The notes under the pieces: generated by a model
Told to the model about the DNA's origin: nothing
Databases searched by the model: none
What the model saw: the letters and a program-made list of their open reading frames with translations, nothing else
Assembly (NCBI GenBank): GCA_036172245.1
Contig: JAYWIR010000019.1
Coordinates: 1,302,001-1,366,000, forward strand
DNA from: Raillietiella orientalis
Taxonomy: Eukaryota
Reading direction: 5' to 3'
DNA length: 64,000 nt
Part shown: piece after piece, positions 1 to 64,000 of the stretch
Position numbering within the stretch: position 1 is the stretch's first letter
Layout: each line of letters starts with the position of its first letter
Translations under genes and position numbers: made by a program

Positions 1-1300
1 TGCTGTACGATGCAGGGGGGCTCGGAACCCAGTCGGTATTTCGCGTTACAGGGACGGAGAGTACTTTCCGTTTCCACGGCAGGGAGTGGCACAGCGCACT
101 TCCGAGGGGTGCACTGTGCCACTGTTCCCAGAACCGAGACAACGAGCCGCGACTAAGGGCGAGCTGGTATCACTCTATTCCGAGGTTCGCTTGCGCTAAA
201 GGCCCGTCTTTTTCTTTTTTTCTAGCCTGACCCACCCCCCTGTGGCTTTGCACGGCCTTTACGACCAGCCTGCATGAACGACCCGCTGGAGGAAAAAAAT
301 TCTTCTTGATGAGAAGTCTGCTTTGTAGTGGAACGTCTGGCCATGCATGCCCTTCAATCAGGGCACACCATCTAAAATTTATCTCAGTTTAAAAACCCAT
401 CAGCGCAGCTCGCTTTGCCTGATTCTCTGAAGCCGCTGGAGGTTTGCCCACGGTTTCGATCCTGTAGGTCGCATCGCACATGTTAATAAACTGTTGCATG
501 AGCCTGAACAAATGACATTCTGTTGCGCTCGCGCGCGCGTACGTGCGCGCGTGCTCCATTAAGCCATTGCTGACTGCAGTCATCGTTCCGAGCGCGTTAG
601 CAAAGAAGAGGACATGAAAGCTCCGAAAGATTTTATTTCTTTCAGTCGCGAGAGACGGGGTCAGCCGATCGACACGGCGCATGGTGTCGCTCAACCGCCG
701 AAGTCGGCATTGAGCCAAAGGCATGGTGGCAGAGCGTGATCGCTTTCAAGGGGGTCGTTTCTTTAAAGTGGAAAAGCAGTTCTTGCTAAGTGAGGAACGC
801 TTGGGAGGCAGTGCTGAGATCCCTGGTGGTCAGAGCTTCTCCCGAAATCTGCGGAACGACTGGTTGCCACGCTTTTTGGAACGAGGGTCAAAGAACTCAC
901 GAATGCGAACCCTACGAGACGTCCGACTGGCGAAGCGCTTCGACAACGCTGTTCCCACAGCCCCTGAACGAAAAAAGTCCGGAGCGTAGGACGGCTGGAC
1001 CACGCCCACTGCAAGGCAAACTTGATCACTTGGATCCCTGGCGCATAATAGCGAACGGGAAGCTCTGAGTAAACCCTGACTTCCTGGGATGGGAGTCTGC
1101 TGAAAAAAAATGCCCCAAGGGGGAAAGAGTTCATGCCTTCACTTGTAGCCAATGGATTGCCACTTTCCAGCTTCTGTCAAGTCCTTCCTTGCTGCAGCAG
1201 ACTCCGAATCTTCCCCAAGAAGTGGCAGCTCTTTGCTCGCCTGCGCTGCAAACGGATGGGTCTAACTTAATTCACCTGATTCAATTTGACAGCAGCCGAG
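1..1300 (-). mobile_element. Decayed hAT DNA transposase, C-terminal two-thirds (runs off the window start)
   Basis: Minus-strand motifs appear in hAT order: LPLLGED (post-CxxH), a GT-AG intron at 1100-1142, PVRYYA...RPTLRTFFVQGLWEQ (TRF...LRxMF.S.EW-like), LSDTMRRVDRLTPSL (PLxxLRxVD-like), and FWEQW...RKVLSVPVT (dimerization domain) at ~140-40. Read by eye across frameshifts. Confidence 0.6.
85..123. repeat. 15-bp inverted repeat (14/15) with a 9-nt loop
   Basis: agtggcacagcgcac (85-99) and gtgcactgtgccact (109-123). Confidence 0.9.
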
Positions 1301-2399
1301 AGGACGATGGACTTTCAGAGGCTCAAGGCGCTTTTCGTGGGTTCCTGCGTGTTTGTAAATAAGGAGAGAGGAGAACCACGGAGCGAGCGAGCGAGCGAGC
1401 GTCTTCGGAGAGGCGCTGAGACGCTGTGAAGGTAAACAGGAAAAACATTATCGTGCGCGAGGGAGCACGAGTGGCCGCGACCGGCCCCCTCATTTCCAGT
1501 GTCCCCTCCTCCGTTTCCGTGGGCAGCCGACTATCCAAAGACCTCTGCGAAACTACGGGACGCTTCGGAAGTGAAAACTGACGTCACGACGGAGGGGGTG
1601 CATTCACACTCCCCACGGGTCCAGACACTCTGTTCCGAACGGGGAGCGAAGAGGTCCCGGCAAGACGGAAGAACGGAACGTTCCAAATCACTGCATCACC
1701 ACGGGCTCACAGCCTCCTCCCCGTGCTGAGGCAGATGCTGTGAATCGACGGAAGCCAAAACGCGAAACGCCACTAAAGAGAATGCCACGTGATGAGGGAA
1801 CACCAGTGGGAGCGCACACATGGAGAAGGTCCTTCGCACAGTGCAGCCTCAAAGTGAAAGGAAGACATTGCTCCTTCGGGGGGCTTCCCGTTCTGGATGC
1901 AGTTTCCGGAGAGAGGCTGGCTTCTCCGTTTCTCGTGATGGGGGCCGCAAAGGGATCTCTCGTATGGGTGCGCTGTCACGGTCGAAACGTCTACAAGTAG
2001 GGGGAAGTCGCATCCGCCAGTAGGACGAGCGGCTCAAGCAAAGGCAGGGTCAGCACACTCGTCCCCCAGCTAGAGGGCAGTCCGTGTTTCACGGCGTCCT
2101 ATCTAGATGGTCGGGGAGGATTTCCGGCGCAGCTTCACGATGGATAGCACGCGATCCGCAAATGCCATGAGCGACACGCATCTCTAGGTGTTCGTCAGAT
2201 GCTCGTAAGGCATCGATCGTCCGAAGAAGCTGAATCTTCCGGTGGCCATGTCAGGCGGAGGCAGCACGTTTCCAGCAGCAACTGCCGTTCTCGGTTTCCA
2301 GAGAACGCGTGCGTCCACCGGGGAGGGTCGGCCGTTACCACGGACCCTGACGAGATTGCTGGAAGAAACGAGGAAAGGGAAGAGAAACGGCCGAAGGCG

Positions 2400-5300
2400 A
2401 AATGGTCAGTGAGACCGGTCCTTTGGCGAGGCACCTAGCTCGCGCATCATGTGGTCCGGCAGAACATCCGGCAGTTCAGGGGAGCATTCCATCAAACATC
2501 ATGTTCCCGTTCATCGTCCCTCTCTGACCACGCTTTGCCCAGGGGCATTCTCAGGGGACAACCTTCTGAGAGACGGATTGCCCGGGATTGTCATATCACA
2601 AGTTCACAAGGATCGCCCAATTCTAACCATCCCGGATGGAATCGTTGCCCGGAAGATGACGTGAAAGGGAACCGTGCGCAACGATGCTGACGTGGGTCTT
2701 GGAGGTCCGTGTGGCCAAGCACCGCCGCAACCGTCCACGGCTGATCCGTGGACGAAGCGGATTGCAAGGAAGCAGAGGTCATGCCAGCACTGTGGAGGGT
2801 TCGCGTAAAGACTGTAGAAAGAAGGGGAACTTCCATCCTTTCCGACGCCACGAAAGGAGGCGAATCACCGTTCTTCATCGCCACCGACTGCTACGTCTTC
2901 CGCGAGTACCTGTTGGTCTCTGCCTGCTCGAGACAGGCGTTTGGCGCCAGGCGGAGGTGTCGAAATGAATGGGAAACACTAGTTTGTCGTGGTGTCGCCT
3001 CCGGAAGCTCTCGGAGGAAAGATGGCTCACTGGACACGGAACCTGAGGTTCTCACTCGCAATGGGAAATGGAGATGCGCCAAGGGAGGGAAGGGAGAGGA
3101 AGCAGGACTACCAACGGCGCTGTTTCCGTTTTCGTTTCTTGCATCCTGTGTGCGTTCCTCTCTCTCCCTCTTTGCTTCTCTCCTCCTTCCCCTCCCCCTC
3201 TCTCCTCGAGAGGACTGTTTACGTGCTGCTGTTTACGTGCGGATGACGTCACCTCGCATCGCAGCGAGGGAATCCAGGTTTTCTCGAAGCGGCCTTTTTC
3301 CCACCTCCCGCTGAGAGTCAGGAACGGGGGGGGGGGGATTGAACGCACAGGGATATTATCTTCCCGGAAAAGACCCGAAGAGCGGAATTCCCGCTTCCCC
3401 TCAAACAGGTAGAGGCATAATTTCGTTCTTTTTTTTCGGGGATGCTGCACGCTGATCTGCGCTGGCCCTGCAGTGGTGAAGACTGCACCAAATCGCTCGT
3501 CGCGGCGGTGCGCTCCGGCACAAAGCGCTCCTCTTCGAGGGCAGGGAGAGGGGAAAGAGGAGGGGGTACAAAGAGGATGCACGCCGCGTCCGTGCACACT
3601 CGCGTGCGCTCCATTCCTAAGCCGCGCGTCTCATCCCGATCCGATCGATCCCTCGGACACGAAGGGAGGTGAATTTATCGCACGCGTCCCGTATGTAATG
3701 CGGCAGGACCGACTGGGAATTCTGAGGGGCCGCGTCTTATTTATTTTCCGAGAGTCGTCGGTGCGAGCGAGCGCGCGCGAGTGGAGGGGAGCGAGCGAGG
3801 TGCCGGAGAGCACACGACGCGCGCGCTCCCGGAGCAGCCCCTGACGGATCCCTCGCTTCGGCGCGCGGGCTGCTCAGCGCCTTCGTTTCCGGACGGGAAC
3901 TATTGCCCCGACCGTGATCGAGGGCTCCTGTTCCGGCCGCGCTGCACTACGAGAGGGATTTCGGGCAGGCGGACGCCGGGGGGACGCTGGCGGAGGGCGG
4001 CACTGAAGAGCTCACCGTGCCGGGTGCCCGCCGCCGGACGCAGAGGGAAAGCGCGGAGGAGAGGCAGATGGGCATGGGGTGCGTTCTGGGACGCCACCAT
4101 TGCCATGTCAACTTGCACGCTCCGAAGTCGAACCACCACCTCCAGTATTACGAATCCACGGAGGAGAAGAAGAAGAAGGAAAGGCGGTATTGGCGGGCAT
4201 TGGCGCTGACCTCTCCTTCCGGACTGCATCCTCGGGCAGCAGCTTCAAGCGGTGGTAACAAGCGCTGCTTCCCCAGTCGTCGCTCCCTCTCCTTCCGGAG
4301 TTTCCCTTGGACGCTGTTCGGGACAGATGCGGACCCGTCGCCCACTGCCGGCAGGGTCGGTAGCTGCCGTCTGCCTTGGTGGAGCAAGAGCGCGCCCGCC
4401 GAGCCGCCATTGCTTTGCTGTCCCGCTCCCGCGAGGGCTCCCTTCAGTGGCCGCGGCGATGACGAGTGCTGCGTGTTTTCCGCCTCGTCCGCTTGCGTGA
4501 AATTCTCGAGGTGCGCGCGTGGCTGCTCACTCGGTCTCTACGTGGATGCTTATTCCCCGGGAAAGAGTGCTTTTCCGCTTGGTCGAGAGCCTTTTGCTGG
4601 TTTAGCCATCCGGAAAGAAGGGGAGGGCGGAGCAAGGAGTCCTAAGTCCCCCCTCGCAAGCTTCTTGCACGCGAGCGCAAGAGGAGGATTCGTTCGTTCT
4701 CGGGAGATCATGTCATCCCTGTCTCCCGATGGGCAATCGGGATCCCTCCGCCCAGCCGGCTGGACGACTGAGATGACCCGAGGTCCTGCCGCCAGTTCTC
4801 TCGAAGGCATGAGCGTGGGTCCCCAGCGCAGAAGCGTTTCCGGAAAAGGGATTCCCACAGTCCCGGTGGGGCGCGCGTGGGGCGGCCGTCGGGTCCTTCC
4901 AATTGGCAAGGAAAAGATAGTCCTCTTTGTGAAGAAAGCCTGGAGCACGGAGAGAATTCCTTCACTACTGTGGACCCGCGCTTAGCTGGGCCGCCTCCCC
5001 ACCGCGCAATCTTTCCGATGGAACCCTCTCTTCCCGACTCCGTTTGGACAGCATGCAGGCAACGCTCCCCCCTCCTCCCCCTTTCCCGGAACAAGCAGTT
5101 TGAAGACTGAGCGGCTGCGGTCTCCGCGCGTTGCATCCGGAGTAGTGTTTTCGAGTCCCACCAGGGGAAGAATCGACGCCGAGGGAAGGGTGAGCCGTGA
5201 GCTCGAGTTACCCCGCAAGATGACACTGGTTTGACTGAAATCCGTATGCGGCGCTGGTGGACACTGAAAAACCGGATGCCCCCTCATACCCCCATAAGTG

Positions 5301-6600
5301 ACTGAGATCGGAAGTTGACCCCTCGGGGCACCCCTCCGGCTGCGAAAATGGAGCCTACCCTCCTTCAGGGGACTCCATCTCGCACCACGGAGCTGGTCGA
5401 TGCCACCCTTAGAAGGTTGCCCTTTCAGAGCAAGAAAGGGGCTCTCTGCTTCCTTTCAGGTTCCTTTAAGGGGTTCCCTCCGGAGAACGAAATTCCAGGA
5501 GGAGTTGATCCTTTCCGAGTTCCCCTTTGGAGAAGAAACGATGGAGCGGTCCCCTCCGGAAGTGAGCGAGGGAATGAGAAAGAAGAAGAATCTCTTGGGG
5601 ATTCCTTTCGGAGGCAACCAAGGTCTAGGGTTCCTCCCGAAACATGAGAGGGAATGGAGTCCTTCCTGGATTCGTCGGGCACCCCCGGGCGGCGTGGAGC
5701 AGCGTCAAAGAGCTTCGTGAGCCGCCGGACGGACGGCATTCTTGAGGTACCTGGCGAACCAATGCAACAAGGAAACAGCCAGTTCCTCTGCAAAGAATTG
5801 TAGATGATGATAGGGACGGGCAAGGATGTGCAGCTCACTAACTCCAGGAAGGCGCTTAGAGGATCGCACCGTGTCACCCTAAGCGAGAAGAGAATGGGGA
5901 ACACGTGGAGCTGGTAGGGACGGATGTTCGCTGGAACGGAATCGGGACAGGGAAGCAGCAGTGAAAAGGGTTCCTATGGAAACGCGAAGGGGGATAGTGT
6001 GAGACGCGTCGCAAGATCCGGAAACACGGGTGCTGAGTCGCGGCGGTGGGTTCTCTGTGCCTTCGGGCCGGAAGGTCTGAGGCAGCGGAAGTACCCGCGT
6101 ACGAGGGGTTTCGCTTGCGCACCCGATCCGCTTCCTGCCTGCCCGCCGCTCTCACCACAGGAAGGTTCCTTACACCCCCAGATGCAACCAGCGGCAGCGC
6201 GCCACAGTTACGGTGAACAGGACAGGTAGAATCCGAGATGTTTTGCTTCCTTAGACCCCCCACCCACCCCTCCCCCATCGCACAGTCGCGCGGGGAAAGG
6301 ACTGCCTCGTTTTCGGAGGCGGCGGACACTTTCGATTTCATCTCCGTCGATGCTTTCGGGGAATCTTCCAGGAGTCCCATCGGAAGCGCAGGCGCGTCCT
6401 CTCCCTTCGTCATCCGACGGTTTCACGCAAGGTCTCGTACCGTGTTCCCTTCCTGCTGGCTCTCGGAGGGCCTCCTTCGATGGTAGGTTTCCCTGCGGGA
6501 TCGAATCAGCATTGGGAACATCCCTGTCCTCCTCTTCCCCCTCCCCCTTCTCCCTCCCCCTGACAGCAACACACGAATAGTTCGGGGAGGGTAAACACTG
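2400..6600 (+). mobile_element. Decayed L1/Tx1-type LINE: ORF1 relic, APE endonuclease, RT
   Basis: ORF1 knuckle relic DCYVFREYLLVSACS (~2885-2930). EN relics VNLHAP (~4105), GIGADL and PFSGR. RT relics GFLPKH..WIRRAPP (~5630), SRKALRGSH (~5845) and VTVNRT (~6210); the nucleotide ggtgaacaggac is identical to the RT motif at ~59620. May extend to ~7560. Confidence 0.6.
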
Positions 6601-7699
6601 AATATTTAAATCCCTCAATGCAATTAACGAGGCGGAAAGGGGGAGGGGGAGTTATTCCCTGTTTCCCCGATAAAAAACAAGAAAAAAAAAACAGAGATCA
6701 CACAAGGCAGCTCTTTCCCTGAGCGTCCGGAGACGCCGAAATCTGGCACTCGTCTTCCTACCGTGCCCTCCCGAACCGCCTGCGTTGATGGACAGGGAGG
6801 AAACGAATTATTTAGGATCCGATCTCCCTTGATAACTCCGGGATAAACTCATTTAACACATTCCTGCCAATCATGCGGTTCCTCCTCTTCAGTCTGTCCC
6901 TCCCTGAAGGAGCCTCTCCAGTCAGCGGATTTCCAGGGAGAACTCCCATAAAAACGAAGAACCCTTCCGCTCCGCGGCACGGAAGGAGGGAAGAGTTGTC
7001 AGGAGAGAAGAGGAGCTGCTGCTCTGGAGAGCATGCCGAGTAGCTCCTCTTGAGGAAGGACCCGTAACCAACCGCAGCAGCTCGGGAGACGTGGCACGTT
7101 CCGGTCGGACCCAGGGAGCGCCAAGGATGCCCGGAAGATTGCGGGAGTCGTCCGGAAGGAAAGAGATGCGCGGCGCTCCTCCTCGCTTGCGCGGGGCGCC
7201 GCTGACGAACGGCGCCGTGTCGGAAGGGCAGCGAGCAGCTGCTTGCTTCCCGAGATCGCCGCCTTCGTCCGCGGTTTCTGATAGGTGTCCTCAGCGCCCG
7301 CCGGCCTCGGCCGCCCCTGGGCGAGAGAGGTTCCCGCCGACGGCGACCGAATGGCTCCACCCCTGGCCTCACTCTCCTGCGAGCACAGGGCGCCTGCCTT
7401 TCCGGAACTTCCTGCACAAATGCTCGCGCGTCCTTCGTCTCCATCGAGTCTTTCCGGGCGGTCGGTCCGTTCCGAGTGGAGGCTGTCTGCCGCGGAAACT
7501 CACGCTCTTTCGTTTCTGGATACTGATTAAAAAATCTGCCCTCCCATCTCTATTAATCTTCTTTGGTTCCATCCTGGATGCACACCATCCTTCCGCATGA
7601 GGAGCTGAACAAACAAATTGCTCTCAGATCGCACGATCGGCGGCCTAGGAAGGCGGGACCGCCGCCCCGCTTCCGGGACCGGCAAGGAGCGCCAGCGTT

Positions 7700-10420
7700 T
7701 GCGCGCGGTGAGGAAAGCGATTTTTATTGAGGGAAGGAGAGTCCCATGAGGAAAGTTTTCCTAGCTGTTGCGTGGAAACTCCACAGAGGAAGCGGGAAGA
7801 TGGGGGGGAAAAAAATTCCTCCCGGGATGCCCGGAAAAGTAGGAAGAAAAGAACGGGTCTCGGATTCGGTCGATGAACGCGCACAATGGGTCATCTCGCC
7901 GCAACGAACCAGCTGGCGCTCATGGCGGCGGGTAATCTGAACCGAACGATGGAGGGAGGATTGTGGACCAGGAGGAGCTTCGAAGGCTGCCGCGAAGACG
8001 GTCTCGCACGGGAGCATGCGGACTCGAGGGCAGCCCTTAAAGAAGCGCACCCTTTCGATTGGACTCTGGTGGACTTCTCCGCATCCCGTCAGTTCCGCAC
8101 ATGGTGGCGGCGGGAACGCGTCCGTGAGGTGCGAGCGCCACGGATCGCGGTCTCATCTTCCGCTCAAGGGGAGCCACGCCCGCGACCCGCAGCAAGCCCG
8201 GGAATCTTCGCCGCCCGCAGCTCGAGCCTGAGGGCTAGATCTGTCCGAGGAACGCTCTGGCAATCCGCGGGGCAGAGCTGCGGAGACGCGACGAAACCGC
8301 GTGCCACAGCTCTTCCCGATCGGCGGGAACAGGGCGGAATTTGCGGCCAAAGCACGTCCGGAATACAGAAGCAGAGTCCGCGCAGGCAGAGACACCCGCG
8401 CTGTGCGGCTAAGTTGGCCTCTGCCTGCATCGGGAGCGAGCCGCGCGGGGTCAGGTCAAACGACCAGGCACTCTAGGATGGTGGAAAGGACCGCATAATG
8501 ATTCCGAAGAATCGTTGGGACCCCTCGTCGTTTCTCTGCTCCTATGCAGTGTGGCAACAGATGCGCGCCAACGGAGGAAGAGGAGGAACGTTTCCGAGGA
8601 TGCAGTGAAAGTGGTCGACTCTGCCAAGAGGGACGCGCGAATTGCTCGAAAACCCTTTCCTCCCACTCCACGCGCATCTGCAGTGCTTCCAGCACGTGAT
8701 GGGCCGTGTCTTGGATATCTCGCAGCTTCCAGCGGGAAGCGAACTCTTCTCCGACGAAGATCCGCCGCATCTTCGGCAAGAGCCCTCGCCCTCCGCGATA
8801 ACGAAACTCATGCGTTCCTCCAGAGTACTCAGCGGTTCGTTGGCTGTTATTTTTATTTAATTTTCGAAGATCCGATGCGCCAAAAAGATCTCAGAGCGGC
8901 ATTTTCAAGAGCACTACGAAAGCAACGGCCTCTGTGCCCACGCCTCGAGCTGGGCATCGGCAGACAAGCAGGAAAGCAAAAGGAGTCAAGTGCTGTGTCT
9001 TCCTCACTTGCAGTCGGTACTCTTGCGGACTGTCCAAAACGCGGAGCATCTGCGTGCATGATCTCATTACACGAGCTGGCGCGGAAACAACGCGTTCCGC
9101 GACGTTCACTTTCCGTTTCGCCATCCGTCTGCGCACTTCTGGGGATCCACCCCAGACTTGCCGCCTCGTTGGCGGGGTTATCAATCCAAACGCGATGAGC
9201 GACCGCGGAATGCTCTTGAGCATGCCATCGTTCCTTCCGTGGATCATCATCGCTTGCTCAAAATGCTCAGAGGCATTCGCCGCTGCACTTTTTCTGTTTT
9301 TGGGCTCCTGGGCATGGTGAGCACGCGGACTCACCTCGGAAGTGAAAGAACAGACAATCCGAAAGCTTTCTTGATTCGTAGCAGGCGCACTCCCTAGAAG
9401 CGACTCCCATCGACTTCAAAAGTTCGACCAGCGCTGGTGAGGCCGTCTGTCTCCTGCTGGAGAAGGGCGGCAGTGTAAGGAGGGCAGAAACTGCATGCCA
9501 TGCACAGATCCCAGGTCGTCCTCCGCGCCTCCTACTAAATCACCAACGTGACCGATGCACTGACGGGTAGATGGAAACGAGATGAAGCTGCATCTTTGCC
9601 CCGAGTGACCTTAGCAGAAGCGCGAGGCGCACGACACTCTGCCTGAGTCTGCCTAAGAGTTTGTGATCACAAGATGGATTGCATGTAGCTAATCTTTCAG
9701 GAAGCTGGAACACTGGGACAGCAGGGTTACCACCAAGAGTTTGTGAACAGAAATAGAAGATGAGGGTTCGAGAAAAGACGGGAGGCATTTCGTCTGCCAA
9801 GTCAGTCCTCTGTGTTTTCTCTTTTCCCTTGGGTTGCTGTGGATACGACTTCGTCCATGGAATGCAAACCGCACTCGTGAAGGGTTCCATCTAAGGTCAC
9901 TCACCGTGCCCGCAAATCCTAAAGGTCTCAAGGAAGCACGGTAGGGCCATCGGATCAAGAGATAGCGGAAGACCCTTTTGATCGCTCTCATTGTGTCAGT
10001 TTCACGGTGACCTTCCATAACGACCATTGCGGCGTTTTTGTGATTGCAGTTTCTGGTCCGTAACACCACGCAGCACCTTTGGCCTGCAATCACGGAAGCT
10101 GCTCTGTTGCGACACGCAGGCGCAGTTGCCAACTCGCCTCGTTGCGGAACACTGAAATGCGCGACGTAAACAACGCACGTGAACGCGCACGCGAACATCC
10201 GCGGTGGGAGCACGGGACAGACCTCGTACAAGTGCGCATTCCAACAACCGTATGTGCCCATCTATATGCGTTCGTACATCTAAAATTTCCATGCGGAACA
10301 CGAAGTACGTTTTGGATGAGCAAAACTGCGCGTTACTTGCGTCACACGCGCGAAAGGTTTCCCATGCTTTTTGCAATTCCTGAAGAAGAACGGCCAAACG
10401 CCATGCAGGAGACAGGCACC
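7700..10420 (-). mobile_element. Decayed, near full-length hAT transposase (BED finger, DUF659-like core, dimerization domain)
   Basis: Minus-strand order: AWETF..C..DVRTHIDG (BED-like, ~10370-10250), LIFYF..CNPSCDHKLL, HGMQFLPSLH (~9500), IP.VAH.LD (~9200, frameshifted CxxH), intron 8950-9007, KMRRIFVGEEFASRW (~8770), PCETVFAAAFE (~8000). Confidence 0.6.
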
Positions 10421-10749
10421 TGGAATCCCGAAGATAACGGTGAATCGCGGAGGATTGGTGAAGTAAGGAGTGGTGAGGTTTGGAGGAGAGGATGCCGTCA
10501 CCCCTTCAGTTGGAAAGGCCGTAAGCACACACGGAGCACGTACGGCTGCCATCTTCTCGCGTCGGCTGCCCGCAGCGAGTCGTATCCTAAGCGATCAGGT
10601 GAATTCGGGCACAAGGCCGCTCGGGATTTCTCACCCGCCAAGGCACTCGGAAGGATGCTGGATCTGTCTCGAGACCCGCTGGCATAACACGGCACTCTGA
10701 TTGGCCTTCTCGAAAGCGGATGGGGAGTCTCCCCCCCCCTCCCTTCCCA

Positions 10750-12100
10750 TCGATCTGTGACGGGACTGGCTTCTGAATCACGTCGTGAACTTTTGGACAG
10801 GAGAGCGCGTGCCTCCGAGGCAACGGGACTTTTGCCCTCTGTGGATTGCTCCGCACGTTGCAGGAAGCGAGATGCGGCTGTGGTGCCATCTCGGTGCTCA
10901 GGGAGTTGCGAGCGCAGCAGCACCAGGCGGCACGCAGGGAGCACAGGTGGAAGGCGGGACACGAGCCCTCCCGTGGACAAAGGGCAATCTGCACTTTGCG
11001 CCCCCCCAGTGGAATCGCGTGTGGCGACGGCTGCAAAACTCGGAGACGGAACGGATGACTCTGGGCGCGTACCTAATCTCAAACCTTGCTTCTGTGTTTA
11101 CGAAACAGAAGACCGGAAGAAGAAACTTCTCCATTGAACGGTCCTCTCAGACTTTGCAGGGGAAAGGGGGAAGAGGGGGGCGGTTCGGGGGGGGGGGAAT
11201 AAGCACACACGCATCAGCAAGATGATTAAACAATGGGAATCAAAGGAGGGTGCAAACGGCTCTTCGAAAAAAATTCACGCACCAGTCGTGTCGTTGAGGG
11301 AACTCACCTGCAAGACCAGTAAGTTGCCCCAAAGTCTCCACCGTCTCCACTGCAACGGGAAGCGGAGCTTTCCCGAGCTATCCTTTTTTCCCTATGGAAA
11401 TCAACAGGCTTCCCTGGATTCCAGTGGCAGTACACGTCACAACAGCAACCTTTCGCTTTATGAGGAATCGGTTTTCATAGTAGGAAACCGACATGCGCTG
11501 ATCGGGCGGAGGCATTCGTTTCAGGAGCAGTCGCTATGAAGCTGGGAACGATAGCAACCAGTTGCTCGCGCAAGGCTACGGAATGAGGACAGCACGCACT
11601 GGAGCTCTGAAAGGACCCAGGCGGCCGTCTTGAGTACGGGGGCGGAGCTGAGGGAGTAGTGAGCTTTGAGGTGGTCAGCGAGGTGGAATCGACCTCGTCG
11701 CTGAGGCATCAGCGGCTGAAAAATAGGACACCGGAGGTTCTCGGGAAAATTCTCGCGAATGTACCGAAAAAACCCCGAGGTCGATTTACCCTTCCTCCTC
11801 TTCTTTCTCTCTCTCTCTCTCCCCCCCTGCCCGTTGCCTCCCAGAGGCTTTCCGATCTCGCGCTTCCCAGCTCCAGTGGATTTTTCCCGGAGAAACGCCG
11901 GCAGGAAGACGGCTCCTGCTGTTCGTCCGACCGGCGACTCGCCCCATCTTCCGAGCATCCGCTCCCAGTCGAAGCCACCTTTCTTCCCGCTCCGCGTCCG
12001 CGACGATGTCTCCCTTCCCGACAAACTTGGAGAGGCGAGCTGAGAGGCGAAGATCTTCCCGCCGTCCCGTGCTCGGCTAGGGAAGCCATCTTCCATTAAT
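10750..12100 (+). mobile_element. L1-type APE endonuclease and linker fragment
   Basis: TLQEAR, AQGVAS, NLHFAPP..VWRRL, TLGAYL (GDFN-like), IHAPVVSL (SDH-like) and ARARLRNED occur in the expected order. Confidence 0.55.
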
Positions 12101-12574
12101 CTTCACTAGCATCCTCCGAATTCGCTTGTCTCCCATGATTGGTAAGAGATGAGATCTTTTAATTTTCTCCGAGACACCATCATAGCATTTTCTTCGTCAT
12201 TTTAATGAAACAAATCGTCAATGTCATCCACCCGATAAAGCTGACGGCCAGGAACACTCTCCCGCTGCCCAGATCATTCCGCGTTACTTTCGACTTTTCC
12301 GGTTTTTCTTTCCTCCTCTGTTCCTCCCTCTCTTCCTCCTCCTTTTCTATGTGTGTGTGCGTTTTTTCTCCTGCTCCTCCTCTTTTCGCGCTGTTCAGAC
12401 CGATTCGGAAGACATTGACATCCGCGCTGGGCGTTCACAGAGATCTGAGAATTTCATTTTCATTAAGGACTCTGTCAGCTGGAAGTGGACTTGATCCGGG
12501 GTTCCGAGTGATGCAGTGGAGTCCTCCGATTCCTGATGCTCCGAGCAGGTGAAGAACTGCGTGGTTCGTCCCTG

Positions 12575-12601
12575 TGCTGCTGCTGCTGCTGCTGCTGCTG
12601 C
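12575..12601. repeat. (TGC)9 microsatellite
   Basis: Directly visible. Confidence 0.95.
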
Positions 12602-13141
12602 AGCGAACATCCTTCTTCTACGAGTGCGCTCGCAAGAGCGGATGGAGTTTGTACAAGAACTGGGGGTTCCAGGAAAGGTAGGTCAGCAATTGCGATTTCT
12701 CTGTCTCCTTTGCTGATTTCTAGATACGGATGTTGCTAGGAACGTCCTCCGATGAATGCTCCGGAATGGTACCCGTTTCCGAATCGCCTTCCGAGCGAAA
12801 TGGCTCGGACGAACACGGGACGCTGCCTCTTCGCGACTCAATGCAAGCAGAAGAAGTTGGCTGCGATCTCCAATCCTTTCATTATCAGAGTGAAGAATCC
12901 TACGCCGCCCACACACTGCAGTTTTGTTTGCCCTTCTCCAGCATCAGCACGGCGTTTCCAGTCGATTTCCAAGCGCTTTCCCTCTACTGTTAGTACGGGC
13001 TGCAAAGGTTTCCGAGCGATTTGAGTCGGTCATCGCTTCAAGCACGCATGTGTTACGATTCGATCACCTGTTACTAGGAGACGCTTCCTGTTCCCCAATT
13101 CGCAATCGCAAGGCTCCTCAAAATGAGCCTCGAGTGTTTTC

Positions 13142-13860
13142 GACGGCCTTGTCGCCGACTACGCGCCCACCACCATCAGCAGGTGCTCACGGACGGCGCC
13201 CATCGCCTGCGCACACCAGGCAAGAAGACCTTCAACAGCAGGCAGTCAGCCACCACCACACGAGGATGACGCAGACGCGTGGAGAACCGAAGATCTCGAT
13301 CGAGAGGGTTGCCCCGGGAGCTGGCAGTCTCCAGCCCGGACTCTTCCGGCAGATGAGGCCCCTACACCGACCGAACAGGCGTAGCGCTTCAGGGTGGAGG
13401 AAAGGTTGCCATCCCGGGCGTCCCTTGCCCTTGCGTGCCGTCCAGCAAACGACCACGTGTTGAGGAAACGGAAAATTCCCCAGGGGATAGGCGGAGCTCG
13501 CACACACGTGGATGAAACACGCAGTGTTCGCGGGGACGCGCAACGGCAGACGTCAGACCGAGTCGCTCCCTCTGCAACGGAGGGCTTCCAAGAATCACGA
13601 GATGGAGCTGAAGAGAAGAAAGGCGCGAAGAAAGAGACGGTGGAACCCCCCCCTCGTCTGTCTGTCTTTCTGCACCTCCTCTTCAGGAGCAACACGACTG
13701 AGGAGACTTCAGGCGAGGTGGAGGCGGTGTGGACTGCGCATCCTGCGTGGAAGACCGAACCGGATGGCTGCGTTTTCGCAATCACCGGGAGAAAGCCCAA
13801 GGAGAACGGAAGTTTGAATTTTCTTCAGTTCTGACGCGGAAGCAGCAATTTGTGCACGTC
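13142..13860. repeat. Dispersed direct repeat, copy 1 of 3 (internal hAT segment)
   Basis: Near-identical to 34613-35218 and 43715-44440, with about ten differences over ~590 nt versus copy 2 by eye. Weaker similarity to copy 3 continues to ~13920. Confidence 0.97.
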
Positions 13861-14049
13861 GTTTTCTGAACGTCTCTGAGATTATTTACTGAAATCACTA
13901 TCATGGCAAAACATCTCTCAACTCTTTGCTGCTGGGGTTCCGGGAGTAGTAACGGAGGATCTCCAAGAATTACAGGAAGAGTTGAAAAGAAGAGACAAGC
14001 AAAAGGAGACGCTGGAAACTTGCCGATTCATGTGTAGAAATTCGCTTTT

Positions 14050-15500
14050 TGATATTTTTTTTATAAGTGGTCATGGCTTTCGTTCGTCATTGCTGCTGGA
14101 ACAAGTATCCGCCTGTAGAAGGGTAGAGGAGCGGACGTTTGGACATTCCCTGGAGATTCCTGACTATTTGGACCCCTAAACGGAATCCCTGCTAGGGTCG
14201 GCATCTTCACACGACTGAAAATTGATCTAATCCTACAGAAGACCCAGGCAAAGAGCGACAGTTTGGAACGAAAGGGTGAGTGCGAGTTCGGGACGATCAC
14301 TGTGGGAAGTCGCTGCTTGTTGTCTGGGATTCTCGCTTTACGCATTTCCTTGGAAGATCGTTCCCGAACGCGAGCAGAGCCCTCGTCTTGGTTGTCCTTA
14401 GGAATGGTGCATACCCGCATCATTCTGCACAGCTGTGCTAATTGGAGTCTCTTAGGGAAGATTCCAATACTTGCCGCTTCTGATGTTCGTTTGCTTGTTT
14501 TCGTACCACTCTCCTTCTCAAGTTGAGATTTCCTTGATCTGAAGACCACGGGCAACCACGAAGGTTGCCTTTTGATTTCTTGCTTCTTCGAGGCGAATCG
14601 CTCTTCACGAAGCGCAGCCCCCGACCCCCTCCAAGTCCTCCCTTCTGCACTTCCAAGTCGATTTATTGAAACTGACTTTTGGTAAGGTTCTGCCTCCCGG
14701 AGCAAGAGGGATCCTGTTTCGGATGAATGTCGCTCGCTGGTCCATGATGGAAACAGATGATGCAGATCTCATTTTGCGAAATGGCTCCCTGAGTGCAGGA
14801 ACCATGCACTCGGGACTGCTCCCATCCTGCGTCAGGAAGTGATACCGTGTCATTTGGTAAATTGAACGCTGCTCTTCGGTCGACGCAAACTTTCCCTTCC
14901 CAAAAAGCATCCGCCCTCTTGTCAGCTGAGACGCCGTCCAATCTCCCTCCTTTCTTTCTTTTTTCTTTTGGCAACGACTAAGCGTTCCTGACCGCAGTGG
15001 CAAAGTCTAAACAAGGAGGATTACAGTGAGCTGCCTATCTTCTTAGGTGTGCAACCGTTCTACCGTGATTTTTTGTTGTTGTTCCACGAGTAGCCCCAAG
15101 GATCCTTGCGTGAGAGCAGTAGGTTTCCGGAGATGTGAGCAAAGGCTTGAGGAGATATCCTGGAAGGATCAGGGACATCTGTTTGGAATGAATTCTCGGG
15201 GCCATTAAATTCGGGATATATTTTTTTCCTTTCCTTTTCTGCTCTTGTTTTTGTGCCACTCCCTAGTTGCAGAGGGTGCATATTTTTTCTCGTCTTTCCG
15301 CCATTCTCATCCTTCGACCTTTCCAAGTTGTGCTTTTCTTTTTTTCGTTCTTCGCTGGCAGAGGAGGGGCGAGGATTTATCTGCAGCCCTTCTCGAGGGA
15401 GCTGCTGGAGGTTCTTCTAAGTTCGAAAGATGTTCCCCACATTCCTTGGGGTGAGTGACTGAGAATCAAATGAGAGTGCTCTTCTGTGCTCGCGTCCGGC
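14050..15500 (-). mobile_element. L1-type endonuclease and linker relic
   Basis: YIPNLMAP (NxYAP), ARILGAT, GGRLDGV (SRLD), a basic helical linker, then ESPGNV..PFY (SPG.DG..EFY-like). Confidence 0.45.
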
Positions 15501-15699
15501 GGAAGAGAAAGAAGTGGAAGCCCCGAAACTCGTTGGTAAACGAATCTAGGTAGCTCCCTGGGAATGAAAGGGGCAGGTCAGTTGGAACATTAGGGGTACA
15601 CATCTACACTAATAACAATCAAGGAGGGAGGAGGGATGCAGACCGATCAAATGGGAGATAGCATCGGAGGCGGGAAAGGGAAGACTTTGAGAAATACAC

Positions 15700-16880
15700 A
15701 AAAATCAATACACGAAGGGAGCGAAGTGTTTGGCCCTATTTCTTGTTCCTGCAATCGATGGAAATTCGAACCAGATTAATCAGGGAGCACACGAGGCGCT
15801 TGGTTTCCCACGTCAGCCTCCGTATGACGTAATCAGGACGTGTCGAATGCGGAAGGTGAGCTGTCGAGGGATCCTCGTTCCCGTCCAGGATCCTCGACCG
15901 CGCCAGATCTGAGCAGGAGCAAAGATCCGCTCTCCTGGACTTTTTTAGAGGCGGCATTCCCGGATTTTTCCGTCTCGCATCGGAATTTCCTGGACGGAAA
16001 GGTCATGAGAGGAGGTAGGGAGGCGCCCCGCGAGCGGTCCTCGTTGGATCATCTCGAAACCATCACCGCCAGCATCCGCGTAAATTTCGTCCAGACAGAA
16101 GAAGAAGCGCCTACCAAGTGCGAGGCGCGGCTAAGTTTCCTCGGAATCGCAGCGGCAGTGACGCCGTTCGGTTGCCATGGTCCGTGTTCATGCCACCGCT
16201 GCGATCGAAAACAAGGAACTCAATCAGGCCGGTGTCCTTCTGTGATGAGCGCAGAAGGGATGCAGAGGAAGGGACCACTTGAAGTTTACGTACTGGAGTA
16301 AATCATGAATGGATTGTTCGCAGATTTGTACAGATTGCTTATCCCGGAGAGCCGCTTTCAGCTGCTGAAGAATACTCTTTGAAATCCGGTGGTTAATTCG
16401 ACAAGAGATCAGCGTTGGGTTTCCTCCTCTCAGCAAGCACCGAAAGGGTTTCGTGCTGACGTGAGGTCCACACCTTTTCTCTGCTCTCCGTTGGGACGTG
16501 GCGGAAAACGGGATGGTGGTCTCTCGTTGTGTTCAAGATGGAAAAGTTGATTCAGAAACGAGATCCTCCTCTTCCTCGTGGGTGTTCCACCGAGACTGCA
16601 ATGCCACGGCTTAGGGGCTGCGGTGGCGTCTGTCGAGTCCAACGTTCTTCCTTTGGGCGGAAAGTGAATTCGGAGGGATTCTGCAGAGAAGCAAATTTCG
16701 CATCGCAGTCGCCGTCATCATCAAAACAGGAGAACTGGGGGCAAACCTTTTTAGAAGGGAATTCGTGAGCGGGGCAACCAACGAGGGGGGAAATTCATGT
16801 TTGCTAGCGCCCGCTGTTCTCAGTTCGGCTGGAGACCTTGCGGTTCACAACAGTGGGTCATAGCGCGTCAGCAACATGAG
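15700..16880 (+). mobile_element. L1-type ORF1 (CCHC knuckle) and start of the endonuclease
   Basis: ORF 15840-16301 reads FLDGKV..TITASIRV..P..FLG..GPCSCHRCDRKQGTQSGRCP, a CX2CX4HX4C-like knuckle. A GFCREAN (LQET-like) relic follows. Confidence 0.55.
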
Positions 16881-16899
16881 GGCAACGCAGCCGGTTGAC

Positions 16900-18300
16900 G
16901 GCTTCGGGAGTTTGTCTCAGGTATTCGGTCTTCCTTGTGGGAAGAGGCGCGCTCAAGAAAGCAAGTGGGGGAGGAGAACCGCGCTCACTGCACACTGTGG
17001 TGCACCAGCTTTTTTTTTTTTTTTGTTTTCGTTCCCATCTCTCTCACGCATGCGCGTACAGGATGGGTTTGGAACGAACTGCAGGATGGCTGAGCTAACG
17101 ATAGCCCTAGGGCGCACAAGGTGGCCCCTGAAAAATATCCCCTGAAAGGATTTCGTGTGTGCTTAGCAGCGCTTCGAAAGAAGGTCGCATGGAAACCAAA
17201 CAAGAATTCAGTGCAAATATCGGCAATACTGGCAATGTTTCCACGACTTTCGAGAGGTGCACTGTTGCTTTCGATTGTATTTGCATTGATTCTGTTTGGT
17301 GTGGTCCATAATTTTGAGGTCAACTCGAAGGCATTTCTGGTTCCTCCGTTCCTTGACGTGGATCCAATGCTGCTGTCTGTTGAGACTTTGGAGATAACCA
17401 TGACCCTGCCCCCTGAAAAGGGGAGAAGCCAAATAAAAAACGGGGAAAGCTCTCGGACTTCGTTTTGTCCTGATTGTCATTTCAATGATTTTTTTTAGCT
17501 TTCATCGTTTCACGATCGGAAGCAACGAACCGGAAGCAACCCACGCTCTGGCGCGAGATGGCGAAAACTGAGCTTTCCGTCCCGCCGGAGGCCGAAGCAG
17601 ACGGCAACTCGCTCCATCTCGTCGGGGCGAACACCGGCAGGTGCGCCCACATCTCGGAACGGTGAAACGGACTGGGATGCACACACCGGCTGGAATGCAG
17701 AGGCTGGCGGAAGCGGAGTGCACTTCAAGCCCGTGCACTTAGCCACAGTTTTTGTTCCTTCCGAGAAGGCCAGTTCTCCGGGTACCACGCTCTCCACTAC
17801 CCGGCTGGTGGTGGTCGTGCGTTTGCTGCAGTGGGACAGGAGAGAAGCCGCGATATACTCGAAGACTTCCTTCGCCATGCTGTTCAAAACGGCACGTTCC
17901 TGCTGGAGATATCTACATCCGGATGCACCTACTTCACAACTTTATAGGTGTGGATGGCTTAACTCTCCTTTCTCTCTCATCTCTTCTTCTTCTTGACCCC
18001 CTTCGTAGTGTTCTTCCGCGTCTTGACTTCGGAGCCGTTGCGGATCCACATAGAAACACACTCACTACACTCCCCAGGCAACTGTGCTGCGTGACGTCCG
18101 CGGAAAGGAGGGAAGAGCACTCCTAGCCACGAAGTACGAACCTCAACCACACACGGCTTTCTGTGCCGGCCTCTACAAGCCTATCCTTAATAGCTCCCAG
18201 ACTCGAGGTCTCTGCCGAGCTCCGCCGGCGGTGCTCTCATTTCACCAGACTGCACACCACGTGCGGAGGAAGACAACACACGGAGGTGTTCTTGAGTGAG
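16900..18300 (+). mobile_element. Decayed hAT transposase fragment
   Basis: KASSPGTTLST..VVVVRLL (~17765) matches PGATLS..VILVWW of the other hAT relics. An intron-like segment at 17421-17498 lies at the equivalent position (donor decayed to GG, acceptor ttttttag|ct). Confidence 0.45.
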
Positions 18301-19701
18301 CGTGCTTGCGACATGGACCCTCCGGGGTCCCTCCAGGATCAAGGAGACAAGTTCCCTTCGGAATTCCTCTCCGGATGTGCGAATGAAGCCGTACCCCCCC
18401 CCCTCCCCCTAAGAAGAAGACCCTCCATCAAGCACCATGGAGCTGATGGATTGATGCCTCTCCAGCGCGTGAAGAAACGCGCTGCTCCCCTCGGGGAGCG
18501 ACCCTGCAAGGAAATTGGAAAGAGTTCTTTCGGGGCTCCCTTCAGAGGAGCAATCAAGGAGCAGATCCTTTCCAGGTACTCACTTGAGAAGAAATAATAA
18601 AACGATCCCTTCCGGGGGGTCCCTCCGGACAGAATAAGAAAAGGAGTTCGTTCCCCTTGAGCTTCCTTTGGAGGCTATGAAGGATGAAGCTGCCTGCAAC
18701 TCGGCATCCACGCCCGCTGCTCACTGCGGAAGATCCCGGAGTGCCCCAGCATGAGCACGTGGGAGGAGCGGACCCGCTCGCGGCAACGATGCCCTTCCCG
18801 AGGAGGGCACTTGGCGGCAGCCAAACTCCGAGGTGGAAAGTCTCCTGAGAGAACGCAGACAAAGGGAAGCTGAAGAGTGGATAGACTGTGGGGCAGCTGG
18901 CAGATGCTGCGACCCCGAGTGCCCTTCCACGAGAACTACAGCTGTGGAACGAGCTGCTCGGGATTCTTAGAGAAGACCTGGAGTGGTCCCTGGTGTCCAA
19001 GAACAGCAGCGCCCTCCCTTTGAAGTGGCGGGAGTCGGCACTTCTGCTGTTGCACTGGGATCTTTGCTGCTGCGCGCGCCGATTACCGCTGGACGCTGGG
19101 GAGGGTGGGTCCGGACTGTCGCACGTGCGGGGCGGAACGGGAATCCCTCCCGCACCTGCTCGCGGATCGTGTTGCCCCCAGCCCCTATGGGAACGTTTTG
19201 CAACGACCCACACTACGGATCCCGATTGGTATTAGGTACCCCCCTCCAAGGGACGTTTTACGGCTCCTCTCCGTGCGGGATGCCTTGCAGCCAGCCGCAG
19301 CCCCAGCAGCGCTTTGCTGCATCCGCCAGATTGCGAAGGCCTGGAGCCAAGCCTGCAGAGAAAGAAACGGGAGGGACGCCGTCCATTCCGCAGTTCGCTT
19401 TCCGCGGATAGCGGCCAGATGGCCTGGTCTACCTGGAACCTATTCGGATGGACCTAGCTGACATCCTAGAATAGCTGCAGAGGACTGACTCCAGTGGACA
19501 GTGGTCTCTTTTCGACGCATCCCAAGACTTTTGTTTCTTTTTATTTTCTCCCGTCCCCCTCCGCAATCGAGGAAAACCCCTTCGGTCGGCGTACGGCGAC
19601 CCAGTAGGTCCGTGGACAGACGGGTTGCGGTAGGACCACGCGTCCTACCACAATATAGGAGTTCATTTTCAATTTTAGTGAACGCCCTCCGGCGTGTCCG
19701 G
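18300..19701 (+). mobile_element. 5'-truncated L1/Tx1 3' end (zinc finger and structured 3' UTR)
   Basis: DAATP..LPLKWRESALLLLHWDL, CRTCGAERESLPHLL and RDALQPAAAPAALCCI; clearly homologous to 60530-61310. Confidence 0.85.
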
Positions 19702-19849
19702 CTGGAAATCGGAGACGACCAGGGAGAGGGTTCCCTTCGGAGTTTCCCTACCGAGCGTAAGAGGAACAGACTCTTTCCTTCAGAGCTCGTCCTGGATGTT
19801 TAGGGTGGTTCCTACGAGGTTACCCCTTATAACTTGAATAGTTGCGGAC

Positions 19850-22666
19850 ACCCCAGGGTGAAGTGGGCAGTGGTGAAGAGCTTCGTGTGCCTCTATGCGA
19901 ACGGTTCTTCAGTACTTAAAGAACAGAAGAAAAAACAAAACCCCAAAACTGAAGAAATCTGGAAGAAAAGCAGCAAAAGGATTTCCATCATTCTGAAAGC
20001 AACACAGATTATCCACATGCGAGAACGCGATCGTGCTGTGCTTATGGCGTAAATACTCCAGCTTCGCGCGGACCACCCCTTACTCCGTCGGAGAAAGATC
20101 GGGAAGCTCGTGTCTCAAGAGGGACTTGAGGTTCGCTCCGTTAAAACTCCCGCTCCTCTGTGACCAATATGTGGGGATGGTCCCGGACCATCGTCTGGAA
20201 GCGGAAATCACGACTGCAAGGGAAGCGAAAATCACTCGCCTTACGATCGTGAGCCTGCCCGTGTTCCCTCCAAGGAAGGAGACGTCCTTCATCTGAACTG
20301 GAAGACCGGAAAGTTACTTCCACTGCGCAGTCCGCCGTTTGCAAGAGGTCCACGTCCTCCGACGGTTGTCATCAAGTTAGTACTTCACTAATAATTAGGA
20401 AGAAGTTTCGACGAAAAACAGGAAAATAGTCTGTTGGAATAGTTTATGGCTACACAGGCATAGAAGGTCAGCCAGACTGCTCTCCAGCTACTTTCCACCT
20501 AGGAGGAAGAATTCTCATTGGTTCCCATTCTTGGCAAGTAGGCCCCCTCCTGATCATGGGGAAGTTTCCAGGAGAAGTTTCCATATGTAGAAAGTCAGTA
20601 CTTGTATTCTGAAGAGCTGTCTTAAGGATGATGTGCGATATGTGGCCAGGAAAAAGCCAGCGGGAGATCCGGCGATGAGGTCCGTAGCGACCGCAGCGCG
20701 CACCTTGGAAGACTAACCGAACCGGCCAGCGACTGCGGTTCGCCCCGAAGTTTCCCTCGGAGCAACTGGCGCCCGTCCAAGCGGAAGGAGCAGCAGCGAC
20801 CTAGCCGGTGCGCCTCCTACTCAATGATCTCGATCTGCCCTCGAACCTCCAACGCGTGGAAAGCCTGATTTGACGGAACGCCGAGGCGATCTCAGAGCCG
20901 GCGGATGGGTGGAAGGAGCATCTTCTTGGAGGCAGAACCGGCGCTGCGGAACGATTAAAGCGTCGGGTCACTGAGCGCGACACGAAGCGGATCCCACGGA
21001 AGGTGCCGGTCGCCATGGACGGCAGAACGATGACAACCGAAAAAGCGAGAACCCACAAGAGAGTGTAGGCGCCGGCTCGTCTGCCAGAGCAACTGACGCT
21101 GGGGCGAGGGACGCGCAGGCCTCGAGTACGAACTCGGCCTCCGGGACAGAGCCGTCATCGCCCTCAGGAGTTCCGCCGTTACAGGACGAAGAGTCTCCCA
21201 GGCGTGTCGGCGGGCGCAAGAGACTTTGGGCGCGAGTCTGTCTGAAGCCACTGCCACCGGCGGACATCTCGGTGATGGCAGCAAACGCTCCAACGAACAG
21301 CACCGGACGTCTATGCGAGTAGCCCTCGGGCGCAGTTCGGCCGACTCCGAGTCCCCGGACGAATGCGAGCTGCTGATCCTCGAACCAGCTGATGCCGGGA
21401 GGCGAATCGCCCAGACCAGGCGCTCGGGAACGCGAGTCCGGGGTCGGTCAGGACGCTGCCTGCCCACGCGGGAGGCGGTCGGCGGCCTCGAAAGAGGCGA
21501 GGCGAAGAAAAGAGGCGGAGCGCGGGGAGCCGTTCACTCCTCGTTGCGACGGGGAGGCGTGAAGAGCCGGTGCACTCCTGGGACGGCGACGAAGGAGGGC
21601 AGAGAGTCCGGGAACCACAGTCAGCCACGCTCACGGGCAGGAAGGAGGCGCACTGGGGAGGGAGGTCGTAGCCCCGGGCGACGACGCGCGTGCTGTGCCC
21701 GGACGCCGCACGGCGACACAGCAGCAGGCGATGGAAAACGGGTTGTGCCGCCGGCACGCAGGATGCGCTCGGGGCCTCAAAGTGACCCTCGGAGTCGCAG
21801 GGAAACTGCCCCGTCCAGTAAGCTCCGCGCGTGCGTAGGGCTTGCGCCGGAAGAGCGCTGTCAACGACTCCTTTAAAAAGAGGCGCGGTGACCCGAGAGC
21901 CTCTTGCTGTCCGTTCTCTGCACGGAAGGGACGGCGGGCCTCGTCACCAAGGGCAGCGTGCCTGAAAAGCATGAGGTCGGCCTCTTCTCTGCTGCATCCG
22001 ACGAGGTAGTCCCGAGGACGTTTGTGGGCAGACGGAGCTGTGGGCCGGAACTGAGGACCAAACCCTGGCATTTCGATCCATCCTCTGTGGAAGTCACGGA
22101 AGTTACCGCTTTGGTGCCCGGGGAACACGAACGAGTGGACGGTCCAGGACGAGCAGCTATGGGAACGCCTTCGACCGGGCAACCCAATGGCGCACACACA
22201 CATAGATCTCTGTGGGCAGCCACCCCAGGGACGTTTTTCGTCTTCTCTTCGTGAGGGATGCCCTGCAACCAGCCGCAACTCTGAAAGCACTTTGCTGCGT
22301 TCTAGGTATTGTGACTGGCTGGAGGGAAGTCAGAAGGCCAAGCAACGAGAGGGATGCCGTCGAACTCCTGCTAGTCCACTACCTGCAGAGTGCGACCAGA
22401 TGGCCCCACCTGGGCAGAATTCGGATGGATCCCGACGGCGTCCTGCAAAGGATGGAACCTCCTCCTAGTGGTGTGTGATCCCTTCCCAGCCCACCAAAAT
22501 CTTATTTTGTTTCTGTTTTACTTTTCATCCCCTTCCACTGCCGAGGAGAGTCACGCTGGTCTGCGTCCCGGCAGATCCGGCGTCGTGATGGCCGTTAGTG
22601 GGGCCTTGTACCACATTTTGTAATGACTTTGTGAAGACTTTGAATAAACGTCCCGGCGTATCCGGG
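19850..22666 (+). mobile_element. Internally deleted L1: ORF1 and EN relics joined to a 3' end
   Basis: The 3' end at 22200-22666 is clearly homologous (RDALQPAATLKALCC..RDAV..RWPHLGRIRMDPDG, then the UTR). Upstream relics are weaker: knuckle-like AVCKRSTSSDGC (~20335), HLGDG, and LEPADAGRR. No RT motifs seen between them. Confidence 0.6.
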
Positions 22667-22669
22667 TGG

Positions 22670-25600
22670 CAACATGAAATCCTCTGGATGCCTGGGTCGT
22701 CTGGGTCGGGTCCCTGGGGGCAGCCAGACTGGGTCAGCGCTAGTGATAGGAGGGCTGCACTGCAAGGATTCTTTCGGGCTGCCATCTCCACTCTCCACTT
22801 TCTTCGTGCTTCCGTGTGGCGACAGCTAGCCACCGCATCTGACGCGAGATCCAAGGAGGTCCGCGTTCGAGCTGCCAGGTGGCGTCTTGGATCCGATCGA
22901 TCGGCGAGTGGTAGGGGGCGTTTGCTGCGTCATCACCTCGTGCATGACGTCGCCCCACGGCGGGAAAACTCCCTCCCGTTTCCCGGGATATCGATTCCAG
23001 TTGTTTGCTCCTCTTCGAGGTGCTTTCTCCTCCTCCCCAGTGTTGGGAAAGCCGCAGCGGGATGGGAAACCATCCCGTTTTACCGTTCGGAGCTCAAGAC
23101 TCCGCGGTCCGTTTCGAGTTGGAACTCGCTTTCCCAGAGGGAGAGTGGGAAAATCGCGGAGACGCTCCCGAGCGTTGCTGCGGCCTGCCCGAAGTTCCCT
23201 CCATCCCCTCCTGCGGAGAGTGTTTGTCTTCCGGGGAACGTGACGTGACAGTTCCCGCTTGGCCTGCTTCTTTCCTCTTCCTTTGCTCTCTCCCCAACGG
23301 AAGTCTGCGGAGCCTTTGAAACACAGGACATTACTCGCCTTCCTGCTTGATAGCCTCGGATTTCGGCCACTTGAGGAATCTCTTTTTTTCCCCCACCTCT
23401 GAGAACAGCTGCGCACGTCAGCTGGCGGCCGGGACGATTTCCAGTGGGTGGATCCTCTGGTGCTCTTTCGATGGAGGAAATGGCACTTTGACCTGAGAGC
23501 GCCATTGCCGCCACCGTCGAATGCCGGAAGCAGTTGCTGCCGAGTGTACGGAATGCCTTCCTTCTTTGTGTTCTTCCGGGAAAGCAACCACGGTTCGGGA
23601 GAAGCGCGCAATCGGCGACCGAGGTTTTCCATCTGCATCCACCGTGCATTCATTTGGTTGCCTCTCCTCCTTCCTAATCCATCCGAGGAGCCTGCAATCT
23701 TGGTCTGCTCTCTCCTCTCTTTTCTGAGACGAACGCCCGTGCAACAGCGGCAACGCCATCTGCCGCCGCTCCCATCGGCGTAGGTGACGGGGCGCTCCAG
23801 CGACGAGCTTCTGGCGTGCTTAGAGGGAATGAATCCATCCCCAGGTACTCAGGACGACTCGCTGCGTATCTCGTTTCCAAGCGCCCACCCTCATCCTTAC
23901 GCCCAACTTGCACTCACCCCTCCTCGCTGGCAGGAGTTCAAACGAGGGACCTATGGGGCGACAGGTCTAACCCTCTCTGATGTGAGCAGGGGAGCGTCCG
24001 AGGTCACAGCCGTACCCACACAGGGACTGCTCCCGGACGTGTGACATCCCATTTTGCTCTCGATCAAAGTCTCAAGCTCCTTCGACGACGATGATCACCG
24101 CAGGCCATGGACGTGAAGAGACAAATCAAGGTTGGTCATTTCGATTTCGCGGCTGACTGGGCCGTTCATGCACCAGGAGGCGTTGAGGCATCGCTCGCCA
24201 CACGCATCTTCGCGCGTGCTTCCAGGCTGCGAAAGGGAGGAGACGATCCTGGTCGTTTGTTGCCATGTGTGCGCTCATCTCGCCTCGATGCTCCTTCGCG
24301 GTCAGCCTGTCTATTCGGAGGAATTTGCTTGCTGCTACTTCGTCCTCCTCTTCCCTCCTCCTCGTCCTTCGAATTAGAAGCTCCGCTCCTCGAATGTTTG
24401 GTCCCTCTGGTCTGGGGAACTCACCGTCCACTTCAACCCTGGCATGCTCCATGGGAACGGGTTCCTCAGTTCCCCTGCACGCTCGCATCTTCCTCTCCTT
24501 TTATTCGAACATATTCTGTGGCCCTGAGTGGGAGCGGCATAGGTCTTCGGAGCAGATCTGACTTCGTCGACGTGAGAGCATCCTCATTGAGCCTGGGTAG
24601 TAATTTGGAATCTGGGAATGATTGGTTCGAAGGACTCCTCTTCCCCTTATTCATGGGAGATTCCCTGAAGAAAATACATTCCAACTTCCTACGACTTCAT
24701 CTTCTTCCGTCCCCCCCCCCCCTCGCTTCAAAGATAAGTTCTCTCGTTTGGGGAATTGTCTTTCCTAGCCCTGCTGCTCCAGAACTCTGAAGCTCCTTCC
24801 CGAGATGCAGAAGCCTCATATTAATCTCTTTCATAACTCCAGATTGAATTCCGCGCTTGAGAACGAACCCCAGAAGATGGGACCGGCATTCATTATGGCT
24901 GCCTGGGAAGTTACGACGAAGCATCCTCACCCTCCGCGTCCCCTCTCTTCTCTCATTCCCTGTGCGAAGTCTCGAAAGCAGGCTAGGAAGTATCTCGGGA
25001 AGCGGGCGCGGGCGCGGATCCAGGTCTTCCGGTGCGCTCTTGGGACCGCTGTGGTGCGTTACCGGGATCCGTTTCAGCGATACGAGCAGCGGTCGGAGGA
25101 ACGGACCGCGTTCAATTGCCTCCACCACCCACCCGCCTCCACGCTTTCGCGAGCTTGCGCAGCCCCTGCACTGCTCCGCGCTCGGAATGTTGGCGCGAGA
25201 GTTTCCCGAAATACGGTGAGCGCCTGGTATGCGCGGACAACGCACGCGCTGACGCGGTTTCTTCCACGCGGTCTCGCCGTGGAGAAGACGTTTGGACGCT
25301 GGAGGGTAAGAGAGCCAGCGTGCCGCCCTTGGCTGGAGCGCCGTCGCCCGGCCTCTTAAAATTCCCCGCGCTGGCAGCAGCTCTTCGAAAGACAACCCTT
25401 CGTTTGTAGACACCTTTCCTCAGAGACCTTCGAAGAACGCAAGGCGGAATCCCAATGGAGGATCCCTTCGCCCTCAACTTCGAAGTAAAAGTTCCGGCGA
25501 GGCGACGGAGACCCCGTAGCAGCTCCCTCCAGGCGACAATGCCATTTGAGGCTCAGGAAACTCCCCCAAGGCGGCGATAGCACGCTCCAGGGAGCTGGAA

Positions 25601-27000
25601 CATGCTGCCGCCGCCTTGAGGGAGTTTTTCTGGGGCGCACTTTCAAGACTACACGCGCCTCAGGAGAGGAGAAGGAACAGAAAAGGATTTTTCCTGCAGC
25701 CCGATGTGCTCCCTCACACCTTCCAGAAAGCTGCTCTCGAAGATCCCGCTCGGGGACCAGACCGATCTTCGCGGGGTCTTTCGCGAAAACTTTCTGACGG
25801 ATACCCCTGAGCATCGGAGGGCGCAGCAGCAATACTGGAAAGGCAGCAGAGATCTTTAGCGAACGACCTTTCCACGTTGGCGGATATCGCTGAATGTTGT
25901 CGGTTGCCTCCTACCAAGTGCTCAAGCGCAGCCTCCCGATGGCGATCTTCAAAGTACTTCGTGGAGCGCGGCAACAGTACCAGAAAGGCAGCAGCAGTCT
26001 TCAGGTAGAGGACAAGCACCCAACAGACTCCTCCTAGGGATGAACCCATGGAATTCTTCCTTCATTTCCTCTGAAGTCCTTGGAGTCCCCAGTCTCAGAG
26101 GAATCCTCAATCCGACTCTTGCTGTTCCCTCCCTCCTGACCTTCCTCCTGCCGATCGCTCGAAGGCAGCTGCGGTTCTGCAAGAGGGCGGAGGAGGGATG
26201 CGTCGCTTTTCGCAAAACGGGAGCTCTCGGCGGCTGGAGAGGCAGACCAACCGCAGAGCTCTCCTCCGCTCGGGAGAGTCCCCTCCAGGAGGTGGTAGAA
26301 TAAGCCTCTTGCTTCCCTCTTCCTTATTCCCTATTAGCGCGTTCCGTCGCCTCGCTGTTGGCGCGCCGCCAGCAGCGACGCAGCGCGGGGGGGCTTTTCC
26401 TCACATACTTTTGGGGCCGCAACGTGGAAGGCAGGCGCCCGTCGCTGCATCGTCATCAGCGGCTCGGAGGACGTGCCGACTTCGAGCTCCCCGGCCACTT
26501 TATTGGCGGCAGCGTTGACCTACCCCTGTGCGAGGGCCGATCTGTTGCCAAGGTGGGAGAAGACTGCAGTTCCCAGACCCTCTTCGAAGTCTCTCCTGTT
26601 AGATTCTGGCTCCTTTCGTTCCAGGGCCGATACATGTCGAATTTGATTGGTGACCACCGCGCTTTGGCAGGTCACCCAGAGACGAAGTCGCAGCAGCAGG
26701 AGCATCCACATCTTCCTTTCCCTACCGATGCAGGAGGGGACATGTGGCGTCTCAAATGAGAGACCTCCGAATTCCCCTTTCCGGCTGTCGAATCCTTTTT
26801 TCTTGCAAGAGTCCTTCTTCGTGGGCACTCCGGAACTGACCAGGGTCCGGAAGTTTTCCATGGAAGCGGGCCAGATCAGACCGAATGCAACGCACCTAGC
26901 GTTTTGTCCTGCGGGCAGCCACGCCCTTTCCCCTGTCCTGGACGCAAGAGGTGCTCAACGTGGAGCCGCGGTTCCATACCACCAGGAGATACAGCCTGAG
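22670..27000 (-). mobile_element. Near full-length decayed L1 (ORF1 knuckle, EN, RT, C-terminus)
   Basis: Colinear minus-strand relics: TCQ..GGHQSNSTC (~26670), RKATH, LVGGN, RAARWL..KRLLH, RRPMPLPLRATEYVRI (~24540), GYGCDL (YADD-like, ~24010), PEYLG, and LLPAFDGGGNG (LP..GGLG). Confidence 0.7.
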
Positions 27001-27549
27001 ACGCGTCCACTGTTCAGAATCCTCATCGGGCTGCAGCAGGCGGCAAGTCAGCACGGGAAGGCAACAGAGCGACGAACGTGGGATTACTAGAGCCCGGAAC
27101 TGTTGGACCGGGACGCCTTCCTGTGAAAGGATCCAGTGGAACCTTTGCCATCAGATCCTGGAAAAAACTCCTGAAGTGTGATGGATCGAGCCATAAACCA
27201 CACAGCTTGGGATGAGGGAGGGGGAAGAAAATCAACCTTGCGGATCAATCGTAAACGCAGAAATGACTCAAGGTCAGCCACGTGGTAGTGCCGCGCACAT
27301 CCGTTGAGATGGCACCGTAGAAGGTGGAATGAAGCCGCATCACCTGCGGGTGCACTCTTCAAATCATTGGGAGTGGGAGGATGACTGAATCCTTCGACTG
27401 CGTCTCGCGCTTTTCGTCCGGGAGGAGGAGGAGTCGGTCCTTCTGGAACGCGAAAGCTCTTCTGGAATTGACGTCATCTCCTATTTCGAACGGAGGCGTG
27501 CCGATCCGGATCTGATCTCTCATTCACAGGATTCGCCATTTGTTTGGGG

Positions 27550-28880
27550 ACTGTTTCCTGGAGGGAATGCTCCACCACTACCCTCATCCAAAACGGATAA
27601 AATCAGCAGCTTGAGGCCAGCATCTCTAGGAGGCCGCGCTCACAGGTTGCACGCAAAGCTCCTGTTGCATCACGAGCGGGAGATGGCGCCTCTTCCAGTG
27701 AGCAGGAGTTCTGGACTAGAACTTTGCGCTGCGGATCACTCTGGACAGAGATGGGCGGCCAACCAGGAATCTCTCTGCATTGCTTTCGGCACAGCCCGCA
27801 CCAGCTGATCCGAGAGAACTTGATGGGATTCCATCAACATACGCCTGCCTGCAGTGAGGAATCAACGCTCGCAATTCGATGGAGGAGATCGTCCGCAACC
27901 CGCAGAAGATGCGGGGAGCATCGTCTAACCCTCCCCCCCTGTCCCAGTGCTGCCCTCCTTAAAGGACGCAGGAAACAGCGTAATCCCGGCAAGGTGCTTG
28001 ACTTGTTTCATAGTAGCAAAGGGGAAACTTCTGGAGGCGCGGACAAATCGGGAAGTGACGAGCGCTGCAACCCCTAGTGTCCCACCCAACGGACTTGTAC
28101 GCTGCAAACAGCTGCTCGATATCCCTCCGGAGGATGTAAAGTGGCCTTCAACGTGCTGGAGCAGCGGCGCTCTCCCTCTCAAGTGGCGGGAGTTGCCGCT
28201 GCTGGCCTTGCACGGGGGAATTCCGTGCAAAGCGCACCTTCACCACTAGACATGGAGGGGAGTGTGAACTCTCGGTCTGCGCCAGGTGCGGGAAGTAGGA
28301 GACTTTCCCGCACCTGCTGTTGGACTGTGCTGCCCTCCGACCCCTTTGGGATCGCCTCGCGACGATCCTGGGATTCCCGGCGGGCGGCCCTGGGGCCACC
28401 CGCCGAGAATTCAAACGCCTCTTCGCTCGTGCCGCACCGCTGTCAGCCGCATCCCTTGCAGTTCCCTCCTTCTGTTTCATCGGGATCACGGCTGCCTGGA
28501 ACGTCAGAAGAAAAGGTTAGAATGTCAGGGACACCATTCACTGGGTTTACGCCCAGCGAATCTTCCTGGAGACCGCCTCGAGATGGCTCCATCCGGACGC
28601 TATACTGACAGAACTTGCCAGCATCCTGAACAGGATGCAGAGGACGCTTGGCAGCGTACTGTGATCTCTTCCTCGGTCCCCTACCTTCCTGTGTAGAATT
28701 CTCTTTCCCCTGTTTTGTTTGTTTGTTTTTGCTTTTCCTTCCATCACGCTGCCGACGCGGACCTCGCTGGTCTGCTCACTTCTCTTGGGCGGGCCCAATG
28801 CACGTGGTAGAACGCACGGTTCTACCACGCCAATGTATTCTTACTACTATGTGTAATAAACGCCCTAGCATAACTAGGTG
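27550..28880 (+). mobile_element. 5'-truncated L1/Tx1 3' end (zinc finger and structured 3' UTR)
   Basis: SAATPS..LPLKWRELPLLALH and CARCGK*ETFPHLLLDCAALRPLW; the UTR ends AATAAACGCCCTAG. Confidence 0.85.
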
Positions 28881-29619
28881 ATAATCAATATATTAGGGGA
28901 CACCTACGACTCCTGCAAGGTGGACGTTCTCTGCACAAGTACGGTGGGGTTTCGTCGTGGAAGGAAGCACGCATACCCTCCGTACTCTCTGAGATCGCTC
29001 TTTTTGGGAGAGGAAGCATCGGTCAAATGCAGCTCGTTCCTTGAGAGCAGATGACTTTGCTTTCATCAATGGACTAACACGGGGACCTACGAGGAAAGCT
29101 GCATAAAAGGGTCAGGAAATTCGCGAACCCACGGGAGTGGGTCACCCTCCCTCTGCCTTCCCATTCTGGAACGACCACGCCTTTTTATGGAGAAGCCTTC
29201 CGTTCGCCAACCGTTGCACTCGAAGCACTGCGTGCGTTCGGATGCTCCCGCAAGTCGTTCGAGGTCGCTCTGCCTGCGAGTCGATGCTGCCCTGAGAGCA
29301 GCCTGGAAGCAGCTGGTGCTTCACAATGATTCCAACAATTTGTCATTTTATTTTCGCAACCCTCTATATTATAGATATGTGATAAATAATCCAAACAATC
29401 AGGATATTATATTGCTCAAAGCGCATTCTTCCAAAAGGCTTCCAAGATGTAATTACGATTATTACACCGAATGTGGGGTACTTAATGAAAATATTCCCTT
29501 TGCTAATGATTGACTGCTGAAAATTGGAATCAAAAAGTAGACTTCAGACTGTGGACTGTCTAGCTAGAGGAAACTGGAGATTCACTAAAGACCTTTGAAC
29601 TGGCAGGGACGCCATCCAC

Positions 29620-29740
29620 TGGGCTTGAATCTTCCTGAAGACCGCCTTGATATGATCCTACCTAGGCGCTACAGGGACTCGAACTTGCCAACATCCGGCA
29701 CAGGATGCAGAGGACGCCAAGCAGGGTCGTCTGTTCATGT
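29620..29740 (+). mobile_element. Short L1 ORF2 3'-end fragment inside the hAT relic
   Basis: gaatcttcctg.agaccgcct...gaacttgcca.catcc...acaggatgcagaggacgc aligns with 28557-28650. Confidence 0.7.
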
Positions 29741-30431
29741 CATCCTTCCTGACTGAGGCATTTGTATACGGAGATGCTGGAGGACAGGCACTGCCTGGAC
29801 CTCCCAGCGAGTGCCTCCAGGCCAGTATTTTTAGAGGAAGATGTGGCAAGGGGCGTGCGGTACGAAACAAGCGCTAATGTCCGAGCCGCTCGCACTCCCC
29901 GACACGAACTTGCCTGCTCCGCTCTACCACATGTGGCCAAGAAGAAAATCGCAGTGCTGCCTTCCGAAGAAGAAGCAGGAGACTGCATCCCTGGGATAAA
30001 CAATGGTAAAGGTTTAAAGCCCGGAGGCCGGAAGGTGTGTACAGGTGCTCCGGAAGATGGAGGCTCGGTCGAATGAAGGCTTACTGGTCTTTACGGACGA
30101 AGAACCCCGATTGGCAGCTGGGGATGCCACTTTTAACGGGAACGCCACGGAGAAGATACGCATGCGCAGTCTGCTTGCGATCCGACTGCAAGGCGGCGTG
30201 GCAAACCCCCGTGTAGAGGTACTCCTCCTCTTCGTAGTACACCGCGCGCCACTTCACTTTCTAGTTACTACGGAATCGGCTGAGATACTCGGATTTTCCA
30301 TTTGTGCATGCGCGTCTTCCTCTTAGCGCGCTAGAAGACCTCTGGCAGTGGTTGTGGACGGGCGGTCCGATCAAACTTGTTGGCCTCAAAAGGATAGGCC
30401 AGAATGCAAGGTGAAGATTGCACATGCCACC

Positions 30432-30467
30432 GATGTGTGACACGGGACTGGTCCCGTGTCACACATC
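30432..30467. repeat. Perfect 17-bp inverted repeat with a 2-nt spacer
   Basis: gatgtgtgacacgggac TG gtcccgtgtcacacatc. Confidence 0.97.
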
Positions 30468-30799
30468 TGCACGAACTCGTATCCTGCTCAACCACTATCG
30501 GCGGTCTTCTCCATGCAATACATGCCACGGGGAGACGCTACTATCAACCGCATTATCAAGCCCATCCCCGCACGAAGGAGACGGGAATTCGTACCTAGAG
30601 GGCAGAAAATGCTAGGTAGAGTCTCCTCGCAACGGTACTAAAACCTTCTGCTCCGGGAAAGAGGCGGAACCATGGTTCCGGACGTTGGACATCACTCTGA
30701 GAACATCTCGGCAGCCTTCGAACTCGTTCGGAGGAGCAAGGAGAATGAATATATCGTGACCATCGCCTCCGAATGCCCTTCAAGGGGATCAGAAAGTGA

Positions 30800-33150
30800 A
30801 CGCACGCAATCCCTGCGGGTTCACTAGGATCACGAGGCGCAGCCAACGATCAAACAACTGAGCAGCATCCTCAATTCGTTCTCTCGGAGGGAACCTGCAA
30901 GGGAACCGCTCTTCGATTCGGTTTCCTGGGAGGATCCGGAAGGGTCGACTCCCACGCTCCCGGGGGTCACTCGTAGGGGACCTCCGGTTTTCCAGCTGCC
31001 AATGCCTTACCCGAATGTAGGCCAACCAGCGTCATCTTGCAGGAGGAACTTGAATCCCTCGACCCCGCATCAACCTCACGAGAAGGCGTACTTCAGCATC
31101 AGATGCACCGCAAACATCTACTTCACCCTTTTTATGTGTTCTCTAACTTTCGAGATTTCTTCCTTCAGTTTAAATGAATGGTCTAGCAATCCGAGGCGAT
31201 ACGCTGCCCGCCGGGCCGTCCATGAATGGAGCAGCCCGCTTCGATCATACTCCTTAGTCTGTATGGCAACGCCCTTGCCAACTGTGCAGCTGCACTGAGA
31301 TGCCACGCGCGTCTGGCAAAGAGCCGCGTAGCCAGCAGCCTTTTTCGCGCCGGCATTTTGCAAAAGGCATCGGCCTTGTTCCATCTGAGCATCAACACAC
31401 GCACTTCGCCGTGCGGAGCAAGGAGGTTCCTCCTCAAACCACCAGACCGCATCCACGTGCACGAATGCGCCGCGTGTTGACGTGCATCCGCGATGTTTTC
31501 GTACATGCCTGCGCTCCCATGATACCGCGAGTCTCCAGCACCCTCACCAGGGACGCGACGCTCGAGTCGAAGCCCTCATGCTAGGCTTTCCGAGGTAACT
31601 CATGAGCACATGGGGTGGCGGCCTAGTCCAAGGACCTCAGCTCACATGTGCTGTATGGCAAGCAGGAATGAGACAGTCTGTCGGGACCTCAGGCGTAGGA
31701 AGCTGAAAGCGAAAGTTTCACGGAAGAAAATGGGAAGTTTAGAGGGAAGACAAACGAGAGAAACAGAAGGTTGCTCCTGATGCTATCGTAGTGTTCCAAT
31801 GGCCAGGGGTCTTGAAGAATTTTTCTTCCTGCAGGAACCGCGTGTTTTGTTTCAGTGAGCCCGCGTTGTGTGCTCACCGCGGATTCTGAATGGCGAAGTT
31901 GGCGGGAACCTTTGACCTTTTCTTCAGGATCCTACCTCTTCTTCCAGCTTTGCGGATCCATGTTTGCGGATGTCGTCTGACACGCTTGATCTCAGATCCG
32001 AGAAAGTGTTGGCTGAGTGGGAAGCTGTGTTTCCATGAGGACGTTTCTCCATCTCAGGTGTCTGCAGATACGGTGATCGGCAGCCTACGCATCCAGCACG
32101 CGTCAGAAGGCGTTCCCCCTCGAAGCTGAAGAGGAAGAAGGTTCAAAGAAGTTGGTTCCACCCAGTCCACTTCCTGAGTGCGCACGTGCTCGCCTTCTCT
32201 CCCAAGCTCTCCGGACGTGCAGCGCGGAATATGTCAAGGAGCTTTCCTGTTTCTTTTTCCCTGAGCGTCAAATTCTCTCCCGCTTCTGCCTTGAGCAGCA
32301 TTCTCCGGAGGTTCCTCGCAGCGCATCGCGTCTTGCACTTCTTTCGCTTCGAAGAGCGAATGCTCCAGCCTCTGACGAGGACTCTGAAGTTCCGGATTTG
32401 CATCGCTTCATAGAGGACGATGAAAATAGCTGCGGAGCATCGTCCGCTTCATCGTCCTCGGTGTGGTTGGGCTGCTTGTGCTCATCGGATTCGAAGGCAG
32501 CTGCTCTTCGACCGTCCGTCTTCCGAACGAAGGACCGCCCGGTTCCTTCCACCAATTGTGATTCCGCAATGGCGTGGATCTCGACTTTCGTGTGCCGACT
32601 GGAGCAAGAAATCGGAAACGGAGAAGAACACGAGAGGCGCAGCAAGAAAATCTGGAAAGAGTACAGTGTGCCTGCATTCGTTCTTGGCCACTGTCTAAGA
32701 AGGAACCGTAGCTGCTTTGTCGTCAGTTAATCACTCTTCTTACCTGCCTGCCTCTTCCTCACCTTCTCTTCTCCTCGTTCCCATGTTTTCCGCATGAGTG
32801 AAAAAAAAAAAAAAATGTGGGTGCGACCTCCTGTTTCCCCGGGGACTTCAAGATCTGCTGAGCCATGATCAAAGACCGTTAGTGAGGAGTCTTTCTCCAC
32901 GTCAGATCTCGCTAGGGCAGTCCCTGTAACCAATAAGACCTGCACCTATGGAGGCGCACCGTCCGCGGCCTTCCTTACTCGCCGGTAGCTGGGAAAACTC
33001 TGCATTCTGCTTCGACGGAATGCCAGAAGGCAGCTCTGTCCCGGCGGCTGGGTGCACGCTCGAGGTTTGAGCGCCAGTCCATCTTCAGAGCTCGTTGCCC
33101 AGAGAGGAACTCTTCTGCAGGATTTATTGCTGCTTCCCGGAGGTGCCACT
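30800..33150 (-). mobile_element. Decayed L1 ORF2 (EN to RT)
   Basis: ASRVLLRF and PLRNH (EN), RRRARAH..GTNFF (linker), then HEGF, GAFVHVDAVW (KAFD.V.W), RREKGCWL (RQGCPL) and LAYIRV (YLG). Confidence 0.55.
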
Positions 33151-33749
33151 TCCTTCTCGTGTCACCGGCTTCCAGCTGTCCAATCTTTCAACCATCCCTC
33201 CTAAGAGCAGATCAGAGGCGACCTGTCCCGAGGTGCTGTCTCCATGACAGCACAGACTGCACCAATCATCTGTGGCAAGGAAGGGCGATCTGCAACCACG
33301 ACGGCGGTAAATCCCATTTTAAATAAATAAATAAAACTTTTCATCACTACATAAAAATAACTTATCAATCCACACACCTTAAAGGTAAAACTTGGAATCT
33401 CTACCTCGTTCGGCATACCGTGAAATCTTCAACGCTCCTCTTTCTCCTTCTCGAAGTCAGCTGAGGTAGAAGACGTTTGTCGACACCGCATCAGGCAAGT
33501 GAAGAGGCGATTCGCTATTCCTCACAGGGCATCGTCACCGACAACACCCTCCTTCTTTTTTCTCTTTCCTGATTCTTCACTCCTCTTTTATGGTTCGGCT
33601 TCCACGGTCTTCATGCTACGAAGAAAAGGATGCTGTTTAGAGAAAGCCTTTACATGTGAGATCGGAAAGATTTGCGAAGGTATCAGTTCTCGTTCTCAGA
33701 GGTTTCTCTGCCGACGGGACCCACCCACGAATGCTTCTCGCACCCACTC

Positions 33750-35560
33750 GCAAAGACACACAAGGAAAGGACAGAAAAGGGAGGAGGTCATCTCAACGAG
33801 GAAGGCAGCTGCCAGCAGACACTCTAACTGCTGGAGTTCATCGAGAGGAATCGAAAAATTCTCTACAGATAAAAAAGAAATTTCCGGGACTACCAGAGTC
33901 TGCAATGAAAGATGCACTCGAAGTAAAGCAACCCGGATAACAACGAAGCAAAATGGTCCCCTCTTTCATTCCAAATCATTTCATCACAGCATTCCATGTA
34001 CCGATCTTAGAATGCTGATGGTTTGCATTCCCATGGGATCTCCATCAGGGGCACACAATCAGTCCATTCATCTCGATTCATCCTGGCCGCTTCTGCAGGA
34101 CCGCGAACTATCAGCGGCGCTTCTCCTCATCTTTCCAGTCATTGGCCCTTCCCAGACCTTCATCAGATTCACTTTCATCTGGACTCACTTTTTTATTTTT
34201 CCACTTCCACATTCGGATGCCCCGGATTGCATACCAATAAACACAAAAGCTCGGAAAATGGTTGTATTCCCCTGGGGCATCCAAAAAACAGAAAACGGTT
34301 CCAGATGCTTTTCGAACTTCTGACCACTCGGGATGCGAAATCGTAAAATCCAATCACAGAGGACGCTGCGTTCGATGGCGGGAGAGTGGCCACGCGCACC
34401 ATCGCCGCCCGCAAGATTTCACGCGCGTGGACGTCGGCAGAAAGCTCAGCGGTCCCACCGGAAGCATCTCGGCACTCGGCTCGCAGGAGTTTCCGCAGGC
34501 TGCAGTCACGCGCGCGCTCGAAATGGAAAGCGCCCGAGGTCACGTTCGCAAACTCCCCACTCGGCGCGCGCAAAACCATCTCCGACCCACTCGACGCACG
34601 CGAGGCAGGGCGGACGGCCTTGTCGCCGACCACGCGCCCACCACCGTCAGCAGGTGCTCACGGACGGCGCCCATCGCCTGCGCACACCAGGCAAGAAGAC
34701 CTTCAACAGCAGGCAGTCAGCCACCACCGCACGAGGATGACGCAGACGCGTGGAGAACCGAAGATCTCGATCGAGAGGGTTGCCCCGGGAGCTGGCAGTC
34801 TCCAGCCCGGACTCTTCCGGCAGATGAGGCCCCTACACCGACCGAACAGGCGTAGCGCTCCAGGGTGGAGGAAAGGTTGCCATCCCGGGCGTCCCTTGCC
34901 CTTGCGTGCCGTCCAGCAAACGACCACGTGTTGAGGAAACGAAAAATTCCCCAGGGGATAGGCGGAGCTCGCACACACGTGGATGAAACACGCAGTGTTC
35001 GCGGGGACGCGCAACGGCAGACGTCAGACCGAGTCGCTCCCTCTGCAACGGAGGGCTTCCAAGAATCACGAGATGGAGCTGAAGAGAAGAAAGGCGCGAA
35101 GAAAGAGACGGTGGAACCCCCCCTCGTCTGTCTGTCTTTCTGCACCTCCTCTTCAGGAGCAACACGACTGAGGAGACTTCAGGTGAGGTGAAGGCGGTAT
35201 GGACGACCGAACGGGATGCCTCAGACAACCACTTTCCTAACGCACCATTCTCTCCCTCCTTTCTGGATCCCTTCTCTAGCTTCTTTTCAGTTCTGTGCTC
35301 TCATCCTGTCCTGGATCCTTGGGAATTTGTAACTTGCATCTAGGGCTTCCACCTTCTCTTTCCGACTTGTTTGCAGAGCTCAGAGTTCTTTGCAGGGTGT
35401 GATTTTCAGCGAGTGTACCCTCCTTGTCTTGGGGGTAGCCAGCGTCCATGGAGTGTTTCACGAGGATGTTGTTGCTAACACCCATACATATTAGCACCAC
35501 ATATACTCATCCTATGATGTAGGTGTCATTTTCGGAAGATTCCATTAGGCAAGCCCTTCT
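33750..35560 (-). mobile_element. Decayed hAT transposase containing shared-core copy 2
   Basis: NILVKHSMDAG upstream of the core. In the core: intron 35079-35145, PGATLS and SLRKLLRAECRD. Downstream: IWNRF..QPF..LLVCNP and LVVPEISFLSVENFS (dimerization-like, ~33890). Confidence 0.6.
34311..35218. repeat. Dispersed direct repeat, copy 2 of 3
   Basis: Near-identical to 43413-44346 and, from 34613, to 13142 onward. It has a short deletion near 35204. Confidence 0.97.
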
Positions 35561-35649
35561 CACAAGGACCTACGTGGACAGTTGCTGACAGCAGGTATTC
35601 CCGAAGCGCTTCAAGAGGAACTTGGCGATCTTCACTTCCAACTTCCTTC

Positions 35650-38600
35650 GTTCAGAGGCGTGACGTAACCTCCCCACCCCACCCCTTTCTGCTTGGAAAT
35701 CTTCCAGCCGAGACCCTTGGTTCGTGAAACCTCCACGGCGGCACTGGTGGTCGTATCGGTTCTTTCGCGCTAGGAACCTGCCGGGCTGGGTGTCGGCTTC
35801 TCTTTGGCCATCAGCAGGCAGAGTCGGATCGCGCTGGGAGGCGGGATCTCTCAGCCGCCAACTAGGACCGGATGCTGCGACTGTCTCGTTCCACGCAGCC
35901 ATGCTGGTCTCAGTGGCTGCGTGTAGGCCAAGAGCTCAGCCGCCGTACTGAAGATGGACCTCGCCCGAGTTCCGTTGGAAGGGCATCTCCAGAATCCCGA
36001 CCGCACGCAGGCGAAGCACGGGAAAGCGGAGGATTCGTAAGCGGGGCGGCCCACGTCGTGGACGAGTGCGCCTTGGAGGAGCGCCTGCCTTTTCGGGGGG
36101 ACACAGACCGCGCTTGCGCGCTGACGAAAAGAAAACCCGCGCGGATACTATGCGCTGGAGGCGGTCCCCCTTGCAGTTGCGCGTGCGGCTGGGAGGTGGC
36201 TGTAGGAGGCCGGTTGCCATGCACACCGTCGTGCTAGAGAGGAAGGCGGGAGCGGGCGCTCCATCGCGGACAGGAGACGCACTCTCGGGTCATCCCCATT
36301 GAGGGAAGCCAGACGACCCCTGGGAAGCTGCCCGCTGAGCGCCCTGTTGCCTCAAATGCGAAGAGCGACTCGCAGCGCCCCAGGGCCAAGGATGGCGCCG
36401 AGGAGTCCCGAAGACACCAGGTGGAACGCTTTAAGGCAGCAGCAGTCATGAAGCGGCTTCAGGTCGCTGCCCGCGAGGGTCGCGTTTGGTAGCACCTGCC
36501 TCTACCTCAGGGAGCCTTCGAAGGACCTCTCGGGACTCCTTCCGTGCCTTTGCACCCAGCCTCTTCAGTCAGGAGAGGAGAGGCTGAGGAATGCTCAAAG
36601 GGAGGCCCGCGCACGTGCCAGGTTCCCGGAGGGACACCTGCAGGGAATGGGGAACCGCGATTGCTCCCTCCTTCCCGGAGCATCGTCCGGAAAAGGAGGC
36701 GTCCCCCTGTTTCCCAGGAGTTCTCCCTACCAGGAGCAGGCTAGCCAGTCGGCTGATGACGTCATCCTCTTTTTTCTTTTTTCCTTCCGTCGAGCTTTGC
36801 AGAACCCCCGTTCTCTTTTCTCCGCCAGCTAAATGACCGCGTAGAGGGAAAGTTCGCTGTTCTTCCTTTTCGCCAGAAGCTCCGATTTGGCACAGGGGAT
36901 GCTGGAAGCCCCAGGTGCACGACTGCAGATGCTTGAGGACTCTTCCGACCGTCACATGACTTCCGCTCCCAAGGCACGAGGAAGGAGGGGTAGCCGGCCG
37001 GATCGAGAGGCATCTCAAGGGAAGAGATTAGGAATGAAGTCCATCCCCAGCCTCTGGAGCTCCTCCTGACTGGATTTCGCAGGCGACTGGCGGGAGGTGA
37101 GGGGGCAGTGGCCGCGTCCTTTCCCGAGAGGTTGCGCGGGTGCACCGGCAAATCACCGGAGAGGAATGGAAGGCTCCCTCGCTCTCCATGACAACTGCAG
37201 ATGAGCGGAAAGGATCCTGCCGGTCGGCAAGAAGGCGCAGGCGCTGGCTCATGCGCCGGCAAGTCTGGGAGACTCGGATCATATGGCGTGAAGCTCGGCT
37301 CCTCAGGCACCCTTTGTTTCCCTAATGGGGTCACACCAATGTCACTTCCCAAGGAGCGAGTACCCGAAGGGCACGTGCGTGGGGGGCATCTCCGGCTGCG
37401 CTACAAGCGCTCAGCCGGAGCAACAGGCGGGAGAAAGAGGGTGTTGCCTGGGCAACCTCCCTCGGGAAACGGTCCCGGGCGGCTGGTTGGCTGCTCAAAG
37501 GCCGGGCAGGAGGCGCAGCTTCCGCGTCATCGCTCACGACCGTGCCGTTGGGGAGGGGCGGCGGCGTGCAGACCCCTTGAGCCACAGGCCGGGTGGCGAA
37601 GCGGTCCGGGAAGGTGCGACGGCACCCTCACGGATCGATAGAGGCCGGAAGGGGAAGCAGGAGGCGAGGGGAGGGGGAGAGAGGGAGCTCTGCAGCGGGA
37701 TGCGGGGGAAAGAAGTGGCGAGGCGTCGCGGACGGAGCTGGCGAGGGTGAGTGGCATGGCGCATGTAGGCGGCTCGCGGGAGTCTTCGCCGAACGACTGG
37801 GGTGCTGGTGGAGGCGCAATTCGTGCGCGGTGCGCGGGGGGGTCCAGGAACTCCTGGAGTATGCGCACGAGCGCCTCAGACGTAGAATGGACCGGCGTTG
37901 TCACCGTGGCGACCACTGCACCCGCCAGCCGTGCAACTCTTTCCCTGCAGGCGAGCGCAGGAGACTGATGCACCTACAGAGCTGCCGCGCTCTCCCCCCC
38001 TTGAGGCGTGGCGCCGAGCCGCGCTCTCGAGGGAAGGCGACGGGCAGGAGAGACTGGAAGGGGTTTTTTCCTGGGGGAAGCGAACCCGGCGGAGGGGCAC
38101 GAGGTCCTCCTTTAGGGAGCAGGAGCGGACGATTTCCCAAGGGGAAAGGAAAGAAGACTCGGCGGACCCTCGAAGCATTCCCTGGAAGCGAGCGGGCCGC
38201 GCTCCCCAGCGATCCCTGAGCAGCATCCCGACCCTCATTTCGCTGGGAGGAGGAGCGCTGTAGACTACCAGAAATGGAGGACATTGCTCGCCCGCTCTTC
38301 TTCGAGCGGTCTCCGACGGGCGGCCCGCATGAAAGCGCACGCATCGGGGAAAGATCACTGCCGCGTCTGAGAGCGTCGCAATTAATCCTGGCTCCAAGTC
38401 CCGGCGGAAGAGGAGAAAAAGAAGAGGGAGAGGCAAAACAGGAGGAGGAGGAAGGGAGAGGGAAGGAAGAGGAAGAGAACCAGTCTGCAGAGGTGCCTTT
38501 GAGGTTGCTCCATTTCCATCCCTGAGCCTCGCTGGCTGCTTTGCCTGGCCCTTCCTTCCGGCGCTACCAATCTCTGCCAGGAGTTGTCACCTCACTCGCC

Positions 38601-39500
38601 TTGCAGCGCACTCGTCGCCAGCTTCCTCCCTGGGGCACGAACGGATGGCCTGTGAGCGTTCCTTCCGAAGAGGTGGTGGGGTGCGACGCCCACGCCCAAG
38701 GAACGGAGGAACTGGGAGAGCGGGAAGAGAGGACAGCCTAGTAGGCGCTCTCGCAAGAGGGAGCGGAAGCTGCCGCCCCCAGAGGCATATGACGCGTGAG
38801 CGGGAAGAGCGCGCAGCAAGCTTCAGGGCTTCGCAGGAAGGCCATCAACGTGGCAGAACGGCCTTGGGAGCCGCCGTGCCGACTCGGAGAGGCCACTGCA
38901 AAATCGCGGGTTCGAAAGTCACCGGGTAAGGGGAAACGAGTAGCTCTCCGTCACCGTCTCAGATGCCCTGCGGCATGGTTAGGGGGTGCTTGCTTAGCAC
39001 CTGGTGGGTTCAGACGTTCCCAAGCAACGTGAGTCCCTGAAACCACCGCTTGCCCTACTTTCGGATTGCGAATTGGGTTCCCTGGGTCGTCTTCCATGGA
39101 GCAGTCGCGGCTGATCTTTTCCGATCCCACGCAACTCTTCCAGCCCTCTCGCTGTCGGTCAGAAGTGCCGTTCTTCATCTTTCCTCCCTTCCCCCGACTC
39201 TGCATGCCATCCGGCATGCATTCTTGCTGGTGAGAAAGCAACAGGCACCTCTATTCGGGCCGGGATGCCCTCGGTGCCCTGCAGACGGATGAAAACTCTG
39301 CCGGAGGAGCAGATGGACGTGCCATTCGCTTTAAGTGGCGCCTTGAACCGTCTTTCCAAGGGCCCGTCTTTCCTGCCTGAGGCTGCAAGGATCCCCGCGC
39401 TTCCTTTGCTTCGGCTGGTCACTGTTTGGAACCTCCCTGCGCGCACCGAATTTCCGCAAAACGCTTTCTCGATGCAGTCGATCAATAGGCCCTGTCTCAC
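35650..39500 (+). mobile_element. Decayed full-length L1 ORF2
   Basis: EN relics (SSHEA, GRVW), QITGEEWKAPSLSM / SGKDPAG, MSLPKE..LRYK, SGNGPGRLVG, SLSLAGCF..LPALPI (LS.AGR..ALP), and GCPRCP..KTLPEEQMDVPFA (zinc finger). Confidence 0.65.
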
Positions 39501-39549
39501 GGACTAGCAGGTTCTCCGTGAGGCCATCCAGAGCATGACATCAGCTTTG

Positions 39550-42110
39550 GCCTTTTTGCTTGACCCTTCTGTGCTGACCAGCACTGACAGCCCTCCGAGA
39601 ACAGCTTTCCTGCTTGGTACCTCCGTCTCCTGGGTAACGCGGAGGGGGAATCGCCTTTAGAGATCGTTCCCGTTCCATCCGACCTCAGCAAAGTTCGTGA
39701 TGGAGTTTCCTCCATAGAGCCACCCTCCTTCTCCCATCCTTTTGCATCCGTGGAGGCATCTCGCGCTCCCAAGTCCAGGTCAGTCATCTCTCCATGATGG
39801 AGGGACTCCATTGCATACTCCGCAGATTGCTCCTCCAGATGATCAACAGCTGCTCCCTCCGGAGCCCGGAATCTGTGAGCTCCGGTGAGCTGCCTCCTCT
39901 TCGAAACCTGTCTTCGATTTGGGATTTCGGCTTTCCCCCATGGCAACAAAAACAAAACCGGCGGGTACGAGAGGGTAGGATGAAAAATAGGAAGATCTCG
40001 GGAGTGCATTTGCATCCAGGGTTCCCCTCCGAGCTTTCTCACGGAGAGGTCTCCCGCGGACATGGCCGTCGCCACCGCAACTATACGGTGACGGAATGAT
40101 CGCGGGGGCTCTCCTCTCTGTAGCTGGGCTTAGGCTAAGCCGTTAAGTGGCCGCAGCTGCCCGCAAGAATGCGCCCGCTCATTTCTAGCGGGGACTTTCC
40201 GTGAAGTGGAGGATTTTCCGCTCGGACGCCGGCGGCTTTGCCTGTGGGAGCTCAGGGGTAGGAAGGGACTTGATGTGCTCTTCCCGCTCTGCAGCTGACA
40301 CGTGCCGCCATCTTCCAATCACCGTCTTCTATTTCCTCCCACCCACCCCTACCCAATGTTCGTGAGGGAATTCCGCGACACGCAACCACGGCCGGTCCGC
40401 TTCCCTCCGCTGCCATTCCTTTTCCAGTGCTTCCCGTGGACCTCTGGGAGAGCGATCGCAGGAGTGCATCAGCATGGCTTCCTTGCTCTTTTCGCTCTTT
40501 CGGGACTGCTGCTTTCTATGACGAGGGACTTACTCCCTTCCTCCTCCTTTCCTCCCTTCCTCCTCTTCCCAAGTAAAACAAAGTACAGAGAGTTACAGAA
40601 AGTAAAGCGAAGACGTTTGGCATTCGCTTGGATGACAGGTGGAAGATTCCCGTTCTTCTGGAGGAAATGTTGGTCACTCTGTGTGGCAAGAAGCAACGAT
40701 GGCTCTGCATAAAAAGAGAGTGACTCCTTATCTAGTTTCTTCCTCCAAGAAGAAAATCGAAGCGTCTGGAAGATTCTTGCTAGAAATTCTTCTCTTTCTG
40801 CTTCGCTTCCGTTCTGCTTGAAGGAGGTATGAGCAACGTACGGAATTTTCTCTCGGGGAATGGCGGAGCAAGAAAGGCAAGGGTCAAAGAGAGCTGCAGC
40901 TGTCTACCTATTTCATGAATACAACAGATTTGGCAGCAGTCTCTTCCATCACTAAAGAATGTTTTCACGGGTCCGTAGAGGGAGTCTTCTGCTAGATCTC
41001 CAGCTGCGAAAAAATAGATCCCCTAGAACCATCATTCGAATGACTAAAACCTCTGGTACTTCGAGCAGCAAGAACACACAAATGATTATTCTAATACCTT
41101 GTGGTCCAACCTCTTGCGGAGCGCCTGACGGCAGTGGGCTGTTGAGTCCTCGGCTGCATATCAGGGAATGCTTCCTGAGAGTCTTTGCCCCCTGCGACAT
41201 TTGCTGCCACGACCTCTGGAATTGGTGATGCAGGACACAGTAGAGTGGAGGATTTTATCCACCACACCTCTTGCCGCAGGGCTGCCTTTCCTCAGAGAAA
41301 GAGATAACAGTAGCCTACAGGCGAGGTGGGAGTTCTCCTGCATCCATCATGGGAAGGACGAAACTTCTTGGCAGCTGGAAGACGCGCGAGTTGATGGATG
41401 CTGCCACTCCGCGTGCTGTGGCGACGGGACTACTTCGGCAGAGTGAACTTTTGAGTGTACCCCTAGAAGAGCTTCTGATTTCTCCTTAATTTCTGGACAC
41501 TTATGCACTTCCCCTCTCTTGGAAGCAGGCTGGGCTGCTCTTTCTCTACTGGGGATTAGTGCAGCGAGTGGTGGCACTTTCGTTTCCGCAGGAGTTCCAT
41601 CCCCGAACTGCGCCAGCTGTGGGTCGGCGGAGTCAATCCCACCGCACCTGCTTTTGAACTGCGATCCGCTCCAGGGACTGTGACTGAGGCTGGCAACAGA
41701 GCTCCCGCACGAGGAAGACACCGTCCGCGACCTGCCGAGACGGTTCTTCGCGCCGGGAGAACTCACGACGGGCGCAGCGATCACAACCATCGGTTGCATC
41801 CGTGCCGTCGTCACGACTCGCCATGTGCTGGAGACGACGACGCAGCGCAAGGAGGTCACAGGGATCGCAGCCGCCTACATGATGGATGTTGCAAGGTGAC
41901 CTCATCTCCAAGAAGTCAAGCAGGAAATCGGCGGTATCCAGAGCCGGTTTTGTACGGTGGACACTGGTGAGCCCTTTCCTTAGCCTCCATTTATTTTATT
42001 TTATCTTATTTTATCTTGTCTCCTTCCCCACTCCTTTTCGCTCCGTAACTTTCCCGGTTCTTGTATGTTGATCCCGTTGAATACAGAACGAACCCAAGGA
42101 CCCTTGTTCC
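39550..42110 (+). mobile_element. 5'-truncated L1 from RT to the 3' end
   Basis: GNRL..FHPTSAKFV and DFGFP (RT), then DAATP..ALPLSWKQAGLL and CASCGSAESIPPHLLLNC. A T-rich UTR start follows as in the sister copies, but the rest of the UTR is more decayed. Confidence 0.65.
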
Positions 42111-42399
42111 AGCATCCCGGATTTCCTCCTTTTTTTGTTATCCTTCCTTCCTTCCCCGTTCCGGACTTTTCGATGTCCTGATCAGCGTCTCGGCAGACCC
42201 TCCCTTCAACTTCTTTTGTCGTTAGCTGGCGACCAGCGTGTTCTCAGCTGGTTTATTTTTATAGAACAGGTGAACAGGTGAAAAACTTTTTGTGGAAGTT
42301 GGCGAGTCTTCTGAAGTCCATGGAAGGCAGGTGTGCGCCATCAGACGCCTCTCATAGAGTTCTCACGCTCTGCGGAGCGACAAAAACATTCTCCCCTTC

Positions 42400-43410
42400 C
42401 TTCTCCTCCTCCCTTCCTTCTTTCTCTTCTTCCTCCTCTCACCAAGCCTGTTGAGGCGCGAAGGCCCTCAACAGGCGTGCGAGCCACCACCAGACGAGGA
42501 TCACGCAGGGGCACGGAGAACCGGTGACCTCAGTCGAGAGAGTTGCTCCAGGAGGCTTTTCCTCGAGCATTTCACAAGCGTCCACGTCGCCGTACGTAAG
42601 ACCCAGGACAAAGGTTCCTTCCCTTGTATTAATGTACTGTGATGAACATGGACGGAGCTGCAAGAGACGGGATGCATTGCTCTCATTCCAACAGAAAATT
42701 CCTCACTGATCACTCACTGGCGTGCTCTTGGCACCCGCTACCTCTCCAGACAAATATTCCGGGAGAAGAACATGATGACCCAGACAAGTGAACAGGGAGC
42801 GATCGCTCCTCTGGATACGTTGAATTGTCATCAATCCTCCCGATCCCTTAGCGGAAGCATCCTCCAGATTTTTCGTGGTCAGTAAAGAAGGAAGCAAATG
42901 TCTGCCGGCTCCCCAGCGATGCAGGAAAAATTGCTGCATGTTCCATACAATATCAACGGTCTTTGGAAGTGCACTGGAGAAAAGACGTTGCCGAAAGCCA
43001 AATAATAAAGCAATGATTCATCATAACAAAAATGGCCTTTGCGACGTGCTGGAGACGCAGATACCGTCCTTAAATTGATTGAGATTTCTAGGTCATTCGG
43101 AGGAAATCTTTTCAGGAGAAAATCACCTTTTTGGCTTTCAAAGAGATTTATGGCTCCCGGCTTCACGTCAAGATTTCACTCTCATTGTTTATTGATTAAT
43201 TGTCATTGGAGTGATGTCTGCGATGTCCAGTTTCGCGAACAGTGAAAATCAGCCAGAATCTCCAATTGCGCAATGAAGAGAGTACAGCCTCCCAGCCGCC
43301 ACATCGGCCGAAACTCCAGTTCCTGTGCTTCAGCAACCACAACACACGAGTAGTTGATCGCTGAGTACGACATCTTCCCGACTAACTGCAGGAGTTCGCT
43401 ACTGAGAGTC
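42400..43410 (-). mobile_element. Diverged hAT transposase fragment
   Basis: EDASAKGSGG..FTCLGHHVLL (TDNA and CxxH), intron 42658-42717, and KPPGATLSTE..VILVWWWLARLLRAF. 42460-42555 aligns at the nucleotide level with the three-copy core. Confidence 0.65.
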
Positions 43411-43412
43411 GC

Positions 43413-44520
43413 TTCAAACTTCTGACCACTTGGGATGCGAAATCGTAAAATCCAATCACAGAGGATGCTGCGTTCGATGGCGGGAGAGTGGCCACGCGCA
43501 CCATCGCCGCCCGCAAGATTTCACGCGCGTGGACGTCGGCAGAAAGCTCAGCGGTCCCACCGGAAGCATCTCGGCCCTCGGCTCGCAGGAGTTTCCGCAG
43601 GCTGCAGTCACGCGCGCGCTCGAAATGGAAAGCGCCCGAGGTCACGTTCGCAAACTCCCCACTCGGCGCGCGCAAAACCATCTCCGACCCACTCGACGCA
43701 CGCGAGGCAGGGCGGACGGCCTTGTCGCCGACCACGCGCCCACCACCGTCAGCAGGTGCTCACGGACGGCGCCCATCGCCTGCGCACACCAGGCAAGAAG
43801 ACCTTCAACAGCAGGCAGTCAGCCACCACCACACGAGGATGACGCAGACGCGTGGAGAACCGCAGATCTCGATCGAGAGGGTTGCCCCGGGAGCTGGCAG
43901 TCTCCAGCCCGGACTCTTCCGGCAGATGAGGCACCTACACCAACCGAACAGGCGTAGCGCTCCAGGGTGGAGGAAAGGTTGCCATCCCGGGCGTCCCTTG
44001 CCCTTGCGTGCCGTCCAACAAGCGACCACGTGTTGAGGAAACGGAAAATTCCCCAGGGGATAGGCGGAGCTCGCACACACGTGGATGAAACACGCAGTGT
44101 TCACGGGGACGCGCAACGGCAGACGTCAGACCGAGTCGCTCCCTCTGCAACGGAGGGCTTCCAAGAATCACGAGATGGAGCTGAAGAGAAGAAAGGCGCG
44201 AAGAAAGAGACGGCGGAACCCCCCCCCCCCCCCTCGTCTGTCTGTCTTTCTGCACCTTCTCTTCAGGAGCAACACGACTGAGGAGACTTCAGGCGAGGTG
44301 GAGGCGGTGTGAACTGCGCATCCTGCGTGGAAGACCGAACCGGATGGCTGCGTTTTCGCAATCACCGGGAGAAAGCCCAAGGAGAACTGAAGTTTGAATT
44401 TTCTTCAGTTCTGACGCGGAAGCAGCAATTTGTGCACGTCTTTGCCGTCCCTGAACGTCTGCGAGCTAAGCCGTGGCTCAGTGCGCTACTGAGGTCACTG
44501 TCATGGCAAAACTCTCTGTT
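43413..44520 (-). repeat. Dispersed repeat copy 3 of 3 (internal hAT segment, longest overlap)
   Basis: Near-identical to copies 1 and 2. Its intron at 44181-44255 has a C15 run, versus C8 and C7 in the other copies. Confidence 0.97.
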
Positions 44521-44637
44521 CTCTATGCGGCTGAGGCTTTATTCGGTTGTGAGGTGTCGACGGAAATCCGGAACGCCGAAATCGCGAAAGATCACAAACA
44601 CATAAACACACAGATCAATTTAGAACCTTTTTTTAAT

Positions 44638-44760
44638 ATATGCATTGTTGTCCGTATTTAAAAAAATTTGATATGCATTGTTGTCCGTAATAAAAAAATT
44701 ATTTGCATTGTTGTCTGTGTTTAATTTTTTTTGATATGCATTGTTCTCCGTATTTATTAA
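44638..44760. repeat. Minisatellite, four units of ~30-33 nt (atatgcattgttgtccgta plus an A/T run)
   Basis: Units start at 44638, 44671, 44701 and 44734. Confidence 0.9.
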
Positions 44761-44916
44761 CATACATATTATCGACAGTAATATTTCTGAAATGGATATA
44801 TTTCTTAAGATTCAGTGGCACGCATTTTATTAACAAAATTAATAAGTTGTTGATTATACTGTTGATTTGTATGCATGATAAAGATCCTAAATAATAAATA
44901 GGTATGCTTATCATAC

Positions 44917-44936
44917 ATATATATATATATATATAT
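44917..44936. repeat. (AT)10 microsatellite
   Basis: Directly visible. Confidence 0.95.
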
Positions 44937-45199
44937 TACATATGTAAGAAAATATGAATATATAAATTAAGGTATATATTATGAAGATAATAAAAAAATA
45001 AATATATATTCATTTGTATATTGATATGAATTAATGGTGCGGGAGATTTTGAACCTGACGCGGTTGTGAGGTGAGTTCAAGACCGCGTCCTTCAATATTG
45101 GATGCTGTAGAAATTCCATTTGTCATCGCTTTTTTCTTTTAACCAAAAAGGGAAAAAAAGGAAGCCGTCCCAGGAAGAGAAACGCGTACTAGCTTACCG

Positions 45200-46350
45200 A
45201 GGTAGTTTTTGCACCAGTAGCTCCTATCTACATTTGATGCATCCTTCAAAGCTGCCACTTAGAAACGGACAACTGATAAACAGGTTTACCCATCTCCATG
45301 GATAAGTGGAAATGTGAAATGTGACGCACGGTGGAATGTCCCCGTGCCAGGGAGAATTTCGTGAAGGGAGGCGAGTGCCGAGGTTAGCCCAAAGCGAATT
45401 CCTGGAGACGTTTCGGTTGGGATTTCGACATGTTTTTGTACAACAAATGCCGATCGGTCGCGAAGACTCCCTGCCCAAGGAATTCTTTGTTCGTTCATTC
45501 TTTTGGTACTTTCTGATCGAGTCGACGTCGGAGAGGGTGAAGCAGCCATCGTTGCCTTCTGGAGAGGATTCCAATGCTTTGCAGAAATCTGTTAGGTTCT
45601 GCTCTATTTCCTGTTCTAATTTAATTTGCATTCGACGTGAGATTCGTTCTGTACTATCAGACTGCATCTACATCTGTGAGGAACACGTATATAAAGCCGT
45701 CGCAGCAACTAAAAAGAGGAATTACCTTTTCTTTGAAACTTCTCTTCGTCGCAGAGAAGAAAAAAGGGGGAAAAAAAATGCAAGCATTCCAACAGTGTTG
45801 CCATTTATTTTCTTGTTGTGTTTCCAGAGGTCATGGCAAAGAATGGGAATTTCCATCGGTGCGGCAGAATCCCATTCATTGCTCGGCTCTCAGTAAAGAC
45901 AAGTCACCTCAGATCAGTCCCTTTCTGGAGACGTACCTGAGGCGGCATGTCTTCACTGCCAGCAGGGACCTAAAGCACTCCAGAAGCCTTCATGGTTCCT
46001 GGGGCTCTGATCTCAGTAGCTACTGGGCTTTCTTGCGTCCTGCTCATGGAGAGGGAATACTTGTACAATACAATGAGCTGTCACAGATGCCATTATTGGA
46101 ATTGCATGCTGCGGATTCACGAGAACACTGAACTGGTGTCTGCATCCTGCGAAGAAGGAAGGCTCTGATTTCCGTGCAGAAGCATAAAGGTGCAGAGATT
46201 GAATCTTCTGCAAAGGGGGACTGCAGGATAAAATTGGCTTATGGGGAAGGAACTTCGGAAACAAACCAGGAGACCAATTTCCCCCAGGATTCAGTATCTG
46301 AAAGATTTTTGCTTGCTGCTAGCACCTGTGTTTCCCTGCTTCTCCTCTCC
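45200..46350 (-). mobile_element. L1 endonuclease and linker relic
   Basis: LHLYASARKSEPSFF (NxYAP..FF), TCRLRYV (SRLDY), LWKHN (WKLN), then a coiled-coil-like linker. Confidence 0.5.
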
Positions 46351-46779
46351 TTGCATATCTCTCTCTGTACCTTCCTCTTCTTTGTACCCGCGTTTATCTC
46401 TGTTACTGCCTTTGACTTCGATTCTGCCTTTGTCCCTGAAGGAGGAATTCATTCCGTTTTTCGCTTACCACTATTGGAAGTCACAGAATTCGTAGATCCA
46501 GGAATCTCCTCTGGAAAGAATGCAGTTTCTGCCTGCAGCATCAGCCTCTCAATATCTTATGACCTCTTGCTCATGATCAGTCATCCTAAAAAGAATGTCA
46601 GCTTAAATTTGCAGGTCGGGAAGTGAAGACACTGGATGCGGCAGAAGACCCACAGGAGTCAAGAGATCACAAGATGTTCAAAGACCGATGCTGCATGAAG
46701 CAGCTGCATTTTTCAGAGTCGACCGGCAAAAAACCACCTCATTATCGACGAGGAGGAGCAAAGTCAGCCAAAGTCGAAA

Positions 46780-48480
46780 AGCGTGGGTGCCTGAGAGAAA
46801 GAGCAGAAGGGCGAATCGATTCACTGGAGAGATGACAGGACTTCCAGAGGCACTTTGTCAGTGTGAAGAAGAAGGGAGAGTGAGGATGAGATTGAACTTC
46901 AACTCTTGAAGAGAGATGCCTCTCGAACGAGAGGCAGAGGAACCGGAAGGCGGCATGTCTTTAAAGGGTTCTCTGGAACAGCTACGCACTCGGCCGGGCA
47001 GAGTCCGTGTCGGATAATTAATGAAAAGGTTCGTTCACTACGATGCCCCTGGAGATTGAGAGCAGGCTCTGGACCCGTTTGCTGCGACGCCACTCCGCGC
47101 TTATGCGACACGGTCCAGCGCCTGCTTGGAATCTCCAGGAGCATCGTAGTGAACGAACCTCCTCGTTAAGACAGCACGAAAACTGCTCGTTTCTCCCATG
47201 AGGAACGAGGGACAAATGCACCTTTCCTGCCACAGCCCACTGATTTCCAGATTCTCTCTCCCTCTTTTTTTTGTTCCTAATCCTAGGTTTGTCATTTCTC
47301 TTTCCATCGTTTTCACTCTGCAGCTAAGCCCTTTGGCATCCTGGAGAACTTTGGAAAAGAGGAGAGTGCGCGGCCAGAGCTTTCGGGGAAGCGCAAAATC
47401 CTAGAAACACCTCAGGTAAAGATGAAGTGGAAATGCTCTTCTGGAACCCAAACCCACAGCTCCCCATGCTGGAAACAGGCTTTTTGCGGCGGGGAGGTTC
47501 CTCGTGTTTCAGATTCCTTTTTCCCCATCATCGTGACCTCGAGCGGGTCATTACGCACTTTCCATGACTTCTTGTGAAGGGTGTATGGGCTTAACATCTA
47601 TTACCTTTCTCAGCACGATCCAGATCAATTGATCCTTATTTACTGCCAGGAGCTCCGGAATCGTTTTTTGGTTCCGTTTCCCAGCCAAGAGAGCGACTCT
47701 CCAGAGCTGCACGAATGATGATGGAGCCGACCATTCGAAAACGAACCTAAGAGCACATCTGTGTTGCCATGTGAACACATCTTTTCTCTCTCTTTCTTTC
47801 TCTCTCTCTATCAGAATTGCATATGGCAGATGCGTCACCGTCTTTGGAAGACAAAGAGTCCACAGGCGCATCAAGTCGACAAGCACTGTCCATTATCTGC
47901 AATCGGGATTAGTTCGCTAGGAGTACGAGGATGGAATCGGGAACAGCAATCTTCCTCCTAGTAACCGGTATTCCTAGGTCAACGTTGAAATGCTGCTTTG
48001 TTATCGATCTGCACGGGGACTTCCTGTGGTGAACGGAAAGGGATGCAACGTGAAACGGGACGCATACCTTGCTCCTCTCTGGAAAGCGCAATTTCGGAAA
48101 ACCTGGATGCTGAATAACAAATGGATGTCATTCAGAAAGTCGATCCCAAGCTGCAAGAACCCGACTGCCGTCACATAAATTGCAGAGTAAACACCTCGCG
48201 CGCTCGGATGCGCTGCAGATGTTTTCTGAAAATTGCTGCAAACTGAGAGGATCGATTTATCCCTCCACACTGTGGCTGCGTTTTTCTCCTCCTCCAGGAC
48301 CGTTTCACAGAATCCCGAAGCGGGACCTGGATGAGAAAACGCGTCTCTGCATTCGGAACAGCATCTCTCCATGACGACAAGAGTTGCGAAATTTCCGTCG
48401 TCACCGGATGGTGCAGCGAGTTTGCAGTTCTTGGATTCCATGTTCCTGACGCCCTAAGAGCTGCCTTTCGATATTCGGTA
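46780..48480 (+). mobile_element. Decayed L1 RT and post-RT segment
   Basis: RANRF, QLSPL, PHAGN (YADD-like), VYGLNI (SGL.IN), and DFLW..LLLSGKRNFG. Confidence 0.45.
47018..47169. repeat. 152-nt fold-back with ~60-bp imperfect arms, TTAA at both ends (MITE-like or pre-miRNA-like)
   Basis: The left arm aggttcgttcactacgatgcccctggagatt..agcaggctctggacc pairs with ggtccagcgcctgct..aatctccaggagcatcgtagtgaacgaacct. Confidence 0.92.
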
Positions 48481-48489
48481 GCTACGATG

Positions 48490-51400
48490 GGTACGCCGGG
48501 ACGTTAATTTTAATAAAAATAGACATCTGCAGATGATTGTGGTTGGATCAGTGATCCAACCACGTCCGTTTTACCGGGAGCCTGGAGGGTTACTGGCTGG
48601 CAAGCGGGTGGGATCCATCACGGCAGCAGAGAGGGAGGAGATAGACAAAAAGAAAAAAAGGAACACAAAAATGAAAATAAGTAAACTTTGGGGGGTGAGG
48701 GAAAGGGTCACGTCCTGCTGGGAGCAGCCTTCTACATCCTTTGGAGGATGCCGGCAAGTTCTTGTCTCATGGAGTTGTTCATATAGGGTCATCCCGTTGC
48801 CATCCTCACGAATCAGACGGCGAAGTGGATGTGGCACTCCTGTCGCTGTGTCCTCCTCTTGCATTGCTCCAGGCAGCAACGATCCCGCGTAGGTAGCAGA
48901 GGGTTGCTAACGTGGCTGCTGGCCGAATTGCGCCGCAGACGAGAGGGGTTTCAAAGCGTCCCTGGAGTCGCCTCTAGGGGTTCTTAGAGTCGCGGCGAAG
49001 CGTTCCCAGAGGGACTGGAGAGGGAAACACAATCCACAAGCAAGCGAGAAAGGGATTCAGTTCTCAGCTCCTGCCACAGTTGTGGTCCATACACACTCTG
49101 TGACCAGTGATGCTGGAGGGCGTTGCACAGGAGGTCCCAGTACAGCAGCAGCAGCAGCGCCGACTCCTGCCACTTCAACGGGAGGATGTGGGTGTCCAAG
49201 AGCACTGGGGCCACTGCAGATCTTCCACCGGAATTTCCAGTAGCTCTCCCTAGCGGTAGCCGGAATGGATGGGTTTTGTCGATGTGCGCCGTTTCGCCAA
49301 CTTGAACGTTTGTGGACTGGAGCCGCAGTAAAACCACCTGGTCTCTTCGGATGTTTCCCAACACAGGCTTGTGTTAGAATCAACCGTTATGATTCGAAGC
49401 TGCCAAAAGTCGGAAGCCTAGATGCTTAGCTAAGCAAAACACCTCGCCTGTACAGTGGGGTATCGACGAAGAGATTTAGGCAAACTCGTTGCCTTCGACC
49501 CAACGGCAAATGCTGTCCACGATGCTTGCAAATGCCCAGTGACCTGTGAAAGAGACCAATTTTTCATAGCTTCTTGCGCGGTCGTCGCGCCGAAGCCAGG
49601 AGGCACGATCTTTATTCCTGGAAAACCCGAACATCTCTCTCGGGTTGAATCTTCCCCTTTCGTTCGACTTTCGGAGGTTCTCTCATTTGCCTAGGATCCA
49701 CGCATGCTGGTCCGTAGGATCAAGATACGGAACGAGTGTACGTGCATCACATACATGTAGAGGCAGGCAAAGTCTCAACTACAAATGTCTCAACTAACTA
49801 TAAATGTGAGGAAGAGCACGACGAACGGGAAGAACACCTCATGAAAAATCCACATTTTAGAGCTGCTCCGGATTAACATCTAGAAAGAAGGATATCTTCA
49901 ACCGATTCTGGATCAGCTCGTTGCTCTCTTCGTTTGCTGGAAGAGCTTCTTTCTTCCACGACCTTCTTTCTTCCATAAAAATCATTCCTTGCCAAGTACA
50001 GTTAGGATGGAAGGAGGAGGGGAAATCTGTATCAATCGAGTCCTCAGAGAGACTCTAGGGAGGCTGTTATCATGATGCACGGACAAAGTAGTGATAGGAA
50101 ATCTAGACTTTTGGTCCAAATGTCTAGTTTCAGTCATTCTTCAGAGCATTAAGGGGTGTTTCTGCTGCCCTTATCAGGATTCCTCCTCTATCGTTGTAGA
50201 GTCCTCTGATCACTCCCTTAGGGTTCAGCAGTACAGAGGGCAGCATCCTTGAGTAGGTGGCGAAGTGTGAGATCTGGACTCCAGCGAAGCAATCAAAATT
50301 CAATCGCCCGTCTGCAAAAAGATCGCTGGCATGCAGAGTTCATCTGGGCGCTTCGTCCGCCAACACCCCCATAGCAACTCCTGTGGGGGCTTTCTCACTG
50401 TTGCATTTCATCGTTTTCAGGCTCTGAAAACCACCTTTCGTCCACTACATATCCAAAGCGCTCATCTCATTTTGACAAACAGAAGGGATTGATAGTTGAA
50501 GGACAATTCCTGTTCCATCATGCTCCTTATTCTCTTCTGCTGAAGACTACCTTGTGCAGCTTGCTTTCGGGCTTCAGTCGTGAAGTAAAAATTCTTCCCC
50601 CATGGTTTTTATTTTCGTTGGAACAGTTTTGTACAAAGGAGGAAAGCATCTGTATTCCTATTTTTCAGGCTTCCCACCTGCCATGGGCAGGAGCAAGAAC
50701 CATGTGATTCTCCCAAAAACTGTCTGACTTCACATCACTTCTGTATTGATGCTCGTCCCTCTCCGTGACTTGTATAATTTCCGCTCGTAATCAAAAGTTC
50801 TCCAAGAAAACAAGCGGATTGCTAGCGGCAAATTCACCACTTGCCTCAAGTTTGTGTCATGTGTCCTGGAGCAACCAAAGCATAGGTATGATCCAAGTCT
50901 CGTGGAAGACTTTTTTTTTTTTCGATCGCACTACGATGGAAAAGAGGACATGCTGTTCCCTAAAGCTGCAATTTAGGAAACTCTCTCCGATCATCTCATG
51001 CAACTGAAATCCTCCAATCTTGCTGACGACTCCTTGGATACTTCTGATCTTCGTGCCTGCATTTGAAAGCTGATTGAGCGCTCCTGTAAGTTGAGGTATT
51101 CATGGATTCCTAGACTCTTCAACTGTGCTGCTAGAATGATCAAAATATCTCCTTTTCATCTCAAGAAATGGTGGGAGGTACTGTCCTGTGTACATTCGAC
51201 CACCGTACTTTTTAATGTGTTTTTCGATGCAGAAGGTAGTAAGGGATCCTTCACCAACTTCGGCATTCTTGTGGCAAAATTCTTCTTTCTTTCTACACTA
51301 GCAGTATAATGTGCTGGTTTTCCTACTGCTTCACGATCAGGAGGTTTGTCCTCTACACTCACCCGTTCATTAATTGGAATGGAAATTACTCTCATGTGAC

Positions 51401-52900
51401 AGATGAGGGTAATGTGGGGAACGCTGTGATATGTATCAAACCTCAAGTCTTCCAGCCTGAGCGTGCATTAGCAGTCACTAGAGCACCATCGTCCGAGCAT
51501 TAGACTCCTCCTTCAGAATAGCTCACTTGGAAGCGTCTAACCATCACCTTGCTGTATTGAGAACCGTTTTCTTCTTCTTCTGCCTCGGAAGGATGAGACA
51601 GAACAGGTCCTCTGGAACTTAAAAGTTGGTCAGGATGAAGTTGTCTTTACTCAGTCGGTTCCAAAATCCTTTAGATCCTGGCGATAACATGTGCTTTTAT
51701 TCCATCTTCTGTCTCCTGCTTCGAGACCAGAAATGAGTAAATCCATCTTTTATCACGGGTCATTATCTATCTCGGATGCTGCCCCTCTTGATTTCCATAT
51801 TATCTCAAATGCTCTCACGCAGGCACGCTTAGACTTCCGATTGTCCTCTCCGTATAACTTTGCACCCATCTCGCGAAGGCTACATTCGCATTAAGGATAC
51901 TTGTGAGCAGTCAGAGGGTTTTGCACCTAATCCTCAAGAGGCATTAAGTTCCGAGGAGAATCCAGCAAACTGTGATATGTGTCGTTCTGATCAGCATCTT
52001 GTATAGCTTCACACAGGCAACCGATGAGCTTACCACCATTCCTGGTGAATGTTGCTCTCCGTTTGGGATGCCTAGCACCACCATGAACGACCTCCGTACA
52101 CGAGACTTGATCTGTCCAGCTCTGAAGCAGCTCGCTTTCTGACCGTTATTCCGGAAACTGGAAGTTATCCTTTAGCTTAAGATGCTGTCGGCATTGTGCA
52201 ACAATCGCATCACCTACTGTTACTCATCTCTTCTTGATAGCTTGCCCCCTTCTTAAGCAAGCAACTGCATCTGTGCCTCTGCTTTCGACTCACCTCCGCA
52301 TTGTTTATTTGTCAGAAGATCACATTTGGATTGCCTCGAGATCCTCACGCTTTTCTTTTTGATGAAGTTTCGTTTTGATAGGGATTGCGGTCCAGGACAC
52401 AAGCTCTAGGAAGAATCTAACCAACTAAGGCGACCATGAAGAAATGAACGGAACGGCCGCTGACGGTCGAGACTGCTGGTCCAGCCGCAAGATCCAGTCG
52501 ACGGAAGGCGAACTAGCGTTCGAAATAAGTCGGGCCCCACTTTGCAGTTCTTCCATCTAACACTCGCTGTTCATCATGTCGTCATCTTAGAAGTGAAAAC
52601 TCTTTGTTTCCTACACCACCTGCTGGCAGAAAAGTTCTCTCTCGGATCTGCGGATGTTCGGCGATTTTCTGAGGAACGGGAATCACTGAGGCCTTTCGAG
52701 ATGAACCACTCTTGCTCAGCATTATTCTGAGCCATTCCTCAACCAGAGAATTTCGTGCTTTATCAAAAGGCGCACGATGGAAGCGGATCATCTTGACTCG
52801 TTGATTTTCGTGATGCGGCCATTCTCAGCTGAGTGGTGTGAGAATCTTTTAATGATGATTTCGCTTCCTCCCTGCAGCATCCTCGCATCAGAAACTTTCG
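48490..52900 (-). mobile_element. Decayed L1/Tx1 ORF2 with structured 3' UTR
   Basis: The 3' part (48490-49400) is strong: LPLKWQESALLLLLYWDL, ESLSRLLVDC and terminal aacgtcccggcgta. Upstream RT relics are HSPG (~52045), LHPDQ (~51635), DTYHSVPH (~51430) and KDPLLP. That both parts form one element is inferred. Confidence 0.65.
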
Positions 52901-53049
52901 GCATGCGAGTTACCGCAATCCACCGTTCTATGGTCCTCAAAACAAGTTCGAAAGCACATCGGAAAAGGAAAAAAGCAGCGGTAATGGTTAGCTGTCCACT
53001 TTGGGGACGCCAGCTTCATCCCTCCATTTAAGGAGTTTGGAAACCGCAT

Positions 53050-53400
53050 TTCTCAACCGTACCAAACAAGGAAGATCCTCATCCGTATTTCTTTCCTTTT
53101 TTTTTTGCTCCCTTTTCTTTCGAAACCAACAGCCAACCTACGAAAGGAATCAACACGTTCAAAACAAAGCGATTTCGCCCTCCTTCCTTGGTAACCGCTC
53201 GATTACCACACAAGGAACAGCTTTCTTGTACGCAGCAGCTGGGACAGGTTCTCTTGCTCTGCCATCCCCGCCCGCTATTTGTCTACTCTCGGATGGCAAA
53301 GGAGACGCGGAACGGTTGCTTACATTCCACATGTTGAATAACACAGGAACTCGAAAAAAAAATAAAAAAAGCATCCAGGTTGCGCACAGCCGCGGGTAGC
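53050..53400 (+). mobile_element. Possible L1 C-terminal zinc finger relic (continuation of 46780-48480)
   Basis: PPAICLLSDGKGDAERLL resembles CxxC..E..HL. Weak. Confidence 0.3.
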
Positions 53401-53699
53401 CTGGACACTGCTTCAGTCCAAGGAGAAGAGGAATTTTGGCACCGAAGCATCTTGCGGTGCACCTTCCAGTTTCGCAGTTCATGCGGACGCCACGAGAGCG
53501 TGAGCTTTGGCAACGGGGGGTTCGATCGGCGAGGAGCTTACTCTGGCCAAGCTCCTTTCGGACTGCATGCTCCTCTGGGAATCTCGCCTCTTCCAGATGA
53601 AGCAGTGCGTGTTTTTTTTTTTTTTTTTAAATGGTCCGGAGGCAGCTCACTGTTTGCGGAGAAACGTCTGCTCGCTGCCTCCCCACCTTTCCTCCTCGC

Positions 53700-56600
53700 A
53701 AAAGGAGAGAGTAAATAAAAACGAAGGCCTGGGATCTTAGCGCTCTTAACCATCTCTCTGGTCTCCATGAGGATGCGTACCTGGTTTAAGCCCTCGAGGG
53801 ACCATTGTGCCATTCGCCACTTCTGCGTCTCAGCGCCCTCAACAGGTGGTACCGGGTCTTCTTCCACGACCCAGGTCGCATATCATCCTTAGTGAGGATG
53901 ATGAGCCATCCTGCGAGTCGAACACATGTCGCAAGCGTGCAGGATGCTCCAGGAAACCGCGGCAAGTCCCGTTTCATCCAGGCGTAGCTGTGAGACTCCG
54001 CCTCCAGGGATTCCAGGGAAAAGTGGGTGACTTGGTGCGGTCACTTCCGGACTAGTGACCTGGCTGAACCACGAGCAGCAAGTGGCGCAGTGTTGGAAGC
54101 AGACAAGGACGGCCCGAGGTACCCAGGTGACCTTGGCCTCTCTGGGCGCGTTTCCTGGAGTGGCATCTCGAGAGGAAGAGCAAAGAGCTCCGCGCCCGCT
54201 CGTGGAAGAGCTACCTGCGCTTGGATGGGAAGGCGGACGTCCAAAGGACAGAGGCAGGACAGCGAGTGCCCGAGAGAGCGACCACCACGCCGAAATACGC
54301 AGCAGGAGCGGGAAGAAGCGGCGGCGAGATGCTCGCGAGCGCCTGTCTGAGCCCAGGTCACCCTGCTCTCTGGGCGCACCCACGACCAGGGGCGACCTAC
54401 GTCTGCACCGTGGGATGCCCTACTCGGATTCACCACCATCTATTGACTTCCCTCAGCCGCCTGACTTTCAAGGGGACAGAGCCTTAGCGTGCGTTGAGTG
54501 CTCGCGCGAGAGAGAGCGTTTTTTTCTTATCTTTCAGAGGGAGACGCGTTCCGAGAAGGAAGGATTTTTCGGAACGAGGCACAATGATGCGCCTCCGCGG
54601 GAAGATGGGAAGAGGTGTGATCCGTCTGCAGCTTGCTTGCGTCGGAGGGGGGGGGGGGGAACTGTTAACACTCCATCCTTGCCTCCTGCGGCGAGAGCTT
54701 TCATTTCGATGAGAAAGGAAGTGGAAGAGAAAAATCGATCTCTCACATCGATGAGGTACTGGCGTGGAGTGCATCTGATCAGTGTTTACAAATTAAAGGA
54801 AGATTTGGCCTCAGAGATACCAGCGGAAAAAAAATAAAAATAAAATGAAATGAAACAAATGGGAAGAGGAGATTTCTGGAGGCAGGGAGATCACCAGAAA
54901 AGAGGACGCGCGATTCCTAGCACGTGGACTGACACCGGCGGTGAATCTCCCGCCCGAGCGCTGCCGATCACCAGCGTGATTTGGAAGGCCGGATTCCACT
55001 CGCAGCATCCCAGTCAACTCTTGAGCTCGCTCTTCCTCTCCCGAGATGACGCAAACTTTGAGGGATCCGAATTCGGATTTTTTCTTTTCCTCTGACAATC
55101 TTCTCGGCTTCTCCGGCGGTCCAGGCTGCACGAGCAATTAGGGTGTTGCACCGGAATTTCGCAGCATCCAAACGAACCATTTAAAAGTGAACTTTAGATT
55201 TCATGAATCACTAGTTTTCCTTTTCTTTTTCCTCCTTCCGTTTTGTTTTGCTTGAGATTTTCAGTGGGTAGAGTGATGGTAGCGTCCTCTCGCGTATCGA
55301 TCGGTGCTTCCAGTGACAGGCATGAAAGATGAATAACACCAGTCCCTTCCCAATCAAACAGATACTATTTTTTTCCTCTCTCTCTCTCTCTCTCTTAGGG
55401 CTGCTCCGTCGAATCCATCCTCGTAGCTTGTGAATAATTATAGTGGAAGAATAAAGGAAATAATTAGGCGAGGCAAACTCAATTAGGTAGGATTTCCTCT
55501 GTCGACGGAAGGCCAGCTAGAAGGAGAGGTCATGCCTCTATCGTGCTGTGTCGGCTCTGCTGGAATCCAAGCAATCCTAAAAATTTGGAATTCATTGGCG
55601 TGCTTCTCTTCCGCCGCTCAGAGGGTCGCATTTCTTCAGCGGATGGCTCCATTCTCTGGGGCGAGGAGAGAAGATTCCCGCCAAGTCGTCTTTTTCAAGC
55701 AGTTCTTTTGCTATCGGTTTGCTGCGACCAGTGGGAGCGTAGTGCAGCCTGGAGAAGATCCCCACAGCTCTTCGCCTTCCGTGAGCTGAAAGGAAGAATG
55801 GAGGGAACTGCAGGTTCCTGCGGCGTTGCTGGCTTTTTGAAAAGTGCCGAGGAACCACGGGTGCTCCTTCCCGTTTCAGCCCTGAGGGAAAAAGAGAAAA
55901 TACTCTCCTAAGAAACCAAGAACAAACCCGTGCCCTCGCGGGAGCAAACCCTGGTGCCAAAATCTCCCCAGGCTTCAACCGTGGAGGGCAAGCCAGCAAC
56001 AGAACCTGAGCGGAGCGGAGCAGCTTTCGCTACTGCTATCGATCAACGCTTGCGGGAGTTGCATCACAGCACTCGAGATATTTTCCTCGGTCTACACACT
56101 CTTCAGGAAGGAACAGGGGACGCAACCCAATCATATTCCGATTCAGCATTAGAGGGATGTTAGGAGGACTCGGGGGGAGGCACAGGGGAAGATCGATGTC
56201 CCGTGCAAAGCAGGAGGGGCTGAAGAATCCGAGGACTCATCTGAGGACAAATGACGAATTCGCATACCAGTGATGAATACAGATGGCAACTCGGATTTTG
56301 GGTTTCCCATTCTTGTCAATCAGGCACCCAAGGAAAGGATTCGCATGCCACTTAGTAACGGCGGGTTGGCGCGCATCTCGGAGGCAGAACAACATGGCAA
56401 TTTCTCTGGTGCGTTCAGAGTGGGGGATGAAGGAGAGCGTTGCCAGTCGAAGGAAAGACCGCTTCCCGGATTGTTTCCGTCCGATTCTTCTATGGAATTC
56501 CGCTTGATGATCTGCCTTTCTCTAAAGCGGGGCTGTTGGAGCAGCGCGAACAGGTCGCGCCTGAAATGAATTTAACACTCAGAGCAGGTATCCATGCATA

Positions 56601-57350
56601 CCTCCGCCTTCCAGCCATACAAATCGGCACCAGAGTCTTCGTTTCGGGAACTCGTCATGTTACCTGACTGCCGACCTTAGAGGAAAGGTCCCTCCTGGAC
56701 GGAAGTACACCGGCAATTGTGACCGCGGTGCCGATTCGTGTGGCTGGGAGGCGGAGGCACGTGACGGGCCCTTTCCTCCGTGCGTGTATGGTCATCCGGA
56801 CGGGTGGTGCAGCGAGAAATGAAGGAGCATCTCGACGTGATCAGCGAGGGAATTCTCGGAGGTGAGGTTAGGAGTAAGCACGGGCCGTGAGCAGCTCAGC
56901 GTCTCCGCCCGCACTGTGAGACCCCCCGTCGGCTGCGGCGCTGTAGCGCCACCAGCTTCCTGTCCTCTAGCGAGGTCGTTTTCCGATCAGCTTGAAGCGT
57001 GGTGCACACAAGAAGGGGCGGGTGCATCTAGCCAGAAGCCCTACTCTACGTCCACACAAATTCCATCCTCTACAAAGGCGACGAGCGCCCATCGACGTGT
57101 GAGTGTGAGGGGGAAGGTCTATTCCACCCGTGATGGCTTTCCTATCCCTCTCAATGCAGTTGATGGGCTCGGGAAAGCTGCTCTGCACAACTGGAAACGG
57201 AACCAGAAACTGCGCTGCTCCAGGAACCTCCAAAGCCGAAGGATGGATTCCCGGTTTGGTAGCATTCAGAAGAACGCAGGTTGATCTTGAACTAGGCATA
57301 CCAGGCAGGAAGGCGGGAGCAACGGTCGCTACCGTAGTTCCCCTCCAATG
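53700..57350 (+). mobile_element. Decayed L1 (ORF1 relic, EN, RT)
   Basis: LVRSLP / WLNHE and CTVGCPTRIHH (ORF1-like); VLLLSVCC and GVAGF (EN-like); VT*LPT..STPAI, GHPDG and TRDGFPIP (RT-like). Confidence 0.45.
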
Positions 57351-57379
57351 AGCACAATGCATCTCGGATCAAACTGATC

Positions 57380-57600
57380 TCATTGTCGTCATGAGGACAG
57401 ACCTTTTGTTTCGCGAATGCGCCTCCTAATGAAGACAGCAAAAAAAAGGATCAGGGAATGAACCGGCGGGATGTTCCGAAACAAGCAGAAAAGATTAATT
57501 ACATCCATCATTAAGGATCATCATTTATAAAAGGTTCACTTGAAATGCAAGTTGCATCTCCCTTTTAATTTTCATTATTCCTGATGAGAAATCATCAGGA
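57380..57600 (-). mobile_element. RT N-terminal relic; left half of the L1 interrupted at ~61312
   Basis: SGIMKI/KGDATCISSEPF (G.ITLIPKKGD..RP-like) and FPDPFF/AVFIRRRIRET (HPDQ.GF..GR.I-like). Confidence 0.45.
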
Positions 57601-57619
57601 GGAGATCAGCACCATTAAC

Positions 57620-60600
57620 ACCTCGTGACACCCGCTGCCGGGATCCACGGTGGAAGGAGGAGGCGTGCGCTTTAACAAGCAGCACTCCCGAGCGACGTGC
57701 GCGTGGCTGTCGCCTGGGACTCTGCGCACGCTGCCAGGTCCCTCCGCTTCCCTCTTCCTCTCTGCAGTCTCCCCACCTTTTTTCGTGCTGCACGAAGCCA
57801 CTCCTAGTTGGCAGGGTTGCTTCTCCTGGGGAACCCGAAGTCTTCCTTGGCTTTCCGTTCACCTGTTCCCGCGGCCGACCTGCTCACGCGTGCCGGGTTC
57901 CTCTCGTGCCTGAGTCCTCTTTCCATCCACGTGGGCGGAGCGCGTGCTCCTCTCTGGGAAGAGATCTTTCCGATCTCGAAGGGGTGCAGACACTGCTGAT
58001 CTCCTGCGTGTGGCTTTGCTTTAATCCCATCCCCTTTTCGAACTCCCCGTGGGAAAAGCGGAGCAACTCCTCGGACGCATCTTTCATGCTTCCGTTCGAA
58101 GGAAGAAACGCATGTGCGGGGGCGGGCTTGCGTACAGTCGAGGATGGCCAGTGACCTCTTCACACGCCTCGACACGGTCGACGCGAAAAGAATGCAGGAT
58201 GGCCTGCCCGAGGGCTGCAGAGAAGGCAAAAGAGTTCACCCCTGCAAAGCAGCGACCCACAAGGAAGGCGCAAGCATTCGCGCCGAAGGGGACGGTGCCC
58301 CCTTTCGCGATGCACTGTAGCTGTCGGACGTCAGTGGGCGCCAACGGGTGCGTTCCCTTGGCTCGCTTCTCCCTCTAACCGTTGGCTATGCTGGGAATCC
58401 TAGCGGCGCATTCCTAGGTCACGGGTATTGCAGGCGGAACAGAGGTCCAAGATCTCCTGAGGGGAATGAACTTTTGGAAAGCAAGCAGGAATTCTCCGAA
58501 GAGACCCAGGGGCTCTGGAAGTCGATCCGGCAGTCTCGCTCGGGTAACTTCTCCTTCTAATGAGAAGCGGTGGACAGCCACAGGGGTACGCGTTGACGCG
58601 CATCTTCCTGGTCAGCGCGGTGCCGCATGCCGCGCCGATCCCAAGTCGCTCAACGAAACGCAGCCAGAAGAGCATGGCGCGAGAGGATCGCCTTCACCAT
58701 GGTAACATCCTCCTCGAAGACATCCAGATGGTCTTACCTTGGAGGACGGATGGAGTTAAGGCTGCAAGTGGCCTGCATGATGGGGGTATGCACGTGGCAT
58801 TTCCTCCCTCTCCTTGGCCTCTTTTCCCCCCTTTCGCACACAGGATGTTGCCTATTTGCAGCTTTCTTCTCCCCTGCCCCGAGGCGGACTCACCGTCTTC
58901 TTGACATGGCATCCAGAACTTTGGTAACCACTAGGGTCTTCAATAGCATTCTTCTATTTTTATTTTCATTTTTGTGTTGTTCTTGTTGAAAGTCAAAATG
59001 AAATCCCTGGTGAGATCTCGTCTTCCCGAAATGTCCAACAATTTCTTGTGCAAGAATGACTAAGACTTGTGTGGGAGGAACAGCATACACTGGCCAGAAG
59101 TCAAAGGCGCTGCCCTCGTTGTGTACAGAACCAGACAGGAGTGGGGGGAGAGGAGAAAGAGGGTAAATAACGAAATCGGCTAGGGAATCGACCGGCCTTT
59201 CGGTAATCGACATGATTCCCGTGGAACTGCGTCGCATAGAGAAGGAATGGAGCTTGCCCATCGGCATCGTGTCGGCATCGCTTCTTCTGGAGCTCGTGGC
59301 ACACATGAGCTTCTCTGACACTTTTACGGCCTTTCTATGCTCCTGCTGGAACGACGTACTGAACATTTCTTTCAGTGGATGAAGCGTGCACGGCGTGCCG
59401 GTGCGCCGCGGGATACGGCAGGGCGACAGCCTTCAGCACCTACTTTGCGCTGGTGCTGAGGGCGTACAGAGGGACTCTGGCTCTCCTGCTGTTTGTGTGT
59501 CCAGGCACACCTGCCGTGTCAGTGTATGCGGACGATCTTCTGCTGCTGCCCCTCATGTCCACTCTGGAGTCGGCACTCGAGGGCCTCTTTGAGCTGCTAA
59601 GCCGTGAGACAGGACTCGAGGTGAACAGGACGAAGTCGTCTGCGGTAGCAGTCGAATCGCGACGTGGGCAAGGCAGCTGGACTGGATCCGCTTGGAGATC
59701 CCCACGGTTCAGTACTTCAGGTGCCTAGGTATACTGTCGAAGGACTATTCCCAGGCGCAGGCGTGGTCCGTCTGCCTCCAGAAGGTCTAGTTGGCGATCA
59801 GCCCGTTCCAGGATGGCAAGTTTCTCTTTCAGGAACGGGCCGCAGTGTGGAACACGTTCGTGGTCCCCCTCCTCTACTTTCTGCTCTTTGTTTGTTCTCC
59901 ATCGAAAGATATAAAGAGGCGGACGAAGGCCCTCCTGAGAATCTCCCTGTGGGACACAAGGAGGTTCCGAGTCCTCCTGAAGGACTTGTGCGCTCTGAGA
60001 CGCGACAGAGGCCTCGGCCTCCTAACGCTGGAGCGCCTGGAGCAGAAGCACCAGCAGAGGACACTTGCCCTATTGGAGAAGCTATGGCGCACGAACTGGT
60101 ACGAGTCCGCACGATACCTGGTCAGGCCAGCCACCGACTATGTGGGACTGTCATTCGTTCCTGGTGCGGTAACGCCGAAGCAATGAGTCCCACTGTGGAA
60201 TGGAGCTCTGGTGAGTGGCCACCCTGACCAGGATCGACCTGGCTTACCTGCTGGCCCGCGAACGGTAGTGCCTGGATGCAGGAAAGCCTTCGCACATGGG
60301 CCAAGAGCAATGAAGCGAGCCTGGAGATGCGGCAGCGACTGCTGCACTCCTTCTACAACTTGCTGCAGGCACTCCATCACGTGTGCGTGGGCGGAAAAAA
60401 ATTTCTAGCTGCGGCACTACCCTCCTTCAGGTAGCATTTGAGCAGTAACCATCAAGCCAAATGGAAGATCAGTTGTGAAATCTTTGTGAGGAAAAAGGGA
60501 TTAGGTGGTTGGACCACGGATCAGCTCACGGACGCTGCAATCCCAAGTGCCCCACCAAAAGGATTACTGAGCTGAGTTGAGTTGCTGGGAATCCTACAGG

Positions 60601-61310
60601 AAGTAACCCCAGGACTGAAGAACAATCGAACCCTCTCCCTGAAGTTGCAGGAATCGGCACTTCTGCTGTTGCACTGGGGTCTCCCGTGCAACGCCCGCCG
60701 GTCTCGCTGGACACGGGAATGTGTGGACCCCAACTATTGCGGGGGCGACGACCGGGAATCCCTCCCTCACCTGCTTGTAGACTGTATTGCCCTCCGGCCC
60801 CTGTGGTTGCTTCACGCAACGGCCTTTGGTGCACCGAGGACAATCCCAGGGACGTGATAAAGCACGTCTTCGTGTGCGATGCCCCTTCGCCTGCCATGTC
60901 CCCAGCAGCTCTTTGCTGCCTGCGTGGAATTGTGGCAACCTGGAGCTACATGAGAGGAGGACGGCACGATAGAGACGCCGTCTACTTCACCCTGCGCTTC
61001 CTGCGAATGACAGCAAGATAACTCCACCCCGGGCATATTTGGATGGAGCCTGAGGGCATCCAGGAAAGGATGCAGAAGACGCCCTCCAGCGGACAGTGAC
61101 CCCTTCCCTAACCCTCCCAAATTTCTGAATAATTTTTTTTTTGTTTTTTTTAGTTTTGTTTGCCCCTTCCTCCTTTGCTACCGAGGCGAACCTCGCCGGC
61201 CTGCATGCCGGTTACTCGGCAGGTTCCGAACATTTTCGGACGCTGTAGGGTCGATGACCCTACACCTGTATGTTTATTTTATAAGGAACGCCCCGGAGCT
61301 ACGGGTTGTT
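57620..61310 (+). mobile_element. Best-preserved L1/Tx1-type ORF2 pseudogene (APE-RT-zinc finger) plus 3' UTR
   Basis: EN: VLHEAT, WQGCFSWG. RT: VRRGIRQGDSL (~59400-59432), YADD (59525-59536), GLEVNRTKS (~59612). Then RDRGLGL (~60001) and LSLKLQESALLLLHWGLPC..RESLPHLLVDC. Several frameshifts and stops. Confidence 0.92.
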
Positions 61311-61311
61311 A

Positions 61312-63900
61312 GCCTACGGTCATCGTGTGTTTGCCCAACATCTTCCCAAGATTCGCCTGAAACTCCCATCCCAGATGGAGCCATTCGGTTGCCCCTTCGC
61401 ATGTAGGCGAACGGCGTCGACCGCGTCCCGGAAGGCGCGACTCGCACCCTTCCCCTGTCTTCACGGCAACAGCCGCTAGCGCGTGGCGGACAATAGTCAG
61501 CGAGGAGCCCACGCCAGGCCGGAGCGAGACTCAGCATTCTCCTCAGTAGGTCTCGTGGGAGAGCATCACGGAGCTGACGTGCCTCAGCGATGCTCTCCCG
61601 TCCCTAACGCATTCAACGGATGCGTGCGACAGGGTTACCACTATACCGCAGTTGGGGCACACCCCGGACACTCTCCACACTGATGGGTGGCGCCACTTCT
61701 CGTTGCAAGGACAGTGTTCAGTGAGCCAGTAAGATGACAGTCTGCAGGGACAAAAGGGAAGGGAGACTGAGGCGTCCATTAGGACACCCGGGATGTCTAG
61801 TGTTTCACCCGGATTAGCGAGCAGCTCCACCCACCTCTGCGTGGTCTTTAGACAGATCTGTCGGCGCGGATTCGATCCTTTTCCATTGCGCGAATGGACC
61901 TGTTGACCCTCGAGAGCAGGCAGGTCACTTCCCTTGCCGCAGGAATATCCACTTCTCTCATCGGTACACTAACAGACGCATGGAGTCCTGGATGACCTCG
62001 CGATGGATCTGGGAAGCTGGGGCGCATCCTCCAGCATCTCCCCGACAGGAAGTTTTCCTCCAGGGATGTGATGGCGCTGCGGTCAGGGAGGGTAGGATTT
62101 TTCCACGCTGCTGCCCCCTTCTCTCGGGATGCAAAAGGAACGCCTCTGTCGCGGAAGGGAACCAGGGTACTCTGGAACTTTACCAGCCGTACGGGTCTGA
62201 CCTCCCTCGGAGACAACGAATCCACAAATGTTCCCAGGCAAGTCAGGACGCGAAAATCACCCCCGAGCAGACCAGTTCTCATTCACTTACGAGCAAAAAG
62301 CCAGGATTTTCGGCCTTTGCTGTTGATCTGAACGCCGGTCAAAAGACTCGAAGGTCGCCTCGAGTGGGGCTGAAGGGATCAGGCACCTTGTCAGCAGGAG
62401 GAGGAGTCTGCATGCCTTACCGTATCGTCGGACCTTGCCGGGAGACCGGCTGCTGTGTGCCGGTACGGCATCAGTTCTGATAGAAGGACAGGCTGCTGAA
62501 GTGTGTCGGGCTCAGGGATTCTACCTGACACATCTCCCGTCCAGTGTCCTCGGTTCGGAGGTCACTAGAAAAAATGGAAATTTTCTCATCGTCCCTGAGC
62601 GGAAGCGGGAAGTCGGGGAGGCTGGCAGGGGAACCAAGATACTCCTTCGGCTTGGCGAAGAGCTCCCGAAGGGCGCTGACGAAGACCCTCTTCAGCCAGT
62701 GCTGCTCCCTTCTCGGGGGCTGTCCCGTTAGGTACACTTTCGCAACCTGTGCCGTTTCTGGAAACGGCATCGATCTCTCGTTCTTCCTCCCACAACTGGA
62801 GTATTCTAGGTGCGGGATGGAGCAAGCCGGCATCTACGGCCCCGCCCGGCACCGTGCAGGTGCCAAGCGTCCTATGCGCGTGCTCCACGCTTCGGAGGGC
62901 AGCTGGACATCCACGTTCGCATCCGAATGGCGGGACACTAGCTGCCGAGGCAAGGGGAGCCTTTTATTTTCGGCGAAAGGTCCACCTTGGCTGACCTGTC
63001 TCCAGGATGAACGGTTGCAGAGTATGCGTCGAAGGCGCCAGCTCAGCCACAAAAAGATTAGAAAACCCTGTGCTCAGCTCGCCCACTCGTTCGGTGTGCT
63101 TTCTGGCCAAAGGCTACAGGCAGGCTGACGGCAGGGGCCTCGATTAACTACATGGCGCAGTTCTCTTCAGGAGGTGCCTGTCTTCTGTAGGAAGCTGACT
63201 TCACCTACAGGGGATGTGGATCCCTGGTAAAGGCCATCAGGGTCTTCGCATCCTTCGCTGGTCACCTGAAGCACCCTGAAGTCGAGGACCTCTCCGAATG
63301 GAAAGCCACAGTGCTGGTTCGAAGAAAAGTCCAAGCAGTTCGTGGGGTCACCTTTGAGATAGGTCCGTAGGTTCCGGCGTGACCGGGTGTCAATTTTCCA
63401 TCTGCGCCGCACGCGCAGATGGAAATTCCGGCCCTTTCGGGGTTCTCCTTTCTCCCGCTCGTCTCAATGATTCCGGGAACCTGACGGCGTACCCGTGGGG
63501 TCGTTCCCAGGAATCTTCCCCAGCTCCTTCTTCCTCCTGGACCACCTGACATTTTCCCAGCCTGCTGCCTGGGGTGGGAGCGCTGGACTTTACTTTTTAT
63601 TCCCCGAGGTTCCGACAGGAGTGGGGATCTCACCCCTGATGAGCCATTTTCCCTCCCACTCCATCCCAGGGAGGTAAGGGGCAGTCGAGAGGTCGAAACT
63701 AGGAGTGCTGCGCTCTTCCAGCAAGGCTGGCAACACGGTCATCCTTTGCTCTGCCCGAGGCATTCTGCATTCGCATGCGGAGGAGCCACGAAAACGACAG
63801 CAAGGGGAACTCTCGAAGAGTGGTCGCCGTGCGTAGTCCATGCTTTGCCGGGATAATGGTAGCCAACCGACCCGAAGATGTAGAATGAGAGAGGAGAGGC
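61312..63900 (-). mobile_element. Decayed L1 5' half (ORF1, EN, linker)
   Basis: KVYLTGQPP..LKRVF and RCVR*NP*ARHTSAACP (knuckle, ~62535-62487); LLGGDF, PDRSAI and GRCWRMRPSF (EN); RVAPSG..PFAY and WLHLGWEF (pre-RT). The 5' boundary is uncertain. Confidence 0.55.
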
Positions 63901-64000
63901 GAAAGGGTGGACATCCTGTACTCGTTTTTTTCTTTCTTCCCCCTCCCTGATCTCCTATTTAGCTTGCCCCGAAGGAGTCGACAGCGTGTCCACCCTTTTT

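Follow-up and report, generated by a model that had tools for sequence, protein, structure and literature searches.

Conserved hairpins at the tail-less 3' end of L1-group LINEs in Raillietiella orientalis

How is the 3' end of an L1-type element defined when the element carries no poly(A) tail? The question is raised by a 64,000-nt stretch of the Raillietiella orientalis genome (GCA_036172245.1, contig JAYWIR010000019.1, positions 1,302,001-1,366,000 of the forward strand), hereafter the window. A preliminary description of its sequence had recognised five diverged copies of a LINE sharing one 3' layout, and the 11 stretches quoted in it were all found at the positions given. The copies and further traces of related elements are the following (+, forward strand; -, reverse strand):

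59269..61099 (+): family A, decayed and 5'-truncated ORF2, from the RT to the zinc finger; tblastn, 44-49% identity
61097-61099 (+): family A, ORF2 stop codon
61120..61165 (+): family A, T-rich tract of the 3' UTR, read from the sequence; the tract occurs in all family consensuses
61178..61222 (+): family A, outer stem S0 around hairpin H0 (61196-61211); the loop is CUGCAU here, CUGCGN in the family
61244..61264 (+): family A, hairpin P1, 9 bp
61272..61289 (+): family A, AU-rich candidate hairpin P1b, whose 3' arm (damaged here) is the AATAAAC-type motif
61288..61308 (+): family A, terminal hairpin P2 (damaged in this copy); stem nearly invariant, 5-nt loop variable
61309..61313 (+): family A, element-coded last 4-5 nt and inferred 3' end without poly(A); register borrowed from the duplications of sister copies
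18688..19708 (+): family B copy, ORF2 remnant and tail; P1 at 19629-19649, P1b at 19661-19683, P2 at 19682-19704
22206..22672 (+): D-lineage copy; short P1 at 22598-22614, intact P2 at 22649-22668
27998..28884 (+): family C copy; P1 at 28803-28829, P2 at 28864-28878 with copy-specific CG-to-TA changes
48489..49250 (-): family E copy; P1 at 48539-48563, 3' arm of P2 gone
41102..42300 (+): sixth, more distant copy (tblastn, 26% identity) with a damaged but recognisable tail near 42.2 kb
63374..63399 (+): isolated P2 remnant with terminal bases; nhmmer E 0.00085, no match in the reversed-window control

The five copies had been described as a single subfamily. The ends of their ORF2 are only 65-70% identical, and each copy retrieves its own relatives; we therefore assign them to five families, A-E, of one L1-group clade. 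Relatives were sought in the 210-Mb genome, where each query gave from 410 to 2,369 candidates, 40 of which were scored and 30 fetched. The ORF2 remnants of the window were delimited by tblastn with the open ORF2 of a young relative as query. The sixth copy, absent from the preliminary description, has a tail recognised by a weak profile match (E 0.65) and by eye. No target-site duplication of its own is recognisable for any of the five copies (best scores 5-8). Tail-less ORF2 fragments also occur at 29601-29717 (+) and 61606-61848 (-), and the 19.6-kb copy of family B has two 99% identical duplicates just outside the window (L031-L033), one of which is inverted. The window also holds three copies, 93-98% identical, of an unrelated repeat (13142-13937, 34311-35204 and 43413-44536).

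Searching with the D-lineage copy yielded a young family, in which 14 of the 30 fetched loci are 93-100% identical. Ten longer genomic pieces outline an element of about 6 kb with two ORFs. ORF1 (699 aa) contains a zf-CCHC domain scoring above the Pfam cut-off; a CCHC knuckle in ORF1 is a feature of the Tx1 clade. The ORF2 open frame of the young relative (1,160 aa) matches RVT_1 (E 1.9e-22), as well as Exo_endo_phos (E 7e-4) and zf-RVT (E 2e-3), the latter two under the Pfam curated cut-offs. Compared with solved structures, ORF2 finds human L1 ORF2p as its best match (E 2e-43), followed by R2 proteins at E 4e-15 or weaker, these being the only two clades among the matches listed. The closest database relatives are 28% identical. 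In a tree of 11 sequences of this genome and 29 database hits, none of the latter a labelled Tx1 reference, the R. orientalis sequences all fall into a single clade (100/100), which sits on a long branch and takes no firm position among the database hits. As in the L1 group, 5' truncation and duplications of about 10-20 nt are present. Taken at this level, the evidence supports the broad L1-group (L1/Tx1) label, and does not establish membership of Tx1 itself.

The 26-nt terminal motif, composed of AATAAAY and P2, occurs at 3,158 places genome-wide when up to two mismatches are allowed, and the reversed pattern at none; 3,158 is a lower bound on the number of ends in the genome. With a P2 pattern, 256 distinct ends were extracted from the fetched DNA, 202 of which fall into 13 clusters of three or more, and 54 of which are single or paired. 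The layout seen in the window, i.e., stop codon, T-rich tract, hairpins, AATAAAC-type motif and P2 with no A-tail, holds genome-wide. Six or more A residues are found within 30 nt in just four of the 256 ends, one of which may be a true short tail (L204, about 11 A directly after P2). The absence of a tail is not peculiar to old copies, as the young family is also devoid of poly(A).

Target-site duplications locate the end precisely. At a threshold score of at least 10, duplications were detected in 54 of the 198 ends with the 5' boundary in view (144 were negative, and two of the 54 probably represent a single locus that was duplicated), compared with 1 of 396 in a mismatched-pair control. 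Duplications measure 10-19 nt, and in 46 of the 54 cases start 3-6 nt past P2. Elements end 4-5 nt past P2, usually in two or three A residues, and the duplication follows directly. The terminal A-run hardly varies in length: 33 of the 35 D copies have two A. In one family, a single A is frequent. The target has AA in front of the duplication in just 1 of 50 cases, so the terminal A residues are element-coded. Because duplications begin 3-6 nt past P2, this hairpin belongs to the element and indicates where its 3' end lies; even inserts as short as 62 and 74 nt, with duplications on either side, terminate at P2. These short inserts dispose of the possibility, raised at the outset, that P2 is a repeat present at the target. 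A U2 origin was likewise rejected: the duplications enclose P2, and Rfam gives no match for it. A telomere-like ending was considered for family A, the extra bases of which turned out to be part of the duplication. Structured sequence past the end was in turn considered as a ribozyme, a 5' UTR or a longer tail, and each was rejected: the same sequence is found on both sides of truncated copies, showing that it belongs to a host repeat, called X.

The tail consists of three conserved hairpins (H0, P1 and P2) and a possible fourth. The preliminary description had listed parts that are all present; it had missed the hairpin with the CUGCGN loop, set within an outer stem upstream of P1. RNAalifold, run on a sequence-only alignment of 27 copies picked to span the families, recovered H0 and P2, and missed P1, the length of which varies. 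In these 27 copies, H0 has the best covariation of the tail, with double changes in six of six pairs and 88% pairing; S0 has double changes in four of six pairs (70% paired), P1 has both sides changed in eight of nine (71%), and P2 has double changes in none of seven (95%). Taken over the four helices, and for H0 and P1, covariation is above that of every one of the 500 shuffles, which take no account of relatedness, and above that of all slid registers. One family (L069:2742-2916 and L232:296-470) has an H0 loop that differs from CUGCGN, and keeps the stem, P1 and P2. A kissing interaction between the loops of H0 and P2, or between the H0 loop and the linker, was rejected, as no compensatory change was observed and family C breaks the P2-loop version.

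P1 covaries between families, as had been claimed. Its stem is 9-13 bp long in 9 of the 13 family consensuses, with scores reached by at most 1 of 300 shuffles, but only 4 bp long in the other four, which belong to the D lineage, include the youngest family and score no better than chance. The weak P1 noted at 22.6 kb does exist, and is a trait of this lineage rather than a product of decay. Here the short P1 (e.g., 22588-22614) has two overlapping possible stems, which, judged from consensus variants, could form an H-type pseudoknot; in one of the two, families D and G differ by a compensatory change. Four window tails fold better than dinucleotide shuffles, with z values of -2.8, -3.1, -3.2 and -3.1, the 22.6-kb copy does not (-0.7), and the consensus tail of the youngest family, at +0.3, folds no better than shuffles. 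P1 pairs are almost all Watson-Crick (88, with 5 GU and 2 AC), and so settle neither the folding strand nor the choice between RNA and DNA. A strand test on GU versus AC pairs (18 vs 9, p 0.12, partly double-counted) is not significant.

P2 behaves differently from what had been proposed. Rather than covarying, it has an identical 5-bp core in 13 of 13 consensuses, and double changes occur at chance level. Among the 119 loci that could be registered on P2, out of 150 gathered by ORF2-plus-UTR similarity, five compensatory doubles were seen and 5.6 were expected under independence. Two of the five come from the family C copy, in which cctag/ctagg had been read as covariation; these are CG-to-TA changes, typical of CpG decay. 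The constancy of P2 among the 256 ends is inflated, since those ends were gathered with a P2 pattern. As P2 is conserved and does not covary, it is the folding that argues for its pairing; its outer G-U pair is retained in 27 of 27 copies. In the minus-strand copy at 48.5 kb, P1 is present as described, and P2 has lost its 3' arm. Between P1 and P2, the AATAAAC motif can pair in most families with an upstream GTTTATT (P1b). In family B, the hexamer is AAGAAA or another variant, and a compensating C is found in the pairing arm of 4 of 23 copies. Since this compensation is confined to B copies, we propose P1b as a fourth hairpin only tentatively, and the hexamer may serve as a poly(A) signal. 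With an L1-group ORF2, conserved hairpins and no poly(A), the families correspond to the L1-clade lineage with a structured, tail-less 3' end that the first reading of the window had suggested.

Several families have a landing site of their own, either in repeat X or in sister LINEs. The sites of X present in the window are:

19709..19995 (+): downstream part of repeat X, into which the copy inserted at the family B site; host sequence, outside the tail
about 19830 (+): family A site in the same part of X
about 19990 (+): family C site in the same part of X

Families A, B and C insert in sense orientation at three X sites, and F in antisense orientation at a fourth. Family D inserts in antisense orientation in the RT region of a sister LINE. 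Recurrent flanks were found in 20 of 24 (B), 22 of 34 (D), 10 of 18 (F), 12 of 38 (A), 8 of 29 (C) and 0 of 22 (E) cases, some of which may not be independent insertions. Copies inserted off target still have the first 2-5 nt of their family site. In family D, off-target sites additionally have bases on the upstream side of the nick in common, which speaks for the endonuclease. Repeat X is long and rich in UUCG-type hairpins, contains motifs resembling a B box, and ends in a hairpin, a T-run and an A-run. On these features, X is probably SINE-like; searches for tRNA and Rfam matches gave no call. X, which has an A-rich 3' part and offers at least four distinct landing sites to LINEs, occupies 18300-18690 and 19709-19995 of the window, and is also found in L006, L027, L072 and L084. 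Regions L151-L170 consist almost entirely of nested sister LINEs, often in antisense orientation at repeated sites.

What does the tail do? Recognition in cis is its likeliest role. The best reading, which we hold with moderate confidence, is that this 3' UTR of a lineage-restricted L1-group clade works as a recognition tail of the stringent type, with P2 determining where reverse transcription begins. ORF2 would bind its own RNA via the tail hairpins, and the nearly invariant P2, common to the families, would set the register at which reverse transcription starts; the P2 core is constant in all 13 consensuses while P1 and the loops change. RNA past this register, either poly(A) added near AATAAA or read-through flank, would stay uncopied. 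Choice of the family-specific site would fall to the endonuclease, perhaps aided by 2-4 nt of pairing between RNA and primer. A bolder version, to which we give a rather low probability, makes P2 a universal ruler: reverse transcription would start within a read-through transcript, at the border between the element and the target-site duplication. Bases past the end would then copy the landing site of the family and pair with the nicked DNA, and one conserved tail could serve many families that inherit new targets, in a SINE-like repeat or in sister ORF2 genes, with their priming apparatus unchanged. Retention of the first 2-5 nt of the family target at off-target sites is compatible with this version, as is the internal priming seen in truncated U4 copies (see below). 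Against it stand an override test for RNA-primer pairing, which gave no signal (6 vs 5 in 48 insertions), and the upstream bases common to the off-target sites of family D.

Three other explanations of the tail were weighed against stringent-type recognition. The tail might be a 3'-processing cassette, in which AATAAA specifies cleavage and polyadenylation some 24 nt further on, with P2 placing the cut; reverse transcription would then start in the first A residues of the added tail, leaving the terminal AA. Some 24 nt before the end, AATAAA is indeed the most frequent hexamer (15 of 26 in A, 17 of 21 in C, 23 of 29 in D and 8 of 17 in E), this spacing fits the usual 10-30 nt of a poly(A) signal, and most families end in two or three A residues. 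However, AAGAAA or other variants take the place of the hexamer in family B, where 4 of 23 copies have the compensating C; a single terminal A is common in one family; and the A-run, which is two residues long in 33 of the 35 D copies, varies too little for priming within a tail. We regard such processing as a doubtful account of the end, although it can coexist with stringent recognition.

It is less likely still that the hairpins are maintained at the DNA level, by palindrome correction during replication or by a fold of the first-strand cDNA, with no recognition of RNA. The nearly exclusive Watson-Crick pairing of P1, antisense folding energies that resemble those of the sense strand, and the non-significant excess of GU over AC pairs in the symmetric count would all be in keeping with this. 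Correction alone, however, would not be expected to produce a fixed position relative to the insertion end or a fixed CUGCGN loop, nor does it sit well with the outer G-U pair of P2 kept in every one of the 27 copies, or with a terminal 26-mer that is near-invariant in elements whose ORF2 ends are 65-70% identical. A precise end and several hairpins could also suggest a self-cleaving ribozyme that creates the tail-less end. We consider this very improbable: Rfam ribozyme models match none of the tails, none of the 13 consensuses has a hammerhead core, and the sequence past the end varies between families and off-target copies, leaving no conserved downstream half.

These LINEs differ from several known systems. 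Unlike mammalian L1 of the relaxed type, they carry no poly(A) (at least six A residues in just four of the 256 ends) and their target is not A-rich (AA before the duplication in 1 of 50 cases). L2 tails end in short tandem repeats; here, terminal tandem repeats are absent, and P2 is followed by 4-5 nt and then by the duplication. The closest parallels are found within the L1 clade. In monocots, L1 lineage 1a (LINE1-1_ZM, with ZmSINE2/3) has a 3' hairpin with compensatory changes, which was read as evidence of stringent recognition, and L1-clade families without a 3' repeat account for 9 of 233 in flowering plants and 5 of 15 in green algae (PMC3472496). The R. orientalis elements resemble the monocot 1a L1 and Chlamydomonas L1-1_CR in clade, in their conserved 3' end and in having a covarying hairpin (PMC3472496). 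Those elements feature one hairpin in about 50 nt and partner SINEs, and a poly(A) end is stated for L1-1_CR (PMC3472496). The 3' end described here has three or four hairpins spread across some 140 nt, is tail-less and goes with family-specific targets. Consequently, "possibly undescribed", as the tail had been called, is too strong for its kind, structured L1-clade tails and repeat-less L1 ends being on record (PMC3472496). For this particular tail, no published description was found in the largely open-access literature searched, Repbase and Dfam lying outside the search. The terminal motif had no match in a metagenome collection, a resource ill-suited to eukaryotic repeats. As for a partner SINE, no shared head was seen by eye among the 22 of 256 ends that lack ORF2 (the genome has at least 3,158 ends).

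Other clades offer partial likenesses. ORF2 of zebrafish L2 binds a 3' stem-loop (PMC4176376); a 3' stem-loop is what the present tails have in common with ZfL2-1, ZfL2-2 and eel UnaL2, in which it is recognised by ORF2 and has family-specific loops. Targeting recalls the Tx1 clade, for which insertion of Tx1L in Tx1D, of Tx1-Mar in Mariner-N4_AMi and of Keno in U2 genes is reported (PMC4494074). As in those APE-type LINEs, families here occupy fixed places and orientations inside other repeats, with different sites for different families, and tandem copies share a duplication; a structured, tail-less end is not described in the portions of PMC4494074 consulted. The targets differ, being a SINE-like repeat and sister LINEs, and the likeness is one of targeting. 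In R2Ol (PMC6795142) and likewise in R1Bm, as cited in PMC7265360, the start is fixed by annealing of downstream target sequence contained in the RNA. These elements share with ours target specificity and a precise 3' junction. There the RNA reads on into the target, and both elements are rDNA-specific and belong to other clades; here the pairing step is a proposal.

Tail-less insertions of another kind were found among copies of U4 snRNA. Forty of 191 candidates were examined; of the 39 with a located end, 35 are 3'-truncated and four look full-length. The truncated copies are tail-less and cut at about nt 70-80 (e.g., L011:2898-2971 and those in L261-L299). Eighteen of the 35 have a duplication, the start of which overlaps the continuation of U4 by 2.3 nt on average, compared with 0.43 in shuffles. 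The overlap indirectly supports internal priming, as in the tailless retropseudogenes of therian L1, which are attributed to internal priming with short complementarity between RNA and target (PMC5322556); the RT that copied U4 may differ from that of the LINEs described here. Therian retropseudogenes are passenger RNAs inserted at A-rich, TT/AAAA-like targets (PMC5322556). In R. orientalis, in contrast, the autonomous element itself is tail-less and its targets are not A-rich. The window also includes a full-length match to U4atac snRNA at 35417-35539 (+), which scores 55.5 bits, above the Rfam gathering score, and may be a gene or a retrocopy.

Structured LINE tails, target-specific L1/Tx1 elements and internal priming are already known in principle. 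The analysis adds a count of ends for the whole genome, shows that the distance between P2 and the duplication is constant from family to family, and corrects the view of P2, which does not covary but is conserved. With open frames in a young family, a common terminal hairpin and many targets, these LINEs would lend themselves to tail-swap and endonuclease-swap experiments on what sets the start point and the landing site. If the stringent-type reading is true, R. orientalis would harbour an L1-group lineage in which structure defines the base where reverse transcription begins, with neither poly(A) nor a repeat tail, and this would bear on the origin of stringent versus relaxed RNA recognition in the L1 clade.
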